In this document: piece after piece, positions 1 to 64,000 of the stretch
How the letters are laid out: each line of letters begins with the position of its first letter
Position numbering within the stretch: the stretch's first letter is position 1
NCBI GenBank assembly: GCA_965217115.1
Contig: OZ244239.1
Location: 1,280,001-1,344,000, forward strand
DNA from: Bdellovibrionales bacterium
GTDB taxonomy: Bacteria > Bdellovibrionota > Bdellovibrionia > Bdellovibrionales > CAYMLA01
Direction of reading: 5' to 3'
DNA: 64,000 bases
Translations under genes and position numbers: made by a program
Notes under the pieces: model-generated
The model's input: the letters and a program-made list of their open reading frames with translations, nothing else
Databases searched by the model: none
Told to the model about the DNA's origin: nothing

Positions 1-1
1 G

Positions 2-958
<957 letters not shown>

Positions 959-967
959 GGGAAGAGA

Positions 968-1363
968 GTGTTTAAATTAACCATAGTTACGCCTGAAAAG
1001 AAAATTCTTATGGATGAAGAGATGTCAGATCTTCTTGTCAGTGGATACAGAGGGGAATTGAATATCCTTCCTGGGCATGCTCCGATGATGACAACTTTAG
1101 AGACGGCCCTCTTACGATATAAGTTAAAAAATGATTCTGATTATAAATCACTGGCAATGAGTTCGGGTTATTTAGAAGTAGATAGCAATGGTGTAAATAT
1201 TCTTGCTGAAACGGCAGAGACGAAAGAGGATATTGATGTGGATAGAGCTAAAGAGAACTTAAAGAAAGCAAACGACCTTTTGGCCAGTGGCGAGTTACAG
1301 GGTAAAGAGCTTGCTAAATATGAGAGAAAGGCCAAAAGAGCGGAGATAAGGCTTTCTCTTTAA
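968..1363 (+). CDS. atpC: F0F1 ATP synthase subunit epsilon
   Basis: LTIVTPEK, GELNILPGHAP, ILAETAE and C-terminal helices; directly after atpD. Confidence 0.97.
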   Translation: MFKLTIVTPEKKILMDEEMSDLLVSGYRGELNILPGHAPMMTTLETALLRYKLKNDSDYKSLAMSSGYLEVDSNGVNILAETAETKEDIDVDRAKENLKKANDLLASGELQGKELAKYERKAKRAEIRLSL

Positions 1364-1381
1364 TTTTTTAGAGTTTAGCTC

Positions 1382-2056
1382 GTGTGGTTGAGGCGTACAG
1401 GGAGAGAATTTATTTTAAAACCGCCTTTAAGAGCGATAGGACTCTTGTTATTTTCGGCTGTTTTATGTCTTTTGTTTTTTGACCAAAAAATAACGTGTTT
1501 TTTTTCTAAAAATGAACCAGAACCTTTTGATTCCATAGCAATGGTTATAACTGATCTTGGCGAAGCGGGTGTATATCTTGCTTTAAGTTTTTTAGGGACT
1601 GTTGTTTTTAAAGTTTTTTCAAGGATAAGTGTTAAAAATAGAGCGAGCCACAAAAAAAAATACGAAGTTTTTTTGATGAGCTTAATTGCGTTTTTATTCT
1701 CTGGTTTTGTGATAACGGTTCTTAAAGTTTTGTTTGGTCGAGAGAGGCCTTATTTTTCGGAGAGTTGTGATCCGTGGGTTTTTACTTGGTTTAACGCCCA
1801 TTGGAATTTTCACTCGATGCCTTCAGGGCATGGGCAAGTTGTTTTTACTTTATGGGCGCTAACTCATTTTTTTAATTGGAAATGGTCTTGGTTTGTTTTA
1901 ATTTATGCCATTTTGATTGGATCCACGAGGGTTGTTATCTTCCGGCACTTTCCGTCGGATGTTTTGGTGTCTTTTGCCGTGAGCTATCTTTGTGTTTGGT
2001 GGCTCTTTTTTAGAAAACAAAAAAAATTATTAAAAGAAAACAATGAACAGCTATAA
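1382..2056 (+). CDS. PAP2-family membrane phosphatase
   Basis: KVLFGRERP, SMPSGH and TRVVIFRHFPSDV are the three PAP2 motifs; hydrophobic segments. Confidence 0.9.
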   Translation: MWLRRTGREFILKPPLRAIGLLLFSAVLCLLFFDQKITCFFSKNEPEPFDSIAMVITDLGEAGVYLALSFLGTVVFKVFSRISVKNRASHKKKYEVFLMSLIAFLFSGFVITVLKVLFGRERPYFSESCDPWVFTWFNAHWNFHSMPSGHGQVVFTLWALTHFFNWKWSWFVLIYAILIGSTRVVIFRHFPSDVLVSFAVSYLCVWWLFFRKQKKLLKENNEQL

Positions 2057-2166
2057 TTTAGTTTTACGAGGGGAGAAGACCCGCTGTCTCGACTTTTGGA
2101 GAGGCTAAGGCGAAGAGTTATTGCTATTAAAAAGACAGACAAAGAAAAAGTAGTTAAAATAAAGCT

Positions 2167-2919
2167 ATGCTAAGGATAGAGAAAAAGAGAAGAATAACAA
2201 AAGGGCTGTTTGCCTTGGTTTTTCTTTTGAACTTCGACGCTTCAATTTGGGCAAATGACTCTCATTCAAACAAAAAAGAAAATCAAGTCATAGACGATGG
2301 ATTGTGGGTTGTGAAAGAGACTGATGGGGGAGCCAGAATTGATGTGGATGGTTTGGTTATTCCTAGGGCCTATGAAGAGAGATATTTGGGATGGGGAACT
2401 CAGTGGAGCATTGGAGTCGGGGCCTTTGGGTGGTTGTTTGATGAACCGAATATAAAAGGGGATCACAGTGAGGTGGGCTTAGGATTTCGTTATGGTTTTG
2501 GTTGGGGAAGTGTCGAGCTTCACTTAGGTTATGGGCTGTTGGAAACAAAAGACCTGGGTCGTGTTGACAATGAAAAATTAACACTGACTTCTATAAAAAC
2601 TTTTCGAGCGGGATTGGCTTATTATGGAGAAAACTTCTTTTTTTCAGATTATTTTTCTCCTTACATAGAAGGAGGAGCCTGCCAATTGAGCTACGCTGTT
2701 GAAGATTCTGAGAGCCAAAAGAGAACGATCTCCTCTAAAGCAGCTCCCTATGTGGCCGTGGGTTTTAACCTGCCTTTGGGTTGGCTTGATAAAGAGAGTG
2801 CTATTTTATCTTATGATGAAATTAGCTTAAGTGATATAGCCCTTTATGTGGAGGCCCAAAAAAAACTTCTCTCAGAAACAGAAGTTTATCTCTCAGGAGG
2901 CTTTAGCCTTATTTTTTAG
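2167..2919 (+). CDS. Hypothetical exported protein, probable outer-membrane beta-barrel
   Basis: Signal-peptide-like N-terminus, alternating Gly/aromatic strands (GLGFRYGFG, PYVAVGFNLPL), C-terminal Phe. Confidence 0.6.
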   Translation: MLRIEKKRRITKGLFALVFLLNFDASIWANDSHSNKKENQVIDDGLWVVKETDGGARIDVDGLVIPRAYEERYLGWGTQWSIGVGAFGWLFDEPNIKGDHSEVGLGFRYGFGWGSVELHLGYGLLETKDLGRVDNEKLTLTSIKTFRAGLAYYGENFFFSDYFSPYIEGGACQLSYAVEDSESQKRTISSKAAPYVAVGFNLPLGWLDKESAILSYDEISLSDIALYVEAQKKLLSETEVYLSGGFSLIF

Positions 2920-3008
2920 CAATGCCTTTGTCACTGTTATTCTCTCTTCCCTTTTTATTGGCTCAAAGAGGGAACCTTAGTTTTTGGGTTTGTTATGGGA
3001 AGGCTTTA

Positions 3009-3044
3009 TAAAAAAACCCCCGTTGTTGATAGGCAACGGGGGTT
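3009..3044 (-). terminator. Rho-independent terminator of the 3074-4243 gene
   Basis: Perfect 11-bp stem aacccccgttg/caacgggggtt (3015-3025/3034-3044); the A-run on + is a T-tail on the minus strand. Confidence 0.85.
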
Positions 3045-3073
3045 CATTAGAATTCTTGCAGACTAACTAGTAA

Positions 3074-4243
3074 TTATAGGCTATTATCGAGGTCTATTAC
3101 AACTTGAATACTGTTGATTTTAGCTTTTCCAAAATCAGGACTGAATTCGATGGATGAAGCATAGTCTTCGATGGTGACAGTGTATATTGGGTCTCTTCCA
3201 GGGACGTAAATTGTTCCCTTATTTTCTTTATTGACGATCACTTCAAACTTTGCATCGTTTCGTACTCCTTCAGCAGCGATGATGAGTTTTTTGATATAAC
3301 GATCTCTATTTCGGAGGGAGACGAAATTTGGATTTCCTTTGGCGACGTAAATAGGACGACTAATTAGAGAGTAGCTACTCGTCCTGTCTTCGTCGAAATC
3401 ACCATTTCTCGGAGGTCTTATATCTCCACAAGAACGATTTGAACTGTGGGAGAGATTTTTAGCTGTGTGGTAGAATCGATTAACGGCGATAACTTCGTTC
3501 GGGTATCCGTAGCTATTTCCAGCTCTGTTGAAGGACTCAAGATCATCAGATAGGCCGTAGAGCCCTTCAATGCGACAAGCGTAGAGATGAGAGTAAATGG
3601 ATCCCTCAAGGTCTTGGGCAGTCCACTCACTCATGTACTGCAGTGATATTAAGAAAGTTCTGGCAGAGCCTTTGGGGTAAATCTGTCCGTTACTTGGGAT
3701 AGCTAGGTGACTAAGAACCATGCGAGTTTGTTCGAAAGCAAAACGAATAAAAGTTCTTTCCATCTTTTCATAGTCACTTTGGCAGTAGCCTCCGTATCTG
3801 TGGCAACGCCGTCCTCGATAAAATGGGCGATCTAATCTGTGGGCCACATTCTTTATAAAATCGTAGTATTTAAAAAGAAAGTAATTAAGAACTCTCAGTG
3901 AATTGGGTTCATGACTGATATGGGTTTCGATGGCATCAGTAATGATGATGCCTCTCTTGATGGACTTGATAGTCAGTGCACCTGAAAGAGAAGGGTCCTG
4001 ATTTTCAGAGGCACTCCTCAGTCCATCTTTTAGGATGGCAATACTGCTAACATGATCGTTAGCTGTGTAATGAACCCAGGCATTGTTCTTAGCTCTATCT
4101 AATAGGTAGAGTCTATTGTGAGACCATTGGGAGAAAGAACTTCTTTGCTGAGATTTAGGAGTTGGATCGGCGTGAGCTAGATGACTGAGTGTCATTAGCA
4201 TGCCAGCAATAAAAATCCCTCCGGATTTGATAAATTGTTTCAT
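3074..4243 (-). CDS. Secreted protein: helical domain paralogous to 6872-7768 plus C-terminal beta-rich domain
   Basis: Signal peptide ending AHA-D, RBS ggagg; motif-by-motif similarity to 6872-7768; C-terminus IKKLIIAAEG...KGTIYVPGRDP recalls Bdellovibrio beta-sandwich domains (from memory, unverified). Confidence 0.75.
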   Translation of the reverse strand: MKQFIKSGGIFIAGMLMTLSHLAHADPTPKSQQRSSFSQWSHNRLYLLDRAKNNAWVHYTANDHVSSIAILKDGLRSASENQDPSLSGALTIKSIKRGIIITDAIETHISHEPNSLRVLNYFLFKYYDFIKNVAHRLDRPFYRGRRCHRYGGYCQSDYEKMERTFIRFAFEQTRMVLSHLAIPSNGQIYPKGSARTFLISLQYMSEWTAQDLEGSIYSHLYACRIEGLYGLSDDLESFNRAGNSYGYPNEVIAVNRFYHTAKNLSHSSNRSCGDIRPPRNGDFDEDRTSSYSLISRPIYVAKGNPNFVSLRNRDRYIKKLIIAAEGVRNDAKFEVIVNKENKGTIYVPGRDPIYTVTIEDYASSIEFSPDFGKAKINSIQVVIDLDNSL

Positions 4244-4288
4244 GTGAAAACCTCCAAATAAAAGATTAAAGTTAGTAATACAGAGCCT

Positions 4289-4370
4289 TTTATAATCTAA
4301 AGGAATATATTTTCACAAGGTTTGAAGGTATTTAGAGGTGACTGTAGTCAGCAGGTGAGTTTTTTACAAT
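4289..4370 (-). promoter_or_regulatory. Putative operator (TGACT-N2-AGTCA, 4339-4350) plus sigma70-like promoter TTGTGA-N18-TATAAA
   Basis: Minus strand reads attgtaaaaaactcacctgctgactacagtcacct, then a -35-like hexamer 20 nt after the palindrome; matches 5808-5889. Confidence 0.6.
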
Positions 4371-4482
4371 CCATGGGGTTTCTGGCAAATGACGACTTTC
4401 TCCATTACTCGACAGGGTATTCGTCTCATCTCTTTAGATTAAAATCAAATAATGAGGAATACGGGGGGTTGTCGGTGATTAT

Positions 4483-5568
4483 TTAATTTGTATTAAGAAT
4501 AAGGACATTAAAGGTTTCTTTGTTCTTAGGAGGAGATTTCCTCAGCACAGAATAAGGGAATTTTTGTTCGATCCAGATATGAAGATATGAATTCCTTTTA
4601 TTTCTTATCTGGTTATAAGTTTGAAAGTCTAAATAAAGAGGAGTGTAAGGAGGGAGATTTTCGTAGGTTTCTTGTAACTGGGGGGGCGACAGCTCTGAGA
4701 GAGAGGCTTTTTGGCTTGTGTGGAGGAGTTGATATTTATTTTTATTCCCATCAATCCAGAAGAGTTTTTTGTTGAGAACGCGAGCTATTTCAAAATGAAT
4801 AAAACTCTCTTTAAAAGAGTGGCATTGCTTCTTATCGAGATTGATAGAAAGAGCGCCCTTTAAAACAGAGTCAATCATTTCTGCCCCTGTAGATGTTCTT
4901 GCCCCTTGAGAGAGAGTCCAAAGGAGGTCGTCTTGGCCACAATTTTTTAGGAGATAGTAGAAATAAAGAAAGTGATGCCCATAGAGTTTTTTGTTTTCTA
5001 GGGAGATATCGTATTGTTCGATTAATGAAGTAGATATATTGTTAAAACTTGCGTGGATGTTATGACTGTTAAGGGTTTTAGTGGCGAGATGTTCAAAGAC
5101 TTGAGCCAAGCCTTCTTTGACCCATGTCTCTTCTCCAGGGTTAAGAATATGGTGTATGGCGTGGAAGTACTCATGGGCTAGAAGTAATTTGAAACTGGAT
5201 TTAAGAAATATTTTAGAATCAATCTCAATTCTCATTCCTTCAGAGTTGGCAATAAAGAGACCGTGTCTCTGGTTTGTTTTTTTAAGAATAATTTTAAGAG
5301 AGTGCTGTTGAATTCTTTTTAGTATTTTCTGAGGGATAAGCGGGTGAACTTGCGTATGTAGAAAGTCCATAGTCGATTGCGCGTGTTGTTTAAGCAGCTC
5401 ATGGGCTTGGAGAGAAACCTTATCTGTCTCTAAGTTTTCTATTTCAATACGAATATGGGGAGATGAGTAGAGGCTAGCGCCCTGGGCGAGGGAGATAAAA
5501 ATGATATTAACTCCCGTCAGAAAAAAAAACGAGAAGGTAGATAAGAGTGTAAAAGATCTTTTTATCAA
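4483..5568 (-). CDS. Exported zinc metallopeptidase-like protein (gluzincin type)
   Basis: LAHEYFHAIH (HEXXH) followed by WVKEGLAQ (third Glu ligand); hydrophobic N-terminus. Confidence 0.75.
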   Translation of the reverse strand: MIKRSFTLLSTFSFFFLTGVNIIFISLAQGASLYSSPHIRIEIENLETDKVSLQAHELLKQHAQSTMDFLHTQVHPLIPQKILKRIQQHSLKIILKKTNQRHGLFIANSEGMRIEIDSKIFLKSSFKLLLAHEYFHAIHHILNPGEETWVKEGLAQVFEHLATKTLNSHNIHASFNNISTSLIEQYDISLENKKLYGHHFLYFYYLLKNCGQDDLLWTLSQGARTSTGAEMIDSVLKGALSINLDKKQCHSFKESFIHFEIARVLNKKLFWIDGNKNKYQLLHTSQKASLSELSPPQLQETYENLPPYTPLYLDFQTYNQIRNKRNSYLHIWIEQKFPYSVLRKSPPKNKETFNVLILNTN

Positions 5569-5807
5569 TTGATAACTCCTAAAAAAAAGTACTCACGCCA
5601 CGATGGATGATTAATTTTGGTGATGACTATGAGTTCGCAATAAGTATATCAGAATTCTTGTGCACATGTTGTTCTCAAGGGAGATTTTATAAAAAATACA
5701 GGGTTGGTTTAGGGGAAAATTGCTCTGAACTTCTCACAAATGGGATGTCAGATGGCCATTAACCATTAGATCAGTCACAGACTTCCCCTGATTTCTTTTT
5801 AAGGGAA

Positions 5808-5889
5808 ATTGTAAAAACTACAGGTGCTGACTGCAAGTCACCTGAAAAGGTTTCAAAAATTTGCAATTAATCATTACGTAGTTCATAAA
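5808..5889 (+). promoter_or_regulatory. Putative operator (TGACT-N3-AGTCA, 5828-5840) plus sigma70-like promoter TTGCAA-N17-CATAAA
   Basis: attgtaaaaactacaggtgctgactgcaagtcacct; -35-like hexamer at 5861, 20 nt after the palindrome; matches the 4289-4370 element. Confidence 0.6.
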
Positions 5890-5924
5890 GGGTCATCAGT
5901 TACAAAAAACTAAAGAGGAATGCT

Positions 5925-6875
5925 TTGGAAATATTGATGGATAATGAAAAACAGGAAAATGAGTTGAGTCATAAGGAAGGCCAAAAGAAGCCTTCTGTTT
6001 ATGAATATATAAGTTTCCGCCGTTTTTTAAAAGAGAGTTATGAGCATCTAGCTTCTAAGAACTCTTCTTTTAGTGAATCGGCTTTTATGAGAAAAGTGGG
6101 ATATAGTACCAGTAGTCGTGGTTATTTTAGCCTTATTCTTAAGGGAAAGAGAAACTTAAGTCACTCTTCTGTTTTGAAGTTTTCTAAGACATTGAAGCTC
6201 TCTAAAAGAGAGACAGATTACTTTGAGAGTCTTGTTTTCTTTAATCAAGCTCAGAATGAAGAGGATAAGAGTTATTATATGGATAAGATGTCTCAGTTCA
6301 TAAAGGGTAAAGAGACTGAAGGGTATGAGCTTTTAAAGAGCCAGCACAACTACTTGTCAAAATGGTATCTCGTAGCAATTAGAGAGATTGTTGTGCTCGA
6401 CGATTTTGTGAATGATGAAGAGTGGATTGCTAAGAGGCTGCGCAATAAAGTGAGTAAGAGAGAAGTTCGAGAGGCGATCAATGACCTTCTTCGTTTGAAG
6501 CTTTTGAAGTTCGACGAGGCGAGAAACCTTTGTCAATTAGACCCGGTGGTGAATTTTTTGGACAATGAGTTGAATCATACAGTCGTCAGTGGAATACATA
6601 AACAGTACTTAAATAGAACCGAAGAGTTGTTAAGTGAAGACAGTTACAATCACCGTAGCGCCAGTTCTGTGACAATTTCTTGTTATGGCGAAGATTTTTT
6701 AAAGATAAGAGAAGAAATTATCAAATTTAGAGAACATATTATTAATAAATACGGAACTCGAGATCAAAGTATGGATACCGTTTTACACATGGGAATACAG
6801 TTGATTCATTTAACTGAGCCTGACTGTGTTAATGGGAGTGGCGTTGATGAGAGTCATAAGGAGAAAATAGGATGA
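5925..6875 (+). CDS. TIGR02147-family protein (N-terminal HTH-like domain plus DUF4423-like domain), putative regulator
   Basis: Y.SFR.FLK..Y, LILKGKRNLS, E.DYFESLVFFNQA, YLSKWYLVAIRE, WIAKRL and AI..L.RL.LL match the pattern of this family. Confidence 0.85.
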   Translation: MEILMDNEKQENELSHKEGQKKPSVYEYISFRRFLKESYEHLASKNSSFSESAFMRKVGYSTSSRGYFSLILKGKRNLSHSSVLKFSKTLKLSKRETDYFESLVFFNQAQNEEDKSYYMDKMSQFIKGKETEGYELLKSQHNYLSKWYLVAIREIVVLDDFVNDEEWIAKRLRNKVSKREVREAINDLLRLKLLKFDEARNLCQLDPVVNFLDNELNHTVVSGIHKQYLNRTEELLSEDSYNHRSASSVTISCYGEDFLKIREEIIKFREHIINKYGTRDQSMDTVLHMGIQLIHLTEPDCVNGSGVDESHKEKIG

Positions 6876-7768
6876 AGTGGGTTTGCGAAAAAAAGAATTG
6901 TTTAATGTTCGTGTTTAGGAATTTGTCCAAAGTACTCTTGGTCTTTCTTTTGTGTTCCAGTTCAGCGGTGGGGCTTGAAACACCTTTTCTTTCTTCTGGA
7001 ACAAACATTGGTGGAGGTAATGAGTCCATTGATTTTGTAGCAACTTGGTGTCAGGAGGCCGTATCGACATTAAAGGAACATAAAGAGAGTGCTAAAATAC
7101 AGGTTCATCAGGGGAACTATCACACGGCTTCTTTGACTTTGGTCAGTGGTTTAGTTCGGGCTTTGGAGCAGAGCCAATCAGAGAATAATTACCTATTTAC
7201 TTATAAGGCCCTCTTAAGGGGTTTGAGTTTGGCAGAATTCCTTGATGTGGGAAGGGTTGATAAAAGTAGTTTTGAAAAAGAAGCGACTTATAATCTACTC
7301 AGAAGTTATTACGATTTTGTTATTGAGACTGTCGCTAGGGATTTAGATTTTGATGTGTACATTCCTTATCTTAGATGTGTTGATTGTGAATTGCATGATG
7401 CAGATCATTTTGAGCGTCGTTTTGTGAATTATGTTGTGAAGCAGTTGAGTTATATCCAAAGGACTTTAGTCAATGTGATCCATAGGGAAGGATATATAGA
7501 AATAACCCCTATAGGACCTGAGAGTTACTATTTAAAATCGATGGAGTTCTTTGCTCAGTACACGGCGGAGGATTTAAAGAACAGTCTTTGGAAGCAGCGT
7601 TTTAGTTGTGTGATTAGTGAGCTTAAGTCTTTAAATGGTAAACTTCAGCACTACAATCAGGGCAATACATCACTGTATCCAGACTCTCGTATTGCAGTCA
7701 ATATGGTGGGGAATCAGGTTTATAGAATTATTTCTCGTCTAAGGACAGAGGCAAATTGTTATTATTAA
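6872..7768 (+). CDS. Secreted helical-domain protein, paralog of 3074-4243
   Basis: Signal-like hydrophobic stretch then SSGTNIGGGNE; overlaps the regulator stop codon (ATGA); shares motifs with 3074-4243. Confidence 0.75.
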   Translation: MKWVCEKKNCLMFVFRNLSKVLLVFLLCSSSAVGLETPFLSSGTNIGGGNESIDFVATWCQEAVSTLKEHKESAKIQVHQGNYHTASLTLVSGLVRALEQSQSENNYLFTYKALLRGLSLAEFLDVGRVDKSSFEKEATYNLLRSYYDFVIETVARDLDFDVYIPYLRCVDCELHDADHFERRFVNYVVKQLSYIQRTLVNVIHREGYIEITPIGPESYYLKSMEFFAQYTAEDLKNSLWKQRFSCVISELKSLNGKLQHYNQGNTSLYPDSRIAVNMVGNQVYRIISRLRTEANCYY

Positions 7769-7802
7769 GTTTAGAATTTATATATCTTAGGAGGATATCG
7801 CA

Positions 7803-8669
7803 ATGAAACATTTAATTTGGACAATGGTTTTTTATGTAGGTTTGATAATGCAGGGGCAGTTGGTCATGGCGTTTTCTTTACAAGAAGGCACTTATAAGGG
7901 GTCACATTACGACTCTTTAAAAAAAGGGAAGGCGGCTGTTTACTTAATGTTAAAGCCAGTCTCAGGAAGGGAAGGGAGCTTTCTTGCTGTTCTAATGAAG
8001 AGTAAGAAAAGAAAGAAGCAAGTGTCTTTTTATGTGATGGACTTGGCGTCAAAATTTTCTTACTCTCTAACCCCCCTTGATGTGACCACTGATGGACAAA
8101 TAGGTATTATCAATGATGACCCCAGTCTTGTTTTGTCGATGAGTACAGGAGAGAAGAATAAGTACTCCATTAAGATAACATCGAGCAATAGTGGCAATAC
8201 TAAGGGTTTTTCAGGGTATATGGTGTTTGAGGAAAGATCAGATAATTACCAGTGGATTGCTAATGGAGCTGGTAATTACAACTATGCAGGTCGAAAAAAC
8301 GCATTACAAATTTCTAGCTGGGATATTCTGGAAGGAGAGGCAGATGCCATTTTCACAACAGCTTCATTGAACGGGTCCTTTAAGATCAGTGAAAGTTTTC
8401 CTCAAATGTATTTAATCAATGCCAACAAGGTTTTAGCTACTGGCAGTAAAGTGGATTCTATCCCACGTAAAATAGGTTTCTTTATTAAAGAGAAAGGAGA
8501 ATGGTCGGGTAAAAAAGAGTGTTTTGTTCTGGTCAACCCAGAGAATGATAGAGATGTTATGACTTTTACGACGGGAAGTAGTGGGTCGAGTTCTTGGTTT
8601 AGTGGAGATTCAGGAACCTTTGATGATGATGATAATGATGGCGGGATGAGAGGTTCCGGACGAAAATGA
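7803..8669 (+). CDS. Secreted hypothetical protein (beta-rich, Gly/Ser/Asp-rich tail)
   Basis: RBS aggagg, signal peptide ending VMA-F, 288 codons. Confidence 0.7.
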   Translation: MKHLIWTMVFYVGLIMQGQLVMAFSLQEGTYKGSHYDSLKKGKAAVYLMLKPVSGREGSFLAVLMKSKKRKKQVSFYVMDLASKFSYSLTPLDVTTDGQIGIINDDPSLVLSMSTGEKNKYSIKITSSNSGNTKGFSGYMVFEERSDNYQWIANGAGNYNYAGRKNALQISSWDILEGEADAIFTTASLNGSFKISESFPQMYLINANKVLATGSKVDSIPRKIGFFIKEKGEWSGKKECFVLVNPENDRDVMTFTTGSSGSSSWFSGDSGTFDDDDNDGGMRGSGRK

Positions 8670-8742
8670 TCACAATTGGAACTAAATGAATTAAGAGGCT
8701 CCATTGAAGTTAAACAGAGAAGACATTAAAGAGGAAGATATT

Positions 8743-10398
8743 ATGAAAATCTTAAGCAAAGTGAAGAGAGTTTTAAAAAAGGGAAGTGTGTTGACTTTGT
8801 CCATGTCTTTGTTTTTAGGGTTGAGTTTCTCCCAAGCGGAGATTGCCGGCAATTTAGGCGGCAATTTAGGTCTTAATCTAGGTATTAATATTGAAGCCGT
8901 GCTCAATGAAGGGACTCAAGTTGAGTTATCTCAAGAGCAGATATCAGAGATACTCCCCTGGGCTAAGAACTCGAAGATTTTCCTAGAGAATCTTCTTGAG
9001 GATGTGGCAGGTTTGCGTAAGGCAGAGCAATTACAGCAGTTGAAGGGAGGTATTCGAGATGTGGTTTTAAAAAGTGCCCCTAAGAACACTGAACTTTTAA
9101 TGCGTTATGTGTTGAACCGTTCAATGAAGCTTGTTGATGTGATCTCCACTGAATCAGTTTCTGGTGATCGGGGAATTATGAGCAATCAACTTCGCCTACT
9201 TAAAAGAAGTGTTGAGATGGCTTTGGGTTATTATAAGAGTGATCTGTCCTACTTAAATGGTGAGGATGACAGTGAAGACCGTGTTTCTTTTGGGGTCTTT
9301 GGATTGGAGTATTCTGTGTTTTTAGCAGATTTAGGAAAATCGATCTTAGATGCATCGGCTCAATATAAAGTTATAAGAACGGGTTTAGGTTTTCTGCAAT
9401 GGGATCTTTATAGGGATCAGAACAATAAGTTATTTGCTCCATCGATTATGTCGTTAAATAACGTCCTAAAGGCGAATCCTGAAGACGTAGAAGCCAGTGA
9501 TCAGAATTACCTAGAGAGAATTCGTCAGTTAAAGAGGGTTTACAAAAAACAAAAAAACAGTATCGTGCAAAAGTTAAGAATAGCAGGCGTGCAAGTGAGA
9601 AAAGAGAGAAGGAAAGAGCGGGGAGTTTCTTCAAGTGTGCTCCAAGCTCTTTTTGTAAAGGTAGAGCCGGGTAGGTTTCAGATGGGAAGTTCCACTCGTG
9701 AAAAAGGTCGTTATGATGATGAGACCCAGCATGAAGTGACTTTAACGAAAGGTTTTGAGATGCAAGCGACAGAGGTCACTCAGGAGCAATGGTTTGAAGT
9801 CATGGGCGATAGCCCCTCCGACTTTAATAAAAAAACATACTGTGAAGATTCTTTTAAGGATGTGGATGGGACTCCACTATGCCCTCAACATCCTGTGGAG
9901 AACATTTCTTGGAAAGATGTTCAGGATTTTATACGTGAGTTAAATATATTAAGTTCTACTCATACTTATAGATTACCGACTGAGGCCGAATGGGAGTATG
10001 CGGCCCGTGCAGGGACGAAAACCCCTTTTAATTTAGGGGGAGATATCTCTCCAGAGAGAGTGAACTATAATGGTGATGAGCCTTATAGAGGTGTTAAAGG
10101 TCTTAATAGAAAACAGACAGTCGCGGTGGCTAGTCTTGATAATGCGAATAGATGGGGTCTTTATGATATGCACGGTAACGTGTGGGAATGGGTGAAGGAC
10201 CGATACACTAAGTACCCCGATAGGCCTATGATAAATCCAAATCTCTTGAATCGCCCACGCTCACAAGTTGTTTTGCGTGGTGGTGACTGGGCATCCAAAG
10301 CTAGGCACATGCGGTCGGCGATGCGTCTTAACAGCGATTATTCTTGGAGCGACGAAGACGGCAGTGCGGGCTTCCGTCTTGTGAGGACTGCCAAATAG
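8743..10398 (+). CDS. Secreted protein: conserved helical N-domain plus FGE-sulfatase-like (CLec fold) C-domain; putative DGR target
   Basis: Start after RBS aaagagg; signal peptide ending SQA-E; F.MGS, EVTQ.QW, PVENISW, YRLPTEAEWEYAARAG, GLYDMHGNVWEW, VLRGG.W, GFRLVR. Confidence 0.9.
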   Translation: MKILSKVKRVLKKGSVLTLSMSLFLGLSFSQAEIAGNLGGNLGLNLGINIEAVLNEGTQVELSQEQISEILPWAKNSKIFLENLLEDVAGLRKAEQLQQLKGGIRDVVLKSAPKNTELLMRYVLNRSMKLVDVISTESVSGDRGIMSNQLRLLKRSVEMALGYYKSDLSYLNGEDDSEDRVSFGVFGLEYSVFLADLGKSILDASAQYKVIRTGLGFLQWDLYRDQNNKLFAPSIMSLNNVLKANPEDVEASDQNYLERIRQLKRVYKKQKNSIVQKLRIAGVQVRKERRKERGVSSSVLQALFVKVEPGRFQMGSSTREKGRYDDETQHEVTLTKGFEMQATEVTQEQWFEVMGDSPSDFNKKTYCEDSFKDVDGTPLCPQHPVENISWKDVQDFIRELNILSSTHTYRLPTEAEWEYAARAGTKTPFNLGGDISPERVNYNGDEPYRGVKGLNRKQTVAVASLDNANRWGLYDMHGNVWEWVKDRYTKYPDRPMINPNLLNRPRSQVVLRGGDWASKARHMRSAMRLNSDYSWSDEDGSAGFRLVRTAK

Positions 10399-10457
10399 TC
10401 ATGAATTAAGAGGCTCTATTTAAATTAAACAGAGAAGATATTAAAGAGGAATATATT

Positions 10458-11639
10458 ATGAAAATCTTAAGCAAAGTGAAGAGAGTTTTAGAAAAGGCAA
10501 GTGTATTGACTTTGTCCATGTCTTTGTTTTTGGGATTGAGTTTCTCCCAAGCGGAGATTGGTGGCAATTTAGGTAGTAATTTAGGTCTTAATCTAGGTAT
10601 TAAGATTGAAGCCGTGCTCAATGAAGGAACTCAAGTTGAGTTATCTCAAGAGCAGATATCAGAGATGCTTCCCTGGGCTAAGAACTCGAAGATTTTCCTA
10701 GAGGATCTTCTTGAGGATGTGGCAGGTTTGCGTAAGGCAGAGCAATTACAGCAGTTGAAGGCAGTTATTCGAGATGTGGTTTTACAAAGTGCTCCTAAGA
10801 AGACTGAACTTTTAATGCGTTATGTGTTGAACCGCTCAATGATGCTTGTTGATGTGATCTCCAATGAATCGGTTTCTGGTGATCGAGGAATTATGAACAA
10901 TCAACTTCGGCTGCTTAAAAGAAGTGTTGAGATGGCTTTGGGTTATTATAAGAGTGACCTGTCCTACTTAAATGGTGAGGATGACAGTGCAGATCGTGTT
11001 TCTTTTGCGGTCTTTGGCTTGGAGTATTCTGTGTTTTTAGCAGATTTAGGAAACTCGATCTTAGATGCATCGGCTCAATATAAAGTTATAAGAATGAGAT
11101 TAGGTTTTTTACAGAATAGTCTTTATAGGGATCAGAACAATAAGGTATTTGCTCCATCAATTATATCGTTAAATAACGCCTTAAAGGCGAATCCTGAAGA
11201 AGTAGAAGCCAGTGACCAGAATTACCTAGAGAGAATTCGTCAGTTAAAGAGGATTTATGAGAAACAGAAAGCTCATATTGTACAAGAGTTAAAAGAGATG
11301 AAGTATGATATCAGTAATTTTGAGTCACAGGAAGTCGAAAGAGAAAACTATAGGAATAGGAGAGAAATTGACAGGAAGAAGATGAAAAAAAAGATGAGAA
11401 AAAAATACTACAGTTGTAGAAACGTAGAGAGAGGGAGTCGTTTCGATTTTGCCCGTTATGATAAACGCGATAACGCTCAAAAATGTATAAAAAAATATGC
11501 AAAATTTATCTCTACTGGAGATTGTCGCTACAGCCTTGGATTTACCCGGCCATTTCTCAATTATTCAATCTACTCATTTATCCCCGCAAAAGTTTTTGTG
11601 AAGGATGTTATGGACACTTGTCGTAGATACGTAAAATGA
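10458..11639 (+). CDS. Secreted protein: same N-domain plus unrelated basic, Cys-containing C-terminal domain
   Basis: N-terminal ~280 aa near-identical to neighbours; unique ~113-aa Lys/Arg-rich tail with 4 Cys. Confidence 0.88.
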   Translation: MKILSKVKRVLEKASVLTLSMSLFLGLSFSQAEIGGNLGSNLGLNLGIKIEAVLNEGTQVELSQEQISEMLPWAKNSKIFLEDLLEDVAGLRKAEQLQQLKAVIRDVVLQSAPKKTELLMRYVLNRSMMLVDVISNESVSGDRGIMNNQLRLLKRSVEMALGYYKSDLSYLNGEDDSADRVSFAVFGLEYSVFLADLGNSILDASAQYKVIRMRLGFLQNSLYRDQNNKVFAPSIISLNNALKANPEEVEASDQNYLERIRQLKRIYEKQKAHIVQELKEMKYDISNFESQEVERENYRNRREIDRKKMKKKMRKKYYSCRNVERGSRFDFARYDKRDNAQKCIKKYAKFISTGDCRYSLGFTRPFLNYSIYSFIPAKVFVKDVMDTCRRYVK

Positions 11640-11745
11640 TAATAAAATAGTTTTAGTCGTCCGAAAAGGATTATAATTGGAACGAAATGAATTAATAGAG
11701 GCTCCATTTAAATTAAACAGAGAAGATATTAAAGAGGAATATATT

Positions 11746-13353
11746 ATGAAAATCTTAAGCAAAGTGAAGAGAGTTTTAAAAAAGGCAAGTGTATTGATTT
11801 TGTCCATGTCTTTGTTTTTGGGATTGAGTTTCTCCCAAGCGGAGGAGATTGCCGGCAAATTAGGTAGTAATTTAGGTCTTAATCTAGGTATTAAGATTGA
11901 AGCCGTGCTCAATGAAGGAACTCAAGTTGAATTATCTCAAGAGCAGATATCAGAGATGCTTCCCTGGGCTAAGAACTCGAAGATTTTCCTAGAGGATCTT
12001 CTTGAGAATGTGGCAGGTTTACGTAAGGCAGAGCAATTACAGCAGTTGAAGGCAGTTATTCGAGATGTGGTTTTACAAAGCGCTCCTAAGAAGACTGAAC
12101 TTTTAATGCGTTATGTGTTGAACCGCTCAATGATGCTTGTTGATGTGATCTCCAATGAATCGGTTTCTGGTGATCGAGGAATTATGAACAATCAACTTCG
12201 GCTGCTTAAAAGAAGTGTTGAGATGGCTTTGGGTTATTATAAGAGTGACCTGTCCTACTTAAATGGTGAGGATGACAGTGCAGATCGTGTTTCTTTTGCG
12301 GTCTTTGGCTTGGAGTATTCTGTGTTTTTAGCAGATTTAGGAAACTCGATCTTAGATGCATCGGCTCAATATAAAGTTATAAGAATGAGATTAGGTTTTT
12401 TACAGAATAGTCTTTATAGGGATCAGAACAATAAGGTATTTGCTACATCGATTATATCGTTAAATAACGCCCTAAAGGCGAATCCTGAAGACGTAGAAGC
12501 CAGTGACCAGAATTACCTAGAGAGAATTCGTCAGTTAAAGAGGGTTTACAAAAAACAGAAAAATCATATCATGCAAGGGTTAAAAAGAGCAGGCGCGCAA
12601 GTGAGAAAAGAGAGATGGAAAGAGCGGGGTGTTTCTTCAAATGTGCTCCAAGCTCTTTTTGTAAAGGTAGACCCGGGTAGGTTTCAAATGGGAAGTTCCA
12701 TTCGTGAAAAAGGTCATTTTGAGGATGAGACCCAGCATGAAGAGATTTTAAAGAAAGGTTTTGAGATGCAAGCGACAGAGGTCACTCAGGAGCAATGGTT
12801 TCAAGTCATGGGTGATAGCCCCTCCTACTTTAATAAAAAAACATACTGTGAAGATTCTTTTAAGGACGTCGATAGAACTCCACGATGCCCTCAACATCCT
12901 GTGGAGAACATTTCTTGGAATCATGTTCAGGATTTTATAAAGGAGTTAAATAAATTAAGTTCTACTCATATTTATAGATTACCGACTGAGGCTGAATGGG
13001 AGTATGCGGCCCGTGCAGGGACGAAAACCCCTTTTAATTTAGGGGGAGATATCTCTCCAGAGAGAGTGAACTATAATGGTGACAAGCCTTATAAAGGTGT
13101 TAAAGGTCTTAATAGAAAACAGACAGTCGCGGTGGCGAGTCTTGATAATGCCAATAGCTGGGGCCTTTATGATATGCACGGAAACGTGTGGGAATGGGTG
13201 CAGGACTGGGGCAGCTATGAGTGGTACCGTGTTTTGCGTGGCGGTGGCTGGCCGAACCCCGCTTGGCGCGTGCGGTCGGCGGCGCGTACTAATCGGGAGA
13301 AAGGTTCGATTCACCGAGCTGTGGGCTTCCGTCTTGTGAGGACTGCCAAATAG
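11746..13353 (+). CDS. Secreted protein: same N-domain plus FGE-sulfatase-like (CLec fold) C-domain; putative DGR target
   Basis: Same leader, RBS and motifs as 8743-10398; differs strongly only in the last ~50 codons. Confidence 0.9.
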   Translation: MKILSKVKRVLKKASVLILSMSLFLGLSFSQAEEIAGKLGSNLGLNLGIKIEAVLNEGTQVELSQEQISEMLPWAKNSKIFLEDLLENVAGLRKAEQLQQLKAVIRDVVLQSAPKKTELLMRYVLNRSMMLVDVISNESVSGDRGIMNNQLRLLKRSVEMALGYYKSDLSYLNGEDDSADRVSFAVFGLEYSVFLADLGNSILDASAQYKVIRMRLGFLQNSLYRDQNNKVFATSIISLNNALKANPEDVEASDQNYLERIRQLKRVYKKQKNHIMQGLKRAGAQVRKERWKERGVSSNVLQALFVKVDPGRFQMGSSIREKGHFEDETQHEEILKKGFEMQATEVTQEQWFQVMGDSPSYFNKKTYCEDSFKDVDRTPRCPQHPVENISWNHVQDFIKELNKLSSTHIYRLPTEAEWEYAARAGTKTPFNLGGDISPERVNYNGDKPYKGVKGLNRKQTVAVASLDNANSWGLYDMHGNVWEWVQDWGSYEWYRVLRGGGWPNPAWRVRSAARTNREKGSIHRAVGFRLVRTAK

Positions 13354-13469
13354 TCATGAATTAAGAGGCTCTATTTAAATAATGCCTTAAAGATGAGACC
13401 TGAAAAAGCACAAATTAAAGATTAGGGACAAAGAGTGAGAATGTTTTTTAAGAAGAGACTGATCTTTGA

Positions 13470-16400
13470 TTATAAAAACAATTCAGGGAGTTTTTGGTAA
13501 ACAGATGACCAAGACATATTGTCCATTTGTACGGCGATTTTATGACTACCTACGAGAGTGACAGAGCCTTTTTTCTGTTTGGAAGTTTTTTTGACGAGAG
13601 CTAAAATAGTCTCAGATTTAATGGAGGTGTCTCGTCTAAAAGTAATGGAGAGATTTTTCTTTCCACTAGAGATGTCGGTGATATAAAGTTTTTTACAAAG
13701 ACTTCGTATAAGCATCAGGCCTATGAGGTTAATAACGGGTTCAGGTATTGAACCAAATCGATCCTTAAATTCGTCCTCTATGGTGTCAGCATCCTCTTCG
13801 CCTCGAATCTGTGTGAGTTTTTTGTAGTAGGCTAGACGAGTGCGAATATCTGGAATGTACTTATTAGGAATAAGGGCTGCAATGCGGAGATTTATTTCTG
13901 GTTCAAAACTGTTTTCTTCAAGTTCCTCTCCTTTTAATTTTTGGATTTCCTGTTTGAGAAGATCCATGTAGAGTTCATACCCAATGGAGGAGACCTGTCC
14001 TGATTGATCTTGTCCGAGAATATTTCCAGAGCCCCTTAGTTCAAGGTCGTATTGAGCGATGAGAAGACCGCTGCCAAAACGGGTGTTTTCTTGAATAATA
14101 CGTAATCTCTCTTGGGCCAGAGGCTCAATGGTCTTGTCTTTTGGTATAAGCAGATAACAATAAGCCTTTTGATGACTGCGACCAACTCTTCCACGCAATT
14201 GATAAAGTTGGCTTAAACCAAAGGTATGGGCGTTATCAATAAAAAGAGTGTTGGCTTGTGGAATATCAATGCCCGATTCAATAATTGTTGTGCAAACGAG
14301 AAGATCTACTTCGTGTTTAAAGAAACTCAAAATAGTTTTTTCCAAACCTTTTTCATCCATTTGCCCGTGACCGACAGCGATTTTTATTTCAGGTAAAAGC
14401 TCTCGTAGTTCGAGAGCAACCTGATTTATAGACTGTACGCGGTTGTGAAGAAAGAAAACCTGGCCATCACGAGCGACCTCAGCAAGAACTGCCTTGCGAA
14501 GAGTTTCTTTTTCAAATCGAGTGATAAAAGTTCTTATTGGCTGACGATTTAAGGGCGCCGTATTGATAAGGCTTAGGCTGCGCAGTCCAGAAAGGCTTAA
14601 GTTTAAGGTGCGTGGAATAGGGGTGGCCGACATAGCAAGAGTGTCGATGACGTTTTTGAGTTTACGAATTTTTTCTTTATGGGCGACACCAAACTTCTGT
14701 TCTTCGTCAACAACAAGTAAACCAAGATTTGCAAAGTGAATTTTCGAGCTAAAAACTTTGTGAGTTGTGATTAAAATATGAACATCACCACTGTTAATAG
14801 CATTAATTGTTTTATGAATATGTTTGTTAGACATAAAACGATTGAGGAGCTGTATGTTAAAAGGCCAATTTTTAAATCGTTTTTTAAAGGTTTCATAATG
14901 TTGAAAGGTAAGGACTGTCGTCGGAGCTAAAATGACAACCTGTTTGCCATCTTTAGCTACGCGAAATGCGGCTCGCATGGCGACCTCTGTTTTTCCAAAG
15001 CCGACGTCTCCACACAAAAGACGATCCATGGGTTGCTCTTTAGAGAGATCCTCTTGAATTTCACCGATGGCTTTTTGTTGGTCGACAGTTTCTAGATAGG
15101 GGAATTCTTTTTCGAAGAGCTCGTAATCCTGATTTAGCGCAGAAAAAGGGGGCCTTGTTATCTGGGCTCGTTTGGCATAAATACTTAGTAATTCTGAGGC
15201 GAGGTCCTTTAAGTGTTTCTGTGTTTTACTTTTTGTCTCCTGCCATTTTTGACCGCCCAGTTGATCTAATATAACAGACTTGTCGGGTCCTGAGTATTTT
15301 TGTAAAAGACCAACACGGTAGGTGGGAACATAAAGTTTATCCTGTTTTTTGTAGGTGAGTTCTATAAATTCATTTTCGACCCCTTCAATAGAGATCATTT
15401 TAAGACCATGGTAAAGACCAATACCGTGTTCAATATGGACAACGCTGTCCCCTATTTTGAGATCACCAAAACTAAGTAGGCTGGCGTTTTCTTGAAAACT
15501 TTGGTGGGCTTCTTTTTGTCTGTTGACGAGAGCCTTGCGTCCGAGGAGGTCTTTTTCTTGGATAAGCACAACTTTATCATCCATGTTGTGTAGAGTCTCA
15601 GAGATTTGCCCCTCAAGAATATGTATAAGAGGGACCTCCGATTGATTTTGCTCCTCAAACCATTGATTCCAGTGACGGTCTTTTTTTGGAACAAGTTTGT
15701 ATAAGAAGCCCATTTGTTTAAAAAGAGCTTGGACTCTTTCAAACTGGTTATGGTGACTGATACAGGCAAAAATAAAGCAACCCTGTTCCTGCCAGTGAAC
15801 TATTTTTTGGGAGAGTTTGTCCTGCCAAGGAGAGTTGTCATTTTCCCTGTGAATATTTCTTAATTCAGAGGGGTAACGGGAGCGAAGGGAGACGGAGTCT
15901 GGGTTCCCCTCGGTTTGGCTATCCTGAATACTCATGACCTGAACTGTTGTGACCAAAACAGTGTTGTGGTTTTTTATAAGAAGCTCTTCACTGTAGGGAC
16001 TGTAAAAAAAATGACTTGGATACTGCAAGGTTTCGATTGGAGCCTGAGCTTGCTCTATTTGAAGATCAGAGAAGAGAGTGTCGGCCTGGCGTGTGATTGA
16101 AAGGGGATCAAAAAGCCATAAACAGCGCTCGGGGTGGATAAAATCGAGGGGAGTTCCTGGTTTATTATAGGCAACGGGTAAGTAAAATTCAAAGCCAGGG
16201 AAAGTGCGCTCTTGGCTTAAATTTCGAACTTGGTGCTTAATCCAATCAGCACTGGCTTGGGGGTGTCTCCATTTATGAAATCGCTGGATGGTTTCCTCTA
16301 AGGAATCTCCGTCGTAGAGGACTTCTCGAGAAGCTATAATATCTATTGAATCGATTTTGTTTTGCGATCGTTGAGTATCAAGGTTAAAGAAGCGGATGGA

Positions 16401-17018
16401 ATCAATCTCATCACCAAAGAATTCAATTCGAACAGGAAGAGAATAAGAGGGAGTGTAAATATCTAGAATACCACCTCTAATTGAAAACTGCCCAATATCC
16501 TCAACGCTTGGAGAGTGAATGTAACCGAGTTTTTTAAGCTCTTGGGCAAAGCCGGGGATTTCATTGCCAACGGACCATTTGCTTTGGGTGCTCTTAAAAA
16601 GAGGCTGGGGAATTGTTTTTTGGAGAAAAGCATTGATGGGGGCGATGAGAATGTTTTTTGCTAAATTTTGTTCAGCTAAATAAAGCCAATGAAGGCGTTC
16701 GGCTGCTGTGCCAGGAGAGGAGCTGAGTCCAGAATAGGGAGACACATCCGTCGCTTTAAGGATGTTGCAGGAGATATCTGGGTCAAAAAAGAAAAGATCT
16801 TCTTTTAGGCGAAAGGCTTCTTTTTCTGATGAAACAAGAACGACGTGGGAAAGGCTTGATTGGAAGGATAAATCACTTAAGGAGGCGGCGAGTGTTGGAA
16901 TCGAGCTGTGTCCATGAATTTCAAGGGAATGTTTTTTATGGGAAGAATCAGAGTTGGGAGAGAGCAGTTTCTTGCTCAAAACCCCAGAAGATCGCCAAGA
17001 TAAAGATGAGTAAAGCAT
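13470..17018 (-). CDS. mfd: Transcription-repair coupling factor
   Basis: GQFSIRGGILD, VVHIEHGIGLY (RID), DRLLCGDVGFGKTEVA, VVDEEQKFG, SATPIPRT, QLRGRVGR, TRG motif. Confidence 0.98.
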   Translation of the reverse strand: MLYSSLSWRSSGVLSKKLLSPNSDSSHKKHSLEIHGHSSIPTLAASLSDLSFQSSLSHVVLVSSEKEAFRLKEDLFFFDPDISCNILKATDVSPYSGLSSSPGTAAERLHWLYLAEQNLAKNILIAPINAFLQKTIPQPLFKSTQSKWSVGNEIPGFAQELKKLGYIHSPSVEDIGQFSIRGGILDIYTPSYSLPVRIEFFGDEIDSIRFFNLDTQRSQNKIDSIDIIASREVLYDGDSLEETIQRFHKWRHPQASADWIKHQVRNLSQERTFPGFEFYLPVAYNKPGTPLDFIHPERCLWLFDPLSITRQADTLFSDLQIEQAQAPIETLQYPSHFFYSPYSEELLIKNHNTVLVTTVQVMSIQDSQTEGNPDSVSLRSRYPSELRNIHRENDNSPWQDKLSQKIVHWQEQGCFIFACISHHNQFERVQALFKQMGFLYKLVPKKDRHWNQWFEEQNQSEVPLIHILEGQISETLHNMDDKVVLIQEKDLLGRKALVNRQKEAHQSFQENASLLSFGDLKIGDSVVHIEHGIGLYHGLKMISIEGVENEFIELTYKKQDKLYVPTYRVGLLQKYSGPDKSVILDQLGGQKWQETKSKTQKHLKDLASELLSIYAKRAQITRPPFSALNQDYELFEKEFPYLETVDQQKAIGEIQEDLSKEQPMDRLLCGDVGFGKTEVAMRAAFRVAKDGKQVVILAPTTVLTFQHYETFKKRFKNWPFNIQLLNRFMSNKHIHKTINAINSGDVHILITTHKVFSSKIHFANLGLLVVDEEQKFGVAHKEKIRKLKNVIDTLAMSATPIPRTLNLSLSGLRSLSLINTAPLNRQPIRTFITRFEKETLRKAVLAEVARDGQVFFLHNRVQSINQVALELRELLPEIKIAVGHGQMDEKGLEKTILSFFKHEVDLLVCTTIIESGIDIPQANTLFIDNAHTFGLSQLYQLRGRVGRSHQKAYCYLLIPKDKTIEPLAQERLRIIQENTRFGSGLLIAQYDLELRGSGNILGQDQSGQVSSIGYELYMDLLKQEIQKLKGEELEENSFEPEINLRIAALIPNKYIPDIRTRLAYYKKLTQIRGEEDADTIEDEFKDRFGSIPEPVINLIGLMLIRSLCKKLYITDISSGKKNLSITFRRDTSIKSETILALVKKTSKQKKGSVTLVGSHKIAVQMDNMSWSSVYQKLPELFL

Positions 17019-17219
17019 GGCAGAGAGTCTATGGGGGATCGGTCAAGAGGTCATTAATACGACGCGGCAAAAAGTTTAAGGAAAATTTAAGTTCTGCATT
17101 ATGACATTGAATTTACTGATATTTCTTGGAATATCTAAGGGAGATTTGTATAAATAGACACAGTAAAATTTTGTCACTAAAGAGTAAGACACTTTGTGGT
17201 GTTCAGAGGGAGTATTCTT

Positions 17220-17588
17220 TTGCCAATAGAAGGTATTATTGTTTTTGCCACATTTATTGCTTTTTTTGGCTCAGCCTTGTTGTTCTTGGCTTCGCGTTTG
17301 GGTGAAAAAATCCCATACAGTTCAGTTAAGATGGAGTCCTATGAGTGTGGTTTGCCTGCAGAGGAAAAGAAGGACACTAAAATTTCTGTGAAGTTTTATC
17401 TGACAGCTATTTTGTTTATTCTCTTTGATATTGAAATTATTTTTATGTACCCATGGGGAGTTACGTTTAAAGAGTTTGTTGTTGAAGGGCATGGAGCTTA
17501 TATCTTTTATTCAATGCTTTTTTTCCTAGCGCTTTTTGTGTTTGGGTTATTCTGGGAAATTAAATCAAAAGCTTTGGAATGGGATTAA
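17220..17588 (+). CDS. nuoA: NADH-quinone oxidoreductase subunit A
   Basis: YECG, FYLTAILFILFDIE, ALEWD; TTG start chosen after gaggga. Confidence 0.95.
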   Translation: MPIEGIIVFATFIAFFGSALLFLASRLGEKIPYSSVKMESYECGLPAEEKKDTKISVKFYLTAILFILFDIEIIFMYPWGVTFKEFVVEGHGAYIFYSMLFFLALFVFGLFWEIKSKALEWD

Positions 17589-17592
17589 GAAC

Positions 17593-18759
17593 ATGGGCGC
17601 AGATTTTGTTGAAATGACTATTAACTATTTAAAGCTTCTTGTTATTTTTTTAATGATGGTGCAGGGAGTTCCAATTCTTGTGTGGTTAGAGCGTCGTGGA
17701 TCGGCTTATATTCAAAACCGTTTTGGACCGAATCGAGTAGGTCCTTTGGGTTTAACTCAATTACTTGCTGATGCGGTTAAGTTTCTTTGGAAAGAGGAGT
17801 TTTTACCAAAGAGAGGTGTGGCTCTGCTTTATTATGGAGCACCTGTAATGGCTTTAATTCCTGGTGCATTGGCTTTTGCGGCAATCCCCCTTTCTGTCCC
17901 TATTGACGTGGCATCGTTTCAAATGTTTGGCCAATCTTGGGGACCATACACTTTTTTATTTCAAGGTTATGAAGTTGGAATAGGAGTGATTTTTATTTTT
18001 GCTGTATCGTCTTTAGCTGCCTACAGTGTTTTAATGGCAGGATATGGGTCAGCCAATAAGTACTCTATGCTTGGAGCTTTACGAGCAAGTGCGCAAATCA
18101 TTAGCTACGAGCTTGCTTTAAGTTTATCTGTTGTTGGTATCTTGCTTGTTTATCAAACTGTAAATTTGACGGAAATGATCCAAGCACAACAAGGTCCATT
18201 GAGTTTTATTTTTATGGGGCAAAAGTACGTTTTTTCTTTTTTGCCAAACTGGGGATTCTTTTATCAACCATTTGGAGCTATTTTATTTTTTGCGACAACA
18301 TTTGCTGAGGCGAACAGATTGCCATTTGATTTGGCAGAGTCAGAGGCTGAACTCGTTGCGGGATTTCATACAGAGTATGGTGGGTTTAAAATGTTATTAT
18401 TTTTTATTGGTGAGTACGGTCATATGATGGTGGCATCAGGATTACTGGCAACATTTTATTTTGGTGGTTATGGATTGCCAGTGTCTTCATGGACGCCTGA
18501 GGTTGTAAGCAGTTTTATAGGAAGTTTTGTTGAGGGAACAACGGCGGTGAGTTTATTGACGTCATTGCTTTTCTTTTTTTCATTCTTTGTTAAATTTGCA
18601 CTTTGTCTATGGTTTTTTATTTGGGTTCGTTGGACACTCCCTCGGTTTCGTTATGATCAGTTGATGGATTTGGGTTGGAAAACCATGCTACCTTGGGCGC
18701 TAGTGAACACTGTTCTTACGGCGGCAGTCATTGTTCTTTCTTATGGAGTGGACTTATGA
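17593..18759 (+). CDS. nuoH: NADH-quinone oxidoreductase subunit H
   Basis: ERR...QNRFGPNRVG, LRASAQIISYE, NRLPFDLAESEAELVAGFHTEY, PRFRYDQLM. Confidence 0.97.
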   Translation: MGADFVEMTINYLKLLVIFLMMVQGVPILVWLERRGSAYIQNRFGPNRVGPLGLTQLLADAVKFLWKEEFLPKRGVALLYYGAPVMALIPGALAFAAIPLSVPIDVASFQMFGQSWGPYTFLFQGYEVGIGVIFIFAVSSLAAYSVLMAGYGSANKYSMLGALRASAQIISYELALSLSVVGILLVYQTVNLTEMIQAQQGPLSFIFMGQKYVFSFLPNWGFFYQPFGAILFFATTFAEANRLPFDLAESEAELVAGFHTEYGGFKMLLFFIGEYGHMMVASGLLATFYFGGYGLPVSSWTPEVVSSFIGSFVEGTTAVSLLTSLLFFFSFFVKFALCLWFFIWVRWTLPRFRYDQLMDLGWKTMLPWALVNTVLTAAVIVLSYGVDL

Positions 18760-19280
18760 GTTTAGAAGCGGGGACGTTTTGGGTTTTATCAGTTTGGACG
18801 GTTGTAGGAGCGTTGGGCATTCTTTTTCAAAGAAACCCCTTATATTCGGCGTTTTCTCTTGTTTTAACAATGATAGGAATAGGGTCTTTGTTTGTGACTC
18901 TAGAGGCATTTTTCTTAGCTGGAGTTCAGGTTGTGGTTTATGCAGGGGCTGTAATGGTTTTGTTCATTATGGTATTAATGATTTTTGATTTAAAAAAAGA
19001 AGTACAAACTTTTTCGAAGGGCTTTTTAACAGGGGTTTTAAAATTAGCGGCGGCGGCGGTTATTTGTGGTTTAATTGTTGGTTCCATTATGATGTCGACA
19101 GAAATAATGTTGCAGGGGAGTGCTCGTCCAGAGATAGAGACAACAATGAGGGACCTGTTTAAACTAATTTTCACACAATATCTTTTTGCTTTTGAGGCCG
19201 TGGGAGTATTGCTTTTGTTTATAGCGATTGGTGCAGTGGCATTGTCTCGTTCAAAAGGAGGAACACATGCCAAGTCTTGA
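18756..19280 (+). CDS. nuoJ: NADH-quinone oxidoreductase subunit J
   Basis: [31 protein letters not shown]. Confidence 0.95.
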
Positions 19281-19593
19281 AGTTTTTACTGAGGTGGGTT
19301 TGAGCCACTACCTCTGCCTATCGGCATTGCTTTTTACGATGGGCCTACTTGGCGTCTTGTTACGAAAAAATATTCTGATTATTTTAATGTCCATTGAATT
19401 AATGTTAAACGCAGTGAACTTGTCTTTTGTGGCTTTTAGCCGCTATGGAGATAATATTGAGGGGCAAATAGTCGTCTTCTTTGTCATGACTATTGCGGCG
19501 GCGGAGGCCGCGGTGGGCTTAGCGATAGTGGTGTCTATCTTTAAGCGTTTTGGAGAAGTTAATATTCGTTTTTTTGAAAAACTAAAAGGATAG
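19267..19593 (+). CDS. nuoK: NADH-quinone oxidoreductase subunit K
   Basis: [23 protein letters not shown]. Confidence 0.96.
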
Positions 19594-19598
19594 TTTTT

Positions 19599-21536
19599 AT
19601 GAGTTATGAGTTATTGATTGGGACTTTAATTTTATCTCCGTTTATTGGGTTTCTTATCAACGGAGTTGGTTTCCGTAAATTTAGCAATAAGTTTTCGGGA
19701 AGTATCGCCACAGTTGCGGTTGTGATTTCTTTTATATCTTCTCTGATGTTGGTTTCTGAACTTATTAGCTTGCCTGAGGAACAAAGAAGAATTGCCGTTG
19801 ATTTTTTCTCTTGGATGAAGCTGGGAAATCTCAACGTGAATTTTGGGTTTGTTGTTGATCAAATTAGCGCGATTATGATTTTAGTGATAACAGGTGTGGG
19901 CTCGTTAATTCATCTTTTTAGTATCGGGTATATGAGCCATGATGCCCGACCAGCGAAGTATTTTTCTTATTTAAACCTATTTCTCTTTAATATGCTTTTG
20001 CTTGTTCTTGGAAGTAATCTACTCGTTATGTTTGTTGGCTGGGAAGGGGTTGGGCTTTGCTCCTATCTTCTTATTGGCTTCTGGTTCACGGACAAGGAAA
20101 AAGCGACGGCGGGAATGAAGGCATTTATTACTAATCGTATTGGTGATGCCGCCTTTATTTTAGGAATGTTCTTCCTATTTATGACAGTAGGGAGCTTGAA
20201 CTTTGATGCCCTTAACGAATTTGGTTCTCGCGCAGTGATGGAGTCGGGGTGGACGGGACCTTTAACGTTGGCCAGTTTATTTTTGTTCATCGGGGCTACG
20301 GGTAAGTCTGCACAAATTCCCCTTTACGTCTGGCTGCCTGATGCTATGGCGGGTCCGACGCCAGTATCGGCTTTGATTCATGCGGCGACGATGGTTACGG
20401 CGGGGATTTATATGATTGTGCGTTTAAGTGGCATCTTTATTATGGCACCTAATGTGATGATGGTTATAGCTATTGTTGGTGCATTGACGGCTCTATTTGC
20501 CGCAACAATTGCAATAACACAAAATGATATTAAGAAGATTTTAGCTTATTCCACGATATCTCAACTAGGCTATATGTTTTTAGGTGTTGGTGTTGGGGCT
20601 TTCGGTGCGGCGATGTTTCACTTAATGACTCACGCTTTTTTTAAGGCATTGATGTTTTTGGGTTCAGGCAGTGTAATTCACGGAATGCATGAAGAACAGG
20701 ATATTCGTAAGATGGGTGGCCTTAGAAAATACATGCCTATAACCCATATTACATTTTTTATCGGCTGGATTGCGATCATAGGCTTGCCGCCATTAGCAGG
20801 CTTTTTTAGCAAAGATGAAATTCTGTGGTTGTCTTTTCACAGTCCGAGAGGGCATGAGATTTTGTGGTTTATTGGCCTTATCGCGGCGGGGTGCACGGCT
20901 TTTTATATGACTCGTTTAATGTGTTTAACTTTTTGGGGAAAGAGTCGAATCTCTTCGGATATCCACCCCCATGAGTCGGGAATTTCCATGACGATTCCTC
21001 TTGTTATATTAGCGCTGCTCTCTTTTGTTGGTGGGTGGATAGGAGTTCCACATGTTATTTCTGATGCTCTACCAGGGCATATTCCTAATATTTTTGAGCA
21101 TTGGCTACAACCAGCCATCGCTAAAATTCCTCATTTAGCTCCTGCAAACCACCTTAAGGAGTGGGCTCTTATGGGAATTTCAGTTTTATTAGTTGTAATC
21201 TGTTCTTCTTTAGCTTTAGAGATTTACCTTTTCTCTCCAGATAAGGCTGGGAAATTGAAAAAAAGAATGGGCCGTCTCTATGATTTTTCTTTGAATAAAT
21301 ATTGGATTGATGAACTGTATTCGAGTCGAATAATTCAACCTTTGATAAATATGAGCAAAAACCTCTGGTTTTATATTGATGTGCGGTTTATTGACCGTGG
21401 AACTTATTTTTTAGCAGATGTTGTGAAGGGAGCAGGGGCTGTTGTGCGATCATTTCAGTCTGGGAATGTACAATCTTATGCAATGTATATTGTTCTTGGA
21501 GTTGCTTTAGTTTTGACCTTTATCTTGATGAGGTAG
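19599..21536 (+). CDS. nuoL: NADH-quinone oxidoreductase subunit L
   Basis: GWEGVGLCSYLLIGFW, KSAQIPLYVWLPDAMAGPTPVSALIHAATMV, THAFFKA. Confidence 0.98.
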   Translation: MSYELLIGTLILSPFIGFLINGVGFRKFSNKFSGSIATVAVVISFISSLMLVSELISLPEEQRRIAVDFFSWMKLGNLNVNFGFVVDQISAIMILVITGVGSLIHLFSIGYMSHDARPAKYFSYLNLFLFNMLLLVLGSNLLVMFVGWEGVGLCSYLLIGFWFTDKEKATAGMKAFITNRIGDAAFILGMFFLFMTVGSLNFDALNEFGSRAVMESGWTGPLTLASLFLFIGATGKSAQIPLYVWLPDAMAGPTPVSALIHAATMVTAGIYMIVRLSGIFIMAPNVMMVIAIVGALTALFAATIAITQNDIKKILAYSTISQLGYMFLGVGVGAFGAAMFHLMTHAFFKALMFLGSGSVIHGMHEEQDIRKMGGLRKYMPITHITFFIGWIAIIGLPPLAGFFSKDEILWLSFHSPRGHEILWFIGLIAAGCTAFYMTRLMCLTFWGKSRISSDIHPHESGISMTIPLVILALLSFVGGWIGVPHVISDALPGHIPNIFEHWLQPAIAKIPHLAPANHLKEWALMGISVLLVVICSSLALEIYLFSPDKAGKLKKRMGRLYDFSLNKYWIDELYSSRIIQPLINMSKNLWFYIDVRFIDRGTYFLADVVKGAGAVVRSFQSGNVQSYAMYIVLGVALVLTFILMR

Positions 21537-21537
21537 T

Positions 21538-23076
21538 TTGATGTTATTAAGTGCGATTGTTTTTTGTCCACTTGTCTATGCTGTTTTTCTTATGCTGTTG
21601 CCTGGCCATCGCATAGTGCGTCCAATTGCTCTTCTTTTTAGCTTAGTTGAGTTTGCTTTGAGTTTGTTGTTGCTGAGTTATTTTGATCCAAATTCGGCAC
21701 AATTGCAGCTTGTTGAAAAATATACTTGGATCGAGAGGTTTGGGATCAATTATTTTTTTGGAATTGATGGAATATCATTTTGGCTAGTTCTTTTAACAAC
21801 ATTCATGTTGCCGATTATTGTTTTAGCAAGTTGGAAATCTATTGATAAAAGGGTTAAGGGGTTTTACGCAATGATGTTTGTTTTACAGACAGCTATGCTA
21901 GGGACCTTTTTAGCTCTTGACGGAATTTTCTTTTATTGCTTTTGGGAGCTGTCCCTTGTTCCTATGTATTTCATTGTGGGTATATGGGGGGGGCCGAAGC
22001 GGATATATGCTACGGTGAAATTTTTTATATTTACCATGTCAGGCTCCGTGTTGATGTTGATTGCAATGATTTACATGATGTTTTTAAACATGGAAACAAC
22101 AGGAGTTATGAGCGCTAATTTGATTGATTGGTATCAGCTAAAGATACCGTTTGTTTCGGTGGCATTTTTAAGTCCTCAGACGCTTATGTTTTTTGCCTTT
22201 GCACTGGCTTTTTCCATTAAAATTCCAGCATTTCCCCTGCACACATGGTTACCTGATGCTCACACGGAAGCCCCGACTCCAGGATCGGTTATTTTAGCGG
22301 CAGTGATGTTAAAAATGGGTGGTTATGGTTTGATGAGATTCACCATTCCGTTATTTCCCCAGGCTGCGGAGCAGTGGGCGTGGCTGTTTCTTCTTTTAGG
22401 GGCGATTGGTATTATTTATGGAGCACTTGTAGCGATGGTGCAGACGGATATAAAAAAACTAGTGGCCTATTCGTCTGTTTCTCACATGGGTTACGTAATG
22501 ATGGGTCTTTTTGCGATGAATGTGTATGGCATGACAGGTGGTCTTTATCAGATGCTTTGCCACGGAATCAGTACAGGGGCATTGTTTCTTTTGGTGGGAA
22601 TGATTTATGAAAGAACTCATTCACGGGAAATTAAAAAATACGGAGGCTTGGCTTTGGCGATGCCCATTTATACGATCTTCTTTTTTATAATAACTCTTTC
22701 GAGTATTGCGGTGCCGTTGACGAATGGATTTATCGGTGAATTTATGATTTTACTAGGAGTTTTTCAGGTTCATCCTGGTTATGCGATGGCAGCAGTTCTA
22801 GGAGTGGTTCTGGGAGCGGCTTATATGCTTTGGATGTTTAAAAGAGTCTTTTTTGGTTTGCCTGGTGAATTGGTTAAGGGAGACAGAGAGGGCGTGTTTA
22901 GTTCTTTATTAAAAGACATTGGGGCGCGAGAAGTTAGCGTGCTTGTTCCATTGGTAATTTTGGTTTTTGCTATGGGAATCTTTCCAAATTATTTTCTCGA
23001 CTGGAGTAAAAAGAGCTTAGATCATTTATTAAAAAACAAAAAGACCTATAGTTTAGTTATAGAGGGTAAACGATGA
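21538..23076 (+). CDS. nuoM: NADH-quinone oxidoreductase subunit M
   Basis: FPLHTWLPDAHTEAPT, LLKMG-like MLKMGGYG, AYSSVSHMG. Confidence 0.97.
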   Translation: MMLLSAIVFCPLVYAVFLMLLPGHRIVRPIALLFSLVEFALSLLLLSYFDPNSAQLQLVEKYTWIERFGINYFFGIDGISFWLVLLTTFMLPIIVLASWKSIDKRVKGFYAMMFVLQTAMLGTFLALDGIFFYCFWELSLVPMYFIVGIWGGPKRIYATVKFFIFTMSGSVLMLIAMIYMMFLNMETTGVMSANLIDWYQLKIPFVSVAFLSPQTLMFFAFALAFSIKIPAFPLHTWLPDAHTEAPTPGSVILAAVMLKMGGYGLMRFTIPLFPQAAEQWAWLFLLLGAIGIIYGALVAMVQTDIKKLVAYSSVSHMGYVMMGLFAMNVYGMTGGLYQMLCHGISTGALFLLVGMIYERTHSREIKKYGGLALAMPIYTIFFFIITLSSIAVPLTNGFIGEFMILLGVFQVHPGYAMAAVLGVVLGAAYMLWMFKRVFFGLPGELVKGDREGVFSSLLKDIGAREVSVLVPLVILVFAMGIFPNYFLDWSKKSLDHLLKNKKTYSLVIEGKR

Positions 23077-24551
23077 AAATCGATTTTGGTTTGCAGGATA
23101 TTTTATTGGTTTCGCCTATTTTGGCTTTACTTGTGACGAGTATGATTCCTCTTACGATTAAAGTTCTTAGGGGAAATAGAGAGCAGGAATCATCGGCGAC
23201 ACTGTTTCAATCTTTGGTGGGAATTGCCGTGGCGATTATTCTCTCGGTGGTTTTTTCAGGTACAGGAAAAACTGTTTTTTCAAGGGCACTTATTTTTGAT
23301 GGGATATCGATGTGGATGTCAGTGATGACGTTGCTTATTACGGCGGGAAGCTTGTTTTTAGCCCATGAAAATGTGGCAACCCGTGGCAGACAGTTTTCGG
23401 AGCTTGTGTTTCTTATTTTGGGTTCCACTATTGGTATGCTGATAATGATTTGGTCGAATGATCTTTTGACCTTATTTATTGGTTTAGAAACGATGTCCTT
23501 GCCTCTGTATCTTATTATTGGCATGAGCCATGAAGAAAAGCTGTCAAAAGAGGCGTCTTTAAAATATTTTATTTTAGGAAGTTTTGCCTCGGCTGTTTTT
23601 CTCTATGGCGTAGCGATGATTTTTGGTGTGGTGGGCAGCACTTATTTTTCTGAAATAGCAAAAGTGGCTGAAGAGTTTTCTTCAGTGAATCGCTTGTTTT
23701 TGTTTGGTCTGACTTTACTGAGTTTGGGGTTTTGTTTTAAGGTGTCTATTTTTCCTTTTCACGCTTGGACGCCTGATGTTTACCAGGGATCGGCAACCCC
23801 GATAACCTCTTATATGGCTACGGCGGTCAAAGCCGTTTCATTCATAGCATTTTTGCGTATAGCGCTCATGCAGGGCTTTCTTGGATCTGAGGAACTTTTT
23901 GATACTTTGCAGTGGTTGGCTGTGTTGACGATGATTGTTGGGAATGTGGCGGCTATTTTACAGGATAATTTTAAAAGAATGTTGGCTTATTCGAGCGTGG
24001 CCCATTCGGGTTATGCATTGGTGGGAATTATAGCAGCAGGGGTTGGTGGCGACGCTGGGCTGGGGGCATCGGGACTGATTTTCTATATGTTTTCCTACAG
24101 TATAATGACCTTGGGAGCTTTTGCGATTGTTTGTTTGTTTGAAAAAAACGAAAATGATTCGTTGAGTGTAACAGATTTTAAGGGTTTTTCTTCAAAGCAC
24201 CCTTGGTATGCCTTGGCTTTGACTGTGATTATGTTGAGTTTGGCTGGCATTCCACCAACAGTTGGTTTTTTTGGTAAGTTCTATCTTTTCACTGCAGCTA
24301 TTGGAGAGGGGCTTCTTTGGTTAGCGCTATGGGGTGTTATTGGTTCAGTGATAAGTGTTTATTATTATTTACGACCTGTGGTCTTAATGTATATGAGTGA
24401 TGGAGCTGAGGAACAGCCGATTATTGAGCTAAGAAAGGGGCTGAATGGTACGAAGCTTGTTGTGTGGATCACTGTTCTTCTTGTGATTTTAATTGGCCTT
24501 ATGTCGTCGCCTTTTTATTACATGGTAGAGTCCTCTGTGCGTAATATTTAG
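23073..24551 (+). CDS. nuoN: NADH-quinone oxidoreductase subunit N
   Basis: EASLKYFILG, PFHAWTPDVYQG, KRMLAYSSVAHSGY, SLAGIPPTVGFFGK. Confidence 0.97.
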   Translation: MKIDFGLQDILLVSPILALLVTSMIPLTIKVLRGNREQESSATLFQSLVGIAVAIILSVVFSGTGKTVFSRALIFDGISMWMSVMTLLITAGSLFLAHENVATRGRQFSELVFLILGSTIGMLIMIWSNDLLTLFIGLETMSLPLYLIIGMSHEEKLSKEASLKYFILGSFASAVFLYGVAMIFGVVGSTYFSEIAKVAEEFSSVNRLFLFGLTLLSLGFCFKVSIFPFHAWTPDVYQGSATPITSYMATAVKAVSFIAFLRIALMQGFLGSEELFDTLQWLAVLTMIVGNVAAILQDNFKRMLAYSSVAHSGYALVGIIAAGVGGDAGLGASGLIFYMFSYSIMTLGAFAIVCLFEKNENDSLSVTDFKGFSSKHPWYALALTVIMLSLAGIPPTVGFFGKFYLFTAAIGEGLLWLALWGVIGSVISVYYYLRPVVLMYMSDGAEEQPIIELRKGLNGTKLVVWITVLLVILIGLMSSPFYYMVESSVRNI

Positions 24552-24580
24552 TTTTTCATTAAAATTTTTCAGATAAGTTA

Positions 24581-25792
24581 TTACAGATCATGCTTGCGAA
24601 GAACCGTCAAAGCTGAGCGAAATCCTGTGCGGACGATGCGTTTTAAAATTTCTGGGTTTAGGCTGAAATGATCAACAAAGAACATCTCATAATCCTGTGG
24701 GTCAGGCTTGATATAAAGATAGTCGACATTTGAACGATAGTTAACTCTCTCTGAAATAATCTCAAGTAATTTTTCTCGATGTTCAGAGGGGAGATCCACT
24801 TGTTTTAAATAGCCATTGATAGCGTTGTAAATGTGACGAATATCATCCTGTCTCTCGATGTGCTTTTGGATTTTTTGTTCGATAACTTGGTAGAGAGCTT
24901 GATTCAAAATAATGGGTATTCCGTATTCGTGTAGGCTCCCCATAGTGTCATTATAATGGTATGGCTGAACAGAATAGCTAGAGATAATTAAATCGGCACC
25001 ATGGTCGGCAGCAACATGGGCAGACAGGGTTTCGCGAATTTCTCCATCAAAAAAGAAAATCTCTTCTCCGCTTTTGTTTTTAATTCCGTAGGGAGCAAAA
25101 ACTGGAGGAAGGCTACCTGAGGCGGCAACAGCCTCACTAATAGTGGCATAGTCAGCATATTCGGTTGTAGGGTCCTTTGTGGTTTGCCCATGATTGCTAA
25201 AAATAACCTTACAACTGTGGTTAAGCTGAGTAGCCACAATAAAGAGTTCAGCATCTAAAGCACTGAAATTATTGTTTAAAAAAACATGTTCGCGCAAGTA
25301 CTTCTCAATTCCATGGGCAGTAAAGAGTCCGTTGAGCTTGAAGCCGTTTTTTATAAGGGCCTCCAGTCCTCCGCTGACGAGGGACTTGCTGAACAGTGAT
25401 TTTGGTAAAAAGCGCAGAAAGTTTTTGCTGTTAATAGAAAAAATATCTTTGTAACCGAGGGGTTTGAGTCGCCCGTCTCCCCTTGGTTTGGAAGTGTCTT
25501 TTTTTCCAATGCCGATTTCGAAAGCATGAACAAGTGATTCAACACTGTATCCAGAGGCGAGAATAGAGCTAACAACGGCGCCAGCACTTGAGCCGACATA
25601 AGTGCGAATAAGCCTGGGGTCATCGGTCTCTTCGTGGTTGGTTGTGCTGTCTTCGGAGGGATGGTTACTACCACCAGCAAAGCGAAAACCCCTTTCCTGG
25701 AGGGCAAGACAAACGCCAATATGAAAAGCTGCCGCTTTAATTCCCCCGCCACTTAAGACAAGAGCTACTTTTTTTTTGTTGTTGAGCTTCAT
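24581..25792 (-). CDS. Patatin-like phospholipase
   Basis: LVLSGGGIKA, GSSAG nucleophile elbow, FFDGE (variant of DGG); start set at MKLNNKK. Confidence 0.9.
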   Translation of the reverse strand: MKLNNKKKVALVLSGGGIKAAAFHIGVCLALQERGFRFAGGSNHPSEDSTTNHEETDDPRLIRTYVGSSAGAVVSSILASGYSVESLVHAFEIGIGKKDTSKPRGDGRLKPLGYKDIFSINSKNFLRFLPKSLFSKSLVSGGLEALIKNGFKLNGLFTAHGIEKYLREHVFLNNNFSALDAELFIVATQLNHSCKVIFSNHGQTTKDPTTEYADYATISEAVAASGSLPPVFAPYGIKNKSGEEIFFFDGEIRETLSAHVAADHGADLIISSYSVQPYHYNDTMGSLHEYGIPIILNQALYQVIEQKIQKHIERQDDIRHIYNAINGYLKQVDLPSEHREKLLEIISERVNYRSNVDYLYIKPDPQDYEMFFVDHFSLNPEILKRIVRTGFRSALTVLRKHDL

Positions 25793-26116
25793 GTTTTGAT
25801 TATCTCTCAAATCAGATAAGAGGCCAATAGGCATTGGTGTTATTTGTAGAGAACTAGATAATAAGCCAACAAGCCCTGGTATTATTTGCAGAGAACGGGA
25901 CAATAATGAAACTATTAGGGCGTTAAAAAAAACAGATTAACCAATGAATACTCATAAAACCCTTAGAGATGATTTGAGGAAAAGGTTTTAACGCATGGTC
26001 ACGAAGTTACTAGACGTAGGTCTAAATGTGGTTTTGTGTCTTTAGGACCTATTTATTTGGGCTTGCCAAGCACCTGGACTATGGTAAGGTTGGATAGTCG
26101 GCAAGGAGAGGGCATC

Positions 26117-26575
26117 GTGAATTCGGCAACTTGGTTATCACTCACTGATTATTCAACTAAATACAGAGTTAGTGTGTCGACGTTACGCCGTAGGATTAAA
26201 TCCAATGATGTCCCCTTTGAGTTTAGAGATGGAAAGTACCTCTTGAAAGACAAGGCGCAGTCCCTTCACCGTTGGCATCGTCCCTCCCTGGATATATGTG
26301 ATGAAGAGATTGTCGCTAAACACCGCCCCTCCCTGGAGCAAAACAAAAAAGAAGAGAGCGCGCCAGCCGTTCTTGAAACAGCAAATAGGATGATTAATGA
26401 GTTAAAATCAGCCTATGATTTAGCTCTCAAAGAAAAACAAGAGCAGATATTATCGTTAAAAGGAGAGCTGGTTGGTTTGCGAACTCTTGTTAGCGTGTTG
26501 GAGTCAGAGAATGGAAAATTAAAAAAGGCGAAGTTAGAGTCGGCTTTTTCATTACCCCATCATAGTCTTAAATAA
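26117..26575 (+). CDS. Hypothetical protein with HTH-like N-terminus and coiled-coil C-terminus
   Basis: WLSLTDYSTKYRVSVSTLRRRIK resembles an HTH; heptad region LKEKQEQILSLKGEL; RBS ggagag. Confidence 0.65.
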   Translation: MNSATWLSLTDYSTKYRVSVSTLRRRIKSNDVPFEFRDGKYLLKDKAQSLHRWHRPSLDICDEEIVAKHRPSLEQNKKEESAPAVLETANRMINELKSAYDLALKEKQEQILSLKGELVGLRTLVSVLESENGKLKKAKLESAFSLPHHSLK

Positions 26576-26582
26576 AAGCTTT

Positions 26583-28979
26583 TTAAGCAGCAGCTTGCTT
26601 GCTTGCACCTTTCTTCTTTTCTCGAATTGTTTTTGTGGCTTTTTCTTTGATAAGAACGATGGATAGAACTTCATCTAGGTTTTCAACAAAGATAAAATTA
26701 ATTTTTTCTTTAAACTCTTTAGGAATGTCAGAGATATCTTTTTTACAAGACATTGGAATAATGACATCTTTAATTCCTTGATTCAAAGCAGCCAAAGCTT
26801 TTTCTCGAACGCCTCCGACAGGAAGAACTCTCCCCGAGAGAGTGAGCTCACCCGTCATGGCAATATCATGACGAATAGGGGTGTTAGTCATTAAACTGAT
26901 TAAAGTTGCCGCCAATGTAATTCCAGCTGAAGGCCCGTCTTTAGGAATAGCTCCCGCAGGAAGATGAACATGGATTTCATATTTATTAAAAAAACTTTCA
27001 TCAATACCCAGTTCTTCATGATGGGCACGAGCATAGGACATAGCTGCTTGGGCAGATTCTTTCATCACATCACCGAGTTGCCCTGTTAGTTTGAGGCCAC
27101 CTTTGCCCTTCATCTTTAAAGCTTCGATAAAAAGAGTTTCTCCTCCAGCTTGAGTCCATGCAAGACCAGTGGCAACACCGACTTGGGATTCTTTGAGGCG
27201 CTCTTCTCTAGTAAACTTAGCAGCACCAAGAAGTTCTGAAACTTTTTTTGCATTTAGAATAATCTTTTCTTTGTGTCCAGTGACAACATATTTTGCAACC
27301 TTACGACATATTGATCCAACTTCTCGTTCAAGGTTTCTTAATCCAGCTTCACGGGTGTAGCCAGAAATAAGAGTTTTTATTCCTTCATCAGTGAATTCAA
27401 TTTGATCATGATTAAGACCATTATTCTCAATTTGTCGATCAATGAGATGTTTTTTAGTAATAAGCAATTTATCATTTTCTGTGTACCCAGAAAGATAAAT
27501 AATTTCCATTCTATCTCTTAGCGCTGGAGGAATATTTTCCAGAACATTGGACGTTGCCACAAAGAGACATTTACTTAAGTCAAAATCTACATTGAGGTAG
27601 TTATCTCTAAATGTTGAATTTTGAGCTGGGTCTAGAACTTCTAGCATAGCAGAACTAGGATCTCCACGGAAATCACTTCCCAATTTATCAATTTCATCTA
27701 GAACAATAACAGGGTTATTTGTTTTAACTTGTTTTAGGGCTTGAATAATTTTTCCTGGCATAGCTCCGACATAGGTGCGTCTGTGTCCACGGATTTCGGC
27801 CTCATCTTTAACTCCACCAAGAGCGATACGAAAATACTCTCGCCCCATCGCTTTAGCTATGCTTTTGCCGAGAGATGTTTTTCCAACCCCTGGAGGGCCT
27901 GAAAAACAAAGAATAGGCCCTTTCATATCTGCTTTAAGACTACGGACAGCAAGAAATTCTAAAATACGATCTTTTATTTTGTGTAAATCATAGTGATCTT
28001 CGTCGAGGACGATTTTAGCATGGGTGAGATCCAGATTATCTTCACTTGATTTATTCCAAGGAAGATCTGCGAGTGAATCTAAATAAGAGCGAATCATAGA
28101 GGCTTCACTTGCATCAGGGTGCATTTTCTCTAGACGAGCAAGCTGTTTTAGAGCTTCTTCTTCAACTTCTGAAGGCATCTTTGCCATCTCAATTTTTTTA
28201 TAAACCTCTTCGATCTCTTCAGAACGGGAGTCTCCATCACCAAGCTCACTTTTAATCGCCTTCATTTGTTCTCGAAGAAAATGCTCTCTTTGTGAACGGC
28301 TCATTTCATCTTTTGCTGTTGAACGAATCTGTTGTTGCATTTGTAAAATTTCTAGTTCTTTAGTTAATATTTGATTAACAAGATCTAGGCGTTCTTTGTG
28401 ATCTTGAGTTTCAAGAACCTTTTGTGCGCTTTCAACACTTAGCCCTAAGTTACTGGCAATAAGATCAGCGAGACGACCTGGGCTTTCTACATCATCGAGA
28501 ACCAGTAGAATGTCGGGTGAGAGCATTTTTCCAAGAGAAATAATTTTTTCAATTTGTTCTTTTGCATGACGGATCATAGCTTCACATTCTAAGAAAAGAG
28601 AATCTTTCTTTGGCTCATCAATTTTATCTATACTAACTTCAAAAAATGGAGAGAGCTGTTTAAAATCTTTAATAGTGCCTTTACCAACACCTTGGATGAG
28701 TATTTTAACTCGCCCGTCAGAGAGTTTACGCATGCGCATAATCATGGCGATTGTTCCGGTGGTATAAATAGAGTCACGGGAGGGACTTTCTTCTGTTATG
28801 TCTCTCTGAGAAGAGAGAAAAATAAAACGATTTTTTGTCAGAGCTTCTTCAACGGCACTAATAGAGCTTTCTCGTCCAACAAAGAGAGGAAGTATCATGT
28901 AGGGAAAGACAACAATATCCCTTACAGGCAACAGTGGTAATGTTTCAGGGACCTCTAAGGTCTTATCATCAAAACTCAT
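26583..28979 (-). CDS. lon: Lon ATP-dependent protease
   Basis: LPVRD, GPPGVGKTS, LDEIDK, PKDGPSAG catalytic Ser. Confidence 0.99.
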   Translation of the reverse strand: MSFDDKTLEVPETLPLLPVRDIVVFPYMILPLFVGRESSISAVEEALTKNRFIFLSSQRDITEESPSRDSIYTTGTIAMIMRMRKLSDGRVKILIQGVGKGTIKDFKQLSPFFEVSIDKIDEPKKDSLFLECEAMIRHAKEQIEKIISLGKMLSPDILLVLDDVESPGRLADLIASNLGLSVESAQKVLETQDHKERLDLVNQILTKELEILQMQQQIRSTAKDEMSRSQREHFLREQMKAIKSELGDGDSRSEEIEEVYKKIEMAKMPSEVEEEALKQLARLEKMHPDASEASMIRSYLDSLADLPWNKSSEDNLDLTHAKIVLDEDHYDLHKIKDRILEFLAVRSLKADMKGPILCFSGPPGVGKTSLGKSIAKAMGREYFRIALGGVKDEAEIRGHRRTYVGAMPGKIIQALKQVKTNNPVIVLDEIDKLGSDFRGDPSSAMLEVLDPAQNSTFRDNYLNVDFDLSKCLFVATSNVLENIPPALRDRMEIIYLSGYTENDKLLITKKHLIDRQIENNGLNHDQIEFTDEGIKTLISGYTREAGLRNLEREVGSICRKVAKYVVTGHKEKIILNAKKVSELLGAAKFTREERLKESQVGVATGLAWTQAGGETLFIEALKMKGKGGLKLTGQLGDVMKESAQAAMSYARAHHEELGIDESFFNKYEIHVHLPAGAIPKDGPSAGITLAATLISLMTNTPIRHDIAMTGELTLSGRVLPVGGVREKALAALNQGIKDVIIPMSCKKDISDIPKEFKEKINFIFVENLDEVLSIVLIKEKATKTIREKKKGASKQAAA

Positions 28980-29100
28980 CTCTCTCCTCCATAATTTCTA
29001 AAACAATGGCATTTCTGATAGTAAGAGTTTTTTCGGCTAGAAAAAGGCGGGCCTTTAAGAAAAAGAGAGCATCAAAGGTCTGGAATTTATAATTATTGCT

Positions 29101-29135
29101 AAAACACCCTACAACAGTTGGTAGTAGGGTGTTTT
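29101..29135. terminator. Intrinsic terminator-like hairpin downstream of dksA
   Basis: aaaacaccctac (29101-29112) and gtagggtgtttt (29124-29135) form a perfect 12-bp inverted repeat. Confidence 0.75.
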
Positions 29136-29193
29136 GGTGGGGAGAAAGGTAAAACGTTAGTCCTGTTGGAAAGAGAGTTTCCTACTATTTTAT

Positions 29194-29559
29194 TTATAGA
29201 GACCTGTATCTTTTTAGAAAAGATTCTCGAATTTCAGCACCTTCAATACTTAGGCGAGTCCATGGAATAATAAGAAGACGCTCTTCCTCAATAGGATCAT
29301 TTGTTTCATCACAAGAGCCAAAAGCCCCCTGTTCTATTCTACCTAATGCTGCCTCTATCTCTACAAGCGTTGCTCTATATTTGTTTTGTATGGAGAGAGA
29401 TCTATTTTCTGCTGAAATACCAAGAGATTGGTCTATTTCATCACCACCGTTATCACGGGAGAGGAGTTCTGTTTTTAAATTAGAGAGAATCTCTAAAAGG
29501 TCTTGTTTTTTAGAGAGAAGTTTTTTTTTACACTCTGTAATGAGTTCTTTTTTTAACAT
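29194..29559 (-). CDS. dksA: DksA/TraR family transcription factor (single-Cys type)
   Basis: GDEIDQS coiled-coil tip, IEAALGRIEQGAFGSCDETNDPIEEERL..PWTRLS. Confidence 0.85.
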   Translation of the reverse strand: MLKKELITECKKKLLSKKQDLLEILSNLKTELLSRDNGGDEIDQSLGISAENRSLSIQNKYRATLVEIEAALGRIEQGAFGSCDETNDPIEEERLLIIPWTRLSIEGAEIRESFLKRYRSL

Positions 29560-29635
29560 TGAGGTCTCCTTTTTAAAACTTTTGGCTAAAATTATGGCCA
29601 TTTTAAAAAGAAGACACAGGGGGAATAGAAAGGGG

Positions 29636-31633
29636 TTAATTTGAATCTTCGTCTCTTTGCTTTTTTAGATAATTTTCTGGATCAAATTCAGTGATGTCGT
29701 TGTTATCGACAGTAAGAGTGACGAGAGGGCGGATAACTTCTCTTTTTGCAGAGATACTGAGGTTTTTTATAAAGCCAGGGAATATTTTTAGAGAGGAGAG
29801 CTTCTCTTTAAGGTCTGTTCTTGATGTGGCCCCTGAAGTGATGAGTTGTCGAAGCAAAACAGCAGAATCGTAGGCTTGAATCTCAAATGTCCCAGGGCTT
29901 GTTTTAAAGACACGGGAAAAATCTTTATACAGAGAGGTCTGCTTAGTTTGTTCACTGACTAAAGCCCCGCCGATGAAAATGGTTAATTGAGAGAATCGCC
30001 CTGCGCGCTTTGGAAGAGATGATGTATGCCAAAGGTTTGTGCCGAGGAGAGAGAGATTTTCTACATCATTGTAGGCTAACATAGGGGCGACTTGTCCGAG
30101 AGTTTTTACGCTGTCTGGAATAAAAAGAGCTTCAAAATCAACAACAGGAGGAAGAATATCGTTGGGGATGTTTTTTCGTAGAGTTCTTCTTGTTTGAGAT
30201 TCGGTCCATTCTCGAAGACGAATTTTGTACTCAGGTAGTCGATCCTCAATATAGAATGTTCCAACAAGTCTTTGGATATGGGAACGAAAATCTGTTTCCT
30301 TTGGATTGTAACTGACGGCGCCTCGGATTTCTCCGCCGCGAGCAAGGACTTCATCCCAAAAAAGACTGGCATATTCTGTGCCATAGTTATCGTTGGGGTA
30401 GAGGATAGCAAAACGCTTGAGTTTCATTTCTTCCATCGCTGTGCGAACGAGGTGTTTCACTTGCATGTGACTGGTTGTGGCGTTTCTAAATACCGACCGA
30501 CCGACTTCTGTAACATTGCTTTTTTGAGAGAGAGCGATGCTTGGAACACCGAGTTCATGAGCTTTTGAAGCAACGGCTAAGGAGGTTTTACTTAGAAGAC
30601 TACCAACGATGGCAACGACGTGGTCCTCTTGAACCAGACGCTCAACGGCCTTTCGTGCAACGTCAGGGTTTCCTTCGCTGTCAATGACAGCTAACTTGAA
30701 TTGAGAGGGATTGTTATCATAAAGACCTAAGCCGAGTTGAAGTCCTTTTAGAGTTTTTTTTGCAATTTTAGCATGCTTTCCCGTTAGGGGGAGAATGGCC
30801 CCAATGGTGTAGGAAGATGTTTTTTTTAAAGAATTAATTTGGAAAATCAATTGTGAAGCTTCTTCAGAGAGGTCACTTTCTGGTAGTAAAACAATCACTT
30901 TATTTAGATAGTATCGAGCAAGGCTTGTGTTCTGTTTCTCGATATAATTATGTCCCAGTTGTAACATTGCATAGGGACGAATAAATGAATAGTCAGAGTT
31001 AGAGGAGACATCCTCTCTTTGAGAATCAGTGAGCTTAGATTCGGTGAGTTCTATGGCCTGTAGACGATATTGAGAACGATTCTCTGGAGAAGTATCCTCA
31101 ATAGATAAATAAACAAGGGTTTTAAGTTTTTCTAGTGGATGTTGAATTTGTGTTAATAACAGTAGAGACAAACGGTGGGCAAGGAGAGACTCTTTTTTTG
31201 AAAGCCCTGATTTGTTAATGAGTTTTTGATTGAGTTTAAATGCTTTTTCAAGTTGATTCATATGAAAAAGAGCACGAGAGGCATAGAGAAGAGCTTCAAT
31301 TTCTCGATCACTTTCAAAGCTAGATTGAATAACCTTTAAATAGTGTTGATAGGCTTTAGAGAAGTTTTGTTTTTTATTATAAATATGCCCTATTTCTATA
31401 GAAGCATCATCAGCGAGGTCTGAACCAGGAAAAGAATCTGTCACTTGGGAGAAAGAGAGAATAGCCTGAGAAAAGTGGCCATGTTTTTTTTGCCATAACC
31501 CTTTTTTATAAAGATTTTGAACAGAGAGAGGAGATTTGATTGCAGGCCGCTTAAAGAGCTGAGTTGAACAAGAGGAGAGAAAAAGTAAACAAGAAGAAAA
31601 TATTAATAGATTGTAAAATAAAATTTTGCTCAT
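29636..31633 (-). CDS. Lipoprotein with TPR repeats and periplasmic-binding-protein domain (LpoA/LppC-like)
   Basis: Lipobox LSSC, TPR-like repeats, IGAILPLTG, IVGSLLS, ALFIPD, QAYDSA. Confidence 0.8.
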   Translation of the reverse strand: MSKILFYNLLIFSSCLLFLSSCSTQLFKRPAIKSPLSVQNLYKKGLWQKKHGHFSQAILSFSQVTDSFPGSDLADDASIEIGHIYNKKQNFSKAYQHYLKVIQSSFESDREIEALLYASRALFHMNQLEKAFKLNQKLINKSGLSKKESLLAHRLSLLLLTQIQHPLEKLKTLVYLSIEDTSPENRSQYRLQAIELTESKLTDSQREDVSSNSDYSFIRPYAMLQLGHNYIEKQNTSLARYYLNKVIVLLPESDLSEEASQLIFQINSLKKTSSYTIGAILPLTGKHAKIAKKTLKGLQLGLGLYDNNPSQFKLAVIDSEGNPDVARKAVERLVQEDHVVAIVGSLLSKTSLAVASKAHELGVPSIALSQKSNVTEVGRSVFRNATTSHMQVKHLVRTAMEEMKLKRFAILYPNDNYGTEYASLFWDEVLARGGEIRGAVSYNPKETDFRSHIQRLVGTFYIEDRLPEYKIRLREWTESQTRRTLRKNIPNDILPPVVDFEALFIPDSVKTLGQVAPMLAYNDVENLSLLGTNLWHTSSLPKRAGRFSQLTIFIGGALVSEQTKQTSLYKDFSRVFKTSPGTFEIQAYDSAVLLRQLITSGATSRTDLKEKLSSLKIFPGFIKNLSISAKREVIRPLVTLTVDNNDITEFDPENYLKKQRDEDSN

Positions 31634-31691
31634 AGTCGCATGACTCCTCTTTACTGTGAAAACACTACCTTTTTTGACGATTTTTTTAAAC

Positions 31692-32639
31692 TTATTGTGA
31701 TGGTTTTTTTCTTAATTGTTCAAGGGTCTTTTTAAAATCGGCGACCTTCGGAGTGTCTTTAAGATCTGTTTTCATCTGCTTAAGTAGCTTAATTTGTTGT
31801 TTATTTAGGTCTTGAGGTGTGTCGACGAGTATTTTAATGAGCATATCTCCGTCCCCCGATCCTTTTAGTTCTGGAAAACCCTTTCCTTTGAGGCGAAAGA
31901 CTTGTTCAGAGGTGCTTCCCGGAGGAATTTTAAGGTGTCCACGCCCTGATAATGTGGGAATTTCGAGGGAGGCTCCCAAAATGGCATCAATGAAACTGAC
32001 GGGAAGGCTTAGAACGAGGCTACTGTCTTCGCGCTTGAAAATAGGGTGTTCTTGAATTTTTATGACAACATAGAGATCTCCGTTTGGGCCATTATTGACG
32101 CTAGAGTCCCCTTCGTTAGCAAGTTTAAGCTTTTGATCTTTTTTGACTCCTGCGGGCACTTTGACAGAGAGGCGTGTTGTGTCGTTGCGATTGTTTTTAA
32201 AGGCAATCTCTTTTTCACACCCTGAAGCGACCTCTTCGAGTGTGATTGTTAATGTGTAGCGTAAATCGGAGCCTTTGCGCGGGCGTGATTGGCGAGAATT
32301 TCTTTTGCCGCTACCAAAAACATCACCGAAGAGGTCTCCAAAAATATCCTGTGGATTAAAGTCTTGGTCAAAAGGACTTTGTCTGCCACGGAATCCTCCT
32401 CCGCTAAAACCTTGTTGTGCCCCAGCATGACCAAACTGATCGTACGTTTGCCTCTTCTGAGGGTTGCTGAGAACATCGTAAGCCCCTGTAATTTCTTTAA
32501 ATTTTTCCTCAGCTTGTTTATTATTTGGGTTTTTATCAGGATGATATTTCATTGCGAGCTTGCGATAGGCTTTTTTAAGTTCATCGGGAGAGGCCGAGCG
32601 ACTGACATTTAGAGTGGTGTAGTAATCTTGTTGTGACAT
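31692..32639 (-). CDS. dnaJ: J-domain chaperone (class B, no Zn finger)
   Basis: DYY..L, KYHPDKN, G/F region, C-terminal DnaJ domain, no CxxCxGxG; follows grpE. Confidence 0.88.
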
Positions 32640-32644
32640 ATAGA

Positions 32645-33250
32645 TTAAGACTTGGCCTTAGCAACAACGACTTGTGCTGGACGAATGACCTTGCCGTGCA
32701 TTTTATAGGGTTTTTTTAGAACACGAAGAATGTGGCCAGGGGCTATCTGGTCTGTTTCCTCGCTACTAAGGGCTTCATGTTGTGTGGGGTCAAAGGGAGT
32801 CCCTTGGCACAATATTTCTTCTACTCCATGCTTTTCTAGGGAGCACCTTAGATTTTTTGCAGTCATTTCGATTCCTTTTTTGAAGTCTTCCCAGCTATCG
32901 TTTTGCACCTTGGCTTCAAGGGCACGGTCAAAATTATCAACCACTTCGAGCAGATCATTGATGAGATTTTTAGCTCCAAATTTAATGAGTTCAGAACGCT
33001 CTTTAATGGTGTTTCTTTTGTAATTATCAAACTCAGCCTTAAGGTAGAGGTAGGCATCTTGGGATTTAGAGAGGCTTTCAGAGAGAGTTTCTTCGGTCTT
33101 CTCTATTGCTTTTTTTTGAGATTTACCATCAATCTTGTCGTTGGCGGCACTGTCAGTGATATTATCAGAGGCACTTTTGCTTGTTTGCTCTTTGACAGAA
33201 GAGGGCGTCGCCTTGGCTAATTGTTCAGAATTACTCGAATCTTCATTCAT
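32645..33250 (-). CDS. grpE: Nucleotide exchange factor GrpE
   Basis: [36 protein letters not shown]. Confidence 0.97.
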
Positions 33251-33325
33251 AAAGAGCTCCTTATACACAAGAGGAAGTATGTTTCTTTTCTTGAAAATGT
33301 CAATGTGAGCCAAAGAAAAAACAAG

Positions 33326-34162
33326 CTAAAAAGAAGTATTTAAAATATGTGAAATAATGGTTTTTCCAGCTAAATCTTTATGTTTCTCAACTCGAAAGAC
33401 AAAACAAATTTTATCTTTAAAGAAAATTTGCTCATCTACAATAGATAGGTTCTTGTATTGTTTGGCGACTCTCTCTGGCAAAATACCAGTGCCATAGCCG
33501 ATGGAGGTGAGTTTAGCGATAACCTCCAAGTTTCCAGAGGTCAGTTGATGCTTGAATTTGTGTTGAGATTTTTGCAATTTCTTAAGAATAGAGTTGGATT
33601 GGATGAGCTCAGAGTCATAGATAAGCCGTGAGGATTTTTTCTTTGAGTGGCTAAAAAGAGCGACTCGGTCTTGGCAGAGTTCTTTTATTATTAAGTCAGG
33701 ATGTTTTTTGGGGTTCACGATGATGCCAAAATCTAACTCCCAGTTAATAACTTTTTTAGTGATCTCCCTGGAGAGACCGTGTTCAAGGTTAAATTCTAGA
33801 TTCGGAAAGCTTCTATCTAGTTCAGGTAAAAAATGTTCAAGAGTGTAAAGAGCGACAGAGGGGTGAACGCCTAAGGAGTATTTTCCCACAACAGCCCCCT
33901 TTTCGTTGCTGACAAGCGCTTTTATTTCTCCCCATTCAAAGAGAAGAGCCCGCCCCCGTTGAGCAAAAGACTCACCTAACTTTGTTAATTGCACTCCATT
34001 TTTAAGTCTAATTAATAGAGGCCCCCCCAGTTCCCTTTCAAGGCGCTTAACTGAGTAGCTCAAAGCTGGCTGAGTGATTCCAGCCAACTCAGAGGCGCGA
34101 GTGATGTTCAGAGTCTCTGAAACAAAGAGAAAATATTTTATATCTTCTAGAACAACAGACAT
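33326..34162 (-). CDS. LysR-family transcriptional regulator
   Basis: NITRASELAGITQPALSYSVKRLERELG HTH plus substrate-binding domain. Confidence 0.95.
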   Translation of the reverse strand: MSVVLEDIKYFLFVSETLNITRASELAGITQPALSYSVKRLERELGGPLLIRLKNGVQLTKLGESFAQRGRALLFEWGEIKALVSNEKGAVVGKYSLGVHPSVALYTLEHFLPELDRSFPNLEFNLEHGLSREITKKVINWELDFGIIVNPKKHPDLIIKELCQDRVALFSHSKKKSSRLIYDSELIQSNSILKKLQKSQHKFKHQLTSGNLEVIAKLTSIGYGTGILPERVAKQYKNLSIVDEQIFFKDKICFVFRVEKHKDLAGKTIISHILNTSF

Positions 34163-34175
34163 AAGAGAATTGTAT
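34161..34175. promoter_or_regulatory. Possible LysR T-N11-A box at the LysR start
   Basis: ATA-agagaattg-TAT dyad in the divergent intergenic region. Confidence 0.35.
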
Positions 34176-34422
34176 CACAGAGATTCAAAATAAACATTTT
34201 ATTTATTTTTATTTTAGGAGCATAACTACTGCTGTGGGGGAGAGGAGATGGGTGTGTAAAAAAGATAATATCTAAAGTGTGGGTCGCTAAAGGTGGGCGA
34301 TGCCCAGAGATTGATTTGTTTAGAAATAAAAAAACAGATAGAAAGCTGTTTTTACTCGTCAAAAACGAGGCGTGTCATTTTGTAATTTATGTCATTCTAT
34401 AATTTAACTGTGGAGAGGTGAA

Positions 34423-35214
34423 ATGTCTGAAAAAAGTGATTTAAACCGAAGAAGTTTTTTTAAAACAGGACTTGGTGTTGCAGGGGCATTTATCGCCAGT
34501 AGGGCCTTGGCTGAAACATGTAGATCAGTGACAAGTGAGCAGCCGTTAGGGCCTTTTTTCCCTAATGCAGGAACACCTCAAGATCCTATCAGGGAAAATA
34601 ATGATCAAGGAATTCCGATACACCTTGCTAATGATAATGATTTAACTTTTATCAAAGGACGTGGAGGTCAAGCAAAGGGGCAGGTGGTTTACATTAAAGG
34701 GCTTTTGACAGATGAAGCCTGTGAACCCATTTCCAATGGAACGATTGTTATTTGGCAAGCATCGTCAAGCGGTCGCTACAACCACAGAGGGGATGCTGAT
34801 AATCAAGATTTTGCCCATCCTGTGACGGGAAAAATAATAAAAAGAGTCTTGGATCCTTCGTTTCAGTATTGGGGACAAGCGGTAACAAATGAGAGAGGAG
34901 AGTATCGGTTTAAAACAATTATCCCTGGGTTTTACCCCGCGGATTTACAGAACAAATGGTATCGTCCTCCACATATTCATTTTCTTGCATCTGCTACGGG
35001 ACAGCCTCAATTTGTGACTCAAATGTATTTCAAGGGTCAGGATATTGAGGAAAATGATTGGATTCAGGAACTCAATAGGAGAGATTTTTTGTTGCAAAAC
35101 TCTAGAATGAGTACAGCAGAAAAAGAAGCTCTTGTTATTGATTTTAAAAGAGACACGAGTGGAAAGATAACAGATGGCTTGGTGGGGCGATTTGACATTA
35201 CTTTACCGAGATAA
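34423..35214 (+). CDS. Tat-exported intradiol ring-cleavage dioxygenase-like protein (protocatechuate 3,4-dioxygenase beta-like)
   Basis: NRRSFFK Tat motif; GPFF, IWQA...GRY, FKTIIPGFY, RPPHIHF, TQMYF. Confidence 0.88.
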   Translation: MSEKSDLNRRSFFKTGLGVAGAFIASRALAETCRSVTSEQPLGPFFPNAGTPQDPIRENNDQGIPIHLANDNDLTFIKGRGGQAKGQVVYIKGLLTDEACEPISNGTIVIWQASSSGRYNHRGDADNQDFAHPVTGKIIKRVLDPSFQYWGQAVTNERGEYRFKTIIPGFYPADLQNKWYRPPHIHFLASATGQPQFVTQMYFKGQDIEENDWIQELNRRDFLLQNSRMSTAEKEALVIDFKRDTSGKITDGLVGRFDITLPR

Positions 35215-35330
35215 TCAGAAAAAACTGATAATTTAAATGAAAAAATTACAAAGAGACTAGAGATTGGATTTAGATTTTTTTAATTAGACAATTAATATAA
35301 TTAAAGAGAATGTTTTCAAAAAAGGAGAAT

Positions 35331-35912
35331 ATGATGAAAAACTTAATAAGTAGAATGGTGTTTTTAACGTTGCTTTCAGCACAAGCTTTAGCGGGATTCG
35401 CTGAGGTTGGTGACTACAAAATTGATCCTACACACACAAATGTCGGTTTTAAAGTGGGTCACTTAGGTATCAGTATAGTTGTAGGTCGCTTTAATACTGT
35501 TAGTGGAGATGTTAAACTTACTGGAGATAGAAATTCTACAATTTCAGCAAAAATAGACACGGCAAGTGTTGATACTAATAATGAGAGAAGAGATAATCAT
35601 TTGAGAAGTGGTGATTTTTTTAATTCCAATCGTTTTCCTAAAATAGAATATGTGTCCAGCAAAATGACTCTAAATGGAGATGGTGACCCAGAAACTATTG
35701 AGGGACACTTAGTCCTGCTCGGCATAAGAAAGCCTGTAAACTTAAAGGTTCAAACTCTTGGAGGCGGTTTGGGTCCCCGTGGAAAACATCGCATTGGTCT
35801 TCAAGCTAAAGGAAGGATTAGGCGTACTGATTTCGGAATGAATAAATTTCTTGTTCCAGCAGGTGATAACGTAGAGATTATACTCAATGTCGAATTAATC
35901 AAAAAAAACTAA
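35331..35912 (+). CDS. YceI-family periplasmic lipid/polyisoprenoid-binding protein
   Basis: YKIDPTHTNVGFKVGHLG, SVDTNNERRDNHLRSGDFF, IRRTDFGM; signal peptide. Confidence 0.93.
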   Translation: MMKNLISRMVFLTLLSAQALAGFAEVGDYKIDPTHTNVGFKVGHLGISIVVGRFNTVSGDVKLTGDRNSTISAKIDTASVDTNNERRDNHLRSGDFFNSNRFPKIEYVSSKMTLNGDGDPETIEGHLVLLGIRKPVNLKVQTLGGGLGPRGKHRIGLQAKGRIRRTDFGMNKFLVPAGDNVEIILNVELIKKN

Positions 35913-35934
35913 AAAAAAATGAGGGCCACGATTT

Positions 35935-36816
35935 ATGAAATTATCTATTGCCCTCATAAAAACAGTTAAAATAACTTTATCTCTGGCGAGCTTGATGTTC
36001 ACCGCTTGCTCGCCCACTCATGACAACCCTCTTCTAAATAAAAAATCAACATCGAGGCAAGTGCAAGAGCTATTGCAAGCCCCAGAGACGATCGTCTTTA
36101 GTGATATAAAGAGGTTAGTTTTGACAACTAGATGTTTAGATTGCCATGGCGGTCAAGAGACAAAGGCAAATGTCAATTTAGTGAGTTACGATAACTTAAC
36201 TTCAGGTTTAAATTTTAAGAAGGTGGTGATTCCGTTTGATGTAAGAAGGAGCGAATTATTAAGCACTCTGACAGCATCTGGTGATCGTAGAATGCCACCT
36301 CTAGACGAACCACAATTAACTGATGGAGAAAAGAGCCTTTTATTTGCTTGGATTAGTCATGGAGCGAAAAATATAACGCTAGCTAAGAGACCTATTACTT
36401 TAAAAGAAGAGCTTCAAAAATACTTTGAAAAACCGGAAACAATTGACTATCAGATTATTCAGAAGAAGGTTTTTAAGAATCAGTGTTTTAAATGTCATTC
36501 ACAAGAAAGCGAACTTGCTGAGGATGATGTGCTTTTGTATTCTGCTGACTTAACAAATTATCAGACAATTTTTAATTCTTTTGAACCTGTAGTTAAAAAG
36601 GGAGACATAGAAGAAAGCGCTTTATTTCGCTCAGTTGCTATTGAGCAATCTATGCCTCTAGAGAGTGAAGGCTATGAGCCTCTGGACAGCTTACTAGTCA
36701 AACTGTTGAGACTTTGGATTTTAAACTGTGCTATTGAGTCTTATGACCCTGAAGAGGAAGGTTTGATCTCTAATCCAAAGTCACCAGATAAGGTTCGCTT
36801 GTGCGAAGGACAGTAG
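35935..36816 (+). CDS. Diheme c-type cytochrome lipoprotein (two repeated cytochrome domains)
   Basis: Lipobox FTAC; CLDCH...RMPP...WI and CFKCH...SMP...WI repeats. Confidence 0.8.
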   Translation: MKLSIALIKTVKITLSLASLMFTACSPTHDNPLLNKKSTSRQVQELLQAPETIVFSDIKRLVLTTRCLDCHGGQETKANVNLVSYDNLTSGLNFKKVVIPFDVRRSELLSTLTASGDRRMPPLDEPQLTDGEKSLLFAWISHGAKNITLAKRPITLKEELQKYFEKPETIDYQIIQKKVFKNQCFKCHSQESELAEDDVLLYSADLTNYQTIFNSFEPVVKKGDIEESALFRSVAIEQSMPLESEGYEPLDSLLVKLLRLWILNCAIESYDPEEEGLISNPKSPDKVRLCEGQ

Positions 36817-36826
36817 TATTGAGAAA

Positions 36827-38443
36827 TTAGAAGTACAGATGGGTTTGTAATATTAAAGAGCTTTGTTTGTGCGTTGTGTGTTCATGTTTATCATAATTTG
36901 TCATCTCCCTATAGAAGGCAGAAAAATCAACTCCTGGAAAAATAAATGTGCGATAGCCAAGAGAATTTTGATTTGCACGACCTTCATTTAAGCTGAGTGC
37001 TGTGTCTGCTCTCTCTGCGATGAATTCAATATAGTTTTCTTTCCAGATCCGATAACGAAGTTCAAGAGTAAAAACACTTCCTTTGTTAAAAGCATCCTGA
37101 GTGAATTCCTGCTCTAAGCGAAGCATTTCAAAATTAAGGATAAAACCTTGCCACTTCATTCCACCCTGAATTGAATGGGCTAGAGTTGTAAGGTTTTTTT
37201 TGGTTGATTGATTTGCGGTATTCCAGAAAGAATAAACAAAAGAAGCCCCAAGAGTGACCCACCGAGCTCCGAGGTTAGTAATAAAACCTCTCTCTTGCAT
37301 GAAGGGCCCTTGTGATGGTTGTACGAAATGAACATTAATAAAAGGAACATTTGGGGCACTGCCAATAGAAATCGTTTTAAAGGTCGCAGAGAATGGGCTA
37401 GTTGAAAGAGCTGATCTATAGAACATAGATTGGGCAAGAGTTTCGTGATCAGGTGTGTAGTGTTCAAACATAGGTTTATAAAGACCATGCATGATGAAAG
37501 AGTTAAATGGTAAGTCATCTATAAGAACATAGGCTGACTTTGCTTTAGCTGATTGGAACTGATGTTCTGGCTCTTTGGTATTTGGTCCATTCGCATAACG
37601 AGTCTCTGAAACAAACGCAATTTTATAAAATTTAGAATGGGCAGGAAGAGGTCTGTATTCAAGCCCAACGTCAAATACCATCGGCCAGAGATCAAGATCA
37701 GTCTCGATTTTTTTATTGTTAGAAGACTTTGTTAAAGGCATATGCGCTAAATATCGAAAATCCACACCGACATTTATTTTCTTTGTACGTTTAAACATGT
37801 AAGGATCGTTAAAAGGGATTACAGACTCAAATTTTTTGGAAGATTCTACGATAGACTCCCAGTTAGTATCGCCATTTGCTCTTTCGTAATAAAACTCTTC
37901 AAAACTCATTTTTTTAAAATCAGATTCAGTGAATGTCTTTTTTTGACTTATTTCTCTTAATTGAGCCGTTTTTCTAATTGCTGTAGCGAGTTGTTTTCTT
38001 GTCTTTAGATTTTGTGGCAAGGTTTTCGTATTAGTTTTTCTTTTTTCTTGTAAAGCTTTTTTCATTTTATTTGCATGCGTTTGAGAGGTGTACCCCTGGG
38101 CAAACCATGGAAGGGGTTTTTCTTTGTTTTTGCCAACTTTAAAATAACCTGAATTAAGCCAACGATTTGAGGTCCATTTACCATAAAAATTTCTTAGACC
38201 TCCCCCGTTTGGATTTGTGTGGCAACCTTGACAGGAGAGCGTGCATCGTCTTTTTTCAGCTTTGACATTATAACGACTCGGGGAATGGCAGGCGGCGCAG
38301 TTTTGTGCGAAACGGGTTGCGAGCCAAGGCTCCGCACTGGTCGTAAATGACAAAAATAATATGATATTCGCAAACAAAACTTTCAAAGATCCTCCAAGTA
38401 TTTTAAGGGATAAGGTCATTTCTAAAAAAGGTAAGCTCTTCAA
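36827..38443 (-). CDS. Diheme cytochrome c fused to probable outer-membrane beta-barrel (Cyc2-like architecture)
   Basis: Signal peptide then EPWLATRFAQNCAACH and CQGCHTNPNGGGLRNFYG; amphipathic strands; C-terminal HLYF; exact start uncertain. Confidence 0.7.
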   Translation of the reverse strand: MKSLPFLEMTLSLKILGGSLKVLFANIILFLSFTTSAEPWLATRFAQNCAACHSPSRYNVKAEKRRCTLSCQGCHTNPNGGGLRNFYGKWTSNRWLNSGYFKVGKNKEKPLPWFAQGYTSQTHANKMKKALQEKRKTNTKTLPQNLKTRKQLATAIRKTAQLREISQKKTFTESDFKKMSFEEFYYERANGDTNWESIVESSKKFESVIPFNDPYMFKRTKKINVGVDFRYLAHMPLTKSSNNKKIETDLDLWPMVFDVGLEYRPLPAHSKFYKIAFVSETRYANGPNTKEPEHQFQSAKAKSAYVLIDDLPFNSFIMHGLYKPMFEHYTPDHETLAQSMFYRSALSTSPFSATFKTISIGSAPNVPFINVHFVQPSQGPFMQERGFITNLGARWVTLGASFVYSFWNTANQSTKKNLTTLAHSIQGGMKWQGFILNFEMLRLEQEFTQDAFNKGSVFTLELRYRIWKENYIEFIAERADTALSLNEGRANQNSLGYRTFIFPGVDFSAFYREMTNYDKHEHTTHKQSSLILQTHLYF

Positions 38444-39608
38444 AGACTTGGTTACTGAGATTTTTTCCTTGAGAACTTAAAGACCAATTCTTTGCTTCAG
38501 CAGAGACGAGCCCTTGTTCGACGAGTTTTTTAAGACGTCTTTTTGTTTCTAAAAAAGCGGGTTTTGAGAATTTTTTTTCAAGAGAGTCGTCTCTAAGGCC
38601 TGTATTCATGCGCAAGGATGTGTGGCAGTAGTCAGTGAGGCACTCGTGGAGTGTGAGATTTTCAATCAGAGAATTTGGGCGCAGAGAGGAGATTGTTTGG
38701 GGTTCGGCTTTTAATGAAGAGAGCCATTTTTCATACTGAGGAAAAGTGACGGGGTTTGAGAAGCGGAGCCCCCAAGAGTTTTCTTGTGGAATGAGGTGTA
38801 TAGGAGTCTCTTTTGGAAAGTAGGAATGGGCACTCATGCCAAGCCCCCAATAGGCGTGATCTTTCCAATAAATTTGATTGTGTTTTGATTCCTGATTTTT
38901 CAAGGCATAGTTGGAGAGTTCATAACGCTGAAGCCCAGAGAGTTTTAGCTTTTCTTCAATAAGCTGGAACATCTCGATTTGCTCTTGATCGGAGGCGCGT
39001 CCCTTCATAAGAAAATGGTTTTCAGGAATGGTGAGGTTGTAAGCGCTCATATGAGAGGGATTGTAGGATAAAAAATGTTCTAAATCGGCCTCTAACATAG
39101 ACAAATTTTGCCGTGGAAGACCAAATAGAATGTCAGCAGAAAAAAGAGTTCCGTGTTCTTTTAAGTAGCTTAAAGTTTCATGGGAGTTTTGGACGGAGTG
39201 TTTACGCTTGGTTTGCTTTAAGAGTTCCTCGTCAAAGGTCTGGACGCCAACGCTAAAACGATTGAAGCCTGCGGTTTTAAGAAGATCAATTTCTTGGGAT
39301 AAAACCGTTCCAGGGTTGATTTCTAGAGTGATTTCGATATTTGGAGAAAAAATAAAACCGTTGTCTTGTAGTAATTTTAAAAGGGATACTAAGAGATAGT
39401 TGGGAACAAGGCTTGGGGTTCCTCCACCAAAGTAAATAGAGTCAATTTTAGTGAATGGTATGGTAGGACGGTAAGCTAAAAATTCTTGTTTAAGAAGTTG
39501 AACATATTTAAGGATATGGTCTTTATCGTTATTTTGTATGGTTGCGAAGTCACAATAGGAACACTGCTGTAGGCAATGTGGAATATGAATATAGAGACCA
39601 AACTTCAT
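38403..39608 (-). CDS. hemW: Radical SAM heme chaperone HemW (HemN-like)
   Basis: LYIHIPHCLQQCSYCDF, YFGGGTPS, YELSNYA, HNQIYW. Confidence 0.9.
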   Translation of the reverse strand: MKFGLYIHIPHCLQQCSYCDFATIQNNDKDHILKYVQLLKQEFLAYRPTIPFTKIDSIYFGGGTPSLVPNYLLVSLLKLLQDNGFIFSPNIEITLEINPGTVLSQEIDLLKTAGFNRFSVGVQTFDEELLKQTKRKHSVQNSHETLSYLKEHGTLFSADILFGLPRQNLSMLEADLEHFLSYNPSHMSAYNLTIPENHFLMKGRASDQEQIEMFQLIEEKLKLSGLQRYELSNYALKNQESKHNQIYWKDHAYWGLGMSAHSYFPKETPIHLIPQENSWGLRFSNPVTFPQYEKWLSSLKAEPQTISSLRPNSLIENLTLHECLTDYCHTSLRMNTGLRDDSLEKKFSKPAFLETKRRLKKLVEQGLVSAEAKNWSLSSQGKNLSNQVFEELTFFRNDLIP

Positions 39609-39624
39609 AGGAGTAAGTTATTTT

Positions 39625-42231
39625 ATGTCAGTTAAATATCAACTAAAAAATGGAATGGATGTCATATTAGTAGAAAATCACAAATCTCCCGTTGTATCTG
39701 TACAAATGTGGATAAAAACAGGAAGCGCTGATGAACCGAAGCATCTCGCGGGAGTGAGTCACTTTATAGAACACTTGGTTTTTAAAGGCACAGAAAAATT
39801 TGGTGTTGGCGAGATTGCCTCCTGCGTAGAGGGTTCAGGGGGGGAGTTAAATGCCTATACATCGTTTGATCAAACGGTTTTTCACGTTACGATATCTAAG
39901 GAGTTTCAAAGCACTGGTTTAGAGGTTATTTCGCAAATGATGGGCTTCCCTTCATTCGATAAAAAAGAAATTAATAATGAGAGAGAGGTTGTGATTGAAG
40001 AGATAAAAAGAGGGCAGGACAGTCTTGGCAATCAAGCAAGCCAATTATTGTTCTCTACTCTCTTTAAAAATCACCCCTACGGAAGTCCCGTGATTGGTTT
40101 TGAAGAAATTATTCGTAATCTGAGTCGAGAAGAAATCGTACAGTACTTTGAAGAACGTTATGTGCCAGAGAATATGTTCTTATTGGTTACAGGAGATTTT
40201 GATCGTCAGGAAATGAAGCAGCTTATTAGAAGTAAATTTGAATGCTTTAAAAAGAAAAAATTAAAAAAGAGCCTAAAAACGCGTGCCCCAAAGTACACAT
40301 CTCCACAAATAAGAGTGAAAGAATCAAGTTTTGAGGACTCTATTGCTTATTTGTCATGGCCCGCCCCGGCAGTGAATCACGAAGACATTCCTGCGTTGGA
40401 TGTCTTATCAATGATTTTAGGGCAAGGTGAGAGTTCTCGTTTGGTCAGAGCGATGACAATTGATGAACGATTATTACAAGGAGTGGGAGCAAGCGCCTAC
40501 ACCCCCCGAAGAGCGGGGCTTTTTGCGATCTCTTTGGTTTTACACTTAGATCAACTAGAGAGAGCTTTACAGGTTTGTGGAGAAAAAATATTAGAAATCA
40601 TAAAAACTCCACCCTCTCAGGATGAGCTTAAACGGGCAATTGTAAATATGGAGGTGGGAGAACTTTTTTCTCTGGAGACTGTGGATGGCATTGCAAGAAA
40701 GACAGGGGAATTGGAGTTTTTATTAGGAGATTACAAGTATTTTAAAAAATACATAAAACAGGTTAGAAGTTTAACTTCAGATCGTATTTCAGAGGTGGCA
40801 AGGAAGTACTTAAAACCCCAGTTTTTCCACGGAATTATGCTGTCTAGTGAAAAACCTCAAAAAGCGGAAAAGACACTGAAGTCTTGGCAAAAAAAGTACT
40901 CTGAGGAGTTTAAAAAGATTAAAAAGCCACAAGAAAAACAAAATAAAAAACTTCGTTTAAAGAAAAATGACTTTGATTTAAACAAGGTAAGTAAGAAAAG
41001 AGGCCACATAAAAGTTTCTCGATATAAACAAGGACATAAAGGAGTTTTTTTTCAGAGCAATGAGACGCCGATTGTCTCTATTAAAGCGGCTTTTTTAGGG
41101 GGAAGCCGAGATGAGCCAGAAGGGAAAGAGGGGCTTTCGGAGGTTTTTTCCCGTTTATTAGGGGGAGGGACCGAATTAAGAAATGAAAATGAAATCTACA
41201 AGGATATTGAAAACCTAGGGGCGCATCTATCGTCTTTTTCTGGAAGAAACACGACAGGGCTTTCGTTGAATGTTGTGAATCGTTTTGAAAAAGAAGGCAC
41301 AGAGGTTTTTAGTGAGATACTTTCCATTCCTGTTTTTGATGAAAAGATCTTGTTAAGAGAAAAAGAAGCTCTTGTTGAACAAATTAAATCTAGCAATGAC
41401 AATTCAGGGCAAAGAGCAATTCGTCAATTCCATGAAGGTCTTTTTGAAACCCATCCTTATGCAAAGGACCCACAGGGGTCTATTGAGTCGGTGATGTCTA
41501 TTCATAAAAAGGATATTGAAGATTTCTGGTCAAAAATCGCACAGAGGAAGAATTTTACGTTTTCTCTTGCTGGTCCATATAATAAAGACTTTTCTTTAAA
41601 GGCCCTTAATAAAGTTTCTAAATCATTAGGTGGTGGGAAAAAAATTCAGAAAAAGTATTTATTCACTGGGCCAAAAGAAAATAAAATGATCTACAGTCAA
41701 GCTGATAAAGAACAGAGCCATATCGTTATAGGGTATAAGGGGCTTAATTTTAAATCGAAAAGAGTTTATGACTTACAAGTTATCCAGGCTGTTTTAGCAG
41801 GGCAGGGCGGACGACTGTTTCTTGAGTTAAGGGATAAAGAGTCCCTTGCTTATACGGTCACACCGATGCATATGGAAGGGATCGATGGTGGTTATTTTGG
41901 GGCTTACATAGGCTGCTCCCCCGAAAAAGCTAAGAAAGCGGTGAAGATGTTAAGAATTGAATTTAGAAAACTAATGGAAGAGCAGATTTCTGAGGAAGAG
42001 TTAAATAGGGCTAAGAGATACCTCATTGGCCGCCATGGGATAAGTTTACAGAGAATGTCATCTGTTTGTGGATCGATGTTGTTCAATGAGATTTATGACC
42101 TACCGGCTCGTGAGGTGTTTGACTACTCCATGAAGGTGTCTGAAGTGAGTTCAAAATCAATTCACAAGCTATGTCAGAAGATATTTGATCAACCTGAAAT
42201 TTTAAGTCTGGTTGGTCCGAGAGAAATATAG
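39625..42231 (+). CDS. M16 (pitrilysin-like) zinc protease
   Basis: SHFIEHLVFKGT (HxxEH), NAYTSFDQT, RLFLELRDKESLAY in the second half. Confidence 0.95.
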   Translation: MSVKYQLKNGMDVILVENHKSPVVSVQMWIKTGSADEPKHLAGVSHFIEHLVFKGTEKFGVGEIASCVEGSGGELNAYTSFDQTVFHVTISKEFQSTGLEVISQMMGFPSFDKKEINNEREVVIEEIKRGQDSLGNQASQLLFSTLFKNHPYGSPVIGFEEIIRNLSREEIVQYFEERYVPENMFLLVTGDFDRQEMKQLIRSKFECFKKKKLKKSLKTRAPKYTSPQIRVKESSFEDSIAYLSWPAPAVNHEDIPALDVLSMILGQGESSRLVRAMTIDERLLQGVGASAYTPRRAGLFAISLVLHLDQLERALQVCGEKILEIIKTPPSQDELKRAIVNMEVGELFSLETVDGIARKTGELEFLLGDYKYFKKYIKQVRSLTSDRISEVARKYLKPQFFHGIMLSSEKPQKAEKTLKSWQKKYSEEFKKIKKPQEKQNKKLRLKKNDFDLNKVSKKRGHIKVSRYKQGHKGVFFQSNETPIVSIKAAFLGGSRDEPEGKEGLSEVFSRLLGGGTELRNENEIYKDIENLGAHLSSFSGRNTTGLSLNVVNRFEKEGTEVFSEILSIPVFDEKILLREKEALVEQIKSSNDNSGQRAIRQFHEGLFETHPYAKDPQGSIESVMSIHKKDIEDFWSKIAQRKNFTFSLAGPYNKDFSLKALNKVSKSLGGGKKIQKKYLFTGPKENKMIYSQADKEQSHIVIGYKGLNFKSKRVYDLQVIQAVLAGQGGRLFLELRDKESLAYTVTPMHMEGIDGGYFGAYIGCSPEKAKKAVKMLRIEFRKLMEEQISEEELNRAKRYLIGRHGISLQRMSSVCGSMLFNEIYDLPAREVFDYSMKVSEVSSKSIHKLCQKIFDQPEILSLVGPREI

Positions 42232-42358
42232 AGAATACATGCTTTATTTGTCTTAAATCAGGACGTTAGGCGAGAAAAACGAAATTTGGCAATGGGAAGA
42301 CCGACCTTTCTGATAAAATTATAAGCGTGGGGTAATTGGCTTAGCTATTAAAGGCGTT

Positions 42359-42985
42359 ATGACTAATGAGAAAGAAAAATCAGTATCAGAACTTCTTTTG
42401 CCTTCTCGGGAGTTTTTTCAGTGTAAAATTGAGGAGGCTATTGATATTCGCCAAATTAAAATGGACCAGGTTATAAAGTCTTATTTGGTGGACTTGCTTG
42501 AACACTACTTAGACATAAGAAATCTATATCAAGAAGAAGACGAAAAAGGGCGTAAAAAAGTAACAACACTTGCTGAAACATTCCTGTTGGCTTTAAATCA
42601 AGAGAGAAATATCAAAATCGGTCAATTGAAAAAGCTTGGAGACAGAGCCCTCTACATAAGTGGTTTTTTTGGAGATTCTCTGCGTCGAAAAATTATTGAT
42701 TTAGATTATTATGTGGACATGGGTGGAGCTGCGTATGGCGCACTCTCTAGAAGTGTTGAAGAGGAATCTTTTTCTGAGGTGTATCGAGAGTTTTCTGAAC
42801 GATTTGTAGACTTTATGGATGTCTTGGCCTATATAAGCCAAGAGACTCAGATTCAAGATAACAAAAGTTTGATTCATCTTTATGATCGCTATTTGAGAAC
42901 AGGATCTGAGTTAGCAAAGGATAAGTTGGTTGAACTGGGTTTGCTGAACTCCTCTGTAGAACAAAAGAAAATAAATCAACAATAG
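42359..42985 (+). CDS. Conserved hypothetical protein
   Basis: 208-aa ORF; LGDRALYISGFFGDSL...DYYVDMG..AY looks like a widespread uncharacterised family. Confidence 0.7.
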   Translation: MTNEKEKSVSELLLPSREFFQCKIEEAIDIRQIKMDQVIKSYLVDLLEHYLDIRNLYQEEDEKGRKKVTTLAETFLLALNQERNIKIGQLKKLGDRALYISGFFGDSLRRKIIDLDYYVDMGGAAYGALSRSVEEESFSEVYREFSERFVDFMDVLAYISQETQIQDNKSLIHLYDRYLRTGSELAKDKLVELGLLNSSVEQKKINQQ

Positions 42986-43022
42986 GAAAAATCTAAAAAA
43001 ATAAAGCTGGAGTATTGGAGAG

Positions 43023-43268
43023 ATGTTTAATCTTGGGTTTTCAGAAATGATTCTTCTTGCGGCGGTAGCTTTGATTTTCATAGGGCCACAGCAATTACCA
43101 GGGATTGCCCGTGCTTTAGGGCGTCTAATTAATGAATTTAAACGAACAACAGCTGATATTGTTGGTGGAGTTAAAAATCCAGGACAAGATCTTGAAGAAT
43201 TAAGTGATAAATTACAAGAGTTAACAGAGATAAATTTAGACGTAGAAGAAAGTAAAAAAGATGAGTGA
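43023..43268 (+). CDS. tatB: Twin-arginine translocase TatA/TatB subunit
   Basis: MFNLGFSEM...IGPQQLPGIARALGR; upstream of tatC. Confidence 0.85.
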   Translation: MFNLGFSEMILLAAVALIFIGPQQLPGIARALGRLINEFKRTTADIVGGVKNPGQDLEELSDKLQELTEINLDVEESKKDE

Positions 43269-44010
43269 AGCTGTTTCTGAGGAAAACCAGAAAGAGAGTG
43301 GGGAACAGTCTCTTGTTGAACATTTAACCGAATTACGGGTTCGATTAATTAGAGCACTGATTTGTGTTATTCTTGGTGCAGCAGGTTGCTGGGTATTCAG
43401 TGAGAGTCTTTTTGACTTTATTAGACATCCTATAACACCGTTTTTAGGAGAAAAAGGACTTGTTTTTACAGCTCCAATGGACAAATTCTTAGCTCACGTG
43501 AAGGTTTCCTTTTTGGGGGGGGTGATTATCGCATGCCCCTTTTGGCTTTATCAAGTTTGGAAGTTTATGGCACCGGGGCTTTATAGTAATGAAAAAAAAT
43601 ACACGACGGCCTTTCTTTTTTCAGGAACGACTCTATTCTTAATGGGAACAAACTTTGTCTACTGGGTTGTGTATCCAATGGCTTTTGAGTTTTTATTAAA
43701 TTTTGGGGGGCAGGTAGACAGCCCGATGATCACTATTTCGGAATACATATCTTTCTTTATAACAACAACAGTTTTATTTGGGGTGGCTTTTGAATTACCG
43801 TTGTTACTGACTGTTCTTGGCATTGCAGGAGTTGTTGATAAATCTTTTTTAGTTCGCCATCGTCGTTATGCAATTGTCATTTTATCGTTTATGAGTGCAA
43901 TGATAACGCCACCTGATATTGTGAGTATGCTGCTAATGATTGTCCCTCTGCTGTTGCTATATGAGGCAGGGGTTTTTATGGTGGGAATTGTCGGTAAAAA
44001 AATAGTTTAA
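43261..44010 (+). CDS. tatC: Twin-arginine translocase TatC
   Basis: HLTELRVRL, YQVWKFMAPGLY, FELP, ITPPD. Confidence 0.97.
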   Translation: MSEAVSEENQKESGEQSLVEHLTELRVRLIRALICVILGAAGCWVFSESLFDFIRHPITPFLGEKGLVFTAPMDKFLAHVKVSFLGGVIIACPFWLYQVWKFMAPGLYSNEKKYTTAFLFSGTTLFLMGTNFVYWVVYPMAFEFLLNFGGQVDSPMITISEYISFFITTTVLFGVAFELPLLLTVLGIAGVVDKSFLVRHRRYAIVILSFMSAMITPPDIVSMLLMIVPLLLLYEAGVFMVGIVGKKIV

Positions 44011-44015
44011 TTTGA

Positions 44016-44537
44016 TTATTCAAACTCAAGTAATAGAGAGTTTTTCTCGACAGCATCTCCGCCGGAGATATAAATTTTCTTTATTTTAGCATCAGAAGAA
44101 GAGCGAATCTCATTCTCCATTTTCATAGCTTCCATAACGATCAAAGGGTCTCCGGCTTTTACCTGTTGCCCCTCTTTAACAGAGACAGAAATGATTTTTC
44201 CAGGCATATCACTTTTAAGAGTTTTTTCTAAACTGAGACGCCCCTCTTTTTTAAGGCTTTCGTGAAGAAGCATTTCATCGTTAGACATCGTTATCGTTCG
44301 ATAAGATCCACGCGTGTAAACCTCGTATTTAGTATCTTTTTTGATAACATCAATTAAGTAGGATTTATTTTTAAAAAGTAGACTTATGGTTTTCTCTGCC
44401 GTTTGGTGGTTTTTTTTATTTAAATTGTAGAAGACCCGCTCTTGACCTTCTTCTTGAAGAGAAATTTCCCAATGGGAAGAAGTTTCAGTGACATCGATCT
44501 TATATTTTTTGCCCTTTGTTTTAGCTTCAAAATACAT
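44016..44537 (-). CDS. Biotin carboxyl carrier protein of acyl-CoA carboxylase
   Basis: MPGKI and EAMKMENEI biotinylation motif. Confidence 0.93.
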   Translation of the reverse strand: MYFEAKTKGKKYKIDVTETSSHWEISLQEEGQERVFYNLNKKNHQTAEKTISLLFKNKSYLIDVIKKDTKYEVYTRGSYRTITMSNDEMLLHESLKKEGRLSLEKTLKSDMPGKIISVSVKEGQQVKAGDPLIVMEAMKMENEIRSSSDAKIKKIYISGGDAVEKNSLLLEFE

Positions 44538-44538
44538 A

Positions 44539-46035
44539 TTACGACCTCATGGAAAGTTTACGGCTTTGGGTTTTCCAATGATTTAGAGATGGTTTCATCT
44601 TTGTGCTCTCCCCTTTTCTTTCATTAAAGGCAAAAATGGCTGCAGCGACAAGAAAAACATGGTCGTCGACAAAGCGAAATAATTCTGGTTCACTGATATT
44701 CAAGTCGTTTTCAATAAAATTCGTTGTATAACGGCCACTTAAAAATTTGGAATGTGAAAGAATAGATTTGTGTAGAACGATATTTGTTTTGACTCCCGTG
44801 ATAATAAATTCAGTCAAAGCTCGTTGTAGTTTTTGAATAGCATCGTCACGACTTTTACCCCATGTAATAACTTTGGCAATCATTGGATCATAGTAGAGAG
44901 GGACCTCATAGCCAGGGTAGACGTGGGAATCAAGGCGAACAAAAGGCCCTTGTGGTAGACGACAGATGCGAACTTTACCTGGGGAGGGAGTGTAATTAAC
45001 AGGGTCTTCAGCGCAGATGCGGGCCTCAATAGCGTGTCCAGTAATTTTAATATTTTCTTGCTTAAAGCTCAAAGGTTTTCCCTGGGCGACGTTAATCTGC
45101 TCTTGAACCAAATCTTTTCCTGTGACCATTTCTGTTACAGGGTGTTCAACCTGTAGGCGAGTGTTCATCTCCATAAAATAAAAATCATTGGTATTTGCGT
45201 CGTAGATAAATTCAAAAGTTCCTGCACCAATATAGTTAATAGATTTTGCTGCTTTGACAGAAAGAGCCCCCATTTTTTCACGAACATCACTTGGGACAGA
45301 GGGACTCGGAGCTTCTTCAATGATTTTTTGATGCCGTCTTTGCATGGAACACTCGCGATCATAAAGATGAACGACGTTGCCATGGTTGTCCCCAAAAATT
45401 TGAATTTCGATATGTTTAGGGCTAGAGATATATTTTTCTATGTAGACAGCGTCGTTGGCGAAATAATTTTTCCCCTCTGATTTACATGTGTTAAATGCGC
45501 TTTCAAGGTCTTTCTCATCGGTGACAACCCTCATGCCTTTGCCGCCTCCTCCAGCAGAGGCCTTGAGAATAATAGGAAGGCCTATTTTTTTGAGAAAACG
45601 TCGAGCGTCGTTGATATTTTCTAAGACTCCAGGGCTTCCAGGAACAACGGGAACTCCAGCGTGTTGCATAAGGTCTTTGGCAGAGAGTTTGTCGCCCATC
45701 AGCTCAATATTTTTAGAAGTGGGACCAATAAAGGAAATACCTATTTTTTCGAGTTTGAGAGCGAATTCAGTATTTTCACTTAAAAAACCATATCCGGGAT
45801 GGATAGCGTCGACATTTGCTTTTTGTGCGATTTCAATGATTTTATCAATTTTCAGATAAGATTCGTTAGGGGAAGCAGGGCCGATAAAGTAAGCTTCTTC
45901 GGCAAGGAGAACGTGAAGGCTATTGCGGTCTGCTTCACTGAAGACAGCGACAGAGACAATCCCCATCTCTCGACAGGTGCGGATGACGCGAATAGCAATT
46001 TCTCCTCGATTGGCAATTAGAATTTTTTTAAACAT
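44539..46035 (-). CDS. accC: Acetyl/propionyl-CoA carboxylase biotin carboxylase subunit
   Basis: ILIANRGEIA, HPGYGFLSEN, GGGGKGMR, EMNTRLQVEHPVTE. Confidence 0.95.
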   Translation of the reverse strand: MFKKILIANRGEIAIRVIRTCREMGIVSVAVFSEADRNSLHVLLAEEAYFIGPASPNESYLKIDKIIEIAQKANVDAIHPGYGFLSENTEFALKLEKIGISFIGPTSKNIELMGDKLSAKDLMQHAGVPVVPGSPGVLENINDARRFLKKIGLPIILKASAGGGGKGMRVVTDEKDLESAFNTCKSEGKNYFANDAVYIEKYISSPKHIEIQIFGDNHGNVVHLYDRECSMQRRHQKIIEEAPSPSVPSDVREKMGALSVKAAKSINYIGAGTFEFIYDANTNDFYFMEMNTRLQVEHPVTEMVTGKDLVQEQINVAQGKPLSFKQENIKITGHAIEARICAEDPVNYTPSPGKVRICRLPQGPFVRLDSHVYPGYEVPLYYDPMIAKVITWGKSRDDAIQKLQRALTEFIITGVKTNIVLHKSILSHSKFLSGRYTTNFIENDLNISEPELFRFVDDHVFLVAAAIFAFNERKGESTKMKPSLNHWKTQSRKLSMRS

Positions 46036-46049
46036 AGGTATTTTCCATT

Positions 46050-47618
46050 CTAAAGAGGGATGTTCCCATGTTTTTTTGCTGGCATTGATCCTCTTTTGTT
46101 TTTAAGCATATCTAAGGATTCAATAAGACGTTTGCGTGTGACGGCAGGTTCAATGACTTCATCAAAGTATCCTAATTCAGCAGAGACGTATGGGTTATTG
46201 AATTTTTTTTCGTAATCTTCAGTTAGCTCTTTTCTTTTGTTTTCTGAATTGTCTGCATCTTGAATAGCCTGACGTTGAATGATATTAACGGCACCCTCAG
46301 CTCCCATAACAGCAATCTCTCCAGTGGGATAGGATAGGTTGATGTCAGCATCGAGGTGTTTGGAGGCCATTACAATGTAGGCTCCGCCGTAGGCTTTTCT
46401 GGTGATTAAGGTGATCTTAGGAACAGTGGCCTCGGCATAGGCGTAAAGCAATTTAGCTCCGTGAGTGATAAGGCCATTATGTTCTTGATCCATTCCGGGG
46501 AGAAATCCGGGGACATCAACAAAACTAATAATCGGGATATTAAAAGCATCACAGAAACGAATAAAACGAGAGGCTTTGCGACTGGCTTCAATATTTAAAC
46601 AGCCTGCTAAATGCATGGGTTGATTGGCAACAATACCAACACTATGGCCGTTTAATCGTGAGAGGCCTATAATAATATTTTGTGCAAAGTCTTTTTGAAC
46701 CTCTAAAAAATAGCCTTCATCGACGACAAGAGAAATTATTTTTTTCATATCATAGGGCTTTTTAGAATTATCTGGAATAAAATCGTTGAGAGATTCAATC
46801 ATACGACAAGGAGAGTCTTTTGTTGGTAAAATAGGAGAATCATCCATATTGTTGCTTGGCAAAAAACCCATGAGTTCACGAATCATTAAGAGGCATGTTT
46901 TGTCATCTTTAGAAGAAAAATGGGCAACTCCTGATTTTTCAGTGTGGGTGACAGCTCCACCAAGTTTTTCTTTGGTGATGTCTTCATGGGTGACGGACTT
47001 AATAACATCGGGACCAGTGACAAACATATAGCTTGTGTTTTCAACCATAAAAACAAAATCTGTAATACTTGGGCTGTAGACAGCTCCACCAGCACAAGGC
47101 CCCATGATAGCGCTGATCTGTGGAATAACCCCTGAGAATTTTACATTGCGAGTAAAAATATCTCCATAGCCAGCAAGAGCTTCAACACCCTCTTGGATGC
47201 GGGCACCTCCCGCATCATTGAGGCCAATCATAGGGGCGCCATTTTGAATGGCTAAGTCCATGACCTTTATTATTTTATTAGCTGCTGTGCGCGACATGCT
47301 TCCGCCGAAAACGGTGAAATCTTGACTGTAAATATAAACGAGTTTTCCATTGATGTGGCCATAGCCAGTGATAACTCCGTCACCAGGAATTATTTTTTTT
47401 TCCATTCCAAAATTTACACAGCGTTGCGAGACAAAACGATCGAGTTCAACAAAACTACTTGGGTCTAGGAGAACATCTAATCGTTCTCGGGCGGTTAAAC
47501 GTCCCCCGCTTTTGTGTTTAGCAATACGAGCTTCTCCGCCACCGAGCATGGCGTCTTCATTGCGTTTTTTAAGTTCATCGAGACGATCTTTGGTGGTGTT
47601 TAAGGGAGTGTCTTGCAT
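46050..47618 (-). CDS. pccB: Acyl-CoA (propionyl-CoA) carboxylase carboxyltransferase beta chain
   Basis: GGARIQEG, GPCAGGAVYSP, DVPGFLPG, RKAYGGAY, KKHGNIPL. Confidence 0.93.
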   Translation of the reverse strand: MQDTPLNTTKDRLDELKKRNEDAMLGGGEARIAKHKSGGRLTARERLDVLLDPSSFVELDRFVSQRCVNFGMEKKIIPGDGVITGYGHINGKLVYIYSQDFTVFGGSMSRTAANKIIKVMDLAIQNGAPMIGLNDAGGARIQEGVEALAGYGDIFTRNVKFSGVIPQISAIMGPCAGGAVYSPSITDFVFMVENTSYMFVTGPDVIKSVTHEDITKEKLGGAVTHTEKSGVAHFSSKDDKTCLLMIRELMGFLPSNNMDDSPILPTKDSPCRMIESLNDFIPDNSKKPYDMKKIISLVVDEGYFLEVQKDFAQNIIIGLSRLNGHSVGIVANQPMHLAGCLNIEASRKASRFIRFCDAFNIPIISFVDVPGFLPGMDQEHNGLITHGAKLLYAYAEATVPKITLITRKAYGGAYIVMASKHLDADINLSYPTGEIAVMGAEGAVNIIQRQAIQDADNSENKRKELTEDYEKKFNNPYVSAELGYFDEVIEPAVTRKRLIESLDMLKNKRGSMPAKKHGNIPL

Positions 47619-47723
47619 AATAGTTTTGTCTCCTAAGATCCTATGGGGCCGCTTGGTAACAGCTCCTCCCAGTTAAGGTTTCTTCTAGCATATGGAAAGA
47701 AAGAGGATCATGGAAAAACTCTA

Positions 47724-48968
47724 TTAACGCAAGGCGGCGTCAAGGCTCTGTAGAGCTCTCTCAATATTGAGTCTTCCGTTAGAGACAACAGGCGATGGGG
47801 TGAGGCCAATGTCGACAGAATCTAAAAGAGCCTGCTTGATTTGTCGACTTGTGGCAGAGGGGAAGCGACTCCACAGAAGGGCTGCTGAGCCAGAGACAAT
47901 GGGTGCGGCCATGCTCGTTCCGCTCATGAGAGAAGCTCCTCCACCTGGAAGAGTGCTGTAGATATTGCTACCTGGGGCGACGAGATGTGTTTTATTAAAA
48001 CTGTAATTGGAATAGTTGGCCATGAAGTCTTCTTCGTTGGAAGCGCCAACTGTTATTTGTGAGGAAATTTCGAAAGCTGCGGGAAAAGTTGGATGATCGT
48101 CAAGATTAGCGCCGTCGTTCCCAGAGGCAGTGATAAAGAGAACATCTTTTTTTCCTAGCTGCTCTATGGACTCCTTTAAGGCGGAAGAGCAATCAGGTCC
48201 GCCCCAACTTGCGTTGATAATTTTGGCTCCTTGGGAGACAGCGTATTGAATGGCTTCGATGGCATCGCTTAAGCGTCCAGAACCGTCTGGGCCCATAAAA
48301 TTAAGGGGAAGGAGTTTTGCATTAGGAGCAATGCCTTTTGCTGCTCCTTGATTGTGACTGGCAAGAGCGATTCCTGAGACATGGGTTCCGTGTCCATCGC
48401 TGTCACGGACTCTTCCTGTTCGATTGAAAAAGTCGTAACCTTGAAAGTCATCAATCAAACCATTGCCGTCGTCATCTCTGTTATTAAAGGGCGTTTCTCT
48501 TCTGTTGGTGTGAAGACTGTCTCTTATCTGCGGGTGGTTGGTATCAACGCCGGTATCGATAATGGCAATAATAATACCGTCGCCCTTTATATTGTTGTTC
48601 CATGCATATGCGGCTTTAATTAAATTTAAATGATAGGATTTAGAAGAAAGAGATAAACCGTCAGTTGTTTTTATGAAATCATTAATTTTTACGGTGTAAT
48701 CGTATTCAGCTAGTTCAATTTTATCTAAATTAGGTTCAACAAAATTTTTAAAAAATGTTTTTTTATCTTGAGCCTTAACAGTAGAGATATGTCCATCTGT
48801 CCATTTAACGATAAAGCGATTTTTGATGGCCTTATTAAGGCAAGACTGGGGGCCATGTTTATTCGTAGGAGGAATAAACACAGTGTGAGCACTTTTATTA
48901 AAACCACAGGAAGAAAGCACCGAAACAGATAAAATAATAATGGTAAAATGTAAGACATCCATGTCCAC
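47724..48968 (-). CDS. Subtilisin-like S8 serine protease (lipoprotein)
   Basis: IIDTG, HGTHVSG, SGTSMAAP catalytic triad; lipobox LSSC. Confidence 0.95.
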   Translation of the reverse strand: MDMDVLHFTIIILSVSVLSSCGFNKSAHTVFIPPTNKHGPQSCLNKAIKNRFIVKWTDGHISTVKAQDKKTFFKNFVEPNLDKIELAEYDYTVKINDFIKTTDGLSLSSKSYHLNLIKAAYAWNNNIKGDGIIIAIIDTGVDTNHPQIRDSLHTNRRETPFNNRDDDGNGLIDDFQGYDFFNRTGRVRDSDGHGTHVSGIALASHNQGAAKGIAPNAKLLPLNFMGPDGSGRLSDAIEAIQYAVSQGAKIINASWGGPDCSSALKESIEQLGKKDVLFITASGNDGANLDDHPTFPAAFEISSQITVGASNEEDFMANYSNYSFNKTHLVAPGSNIYSTLPGGGASLMSGTSMAAPIVSGSAALLWSRFPSATSRQIKQALLDSVDIGLTPSPVVSNGRLNIERALQSLDAALR

Positions 48969-49083
48969 TCCTAAAGGCTTCGTGCCTTTTAAGGTATGAC
49001 CTGTTGAGTGGAGAATAAGGTTAATTTTTTTGTAACTATTTAGAGGGTATGTTTTTAAAGATTAAGGAGAGAAGCTGTTGTGA

Positions 49084-49908
49084 TTAAATTTTTGCAATAA
49101 ATTGAGCAAGGACAGTTGCAAAGTGATTTTCAACTTGTTTGGCAGTGTCAGTGACATCTTCGTGGTTTAATTTTTCTTTAGAAATTCCTGCGGCCATATT
49201 TGTGATACAGCTGATGCCGCAAACACGAAGCCCGAGGAAGTTAGCTGCAATAGTTTCAGGCACAGTGCTCATGCCGACGGCTCCAGCTCCTATAAGACGG
49301 AAAAAATTAATTTCAGCAGGAGTTTCATAGCTAGGACCACTCACGCCGCAGTAAATTCCTTTGTGGCAGGGGATTTGATTTTCTTCCATCGTTTTTATGA
49401 GAAGAGAAGTCAGTTTTTTATCGTAGGCTTCTGTCATATCGAAAAATCGAGGACCGAGATCTTTTAGATGGGGGCCTATTAAAGGATTTGTTCCAGTGAG
49501 GTTTATGTGGTCTTCGATGGCCATAAAATGGCCCGGCTGCATTTTATCAAGAAGTCCCCCAGAAGAGTTGGTAAGGATAAGTTCTTTCACACCGAGCATT
49601 GCCAAGGTAAAGACGGGGTAAGTGACCGTCGACATAGAGTGTCCTTCGTAATAATGAATCCGACCTTGAAGGACTATAACAGGGGTGTTTTTTATCGAGC
49701 CAAAAACAAAATTTCCGCCGTGTCCTTCGATTGTTGGTGGAACAAAATGGGGGATATCTTGAAAAGGAAGGGTAAAGTCAATATCCATAGATTGAACAAA
49801 AGATCCGAGACCAGAGCCAAGAACAACACCTGTTTTTGGGAAGTTTTTTTTAGAAGAGTGTTCTTTAATGTAATCAATGGTTTCCTTAAGTTTTTGCGTG
49901 ACCGTCAT
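49084..49908 (-). CDS. punA: Purine-nucleoside phosphorylase (trimeric type)
   Basis: VLGSGLG, GRIHYYEG, GPSYETPAE, VGMSTVPE. Confidence 0.93.
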   Translation of the reverse strand: MTVTQKLKETIDYIKEHSSKKNFPKTGVVLGSGLGSFVQSMDIDFTLPFQDIPHFVPPTIEGHGGNFVFGSIKNTPVIVLQGRIHYYEGHSMSTVTYPVFTLAMLGVKELILTNSSGGLLDKMQPGHFMAIEDHINLTGTNPLIGPHLKDLGPRFFDMTEAYDKKLTSLLIKTMEENQIPCHKGIYCGVSGPSYETPAEINFFRLIGAGAVGMSTVPETIAANFLGLRVCGISCITNMAAGISKEKLNHEDVTDTAKQVENHFATVLAQFIAKI

Positions 49909-49942
49909 TTTAGATATCCTTTATTTATTGTTTCTACGAGTC

Positions 49943-51280
49943 TTAGGGCCTTTTTTTGACAACTCGTTTATAAATGAGTGACATTGGAGTGGTTTTTTTC
50001 TGACTCCATACAACACTGTTATAGAGGAGGTCAGTTGTTTTATCAAATAGAGAGGGGTTATCTCCATAAATAGTGAATAACGGGGAACCTTTTTTGACAA
50101 AATCTCCTATTTTTTTGTGGAGTTCGATCCCTGAGCCATGATCGAGGGAATCAGAGGAGTTTATGCGACCAGCTTTTAGTTGTATGCCAGCAACGCCTAT
50201 TTGTTCACATTCGTAGCGTTGAATGTATCCATCTTGTGGAGCAGAGAGAACGTGTTTGTTTTTGCTAGCTGTGATGTGAGAAGGCCCATCGTCTTTTAAA
50301 ACAGCACCTTGTTGCTCAAGAACTTGTATAAATTTTTTATAGGCTTGGCCCGATTGAAGAATATTCGTGGCAGTATCGATGCCTTCTTCGAGGGATGAGA
50401 GTTTTTTTCCAATAAAAATCATGGCTCCAGCTAATTGCAAGCTGAGCTGTCGAGTGTCATCATAAAGATCATTTCCATCAACAATATGTTTCTGACCCTT
50501 AAGAATGTCTATGCATTCAATGATTTCTAAACCATTTCCAATAAAACGTCCAAGAGGTTGGTTCATATCAGAAATAAAATAGGCCATCTGTAATCCATGG
50601 GATTGACCGATGGATAAAAGGGCCGAGGCTAATTCTTCAGCTTGTTCCTGAGTTTTCATAAAAGCTCCTGTGCCAACTTTTATATCTAGAACAAGTCCAT
50701 TTATTCCTTCGGAAATTTTTTTAGAAAGAATACTCCCACAAATAAGAGGTAGAGAATCAACGGTGCCTGTGACGTCGCGAAGGGCATAGATTTTTTTATC
50801 TGCAGGGCAAATTTCTTTAGTTTGTCCCATGATAGAGAACTGAATTTCATTTACTTGTTTCGTAAATTGTTCAATGCTGAGGTTTAGATTAAAACCTTCA
50901 ATGCTTTCTAGTTTATCTAAGGTTCCCCCTGTGTGACCTAGACCTCGTCCAGCAATCATGGGGACAGGGACTCCTGCAGCTGCAGCGATTGGACCTAAGA
51001 TGAGGGAGGCTTTGTCGCCAACGCCGCCCGTACTGTGTTTGTCTACAGGAAAAACATCCTGTGCAAATTTAACACGACTGCCTGAATTTATCATTGCCTG
51101 AGTGAGTAGGGAAGTTTCGTTCTCTTTCATACCTTGAAAATAAACAGCCATTAGCCATGCAGACATTTGATAATCAGGGAGATCACCATTGGAGTAGGAG
51201 TTGATTAAAAAATCAATTTCTTCTTTTGAATGCTGAGCTCCAAGTTTTTTTTTCTTTATAAGCTCTGCGGGGATAAACAT
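49943..51280 (-). CDS. pdp: Thymidine/pyrimidine-nucleoside phosphorylase
   Basis: DKHSTGGVGDK, GRGLGHTGGTLDKLESI, YALRDVT; start set at MFIPAE. Confidence 0.93.
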   Translation of the reverse strand: MFIPAELIKKKKLGAQHSKEEIDFLINSYSNGDLPDYQMSAWLMAVYFQGMKENETSLLTQAMINSGSRVKFAQDVFPVDKHSTGGVGDKASLILGPIAAAAGVPVPMIAGRGLGHTGGTLDKLESIEGFNLNLSIEQFTKQVNEIQFSIMGQTKEICPADKKIYALRDVTGTVDSLPLICGSILSKKISEGINGLVLDIKVGTGAFMKTQEQAEELASALLSIGQSHGLQMAYFISDMNQPLGRFIGNGLEIIECIDILKGQKHIVDGNDLYDDTRQLSLQLAGAMIFIGKKLSSLEEGIDTATNILQSGQAYKKFIQVLEQQGAVLKDDGPSHITASKNKHVLSAPQDGYIQRYECEQIGVAGIQLKAGRINSSDSLDHGSGIELHKKIGDFVKKGSPLFTIYGDNPSLFDKTTDLLYNSVVWSQKKTTPMSLIYKRVVKKRP

Positions 51281-51281
51281 T

Positions 51282-51965
51282 TTAAGTCCTTTTCGTATCC
51301 ATATGAGTAACGATAGTAACACCAGAACTTGTACCGAGACGATTGGCTCCGGCGGCAATCATATCTAAGGCATCTTGGTAGGTTTTAATTCCACCGCTGG
51401 CCTTCACGCCAATATGGGGAAGAATCGTTTTTCTTATAAGTTTAATATCAGAAATCGAGGCTCCAGAGGAGGAGAATCCAGTGGAGGTTTTTATAAAAGA
51501 GGCCCCAGCATCTTGACTGAGCTGGCAGGCAAGGGTTTTTTCTTGATCAGACAAAAGAGAAGTTTCGAGAATGACTTTTACAGGGATATCTCCTGCAGCA
51601 CGGAGTGTTTTTTTTAGATCATTTTCCACATAGTGAAGATTCCTTTCCTTGAGATGACCTATGGGTAAAACCATATCAATTTCTTGGGCCCCATTTTCAA
51701 TGGCATTTTGAGTTTCAAAGACTTTTGTTTCAGTGCACTGGTAACCAAGTGGAAATCCAATAACAGTTATAGATTTAACAGGTGAATTTTGTAGTTCTTT
51801 AAAACAAAGAGCTACAAAGGAAGGGGGGATACAAACGCTGGCAAACTTGTGGATGAGAGCTTCTTGACAGAGCAGCAGGAATTGTTTTTCTGTGGCCTCT
51901 GGTTTTAGAAGAGTGTGATCTATGTAGGGAGCGATGTCTCTAGGGGTATTTATTTTAATATTCAA
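51282..51965 (-). CDS. deoC: Deoxyribose-phosphate aldolase
   Basis: IDHTLLKP, KVILET, FIKTSTGF, KASGGI, RLGTSS. Confidence 0.97.
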   Translation of the reverse strand: MNIKINTPRDIAPYIDHTLLKPEATEKQFLLLCQEALIHKFASVCIPPSFVALCFKELQNSPVKSITVIGFPLGYQCTETKVFETQNAIENGAQEIDMVLPIGHLKERNLHYVENDLKKTLRAAGDIPVKVILETSLLSDQEKTLACQLSQDAGASFIKTSTGFSSSGASISDIKLIRKTILPHIGVKASGGIKTYQDALDMIAAGANRLGTSSGVTIVTHMDTKRT

Positions 51966-52015
51966 TGAAGAATCCTTTTTGAAGTGCCATGGAGGTCTTG
52001 CAAAATAGAGAGATT

Positions 52016-53053
52016 CTAGTCGGGGTCTTTTCCAAGAAAAAGATTTCCGTCTCTTTTTGTGATAAGTCCTCTGCGTATAAGATCTGAAATATATCTATCA
52101 AAATCAATCATACCACTAGCTTGACCTGTTTGTAGAGCTGATGGAATTTGATGGGTCTTTTTTTCGCGAATCATGTTTGCAATGGCTTTTGTGTTCCTCA
52201 TCACTTCATAGGCCGCGACGCGTCCATTTCCATCGACCCTTCGGAAGAGGGTTTGTGCGATAACTCCTCTGAGGCTCTCTGCTAACATAATTCGAATCTG
52301 TTGTTGTTGCCCTTCTGGATAGGCATCAATAATACGATCGATTGTTTTTACAGCACTATTAGTGTGTAGCGTTCCAAAGACAAGGTGACCTGTTTCTGCT
52401 GCTGTGAGAGCCAGGGAAATTGTTTCTAGATCTCTCATCTCTCCGACGAGAATAATATCTGGATCTTCTCGAAGTGCGGCTCGAAGTGCGTTAGAGAAGC
52501 TTTTTGTGTGGCTACTGACTTCCCGTTGATTAATAAGGGACATATGATTGGGGTGTACAAATTCGATAGGGTCTTCAACAGTGATAATATGATCAGAGCG
52601 CGTGACGTTTATGTGATGAATTAGGGCGGCTAGGGTGGTTGATTTTCCTGAACCAGTGGGGCCTGTGACAAGAACGAGTCCCCGTGGAACATCAATAAGA
52701 TTAAGAATACTTGGAGAGAGACCAAGCTCTTTTGGTGTTTTTATTTTTTCTGGAATGGCCCTAAAAACGGCACCAAGACCTTTTCTTTGCATAAAGACAT
52801 TGCAGCGAAAGCGACCTATATCTGGTGTTGCGTAGGCCATATCCAGTTCCCATGTTTCGAGAAATAATTGTTTTTGTTTATCAGGAATTATTTCAAAAAT
52901 AAGAGTTTGGCATTCTTTATTGGAAAGCTCTTTGTAGTTGAGGGGGGTCATTTTGCCGTGAATTCGAAGAACAGGGGCGGATCCACTGGTTAGATGCAAA
53001 TCAGAAGCATCTTGCTTTATCATGATTTTTAGTAATGTATCAATTTTTGCCAT
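52016..53053 (-). CDS. pilT: Type IV pilus retraction ATPase
   Basis: ASDLHL, GPTGSGKSTT, EDPIEF, ALREDPD, AETGHLVFGTLHT. Confidence 0.95.
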   Translation of the reverse strand: MAKIDTLLKIMIKQDASDLHLTSGSAPVLRIHGKMTPLNYKELSNKECQTLIFEIIPDKQKQLFLETWELDMAYATPDIGRFRCNVFMQRKGLGAVFRAIPEKIKTPKELGLSPSILNLIDVPRGLVLVTGPTGSGKSTTLAALIHHINVTRSDHIITVEDPIEFVHPNHMSLINQREVSSHTKSFSNALRAALREDPDIILVGEMRDLETISLALTAAETGHLVFGTLHTNSAVKTIDRIIDAYPEGQQQQIRIMLAESLRGVIAQTLFRRVDGNGRVAAYEVMRNTKAIANMIREKKTHQIPSALQTGQASGMIDFDRYISDLIRRGLITKRDGNLFLGKDPD

Positions 53054-53211
53054 AAAATCTCGAAGTTGTTTTTTATAGAGTTTAGCTCTTTATTGGAGAA
53101 AAATTATCTAAAATTGGATACAGAGGTGTTATAGGGGAACTTTCTAGACGTACGTCAGTTATATTGGTAAGGAATGCCAGTATGTTTAAGAAGATTTAAG
53201 GGAGAGAGAAG

Positions 53212-54798
53212 GTGTCAGCAGAAATTCTAATTAATATTAGACCGACGGAAACTCGTGTGGCTTATGTGGAAAATGGTGTGTTGACCGATTTGAAGGTGGA
53301 GAGAAAGGTCTCGCCAACATTGGTTGGTTCTATTCATTTAGGTAAAGTGTCACGTGTTCTTCCGGGGATGCAAGCGGCGTTTGTTGATATCGGTTTGGAT
53401 AGGGCGGCTTTTTTATATGTGGGGGATATTCGTGATGATATTGATACGAATGAGAGTCTTTATATTGCAAATGATGGAGACAAGGAAGAGAGTTCAATGG
53501 AATTTCTTCTTGAAGATCAGGATGAAGGTTTTTCAAAAAATGAAGAGAAACAAGCGATTCAGGATCTTTTGAGAGAAGGACAAAATATTTTAGTTCAGGT
53601 TTCAAAGGACCCCTTGGGGACGAAGGGCGCAAGAATTACAACCCATATTTCTCTGGCAGGTCGACTTATTGTTTACATGCCGACGACCCATCATTTGGGA
53701 ATTTCAAGGAGGATTGAGAAGGAAGAAGAGAGGGAGAGATTGAAGGAAACCGTTTTGTCTTTAAAGCCAAATGGCGGGGTCATCGTTCGCACGGCCTGTG
53801 AAGATGCCGACAGGGAAAATTTGCAAACGGATTTAAATTATCTGGAAAAATTGTGGACAGATGTTTATAACTCTTACCAAAAGAAAAAAAACCCAGGGGT
53901 GATCTATTCAGAAATGGGAGTTGAGCTGAGGGCGTTGAGAGACCTATTAACCTCTGAAGTGAAGACGGTTTATGTGGATGAGGGCAGAGCGTATAAAAGA
54001 GCTGTAAAGTTTGTGGGACAATTTATGCCACGTTTTAAGAATAAAATGACTCATTATCAGCAGAGGCAACCCCTGTTTGATATGTATGATTTAGACCATG
54101 AAATTTCTCGATCTATTGCCCGTAAAGTTTGGCTTAAGTCAGGGGGCTATATTGTTTTTGATGAAGCAGAGGCGTTGGTTGTTGTGGATGTCAATACGGG
54201 GCGTTTTGTTGGCAAGAGAGATTTTGAGGAAACGATTGTTAAGACTAATTTAGAGGCGGCCAAGGAGGTCGCTCACCAGCTGAAAATTCGTAATTGTGGA
54301 GGAATCATTATTGTGGATTTCATCGACATGGAAAATGCCGTTCATCGAGAAATGGTTTTGGATATGTTGGAATTGGAGTTTAAAACAGACCCAGCTCGAA
54401 CAAATGTTTTAGGCATGTCTGAGTTGGGATTGGTAGAAATGACTCGAAAGAGAACTCGACCAAGTCTGATAAAGACGCTTTGTAGTCCCTGCTCCTATTG
54501 TGATGGGCGTGGATATATTAAAACCTGTTCGTCAGTTGTGGGGGAAGTTTTTCGAGCTATTCAAAGAGAGGCGAGTTGGGGAGTTAAAAAGAATAAAACA
54601 GCCATTGTTCGTTGTCACAGAGATGTGGTGGACTGGGTTTATGGGGAAGAGGCGGAATCTTTGGAGGAGTTGGAAAACAGAACAGGCTGGGCAGTGACCT
54701 TTAAAATGGAATTGAGTTATCACCGAGAGCAGCATGATATTGAATATTTGGACTTCAATTACGCGGAAATTTCTGGAAAATCAGGAATTAAAACATAA
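53212..54798 (+). CDS. rng: Ribonuclease G (Rne/Rng family)
   Basis: LPGMQAAFVDIG S1 domain, KDPLGTKGARIT, DVNTG, GGIIIVDFIDM, CSYCDG. Confidence 0.93.
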   Translation: MSAEILINIRPTETRVAYVENGVLTDLKVERKVSPTLVGSIHLGKVSRVLPGMQAAFVDIGLDRAAFLYVGDIRDDIDTNESLYIANDGDKEESSMEFLLEDQDEGFSKNEEKQAIQDLLREGQNILVQVSKDPLGTKGARITTHISLAGRLIVYMPTTHHLGISRRIEKEEERERLKETVLSLKPNGGVIVRTACEDADRENLQTDLNYLEKLWTDVYNSYQKKKNPGVIYSEMGVELRALRDLLTSEVKTVYVDEGRAYKRAVKFVGQFMPRFKNKMTHYQQRQPLFDMYDLDHEISRSIARKVWLKSGGYIVFDEAEALVVVDVNTGRFVGKRDFEETIVKTNLEAAKEVAHQLKIRNCGGIIIVDFIDMENAVHREMVLDMLELEFKTDPARTNVLGMSELGLVEMTRKRTRPSLIKTLCSPCSYCDGRGYIKTCSSVVGEVFRAIQREASWGVKKNKTAIVRCHRDVVDWVYGEEAESLEELENRTGWAVTFKMELSYHREQHDIEYLDFNYAEISGKSGIKT

Positions 54799-54864
54799 TC
54801 TGACGCATTATTTAACAAAAGCATGGATGTGTTCGATTTGAGTGGTCCAGTGGGTAAAAAGCGA

Positions 54865-54893
54865 TTGACCCAAAGAGTGATATTTAGCATATA
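54865..54893 (+). promoter_or_regulatory. Putative sigma70 promoter for rplU-rpmA
   Basis: TTGACC-N17-CATATA about 180 nt upstream of rplU. Confidence 0.4.
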
Positions 54894-55070
54894 TATCCGA
54901 ATCGGTTAAAATGTCTGGTAAGAGCGTGATTTAACGAAAGAATATTCGATCAGTTATTGACAATATTATTGCGCTGTGACATTAACTGCTGACGTAGCTT
55001 TGTTTGGAGCGACTGGTCGATCGAGAGAGGCCATTGTTTTTTTTAGAAGATTAATTTTTTGGAGGCAAGT

Positions 55071-55664
55071 ATGTACGCCATCATTCGCACAGGCGGGAAG
55101 CAGTATAAAGTTGAAGCTGGAGATTTATTAAAAATCGAGAGAATTAATGTTGATCTTGGTTCTAAATTAGATTTAACAGAGGTTCTTCTTGTTGGTGGAG
55201 AGAAAACTTTTGTTGGTAAGCCTGTTGTTGAAAACGCTAAAGTGACAGCGGTGGTGACGAAGCAAGCAAAAGCTCCTAAGGTGATTGTTTTTAAGAAAAA
55301 ACGTCGTCAAGGTTATCGTCGACTAAAGGGACATCGCCAGTTTTTTACGGAGCTGTTTATCACCTCGATCACTTCTCCAGAGGGAAGTATTAGTAAAACA
55401 GACAATGAGGCACCGGTTGTTGACGTCGCAGCTGTTGCAGAAAAAAAACAAATTGATCGTGTTGCTCAAAAAGAAGCTCGTCGCAGGGGAGAGTTAAAAG
55501 AAACTCCTAAAACGGCCACAAAAAAGTCGGCAAAAAAGACTGTGACTAAGAAAGCGGCGAAGAAAAAAACTGTGGCTAAAAAAACGGCAAAGAAAAAAAG
55601 CGTGACTAAGAAAGCTGCGAAGAAAAAAACTGTGGCTAAGAAAACAGCAAAGAAAAAAGTTTAA
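55071..55664 (+). CDS. rplU: 50S ribosomal protein L21 with Lys/Ala-rich C-terminal extension
   Basis: MYAIIRTGGKQYKV, FKKKRRQGY..GHRQ; RBS ggagg. Confidence 0.97.
   Translation: MYAIIRTGGKQYKVEAGDLLKIERINVDLGSKLDLTEVLLVGGEKTFVGKPVVENAKVTAVVTKQAKAPKVIVFKKKRRQGYRRLKGHRQFFTELFITSITSPEGSISKTDNEAPVVDVAAVAEKKQIDRVAQKEARRRGELKETPKTATKKSAKKTVTKKAAKKKTVAKKTAKKKSVTKKAAKKKTVAKKTAKKKV
55533..55661 (+). repeat. ~30-bp tandem repeat (60-bp higher-order unit) encoding the (KKK)TVTKKAA/TVAKKTA tail of L21
   Basis: gtgactaagaaagc.gcgaagaaaaaaactgtggctaa.aaaac.gcaaagaaaaaa occurs twice. Confidence 0.85.
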
Positions 55665-55686
55665 TAATTTTTAACGGAGATAGAAA

Positions 55687-55947
55687 ATGGCATCGAAAAA
55701 AGCCGCAGGTAGTACGAGAAACGGACGCGATAGTAACAGTAAAAGGCTGGGCGTAAAACGATTTGGCGGCGAAAAGGTTTTACCAGGAACGATTATTTGT
55801 CGTCAACGTGGAACAAAATTTCATGTGGGCAGCAATGTACGATTGGGTCGTGATTACACTGTTTATTCGTTAATTGAGGGAAAAGTTCAGTTTGAAAGAG
55901 TGAATAAACAGAAAATGAGAATAAGTGTTTATCCTTTGTCGGCATAA
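55687..55947 (+). CDS. rpmA: 50S ribosomal protein L27
   Basis: [32 protein letters not shown]. Confidence 0.98.
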
Positions 55948-55996
55948 TCTTGTAATCTGTTTGAATTTTTAGAATGAAAGACGGTGTGTTTTATTT

Positions 55997-56029
55997 AAAA
56001 AAAAAAGGAGCTGCAGGCTCCTTTTTTTA
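55997..56029 (+). terminator. Intrinsic terminator after rpmA
   Basis: A-run-ggagc-tgcag-gctcc-ttttttt. Confidence 0.8.
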
Positions 56030-56046
56030 TTGTGGAGAGAGTGAGT

Positions 56047-57072
56047 GTGAAGTTTGTTGATGAGGTTTCAATTAAAATAACTTCAGGTAATGGAGGCTCG
56101 GGTTGTGCGAGTTTTCTACGTGAAAAATATCGTCCACGGGGAGGGCCTGACGGGGGCCACGGAGGAAAGGGCGGAGATGTGATTATAAAGACGAGTGGGA
56201 GCTTGAATTCGTTGATCGATTTCAGACCTAAGTATAATTATGCCGCTAAAAATGGAGGTTCAGGTTCGAGTCGCCAGAAGGACGGGGCTTGTGGGGAGGA
56301 TATGATTTTAGAGGTTCCCGTGGGAACTGTTGTTGTGAGTGACCAAGGAGAAATTCTTGCTGATTTTGAAGAGATTCAAGAGACGATAGTTCTTCATGGT
56401 GGCAGAGGCGGCAAAGGCAATACTTTTTTTAAAACGAGCGTGAATCAGGCCCCAGAGCATTTTCAGCCAGGTGAGGAAGGAGAGAGTAGAAGTGTTTCCT
56501 TGGAGTTGAAGCTTATTGCTGATGTGGGAATTATCGGGTTACCAAATGCGGGAAAATCGACTCTTATTGCAGCGATTTCAGCGGCGAGACCAAAAATTGC
56601 TGGATATCCTTTTACGACCTTAACCCCGAACTTAGGAGTGGTGAAAGTTGGAGAAGGAGATTCTTTTGTTGTTGCAGATATTCCAGGGTTGATTGAGGGA
56701 GCACATCAAGGGGTGGGGTTGGGCCATCAGTTTTTACGTCATGTTGAGAGAACACGTCTTCTTGTTCACTTGATTGATATAAGCCCAATGAGTGAAAAAT
56801 CTCCAGTGGAAGCTTTTGATTTATTAAATTATGAATTAGAGCAATATGATCGCATCAAGAAGGATTCGGATGGGTTTGTTTCTCTTTTTGATAGAAAGCA
56901 AATTGTTGTGTTTAATAAATTAGATTCTGTACAGAGAGAAGAAGGACTTTTTATTCAGCAAGAGTTTGAAAAGAAGAGAGGGATAAAACCACTGATCCTT
57001 TCAGCAGTCAGTGGACAGGGTTTAAAGCCTCTGATCGAAGAGATGGGGAGAGATATTCTTGGGAAAAATTAA
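56047..57072 (+). CDS. obgE: GTPase Obg/CgtA
   Basis: KFVDE, GGPDGGHGGKGG, GLPNAGKST, YPFTTL, DIPGLIEGA, NKLD. Confidence 0.98.
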   Translation: MKFVDEVSIKITSGNGGSGCASFLREKYRPRGGPDGGHGGKGGDVIIKTSGSLNSLIDFRPKYNYAAKNGGSGSSRQKDGACGEDMILEVPVGTVVVSDQGEILADFEEIQETIVLHGGRGGKGNTFFKTSVNQAPEHFQPGEEGESRSVSLELKLIADVGIIGLPNAGKSTLIAAISAARPKIAGYPFTTLTPNLGVVKVGEGDSFVVADIPGLIEGAHQGVGLGHQFLRHVERTRLLVHLIDISPMSEKSPVEAFDLLNYELEQYDRIKKDSDGFVSLFDRKQIVVFNKLDSVQREEGLFIQQEFEKKRGIKPLILSAVSGQGLKPLIEEMGRDILGKN

Positions 57073-58081
57073 AGAACGTATAGGGCTTTTTGGTGGAACA
57101 TTTAACCCACCACACATGGGTCATGTAAATAGTATGTTAACGATTTTAAATCGTCTTAAATTAGATAGAGTCGTGGTGATTCCAAACAGTAAAAATCCAT
57201 TGAAGCCAATAACGGATGGTCCGACACCAGAGCAGCGTTTAGTGATGACAGAGAAAATGGTTAAAACCTATGAAGAGTTGAGTGTAGACAATTTAGAAGT
57301 TGAAAAGGGTGGAGAGAGCTACACTTATGAGACAATTAAAAAATACAGTGAAAAGCATTCAGCTGAAGATATTCATTTGATTGTGGGTATAGATACGTTT
57401 GATGGATTTGGGCGTTGGAAGAATTTTGAAGAAATATTAACTTCTTGTAACCTTGTGGTAACAAGTCGTTCAGGGCATTACTTGCCTTTGGGAATTGAAG
57501 AGTTACCGCAAGGTGTTCAGGACTTAGTTGCAGAGTATGATCGACAATTTATTGTTTTACAGACAGGTCGAACGATTCAGTTTGTACAGTTGGATGATAT
57601 GGATGTTTCGGCAACGGAGATCCGTAAGAAGTTACGTTTTGGAAAAAAAGTTGAGGAATTTTTAGCTTTAGAGGTCGTGGATTACATTAAAGAAGAGGGC
57701 TTGTATAAACCCATAGGGCCGAGGTTGGGTGATGCAGAGGAATTCACTTGTTTTTGTGCCCAAATCCTCTTTAACCGTAAGGGCATTAATGTTCAGGGTT
57801 ATAACTTGGGAGAGCAGTCTTCAAGTTCAGAATTTTCTTTAATTACTTCTGGAACCAGCACACGCCATGCTATTGCTATGGGAGAACAAATTATTGAGAG
57901 AGTCTTAGAGAAATATGGAGTGCGACCGCTGAGTGTGGAGGGAGTTACCGAGGGGCGTTGGGTTCTTTTGGATTATGGCCAGTTAATTGTTCATATTTTC
58001 TATGATTATGTGAGAATGGAGTATCAGTTGGAAAATCTTTGGCAAGATGGTGAGCGTTTAAAACTAGAAGATAAAGAGTGA
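57059..58081 (+). CDS. nadD: Nicotinate-nucleotide adenylyltransferase fused to ribosome silencing factor RsfS (Iojap)
   Basis: GGTFNPPHMGH, SYTYET, VSATEIRK, then ITSGTSTRH...WVLLDYGQLIVHIF...YQLENLW. Confidence 0.92.
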   Translation: MGKIKERIGLFGGTFNPPHMGHVNSMLTILNRLKLDRVVVIPNSKNPLKPITDGPTPEQRLVMTEKMVKTYEELSVDNLEVEKGGESYTYETIKKYSEKHSAEDIHLIVGIDTFDGFGRWKNFEEILTSCNLVVTSRSGHYLPLGIEELPQGVQDLVAEYDRQFIVLQTGRTIQFVQLDDMDVSATEIRKKLRFGKKVEEFLALEVVDYIKEEGLYKPIGPRLGDAEEFTCFCAQILFNRKGINVQGYNLGEQSSSSEFSLITSGTSTRHAIAMGEQIIERVLEKYGVRPLSVEGVTEGRWVLLDYGQLIVHIFYDYVRMEYQLENLWQDGERLKLEDKE

Positions 58082-58548
58082 AAATAGTCATTTGTGGAGT
58101 TGTTAATTCTAGAGAGGAGATGCTAAATCATTTTTTAGAGAAATTTTCAGAAAAAATAGGAAGATTTATAAAGATTGAATTCGACCTATTAAAACCGAAG
58201 AGAGTGGATAGAGAAGAACGAGAGTATAAAAAAAAAGAAGAGAGCCTCTTGGTTTTGAATCGAATTGGGGAAAAAGATTTTTTAATTCTTTGCGATGAAA
58301 AAGGGGAGATGTTTACCTCTGAGGAATTCTCTGTTCGCCTGGAGAAAGTTTTAGAATTAGGCCGACGCCGAGTGGTTTTGGCAATTGGTGGAGCTTACGG
58401 GTTTAGTGAAGAAATTCGTGGGAGAGCGGATCTTATTTGGAGTTTTTCTCGGATGACGATAAATCATCACTTGGCTTATGGAGTGGCGATGGAACAGCTC
58501 TATCGAGCTTTTACAATTATAAAAGGGATCTCCTATCATAATAAGTAG
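58078..58548 (+). CDS. rlmH: 23S rRNA pseudouridine1915-N3-methyltransferase
   Basis: DEKG, IGGAYG, SFSRMT, EQLYRAFTI.KG..YH. Confidence 0.93.
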   Translation: MKIVICGVVNSREEMLNHFLEKFSEKIGRFIKIEFDLLKPKRVDREEREYKKKEESLLVLNRIGEKDFLILCDEKGEMFTSEEFSVRLEKVLELGRRRVVLAIGGAYGFSEEIRGRADLIWSFSRMTINHHLAYGVAMEQLYRAFTIIKGISYHNK

Positions 58549-58587
58549 ACAGAGAGATGTCTTCTTGAAATTTAAAGGGAATATATT

Positions 58588-59826
58588 GTGTTTAGTTTTA
58601 AATCGTTTAATTTACAACCGTCTATTTTAGAGGCATTGGATCGCAAGGGTTATGAAGTGCCGACTCCAATCCAGGCGAAAGCGATCCCCTACCTTTTAGA
58701 AGGGGGGGACCTCCTTGGAATTGCACAAACGGGCACAGGTAAGACAGCGGCGTTTTCGTTGCCAATTTTAAATCGTTTGGGAAAAAATAAAAAAAAGACA
58801 GCACAGGGTCATGTTCGAGTTTTAATTTTAACACCAACCAGAGAATTAGCATCACAGATTGATGAAAACATTAAATTATATGGCAAGGGGCTGGGGTTGT
58901 TCAGTACGACTGTTTTTGGTGGAGTGAGTTCTCGTCCTCAAATAAAGGCTTTGTCTCGTGGGTTAGACATACTGGTTGCAACCCCGGGAAGGTTATTAGA
59001 TTTAATGGGTGGCGGTTATGTAAAGTTTGATAAGATGGAGGTTTTTGTTCTTGATGAAGCAGATCGCATGCTGGATATGGGATTTATTCGAGATATAAGA
59101 AGAATTATTACAAAATTACCAAAAGAGCGACAGACGTTGCTGTTTTCAGCGACAATGCCGGAAGAGATATCTTCTTTAGCGATATCGTTACTAAAAAATC
59201 CTAAGCGAGTTGATATTACCCCAGAAGTGACAACAGTGAATAAAATCAAACAAAAAATTAATTTTGTTGAGAAATCAAAAAAGCCTCTTTTATTAGAGAA
59301 GATTCTCAAAAATGAAAATATTAAGAGTGTCCTTGTTTTTTCTAGGACAAAACACGGTGCGGATCGAGTGGTGAAGTTCCTCAATAAAGAAAAGCCTCAG
59401 TCGGGGGCCATTCATGGGAACAAGCCACAGAGGGCTAGAGAGAGGGCGCTTAAGAAGTTTCGAGACGCAGAGATGAGGGTCTTAGTTGCGACAGATATTG
59501 CCGCCCGAGGAATAGACATCCCACAGGTGAGTCATGTTATAAACTATGATCTCCCTGATGATCCCGAGGGTTATGTCCACCGAATTGGGCGAACAGGGCG
59601 AGCGGGCAGAAATGGCATCGCCATCTCTTTCTGTGATGCTGCAGAGGAAAAGCGATTAAAAGCGATTGAGAAGTTTATAAAATGTAAAATACCTGTTGAT
59701 ACTGAGTACGGCTATCATAAGAGACCCCTTCGGGCCGCCGTGGAAAAGAAGAGCGATCCATCGAAGAAGAGAAGAACAAAGAAGAAAAAGACAAAGAAAG
59801 GCAGATCGTTCCGAACTCCTTCCTGA
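58588..59826 (+). CDS. rhlE: DEAD-box RNA helicase (RhlE-like)
   Basis: PTPIQ, AQTGTGKT, PTRELA, DEAD, SAT, ARGID, HRIGRTGRAG. Confidence 0.9.
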   Translation: MFSFKSFNLQPSILEALDRKGYEVPTPIQAKAIPYLLEGGDLLGIAQTGTGKTAAFSLPILNRLGKNKKKTAQGHVRVLILTPTRELASQIDENIKLYGKGLGLFSTTVFGGVSSRPQIKALSRGLDILVATPGRLLDLMGGGYVKFDKMEVFVLDEADRMLDMGFIRDIRRIITKLPKERQTLLFSATMPEEISSLAISLLKNPKRVDITPEVTTVNKIKQKINFVEKSKKPLLLEKILKNENIKSVLVFSRTKHGADRVVKFLNKEKPQSGAIHGNKPQRARERALKKFRDAEMRVLVATDIAARGIDIPQVSHVINYDLPDDPEGYVHRIGRTGRAGRNGIAISFCDAAEEKRLKAIEKFIKCKIPVDTEYGYHKRPLRAAVEKKSDPSKKRRTKKKKTKKGRSFRTPS

Positions 59827-59833
59827 GAACTTT

Positions 59834-61153
59834 CTAAAGTCCTTCAGGGAAAAATGATGTTCTTGCCTCGAAATCTGGAGTGCTTGTGTCATAGGTGTCG
59901 CCAGTAAGAGAGTTAAGAATGTCATCAAAATCAAAGAAATCATTACACAAGTTGCCGAACTCATCGTTATATTGACACCCAGCTGGGTCGCCTTCTAGCC
60001 CTTCGACATCGGGGTTCCCCTCTGTAGCAAGGGTTGTCGCGTATTTATGAAATTCTTCAGATGTGTTCCACTCACGGATAAAAACTCTGATTCTGTGTTT
60101 AACTTCAAAACCTCCATCAAGACAGTCAAATTCAAAGGCTTCGTTTCCTTTTTGAACAAGAGAGCCATCTAAATCATCAATCGGTTCAACGGCATAGGGA
60201 AGAGGAGATTCTCCTTGGTAATATCCTCTGTGACCATGGATTTTTTCAGTGGAGGAGGGGGGGGGGGTTATATAAAAGTTCGCCATTGTTGAAAACGTCG
60301 ATTGAGTTGTTGAAACATTCGATGGCATGGAGATCTGGGCATTCAATCCGATGTTTGCGCCACCAGAGCTTTCAGGGATAGTTTGAATAAGAGCTTTAGG
60401 GTAGCCATCGTCATCAAAAATGCTCCAACCAGCGCTCCCTGGACCGCCGATGCAGTTTCTAACGTCACCACCCCAGTTTTCCGTTGAAGTTTCAGTGGAG
60501 GATACGCCGTCCTCATCTGTCCTTGTCACCTCCAACTCGTAATCCCCAAAACAACAGGCTTGATCATTGCCATTCTTGTATCTACAGGAGACAGCATTCT
60601 CTGCGACTTCTAATTCCAGGTGGTTCGAACAATCAATCATATTACCGGAAAAAGAATGTTCTGCTTGGCAAGTCATCTTATCATCTGCATCGAACGCCAT
60701 GCTGATCTTTGAGGGGCCCGTTCCTGATGATGTATTCCAGTGCCAAGCGGGTCTAGACCTTACATGCTGACAAAGGTCTGGTGGAACATTGTATTGCAGA
60801 TTGAGGGCATGCATATAAAGATCCCCTTCTAAAACATCTATGTAGCAATCCTTTGGCATGCTGCTCGATTCGGTGACGTCAATGCGACATTCTGATCCCC
60901 AAAAATAGTCACCTAGGCCGGCATTGATGTAGGTCGGAAACTCGTCATTTTTCAAAGTGACCCAAAAGCTAGAAGGCTCAATATCTCCGACAGGTGTCGT
61001 GCCAGGATTAGTACCAGAACCAGGGCCAGGATTGGTATCAGGATCTTCTGAGGAAAAATAAGAGCTACCGGTGTCTTCTTCAGCACTGCACCCTGTAAGA
61101 GAAGCAAGCAAAAACAACAGACAAAAACATTTCAACATAGATTTTAAACTCAT
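59834..61153 (-). CDS. Hypothetical acidic, Cys-rich lipoprotein
   Basis: Lipobox LTGC, Pro/Gly/Thr linker, many Cys, RBS gagg. Confidence 0.75.
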   Translation of the reverse strand: MSLKSMLKCFCLLFLLASLTGCSAEEDTGSSYFSSEDPDTNPGPGSGTNPGTTPVGDIEPSSFWVTLKNDEFPTYINAGLGDYFWGSECRIDVTESSSMPKDCYIDVLEGDLYMHALNLQYNVPPDLCQHVRSRPAWHWNTSSGTGPSKISMAFDADDKMTCQAEHSFSGNMIDCSNHLELEVAENAVSCRYKNGNDQACCFGDYELEVTRTDEDGVSSTETSTENWGGDVRNCIGGPGSAGWSIFDDDGYPKALIQTIPESSGGANIGLNAQISMPSNVSTTQSTFSTMANFYITPPPSSTEKIHGHRGYYQGESPLPYAVEPIDDLDGSLVQKGNEAFEFDCLDGGFEVKHRIRVFIREWNTSEEFHKYATTLATEGNPDVEGLEGDPAGCQYNDEFGNLCNDFFDFDDILNSLTGDTYDTSTPDFEARTSFFPEGL

Positions 61154-61311
61154 AATCAGACCTCTTAGAACGATGTTTATGTAAAAAAAACATTTTCAAT
61201 ATAAATTGTCGCAAAACTGATCGTCTTAACTCTTAGTTGACTTGATAAAAAGCAATAATATTTAGACAAAAGTATTGAGTTCGATCAGACACTGGTGGAG
61301 ACCTATAAATA

Positions 61312-62067
61312 ATGAATGTTTTTAAATATGGAAAGTGTTATAATTTAGAGTTTATGAGTTGTTTACTAGCGGGGTTCTTACCAAGAGTGTTGTTTTTGCT
61401 GAGCTTAAATCCTCTGTATTTTGGGTTAGACGGGGCTTTTGCTGCCGAGAGAGGCAGTGATAATAAATTAGAGTTAAAAAAAAGATTTGTTCAAATAAAA
61501 AAACGCTATAAAAAGGCTGCGTCGGTAAAGATGAATTTCACAAAAAAGACGTCCTCTGAGTTTGGCTTTAATAAAGTCGAGAAGGGTTATTTTACGGGGG
61601 TTTTTCAAAGAAAAAATTCTTTATTTCGCTTAGAAATACCTAAGAAATCGATATTAATCTTTGATGGAAAACAAGTGTGGTCGGTTGTTTTTCCCGCAAG
61701 TGGTTTTAATTATCCTCCGCAGGTTTTAAAGAGCCGCAAAGGAAAGGCTTTAGAGTTGAATAAATTTTGGTCGTCTATTTTTGGTTTTGCAGATATTGAA
61801 GAGAATTTCACGATTTTATCGATGAAATGGGGCTTGAGGAAAGAGTTGGCTATTTACACCTTGAAGCCCAAGAGAGGAACAGCATCTTTGAATAAATTTG
61901 TTTTAAAGATCAATCGTTTTGCGAGAATTATCCAAGAATTATCTTACACAGATGATTTAGGTAATCAGATGAGTTATGTTTTTAGTAACGTACGTTTAAC
62001 TGAAAAAATAAAAAAAGATATTTTTAAATTTAAAATACCGGAAGGTTCTATTGTAGAGAGCTTTTAG
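61312..62067 (+). CDS. LolA-like outer-membrane lipoprotein carrier
   Basis: FRLE.PK..ILIFDGKQVW, YTDDLGNQMSYVFSN, FKFKIPEG; start uncertain. Confidence 0.75.
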   Translation: MNVFKYGKCYNLEFMSCLLAGFLPRVLFLLSLNPLYFGLDGAFAAERGSDNKLELKKRFVQIKKRYKKAASVKMNFTKKTSSEFGFNKVEKGYFTGVFQRKNSLFRLEIPKKSILIFDGKQVWSVVFPASGFNYPPQVLKSRKGKALELNKFWSSIFGFADIEENFTILSMKWGLRKELAIYTLKPKRGTASLNKFVLKINRFARIIQELSYTDDLGNQMSYVFSNVRLTEKIKKDIFKFKIPEGSIVESF

Positions 62068-62074
62068 AAGGTTA

Positions 62075-63469
62075 ATGGGGGAAGTAAAATTGGGATACAC
62101 AAAGGGTGTGGAGAATAAAAAAAAGGTTCACTTTGTCAGCTTGGGCTGCCCTAAGAATCTTGTGGATACAGAGATTATGTTAGGTTCTCTAACGAAGAAA
62201 GGGTATGAGGTTGTTGAAAGAGAGGAAGATGCTGACACGGTCATCGTAAACACCTGTGGTTTTATCGAAGAATCTAAAAAAGAATCTATTGATAAAATTC
62301 TTGAAATATCTGAGCTTAAAAAACGAGGAGAGTTAAAGAAGCTCGTTGTGGCTGGCTGTCTTACGCAAAGATACAAGGATGATTTAGTGGAAGGACTTCC
62401 GGAGGCAGATCTTTTTGTTGGTTCAGGGGAGTTCCAAAACATAGCGCAAATTTTAGAAGGTTCTTATGGAGGAAAAGAAGAAAAGCGTTTTTTTAACCTG
62501 CCAACGTATTTGCAAGAAGAGGGTACGCCAAGGATGAACTCCCAGCCGTCTTACAGAGCTTATTTAAAAATATCAGAAGGTTGTAAAAAACGCTGTGCTT
62601 TTTGTGCTATTCCTAAAATTCGTGGGAATTTACAGTCGAGACGTTTGGAGAGTATTATTAGTGAGGCCAAACTTCTTTTTGCCGGAGGTGTTCGAGAAAT
62701 AGATGTTATTTCCCATGATTTCACTGATTATGGTTGGGACCTGAGAAAAAAAACAACAACAGAGGCAAAGGAATCCCCCGTAGAGTTATTGAGAGGTTTG
62801 TCCGATGTGCATGGTCTGGACTGGATTCGTGTTTTGTATCTTTACCCAGATGGAGTGACCCCGGAGCTAGTTGCGTTGATAAAAGAGCGTGATAATTTGG
62901 TGAATTATTTTGACATGCCATTGCAGCATATTAACAATTCTATTTTAAAGGCCATGAATCGAAAGATGACTCGCGAAGAAATAACAAATGTTTTGACAAT
63001 GATTCGTAGAGAGATTCCAGATGCGGTTATTAGAACTCAGTTTATTGTTGGTTATCCTGGGGAGACTGAGGAGGATTTTGAGGAGCTTTTAGATTTTATT
63101 GAAGAACAGAGATTCGATCGCGTCGGGTGCTTTATGTACTCTCCTGAAGATAATACACCAGCTGGTCGCATGGAAAATCAAATTGACGAAGAGACTAAGA
63201 GTCGTCGTCATGACACTTTGATGGAAATGCAGATGCATATCAGTCGAGAAAAACATAAAAGATTTTTGGGGCAAACAATTGAGGTGATTGTTGAAGGTTA
63301 TAGTGATGAAACAGATTTATTGTTACAAGCACGAATGTCACAACAAGCTCCAGAAATTGATGGCGTGGTTCTTATTAATGAGGGAGAGGCTAAAATTGGA
63401 CAGGTCGTTAAAGTGCAAGTGACTGAAACGATGGACTACGATCTTATCGGGTCTATCGTTGAGATATAG
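62075..63469 (+). CDS. rimO: Ribosomal protein S12 methylthiotransferase
   Basis: SLGCPKNLVD, VNTCGFI, AGCL.QRY, AYLKISEGC...CAFCAIP, TRAM domain. Confidence 0.97.
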   Translation: MGEVKLGYTKGVENKKKVHFVSLGCPKNLVDTEIMLGSLTKKGYEVVEREEDADTVIVNTCGFIEESKKESIDKILEISELKKRGELKKLVVAGCLTQRYKDDLVEGLPEADLFVGSGEFQNIAQILEGSYGGKEEKRFFNLPTYLQEEGTPRMNSQPSYRAYLKISEGCKKRCAFCAIPKIRGNLQSRRLESIISEAKLLFAGGVREIDVISHDFTDYGWDLRKKTTTEAKESPVELLRGLSDVHGLDWIRVLYLYPDGVTPELVALIKERDNLVNYFDMPLQHINNSILKAMNRKMTREEITNVLTMIRREIPDAVIRTQFIVGYPGETEEDFEELLDFIEEQRFDRVGCFMYSPEDNTPAGRMENQIDEETKSRRHDTLMEMQMHISREKHKRFLGQTIEVIVEGYSDETDLLLQARMSQQAPEIDGVVLINEGEAKIGQVVKVQVTETMDYDLIGSIVEI

Positions 63470-63676
63470 TATGAATGAGGGGGTTGCCAAAAAGCTTAAC
63501 TAGAGAAGAGAGTGTAGGTTTTTATAAAAATAGAGTATTCAACTATATCAGAGGACGTATTTTTGTTTTCAAATCAGTTTATAGTTATTTTTGTTTTTTT
63601 GGCGATTGTCTTTTTCCTTGTTAACGTACTAGTTAGCTAGTCCCTATTTAAGGGCGCTTTAAAAGTGGGAAACTTC

Positions 63677-64000
63677 TTAGGAAGGAAAAACGTAGATATC
63701 ACTGTAATTACGACCGAACTGATCGCTGTCCATGCCGTAGCCGACAACATATCGATCTTCGATGGTTTTTCCGATATAGTCCGGGCGAAGGGGGAGCTCT
63801 CGACGGGCGGGCTTGTCTAATAAGGTTGCGATTTTTAATGATGCTGGATAGGAAGAGAGCAAGTGATCCTTTAGAAAGGCGAGGGTACGACCTGTGTCAA
63901 TGATCTCCTCTACAATTATGACATGTTTATCTTTTAAGTCAGTGGAGATATCTTTGTGGATAAGAATTGTGTTTTTCTTTGAAACAGCAGAGATATAAAT
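63677..64000 (-). CDS. hpt: Hypoxanthine phosphoribosyltransferase (5' part outside window)
   Basis: Minus strand reads HVIIVEEIIDTGRTL, LLDKPARR, VVGYGMD. Confidence 0.88.
   Translation of the reverse strand: MYISAVSKKNTILIHKDISTDLKDKHVIIVEEIIDTGRTLAFLKDHLLSSYPASLKIATLLDKPARRELPLRPDYIGKTIEDRYVVGYGMDSDQFGRNYSDIYVFPS

Follow-up and report, generated by a model that had tools for sequence, protein, structure and literature searches.

The question raised by this locus is whether a run of genes for exported proteins packed next to a single regulator gene forms one system and, if so, what that system would do. The window, i.e. the whole stretch of 64,000 nucleotides analysed here, carries between positions 3074 and 13353 six exported proteins, an exported HExxH peptidase (H) and a regulator of the TIGR02147 family (T), arranged in two divergent operons: one with H and then A', and the opposite one with T, A, X, B1, B2 and B3. 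A sequence-only reading had listed a regulator, a HEXXH peptidase and six other exported proteins, and both the genes and their family matches agree with this inventory. A hydrophobic N-terminus resembling a signal peptide, read by eye from the sequence, is present on each of the seven proteins other than the regulator. The same reading had placed the block between an OMP-like gene and mfd; mfd was confirmed (995.6 bits), whereas the OMP-like label of the other flank is weak (PF13505, 21.3 bits against a cut-off of 28.7).

The block is one copy of a gene cluster that is conserved across the phylum holding Bdellovibrio and Bacteriovorax, where the arrangement of H divergent from T-A-X-B(n) recurs in at least eight families. 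Gene order is kept in four loci (L024, L025, L027, L028), and in other families of the phylum the full arrangement was found in 5 of 8 loci (L044-L047, L050); H adjoins T in all of these. The distribution is patchy: a sample of 151 genomes from the order yielded the cluster in 10, and one of 201 from the phylum yielded it in 25. Linkage to TIGR02147 genes, which had been predicted to recur, is seen in the 5 of 8 loci just mentioned and in 7 of the 10 order-sample genomes holding B, where T lies within ~3 kb of B and ranks first or second by TIGR02147 score out of 5-45 matches. In two genomes (G036 and G077), the TIGR02147 gene closest to B is 41 kb and 18 kb away, respectively. Among Bacteriovorax-type loci, the fetched flanks hold T in 1 of 15 and any of T, A or H in 3 of 15, and many Bacteriovorax X-B modules have no regulator gene nearby. 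The APH kinase, AdoMet decarboxylase and spermidine synthase genes upstream of Bacteriovorax X were considered as further members and set aside as housekeeping genes outside the cluster.

A single 8-helix domain, diverged to remote homology, is common to A, A' and the first 230-280 residues of the B proteins, which bears out the proposal that five proteins of the block share one helical domain, rather than carrying structurally unrelated ones. A (6872..7768, plus strand) is an exported 8-helix protein with no added domain, and its start overlaps the T stop by 4 nt; A' (3074..4243, minus strand) is exported and carries an N-terminal 8-helix domain (residues ~38-255) followed by a conserved C-terminal beta-rich domain of ~110 aa. 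The two are related by BLASTP (26% identity, E 3e-18), and the helical domains of B1, B2 and B3 are 89-96% identical over 280 aa. BLAST detected no similarity between A-type and B-type proteins; their link came from profile comparison, in which hhalign gave 92.5% probability (E 4.8e-7) and, with a deeper B profile, 96.1% probability (E 2.9e-9, 179 columns), and the A profile is also matched by B ORFs at E 1e-4 to 2e-7. AlphaFold models of A (pLDDT 80.2, pTM 0.76) and of the B N-domain (all-helical, pLDDT 86) both show 8-helix domains, and the best structural match common to A and B, found with VIA-align, is the same chain range of 6fes_A, at Z values (13.6 and 11.4) inside the range that is uninformative for helical proteins.

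This domain corresponds to no Pfam family and has no informative match among solved structures: a Foldseek search of the PDB with the A model returned nothing at E<=1e-3, and wide VIA-align searches with A and B found nothing but designed or generic bundles of helices, the only structures that the helical fold resembles. A homologous-protein search with A found only two relatives. Full-length orthologs of A' were found in four Bacteriovorax-type loci (35-38% identity) and share a conserved C-terminal block. A and A' stand outside the swappable series: each is fixed, occurs in a single copy and has conserved ends.

For the B proteins, the C-terminal variety is extensive. Their helical domain is represented by at least 529 clusters at 50% identity (match E<=1e-3), and by 181 representative clusters at E<=1e-30. 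In all of the 150 best matches of the at least 529, the domain starts within residues 1-59, and 126 of these 150 carry a tail of at least 50 aa. The profile survey had been expected to reveal a variety of C-terminal domains, and the 124 tails of at least 60 aa among these 150 best matches fall into 68 BLAST groups, 54 of them singletons. An above-cut-off Pfam domain was found in the tail of 6 of the 68 group representatives, all of them of binding type; no N-domain of the 68 matched Pfam above cut-off, with one weak sub-threshold UTP15_C match inside the domain. The kinds of tail include the FGE/C-type-lectin fold, RCC1, HEAT, ankyrin and ConA-like lectin, as well as many unnamed Cys-rich or repeat modules. 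Protein lengths range from 157 to 704 aa, and one genome (G229) holds an array of eight B genes with seven different tail groups.

The three B genes of the window are recent tandem duplicates in which one tail was replaced. B1 (8743..10398, plus strand) consists of a signal peptide, the 8-helix domain to about residue 280 and an FGE-sulfatase (C-type-lectin-fold) domain (PF03781, 163.4 bits, E 1e-47, cut-off 23.3); B3 (11746..13353, plus strand) has the helical domain and the same type of head (140.1 bits, E 1.3e-40, same cut-off), while B2 (10458..11639, plus strand) has exchanged the FGE-type head for an unrelated basic tail of 106 aa with 4 Cys. The copies must be very recent because their DNA is 93-98% identical; the helical domain of B2 is 95% identical to that of B3, and a paralog of the B2 tail lies elsewhere in the genome (201533-202666; 29% identity, E 1.3e-8). 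The duplication unit is marked by a repeated 57-nt leader with a ribosome-binding site (8686..8742, plus strand), which appears again at 10401-10457 and ~11687-11745, and whose first 30 nt recur after B3 at 13350-13380. In four public DNA runs from one sample, contigs break within the repeat array and give no usable joints.

A catalytic FGE has a cysteine pair right after the RGGS motif. B1 and B3 were rejected as catalytic formylglycine-generating enzymes, as their last 60 or more residues contain no cysteine, and the NCBIfam models of the FGE fold (PvdO, EgtB, SenA, GldK and GldJ) all score far below their cut-offs on both. The genome encodes nine further FGE-domain ORFs, most with a lipobox-like N-terminus.

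The heads had been called hypervariable, a description that fits a ~170-nt cassette near the 3' end, to which strong divergence between B1 and B3 is confined (in B3 at ~13200-13310), but not the remainder. The cassette raised the question of a diversity-generating retroelement (DGR) acting on the FGE/C-type-lectin heads: it sits at the variable-region position of the fold (RGG.W ... RSA.R ... GFRLV), 9 of 11 B1 adenines differ in B3 within one 63-nt stretch, and a conserved 30-nt 3' end is common to other FGE paralogs. DGR variable proteins with an FGE-type C-type-lectin fold belong to the same domain family, PF03781, and carry their variable stretch at the same C-terminal position of the fold as B1 and B3 (PMC5758913). 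Over the whole cassette, however, B1 and B3 differ at all four bases and not specifically at adenines (A 16/25, C 14/29, G 8/38, T 10/27), and indels occur too. A search of the whole genome found no template-repeat-like copy, and the sole reverse transcriptase lies ~575 kb away beside an HTH gene. Nor is there a special conserved DNA element at the 3' ends of FGE genes, since shared codons at conserved residues amount to 0.6-0.9 along the whole domain and not at the 3' end alone. Without a template repeat, a nearby DGR-type reverse transcriptase or an adenine bias, and unlike the known DGR proteins in each of these points, the locus contradicts status as a DGR target, and I give this explanation next to no credence.

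X (7803..8669, plus strand) was taken by the sequence-only reading for merely another exported protein, which missed that it is a conserved partner of B. It belongs to a conserved family with no Pfam match. In Bacteriovorax loci the gene immediately before B encodes a protein 42-46% identical to X, 9 of 12 assessable loci have X in that place, and profile comparison connects X with the genes found at the equivalent position in other families (94.7% probability, E 6.2e-8). The alternating hydrophobic stretches in its alignment suggest a beta-rich fold; the best ESM Atlas match scored 0.81 and belongs to no named family.

Complex prediction on the locus proteins docked X onto the helical domain of B with ipSAE values of 0.74, 0.74 and 0.71, compared with 0.00 for the best of three controls. 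Here, ipSAE is the model's own confidence and not a measurement. Of 157 solved complexes, 116 attain the mark used, as do 2 of 215 mismatched pairs; these counts are only approximate for these runs because own alignments were used. The runs agreed in at least 84% of contacts, with a partner pLDDT of at least 80. The predicted interface comprises residues 199-205 (DASAQY) and 252-264 on the B side and residues 53-59 and 95-105 on the X side, and coincides with the most conserved motifs of both families. On this modelling, X is the best candidate for the dock of the B proteins.

The exported metallopeptidase H (4483..5568, minus strand) is divergent from T and contains the motifs HEYFH ... WVKEGLA. 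It weakly matches the MXAN_6640 HExxH family (NF045524; 39.1 bits, E 6.8e-10, cut-off 140), and its HExxH is kept in 5 of 6 aligned loci; the presence and conservation of the motif therefore support a zincin-like peptidase, but not membership of the MXAN_6640 family. A PDB search with the H profile gave only a neutral metalloprotease at E 0.075.

T (5925..6875, plus strand) has 316 aa, no signal peptide and an N-terminal XRE/C-protein-like helix-turn-helix. It is a full-length member of TIGR02147 ('Fsuc_second')/DUF4423, matching TIGR02147 at 191.1 bits (cut-off 50; model positions 3-271 of 272) and DUF4423 (PF14394) at 81.2 bits (cut-off 30). A PDB sequence search with T alone gave nothing useful and ESM Atlas returned only DUF4423 clusters, while a profile of 11 T orthologs matched C.BclI (2b5a_A), weakly, at E 0.001 over positions 42-94, and C.AhdI scored E 0.44 against the HTH. 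This large family has no assigned function, and a full-text literature search found TIGR02147 unmentioned and DUF4423 in one paper, only as a table entry.

An operator-like motif had been reported as common to two units of the block, and it is real: a 28-nt inverted repeat (4343-4370 / 5808-5835) has the palindromic core TGACT-N2-3-AGTCA. The first copy, TGACTGTAGTCA (4339..4350), is the core of a ~45-nt motif that the T promoter region also carries and lies 96 nt upstream of the A' start; the second, TGACTGCAAGTCA (GACT-N3-AGTC; 5828..5840), is flanked by CAGGTG/CACCTG and precedes the T start by 97 nt, within the divergent region between H and T, so that the spacing is N2 in one and N3 in the other. 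In the 2.17-Mb genome the pattern occurs four times, with ~5 expected by chance, and only these two copies are intergenic. Across related loci (241 kb), 13 of 15 matches precede a T, A', X or B gene on the same strand by 70-137 nt, and with a strict pattern in five genomes all six matches adjoin cluster genes, while a reversed control pattern gave none. Bacteriovorax X/B modules are preceded by a related motif with an imperfect right half (AGTAG). Because the palindrome is shared, and also stands before X/B modules in other genomes, co-regulation of the locus is supported at the level of sequence.

The operator core, GACT-N2-3-AGTC, matches the C-box consensus and half-operator GACT-N3-AGTC as given in PMC2175313, and the closest solved sequence match to the N-terminus of T is likewise a controller (C) protein, C.BclI. 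The site also closely precedes a promoter-like -35 hexamer of the operon that encodes the regulator itself, an arrangement known from autogenous C-protein circuits. T departs from C proteins in size, at four times their length of ~75-80 aa, and in adding a C-terminal DUF4423 domain to the HTH, which in C proteins is all there is. A C-box has two tandem palindromes where each site here has one, and what a C protein controls is a nuclease, not secreted proteins as here.

Put together, T would be a cytoplasmic regulator, with an HTH most like that of the controller proteins of restriction-modification systems, that as a dimer probably binds the GACT-N2-3-AGTC palindrome where it closely precedes promoter-like hexamers of A' and of the T operon; if it binds both palindromes, the locus would be a small self-controlled regulon. 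The B proteins may be exported by Sec, whereupon their constant helical domain would dock on the beta-rich X, and a single X dock could offer alternative ligand-binding heads, either within the envelope or outside the cell, with A, A' and the peptidase H as putative fixed structural or processing parts. I consider it somewhat better than an even bet that the cluster encodes a locally regulated set of docked, exchangeable ligand-binding heads. Their most likely role, and at the same time the weakest step of the proposal, would be to let a predatory bacterium recognise, or adhere to, surfaces, for instance those of prey envelopes. A wider version is possible and rather doubtful, namely a heteromeric extracytoplasmic recognition apparatus with a fixed X/A/A'/H core in which H serves maturation, 8-helix docking, exchangeable heads, a C-protein-like autoregulator and a dedicated operator, which would be a second system of prey or surface choice besides the MAT fibres.

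Much of the same evidence could be read as a set of effectors resembling polymorphic toxins, in which the helical domain serves trafficking or adaptor binding, X is the chaperone or adaptor, and the tails are delivered into prey. A constant N-domain with variable C-domains, tandem arrays and a conserved small partner encoded upstream are all in keeping with this, and ankyrin, HEAT and RCC1 repeats, which are typical of effectors acting inside another cell, fit intracellular effectors as well as adhesins. However, Pfam assigned no toxin or enzyme family to any of the 68 tail representatives, the leaders are ordinary N-terminal Sec-type leaders, and the named tails are binding folds. Arrayed B genes also abut or overlap with no small ORFs between them and hence leave no room for immunity genes. 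Unnamed tails could still hide activities. With neither toxin domains nor immunity genes, a polymorphic toxin system in the strict sense was rejected, and the broader effector explanation appears unlikely.

The Sec-type export of the parts (signal peptides read by eye) and the regular presence of a peptidase would also suit an envelope or periplasmic housekeeping module under local regulator control, where H may process the helical A and B proteins and the tails bind the cell's own envelope polymers. FGE-fold proteins can also be structural lipoproteins, the B FGE domains match GldK/GldJ at a weak, sub-threshold level, and the nine additional FGE-domain ORFs with their mostly lipobox-like N-termini point the same way. 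Against this, the patchy occurrence in order and phylum is at odds with a core envelope function, and tail diversity together with tandem expansion points to diversifying use; I regard housekeeping as quite improbable. That nothing more than local duplication of orphan genes beside a regulator took place, with no functional system behind it, would agree with the very recent origin of B1-B3, but at least eight families of the phylum keep the five gene families in one order, and upstream motifs are shared, which is hard to reconcile with it; contradicted by synteny, this explanation is extremely improbable.

A literature search found no published description of the A/X/B module, and the helical domain and X merit family models because neither has one in Pfam. 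How Bdellovibrio-like predators recognise and handle prey is largely open, and the mosaic adhesive trimer (MAT) fibres are one described repertoire. The B proteins would add a second, structurally unrelated and phylum-wide, with at least 529 clusters at 50% identity, and they come with handles: a predicted dock with named interface residues, a dedicated operator sequence and a candidate regulator. Should the apparatus reading be true, the locus would be the first defined regulon for the TIGR02147 family.

The closest comparison is with the MAT fibre proteins of Bdellovibrio bacteriovorus, whose surface location was demonstrated and whose N-domain is proposed to bind an unidentified surface element (PMC10769870). 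In both cases, exported proteins of a predator combine an invariable N-domain after the signal peptide with swapped C-terminal binding domains, in a multi-gene repertoire that includes a C-type-lectin fold among the tips (PMC10769870). MAT proteins differ in having ~1000 aa, a beta-rich N-domain of ~130 aa and a trimeric beta-prism shaft (PMC10769870). B proteins, unlike these, have 260-700 aa, an 8-helix N-domain and no shaft, and are accompanied by X, A, A', H and a TIGR02147 regulator; membership of the MAT superfamily was rejected on the predicted all-helical N-domain and the range of lengths.

The logic of X and B is similar to that of cohesin and dockerin in cellulosomes, where many proteins of differing function carry one and the same docking module for binding to a beta-rich partner. 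The similarity does not extend to sequence or fold: here a large helical domain is the constant part, just one site is predicted on X, and the tails are binding modules and not enzymes.

Between an OMP-like gene on the left (2167-2919; a weak Pfam match below threshold) and mfd on the right (13470-17018), nine genes were counted, eight of which are named here, in a genome (G000) consisting of one contig of 2.17 Mb with 39.6% GC. On the minus strand, the exported peptidase H (4483-5568; HEYFH, with a WVKEGLA motif downstream) was followed by the helical protein A' (3074-4243). The plus-strand operon opened with T (5925-6875), a TIGR02147/DUF4423 regulator (191 bits), and continued with the second helical protein A (6872-7768), which starts 4 nt ahead of the T stop codon, the conserved protein X (7803-8669), B1 (8743-10398), B2 (10458-11639) and, as its last gene, B3 (11746-13353). 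Judged by eye from the sequence, all cluster proteins had a hydrophobic leader-like N-terminus except T, which was without a leader peptide.

B1-B3 are evidently recent tandem copies in which one module was exchanged. At the DNA level, identity among them was 93-98% across codons 1-280 and across a 57-nt leader, and the duplication unit was marked by the first 30 nt of this leader, which recurred 3' of B3 (13350-13380). Behind the helical domain, B1 and B3 carried an FGE-sulfatase domain (PF03781; E 1e-47 and 1e-40, respectively), while the likeness of B2 to both ended abruptly at about codon 279 and gave way to an unrelated basic tail with four cysteines. The sole relative of this tail within the genome formed the end of a 377-aa exported protein on the minus strand (201533-202666; 29% identity, E 1.3e-8), the N-terminal part of which matched neither the A nor the B profiles. 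A catalytic FGE is expected to carry cysteines in its motif; these were absent from the FGE domains of both B1 and B3, on which all NCBIfam models of FGE-fold enzymes scored far under cut-off.

The sequence-only reading had described the heads as hypervariable, which held for one stretch of them only. In a cassette covering the last FGE-fold loops, B1 and B3 differed at 48 of 119 aligned positions and by three indels, but only 6.6-7% of positions differed across the first ~1500 nt and none of 45 did at the extreme 3' end. A DGR as the source of this variation was rejected because mismatches in the cassette were spread over all four bases (A 16/25, C 14/29, G 8/38, T 10/27) rather than specific to adenine, the genome contained no template-like copy, and the sole reverse transcriptase lay ~575 kb off, next to an HTH gene. 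This pair (L001, genome positions 1867139-1870675) consists of a 315-aa reverse transcriptase (PF00078, E 2.6e-12) and, behind it, a 104-aa HTH_3 protein, and resembles defence elements of the retron or Abi type, not a DGR. The cassette divergence probably stems from recombination between paralogs or from diversifying selection. Nine other FGE paralogs in the genome were variable in the same loops and shared codons along the entire domain. They were located outside the window at 95850-100277, 1720884-1722485 and 2157355-2166485 (L004-L009), as two arrays plus a lone gene. A lipobox-like N-terminus (LLFGCST) was present in most, with differing N-terminal modules, and all ended in GFRLVRT behind strongly variable last loops.

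In an exhaustive profile search, the B domain matched 529 representative clusters at E<=1e-3; with the limit tightened to E<=1e-10, 435 of them remained, and E<=1e-30 left 181. Among the 150 best matches of the 529, the domain always started within residues 1-59, protein length ranged from 157 to 704 aa, and at least 50 residues followed the domain in 126. The 124 tails of at least 60 aa from these 150 fell into 68 BLAST groups (sizes 21, 11, 6, 6, 5, smaller groups and 54 singletons), which bears out the earlier proposal of exchangeable C-terminal tails; a single eight-gene B array in G229 held tails of seven groups. Only six of the 68 group representatives had a tail named above the Pfam cut-off (FGE-sulfatase, RCC1, ankyrin, HEAT twice, and Laminin_G_3), and 60 gave no Pfam match of any kind. 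Their helical domain had no match above cut-off, and one weak sub-threshold match, to UTP15_C, fell inside it.

That one helical domain is shared by five proteins of the cluster, as had been suggested, was upheld by comparisons at several levels. A' matched A in BLASTP (26% identity, E 3e-18). A and B had no BLASTP match, and were linked by profile-profile comparison at 92.5% probability with small alignments and at 96.1% (E 2.9e-9, 179 columns) with 115 B sequences; B ORFs of other genomes also weakly matched the A profile. AlphaFold models of A (pLDDT 80, pTM 0.76) and of the B N-domain (pLDDT 86, pTM 0.80) each contained eight helices past the leader, and both were structurally closest, across the same range, to 6fes_A (Z 13.6 and 11.4), which is a designed repeat protein. 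No natural family was prominent among the structural matches, Foldseek returned none at E<=1e-3, and the fold as modelled is uninformative on function. A' had been counted among the swappable series, from which it has to be removed: its full-length orthologs were 35-38% identical with a conserved C-terminal block, and it is a fixed ortholog rather than a variable member.

Complex prediction supports binding of the B helical domain by X. X (residues 24-258) and the B domain (50-280) gave ipSAE values of 0.74, 0.74 and 0.71, against 0.00 for the best of three controls. Of 157 solved complexes, 116 reach this ipSAE level, as do 2 of 215 mismatched pairs; these counts are only rough here as own alignments were used. 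Contact agreement between runs was at least 84% with a partner pLDDT of at least 80, and the residues in predicted contact (B 199-205 and 252-264; X 53-59 and 95-105) belonged to the best-conserved motifs within each family.

The distribution of B was patchy yet wide: its profile was found in 10 of 151 genomes (9 of 69 genera) of the own-order sample and in 25 of 201 genomes (20 of 118 genera) of the phylum sample. Within the order, the arrangement T-A-X-B was seen in L024, and behind a divergent H in L027 and in L028, the latter with B truncated at the contig end; L025 had a divergent H and T-A-X-B-B-B. In other families, a divergent H preceded T-A-X and eight B genes in L044, T-A, an X-position gene and three to five B genes in L045-L047, and T-A-A, an X-position gene and one B in L050. 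The X profile did not match the X-position genes of these distant loci, which as a group matched X at 94.7% probability (E 6.2e-8, 217 columns). The single B gene of L050 is tail-less, and downstream of it (1-5177, genome G065) were five tandem paralogs of 186-420 aa, each opening with a leader and then SGPSG(D/E)QEATK.

Linkage to a TIGR02147 gene recurred, in line with the sequence-only reading: T lay within ~3 kb of B in seven of the 10 B-holding genomes of the order sample, and there ranked first or second by TIGR02147 score among 5-45 matches. The nearest such gene was 41 kb from B in G036 and 18 kb in G077, while G049 was too fragmented to judge. A contig search added 15 loci, all titled Bacteriovorax, Bacteriovoracaceae, Bacteriovoracales, Bdellovibrionales or 'Deltaproteobacteria' MAGs. 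X stood immediately upstream of B in nine of the 12 that were assessable, and the flanks contained T only in L035 and A or H only in L031, L035 and L038; X-B is therefore the core module, and many copies stand alone. Each gene of the window cluster (3074-13353) was nearer to Bacteriovorax-type versions (L035, L038, L048) than to own-order ones (L024-L028), with identities of 51% vs 23-31% for T, 42-46% vs 12-16% for X (the Bacteriovorax genes being those upstream of B) and 42-47% vs 20-27% for B, which could be the result of the cluster having been transferred as a whole. The genome also held 8-13 TIGR02147 paralogs (12 places were listed, e.g. 877847-878725, 1792077-1792841 and 1972747-1973532); since most are flanked, or overlapped by a few bases, by small ORFs with leader-like N-termini, pairing of regulator and exported protein appears to be general in it.

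A repeat scan identified a 28-nt inverted repeat (4343-4370 / 5808-5835), and when each is oriented towards its downstream gene, the regions lying ~100 nt ahead of A' and T have ~45 nt in common. They contained the palindrome cores TGACT-GT-AGTCA (4339-4350, upstream of A') and TGACT-GCA-AGTCA (5828-5840, upstream of T). Four such palindromes occurred in the genome, with about five expected by chance; these two were the sole intergenic copies, the others lying within ORFs, and the operator-like motif ascribed to two units stands. Hexamers resembling promoters (TTGTGA-N17-TTATAA and TTTGCA-N17-TCATAA), picked by eye and absent from the consensus scan, followed 25-35 nt downstream. A relaxed pattern, [GC]TGACT-N3-4-GT[CA], occurred 15 times in 21 related loci (241 kb), 13 of them 70-137 nt upstream of a same-strand T, A', X or B gene, including B genes without X. 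The strict 18-nt pattern had six occurrences in five whole genomes, all adjoining cluster genes, and its reversed control had none. In place of the window's GACT-N3-AGTC, the H-T intergenic regions of L025 (~6780-6800) and L028 (~3040-3065), from genomes of different families, carried the palindrome CGTTCCC-N6-7-GGAAC, which would be compatible with regulator and site varying together. The profile of T (11 orthologs) matched C.BclI (PDB 2b5a) over the predicted helix-turn-helix at E 0.001, and C.AhdI at E 0.44. T would thus be expected to bind the palindrome and control its own operon and the H-A' unit, and in Bacteriovorax also dispersed X-B modules.

I consider it somewhat probable that the cluster is a self-regulated regulon of exported proteins, in which one helical docking domain would attach many alternative binding heads to X, with A, A' and H as fixed parts, and that the set would serve recognition or adhesion. 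Delivery of effectors, judged unlikely, would suit the ankyrin, HEAT and RCC1 tails, but Pfam named no toxin domain in the 68 tail representatives and the B arrays showed no immunity genes. A housekeeping role in the envelope, which an exported peptidase would fit, is distinctly unlikely and at odds with the patchy distribution and the diversity of tails. Chance duplication is contradicted and highly improbable, and diversification by a DGR, equally contradicted, has next to no probability.

The main texts of the papers searched yielded no mention of TIGR02147, and DUF4423 in one paper only, as a proteomics table entry, Bd3700, which is up in growth within prey. According to PMC2175313, the C proteins of restriction-modification systems recognise a C-box of consensus GACT-N3-AGTC-N4-GACT-N3-AGTC, a half-operator of which is the same as the palindrome upstream of T. 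In putative function, the MAT fibres of B. bacteriovorus are the nearest described system; as presented in PMC10769870, this repertoire combines an invariable N-domain and an unidentified surface anchor with swapped C-terminal tips, including ones of C-type-lectin fold; MAT fibres and B proteins are unrelated in fold and size.

Follow-up and report, generated by a model that had tools for sequence, protein, structure and literature searches.

TvpA of Treponema denticola (PDB 2Y3C) is a DGR target protein with a C-terminal variable region (VR) in an FGE-sulfatase-type C-type-lectin fold. It shares both features with the proteins described here; the two protein families are only distantly related. 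Unlike the genome treated here, the Treponema DGR has a working RT and template repeat (TR), and the accessory genes differ. Seven related remote targets are reported for T. denticola in PMC5758913, which also describes, for non-phage DGRs, targets that lie over 100 kb away from the RT.

The Mtd DGR of Bordetella phage BPP-1 is a second point of reference: it has a TR, adenine mutagenesis, a VR whose 3' end bears an IMH, and a C-type-lectin fold, as set out in PMC5758913, and these are its points of likeness to the present system. It differs in being phage-borne, with a single target whose fold is of the Mtd type and not the FGE type. In BPP-1 the IMH is followed by a GC-rich hairpin, and none is evident 3' of the two window genes.

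Orphaned VRs as such are already published: Nostoc sp. PCC 7120 all3226 is presented in PMC7517822 as a remnant DGR target paralogue in cyanobacteria, and its authors suggest that the diversification components were removed after a variant had been selected. The present case is unlike all3226 in that the DGR is absent genome-wide, beyond the locus, and 10 intact genes are left. The literature search found no paper on the DGRs of Bdellovibrionota, some of which may be listed in the supplementary tables of PMC5758913 or in later large surveys, and a search on orphan or relic DGR wording returned nothing relevant.

Here, a stretch of 64,000 nucleotides (the window) from a Bdellovibrionales bacterium was analyzed. 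Positions 10276-10388 and 13237-13343 are read, with a probability of roughly 0.7, as orphaned, frozen DGR-type VRs on secreted FGE-type lectins. An ancestral DGR role is well supported; current diversification is not supported.

The tandem array and its cassettes

The two VR-like cassettes lie in a tandem array, the features of which are as follows (window coordinates).

8743..10398, + strand: gene 1 of the tandem array; likely start ATG 8743, ORF open from 8704
10198..10275, + strand: divergent loop, copy 1; follows the WEWV.D motif, precedes VLRGG and the DGR-templated register
10276..10368, + strand: VR-like cassette, copy 1; 93 nt long, with 2 codons more than the 87-nt register
10369..10388, + strand: IMH-like 20-mer GGCTTCCGTCTTGTGAGGAC, copy 1; VR type, G at position 18
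10399..10425, + strand: leader sequence after gene 1; tandem-repeat junction, no DGR element
10458..11639, + strand: middle cassette of the array; copy of the N-terminal region only, C-terminus unrelated
11746..13353, + strand: gene 3 of the array, architecture as gene 1; likely start ATG 11746, ORF open from 11677
13237..13323, + strand: VR-like cassette, copy 2; exactly 87 nt
13324..13343, + strand: IMH-like 20-mer, copy 2, identical to copy 1; gene 3 stop at 13351-13353
13354..13380, + strand: leader fragment; end marker of the tandem array

Gene 1 is composed of a signal peptide, an N-terminal region of ~300 aa without any match in Pfam and, at the C-terminus, an FGE-sulfatase/C-type-lectin domain (9652-10386), with the stop codon at 10396-10398. 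The loop of copy 1 is 15 codons longer than that of copy 2. The cassette that follows it in copy 1 has the scaffold CGT GGT GGT. TGG n9 GCT n9 CGG TCG GCG nnn CGT. The middle cassette has neither FGE domain nor VR.

The PF03781 FGE-sulfatase domain is matched at full length in both ORFs (E 1e-47 and 1.3e-40), and the match reaches to within 3 residues or fewer of the window protein's C-terminus. TvpA (2y3c) is the second-best PDB sequence match to the gene 1 protein (E 5e-15). As judged from these matches, the putative VR occupies the 3' end of a C-type-lectin/FGE-fold gene, which is the position held in a DGR target gene. By analogy with TvpA, as described in PMC5758913, the window proteins would have a binding rather than an enzymatic role, and the variable residues would form the ligand-binding face.

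DGRs of the same order

The comparison genomes comprise order-level relatives and one same-family genome. The 20-nt 3' motif GGYTTCCGYCTTGTGAGGAC is found exactly in 67 loci of public genomes (genome_contigs), which include many Bdellovibrionota MAGs and also Kiritimatiellia and Acidobacteriota. A DGR-type RT lies within the 6-kb flank in 11 of the 67, five of which also have Avd, and in 8 loci there is a TR copy ending in IMH* (GAGTAC or GAGCAC instead of GAGGAC). In six of the seven cognate VR/TR pairs that could be compared, the mismatches comprise 12-19 adenines and 0-1 further positions; indels put the seventh out of register. The distance from CGNGG to GGYTTC is 87 nt in all 8 TRs and in the 7 relatives' VRs that could be placed in register.

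In these relatives, an Avd-RT-TR cassette reverse-transcribes the TR, misincorporating opposite template adenines, and the cDNA is copied into all genes with the 20-nt IMH at their end. Template AAC/AAT codons become NNC/NNT, and the adenine-free scaffold codons stay unchanged.

Two genomes of the same order, G232 (CBDCLX010000002.1, locus L053) and G281 (CBDHDF, locus L074), have multi-target DGRs of this Avd-RT-TR type. The genome studied here resembles them in its FGE-type targets, 87-nt register, first-half scaffold codons and 20-nt IMH, and in having many dispersed target genes per genome. Unlike it, they retain Avd, RT and TR, with 0-1 non-adenine mismatches: 10 of 12 VR tails in G232 differ from a single TR at 0-1 non-A positions, and 4 of 6 in G281 at none. 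G232, too, has remote targets, at distances of over 100 kb from the RT.

The window FGE domain is 38-48% identical to its best-matching DGR target proteins, for example those of loci L074, L090 and L061. The window 20-mer matches the relatives' IMH motif, in which Y reads C,T here and C,C or T,C in the relatives, and, at the position that is T or C in their TRs, it has the G specific to their VRs. Going by these letters, the IMH-like end of the VR is distinct from a TR-type IMH*. At the nucleotide level, the cassette and its IMH are shown to be homologous to the VRs of active DGRs of the same order.

Of the 10 other same-order genomes with the tail, a strong DGR-RT match is present in only 4, so that tail-bearing genes without a DGR are not rare, even if most of these genomes are draft MAGs; this counts against the frozen-VR reading. 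In G001, the only same-family genome, a 2.2-kb contig encodes a true DGR RT together with Avd. G001 contains no match to the VR DNA, FGE protein or 20-mer of the present genome and is therefore uninformative about these targets.

Divergence and codon signatures

Genes 8743-10398 and 11746-13353 form a tandem pair that is about 93% identical. In 60-nt bins, identity is 82-100% across about 1.47 kb, drops to 52, 40 and 58%, with gaps, in 10171-10350, and then recovers, returning to 100% in a 58-bp tail. The sequence-only reading had described the two FGE domains as near-identical up to GNVWEWV.D and sharply divergent thereafter, and both peptide strings were found as it quoted them. The identity of 10368-10425 with 13323-13380 is likewise exact, and a repeat finder gives 61 nt at 98% with the single mismatch directly before 10368. 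The tail resembles an IMH only in part: coding sequence makes up the first 31 nt only, 20 of which are IMH-like, and the last 27 nt are the leader that opens every cassette of the tandem array. The two window genes are tandem duplicates, with a common tail made of an IMH-like gene end and the leader of the next repeat unit.

Divergence within the pair sets in some 70 nt before the VR proper and takes in the 15-codon indel. As indel-bearing divergence lies upstream of the templated register, recombination or older divergence is needed as well; DGR mutagenesis does not explain it. A rival explanation, ordinary paralogue evolution, would have the DGR-type C-terminus inherited distantly or transferred, with copies that were never rewritten in this lineage. 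Here, the loops would have diverged by positive selection on the binding surface and gene conversion would have kept bodies and tails alike. It gains from a divergent zone that runs past the templated register, from an identical tail whose 27 non-coding nt are a tandem-repeat junction, and from cassettes that have indels and lack the scaffold in their second half. It is nevertheless considered unlikely, and the codon positions at which the copies differ count against it, as explained below.

From VLRGG through GFRLV, adenine-free codons specify each of the 16 conserved residues other than Asn, as the sequence-only reading had stated, and the chance of this is ~1e-3 given the codon usage of 726 long ORFs of the same genome. 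Across the 10 intact paralogues of the genome, which are not independent of one another, 114 of 128 scaffold and GFRLV codons for V, L, R, G, S, A, T and P are A-free, compared with 77.2 expected. In the FGE bodies of the same 10 genes the count is 541 of 952, with 545.5 expected.

The same reading had noted that variable codons tend to keep their third base. This is borne out over codons 1-17 of the window pair: in variable codons, 10 of 14 first and second positions differ, as against third-position differences at 2 of 7 variable and 1 of 10 scaffold codons (Fisher p=0.004). In the variable codons of three recent paralogue pairs, 24/42 first and second positions differ versus 10/51 third positions (p=2e-4), and most differences between paralogue pairs fall at positions 1-2 of codons that are AAC/AAT in the relatives' templates. 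Among the six 87-nt copies, differences at variable codons reach 0.71 and 0.66 at positions 1 and 2, compared with 0.42 at the third and with 0.38 at third positions in gene bodies. Such an excess of position-1/2 differences argues against ordinary paralogue evolution, which would need very strong selection on exactly those codons that are AAC/AAT in the relatives' templates.

As the genome has no cognate TR, the adenine test is a proxy that uses the TRs of the relatives. Over the first 51 columns of the six 87-nt cassettes, the 11 columns with A in those TRs have a variability of 0.48 and the other 40 one of 0.12; variability here correlates with TR adenines (Spearman 0.53, p=5e-5). In codons 18-29, the last 36 nt, there is no link (0.42 vs 0.39, p=0.33); in this half the genome's cassettes, unlike those of G232 and G281, are without the relatives' Pro/Arg scaffold. 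When each cassette is compared with the best of the eight relatives' TRs, mismatches fall at 19-24 of 56-61 non-A positions (34-41%), and the range over all eight TRs is 34-52%. Third positions of variable codons, which differ at 0.42 among the copies of this genome, do so at 0.03 in the active G232 set. The second-half result, the non-A mismatches and these third-position differences all count against the frozen-VR reading.

Between paralogue clusters, the synonymous codon identity of the VR scaffold is 0.686 versus 0.646 for the gene body; a value no lower than that of the scaffold turns up in 30% of random body samples. The scaffold is no higher than the body and so gives no sign of recent template-driven homogenization, which again suits ordinary paralogue evolution. 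Within clusters, however, scaffold codons are alike in 36 of 42 cases and gene bodies at 0.926; the scaffold is nearly as alike as the bodies, hence the VRs are not simply old, which that explanation does not accommodate. It is somewhat more likely than not that a DGR rewrote these particular paralogues once they had duplicated.

The target family and the search for its machinery

The genome is complete, a single contig of 2.17 Mb with 99.43% completeness. It holds 10 intact target genes of this type and one pseudogene, which account for all FGE domains of the genome. Six of the 11 cassettes, including window copy 2, match the 87-nt register and five differ in length, the latter being a further point against the frozen-VR reading. 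All 11 tails are on the + strand; as these fall into only 5 clusters, the strand bias is not significant.

No RT of the DGR clade (motif I/LGxxxSQ) is present in the complete genome, where the only PF00078 match is a type VI retron RT. This was rejected as a DGR RT: its best match is PADLOC RT_VI (1e-71), an HTH_VI gene accompanies it, and it lacks the SQ motif, reading LPTGSPVSP at the relevant place where the G001 RT, the positive control, reads IGNLTSQ. Searching the genome by tblastn with 5 DGR RTs gave nothing below E=0.38, and with 4 Avds nothing below E=0.25; Avd PF05635 has 0 matches in it at E<=1. The template repeat that the sequence-only reading proposed to seek with blastn did not appear: a search of the genome with the VR returned only the paralogues' own ends. 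A scan of the genome for the scaffold pattern (<=9/28 mismatches) yielded nothing other than 10 cassettes that belong to the paralogues, and the genome has no IMH*-type tail.

A fragment ending at genome position 100691, with its start at about the TR start and a VR tail 1980 nt before it, was considered as a TR and rejected. Its tail is of the VR type, it is not rich in AAC, and it comes from a pseudogenized paralogue, of which it forms the scrambled 3' end. A metagenome scan with the genome's own scaffold pattern matched two contigs, which carry the same distant FGE gene in identical form. These have a different tail and no RT, and no closer template was found.

Variation was assessed in four runs of one sample, available as Logan contigs (share of words 0.50-0.67). 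Contigs of 3 of the 4 runs cover the VR of copy 1 and show no other letters there; such contigs, here assembled from one sample, drop rare variants. One joint in these contigs runs from 10200 to 10368 with 116 letters between, which fits copy 2 laid on copy 1, since the stretch of copy 2 between the same two flanks is 116 nt. Another contig mixes copy-2 letters with the VR of copy 1, and one of low depth joins another VR-like stretch to the tail.

The VRs could still be diversified in trans, by a DGR on an unassembled plasmid or phage or in part of the population. The exact VR-type 20-mer is kept in 10 of 11 copies, and its seven codons have a synonymous identity of 0.80 versus 0.63 for the body, a value that 3.1% of random body samples reach; both observations lean toward this explanation, as does the distance over which targets are reached in non-phage DGRs (PMC5758913) and in G232. 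It is nonetheless very improbable. The one complete contig has no RT, Avd or TR, and neither the VR-type nor the TR-type 20-mer has a match in 2.9 million viral contigs. Moreover, scaffold codons vary among the copies, differences that a shared template would erase, and one template cannot yield cassettes of unequal length.

The preferred reading is thus one of frozen VRs. In this genome, the acceptor genes would have been retained and the RT, Avd and TR lost, and with this loss the VRs would now change by drift, indels and recombination. The sequence-only reading had called the genes DGR targets, current or ancestral: the ancestral part stands on the homology to active VRs, and the current part is not supported, with TR, Avd and DGR RT missing.

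A further proposal, quite unlikely as it stands, is that the 10 intact genes are a standing DGR acceptor repertoire in which the 20-nt IMH is kept by selection, so that a cassette regained by transfer, of the kind that drives at least 10 remote targets in same-order relatives, could re-diversify the surface lectins all at once. If true, loss and regain of a DGR would let the binding proteins of a small-genome, Bdellovibrionota-type bacterium alternate reversibly between a frozen and a hypervariable state.

The findings also point to lectins diversified by DGRs in an order with MAGs that are labeled Bdellovibrionales. In this complete genome, a whole DGR-type target family would have outlived its retroelement, whereas same-order relatives still drive at least 10 dispersed genes from one template. 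The contrast between them would provide a natural before-and-after comparison of what becomes of hypervariable binding proteins once mutagenesis ends.

Array architecture and the paralogue family

The array consists of three cassettes, which are arranged in tandem as follows:

8704–10398, + strand: ORF of cassette 1, likely start 8743
10458–11639, + strand: cassette 2 (middle), N-terminal part only, without an FGE domain
11677–13353, + strand: ORF of cassette 3, likely start 11746

Cassettes 1 and 3 encode proteins of ~550 aa: an N-terminal signal peptide, then ~300 residues that match nothing in Pfam and, at the C-terminus, a complete FGE-sulfatase domain (PF03781, E = 1e-47 and 1.3e-40). By sequence, the solved structures nearest to this C-terminal domain are PvdO (5hha) and TvpA (2y3c, E = 5e-15); the latter is the variable protein of the Treponema denticola diversity-generating retroelement (DGR). 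The middle cassette retains the signal peptide and N-terminal region, 94–98% identical to its neighbours, and ends in an unrelated, Lys/Arg-rich tail of 90 residues. Upstream of the array (5925–8669), a DUF4423 protein (PF14394, 9.5e-23) is encoded alongside two ORFs (298 and 288 aa) that lack a Pfam match and whose N-termini are hydrophobic and resemble signal peptides. A putative Mfd-like ORF of 1182 aa lies downstream, on the minus strand (13470–17018).

The genome is a single contig of 2,170,531 bases (39.6% G+C, 99.43% complete). Here, the tail GGGCTTCCGYCTTGTGAGGACTGCCAAATAA or a near copy closes 11 genes, which lie at five places, always on the + strand; 10 are intact FGE genes and one is a scrambled pseudogene. 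All FGE-sulfatase matches of the genome (12 stretches) fall within this family. In the pseudogene (genome 99009–100724), the FGE body breaks past QTVAVGSLDNAN and the frame then changes; a duplicated N-terminal fragment lies inside, and the variable region (VR)-like cassette at the end carries an insertion of 60 nt and has its tail intact.

The scaffold common to all copies is CGT GGC GGT AGC TGG, three codons, GCT, three codons, CGG TCG GCG, one codon and CGT, which is followed by a variable stretch and then GGC TTC CGC CTT GTG AGG ACT GCC AAA and the stop. The sequence-only reading had pointed to adenine-free codons at the conserved residues of the divergent stretch, and this is confirmed, with a chance of ~1e-3 for 16 residues given the codon usage of this genome (726 long ORFs). 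Across the family, 114 of 128 scaffold and GFRLV codons are adenine-free (77.2 expected), as are 37/42 scaffold Arg codons versus 41/110 in the bodies, although these counts are not independent trials because the paralogues are related. The bodies of the same genes are as expected (541/952 against 545.5).

Divergence of the window pair

Genes 1 and 3 of the array are 82–100% identical per 60-nt bin across ~1.47 kb. Identity then falls to 52, 40 and 58% over 10171–10350, gaps included, and is regained exactly in the 58-bp tail (10368–10425 = 13323–13380). Thus, the pattern originally described, a near-identical pair that diverges sharply before an identical tail, is correct, with two amendments. 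First, divergence already sets in before the VR proper, in an upstream loop that includes a 15-codon indel. The divergence is composite: the VR contributes substitutions of VR type, and the loop with its indel requires recombination or older divergence. Second, the tail is not a gene end in its entirety: 31 nt are gene end, and the other 27 nt belong to the leader found at the start of each array cassette and so mark the repeat junction. Both window genes have CGT in the 20-mer (the IMH-like 3' motif closing each VR) and a TAG stop, whereas the other eight intact genes have CGC, with TAA in six. These shared derived states, together with the leader junction, show that the tail is identical because of tandem duplication.

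The stretch is present in four runs of one sample, analysed as Logan contigs, which were aligned to 9700–10460. Contigs of three runs span the VR of copy 1 (the cassette of gene 8743–10398) with no alternative letters, and a joint that skips 10200–10368 with 116 letters is consistent with copy 2 (gene 11746–13353), where the same flanks are 116 nt apart. As contigs drop rare variants, they neither show nor exclude low-level diversification. In run X1, a 439-nt contig (9889–10327) carries copy-2 letters at 9915–9987 and yet the VR of copy 1, and is either a recombinant or an assembly chimera over an 88-nt identical stretch. In a 169-nt contig of the same run (depth 2.8), the shared tail (10364–10397) follows a VR-like sequence that none of the 11 paralogues has.

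Active DGRs in relatives and their absence from this genome

The degenerate 20-mer GGYTTCCGYCTTGTGAGGAC occurs at 67 loci in the genome collection, many in MAGs titled Bdellovibrionales, Bacteriovoracaceae, Pseudobdellovibrionaceae, Halobacteriovoraceae or Oligoflexia, and the rest in Kiritimatiellia, Acidobacteriota and further groups. Eleven of these loci have a DGR-type reverse transcriptase (RT) 1–2 kb downstream, preceded in five by the accessory protein Avd. Eight RT-bearing loci have a second cassette copy past the RT, which is AAC/AAT-rich and ends in GAGTAC or GAGCAC instead of GAGGAC, and is therefore the template repeat (TR) with its IMH*. In six of seven cognate VR/TR pairs, differences fall at 12–19 of 24–29 template adenines and at 0–1 of 58–63 other positions; the seventh (L053) is out of register via indels.

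Two of the DGR-bearing genomes, G232 and G281, are of the same order as that of the window. G232 has one Avd-RT-TR cassette and 12 VR-type tails dispersed over the 3-Mb contig CBDCLX010000002.1, 10 of them with 0–1 non-adenine mismatches to the single TR. Remote targets are known, and G232 exceeds the maximum of seven non-adjacent targets per DGR, that of Treponema, in the survey of Wu et al. (PMC5758913), where FGE-sulfatase-type C-type-lectin VRs outnumber every other target class (71/372 DGRs). The TR of G232 has TAG in place of the Trp codon of the scaffold, and its cassette-adjacent VR is off register by indels, possibly long-read assembly errors. In G281 (CBDHDF), four of six VR-type tails have zero non-adenine mismatches to the TR.

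Within the order, 11/384 genomes carry the 20-mer, that of the window included (reversed-pattern control, 0). Among the other 10, mostly draft MAGs, the DGR-RT match is strong in four (42–100% identity), weak only in two and none in four. The window FGE domain is 38–48% identical to the best-matching DGR-adjacent and remote targets, against which exact identity of the 20-mer is striking. The sole same-family genome (G001) has a 2.2-kb contig with a true DGR RT (IGNLTSQ, YMDD) overlapping an Avd-like ORF of 134 aa; neither an FGE gene nor the 20-mer was found in its 670-contig assembly. A motif like TTTTACNCTTNT..CCCTTG, at times followed by a short GC hairpin, recurs 20–50 nt past VR stop codons at 19/67 tail loci by relaxed regex (L047, L049, L072, L086 and others). 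It follows about five of this genome's paralogues (98731, 1722500, 96900, 100730, 2160390) and neither window gene, and might be a counterpart of the post-IMH hairpin in other DGRs, or a terminator.

The window's genome has one PF00078 match (1868.6–1869.2 kb), in its sole reverse transcriptase. This 315-aa protein (1868.4–1869.6 kb, L009:1228–2461, minus strand) best matches RT_VI in PADLOC (1e-71) and its gene overlaps that of a 104-aa HTH protein (HTH_VI, 6.9e-28). It is thus a type VI retron and is ruled out as a DGR RT. The Avd family PF05635 has 0 matches at E<=1 in the genome, and tblastn with five DGR RTs and four Avds from relatives gave none below E=0.25. For a TR, whole-genome blastn with the VR, a scaffold-pattern scan tolerating 9/28 mismatches and a template-type tail scan each returned only the paralogues' own ends. 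Hence, the non-coding template near a DGR RT that the sequence-only reading would have sought is absent on both counts and, as the retroelement is missing from a complete genome, the VRs are probably frozen.

Fit to a DGR history

The exact 87-nt register of all eight TRs, and of the seven relatives' VRs that could be registered, is found in six of the 11 cassettes, including copy 2; the remaining five have other lengths, copy 1 being two codons longer. Over the first 51 nt of the six, the 11 columns where most relatives' TRs have adenine show a variability of 0.48, versus 0.12 for the other 40 (Spearman 0.53, p=5e-5). Of the 28 invariant columns, 24 lie in the first half and two are adenine columns. 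Seven variable codons have mean pairwise differences of 0.71, 0.66 and 0.42 at positions 1, 2 and 3, as compared to 0.23, 0.22 and 0.38 in the FGE bodies, which places positions 1 and 2 above the synonymous background. The variable codons of three recent paralogue pairs differ at 24/42 first and second positions versus 10/51 third positions, the latter pooled over scaffold and variable codons (p=2e-4); for the window pair alone, the values are 10/14 and 3/17 (p=0.004). Within clusters, scaffold codons are alike at 36/42 and bodies at 0.926, so that the VRs are not simply older than the bodies.

Other evidence counts against such a history. In codons 18–29, the relatives' Pro..Arg scaffold is absent and variability has no template-adenine link (0.42 vs 0.39, p=0.33). 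Against the best of eight TRs, the genome's cassettes mismatch at 34–41% of non-adenine positions. Synonymous identity between clusters is 0.686 in the scaffold, not higher than in the body (0.646), and 30% of random body samples reach 0.686, so no single template overwrote these genes recently. Third-position differences are 0.03 and 0.00 in the active G232 set, in contrast to 0.42 and 0.48 in the copies here. Somewhat stronger synonymous conservation than in the body is confined to the seven codons of the 20-mer, with 0.80 versus 0.63 (3.1% of random samples reach 0.80).

Because register, scaffold codons and the VR-type IMH are common with templated VRs of the same order, sequence comparison supports with high confidence that the cassette is a DGR variable region by descent. 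The excess of position-1 and -2 differences at template-adenine codons makes it likely that these paralogues were themselves rewritten after duplication. The indels, the erosion of the second half and the lack of scaffold homogenisation indicate that any such rewriting ended long ago, or that the templates differed from those sampled.

The feature in the window is real, and frozen or remnant DGR targets as such are already known. In PMC7517822, Nostoc all3226 is described as a target paralogue that retains remnant TR-VR homology and lacks an RT nearby, and the authors suggest that diversification components may go once a variant is selected. In the literature searched, DGRs are mentioned only incidentally together with Bdellovibrio or Bdellovibrionota, in one case within a reference list. 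The interest here rests on complete loss, with 10 intact targets and zero machinery in a closed genome, whereas genomes of the same order drive 10 or more targets from one template.
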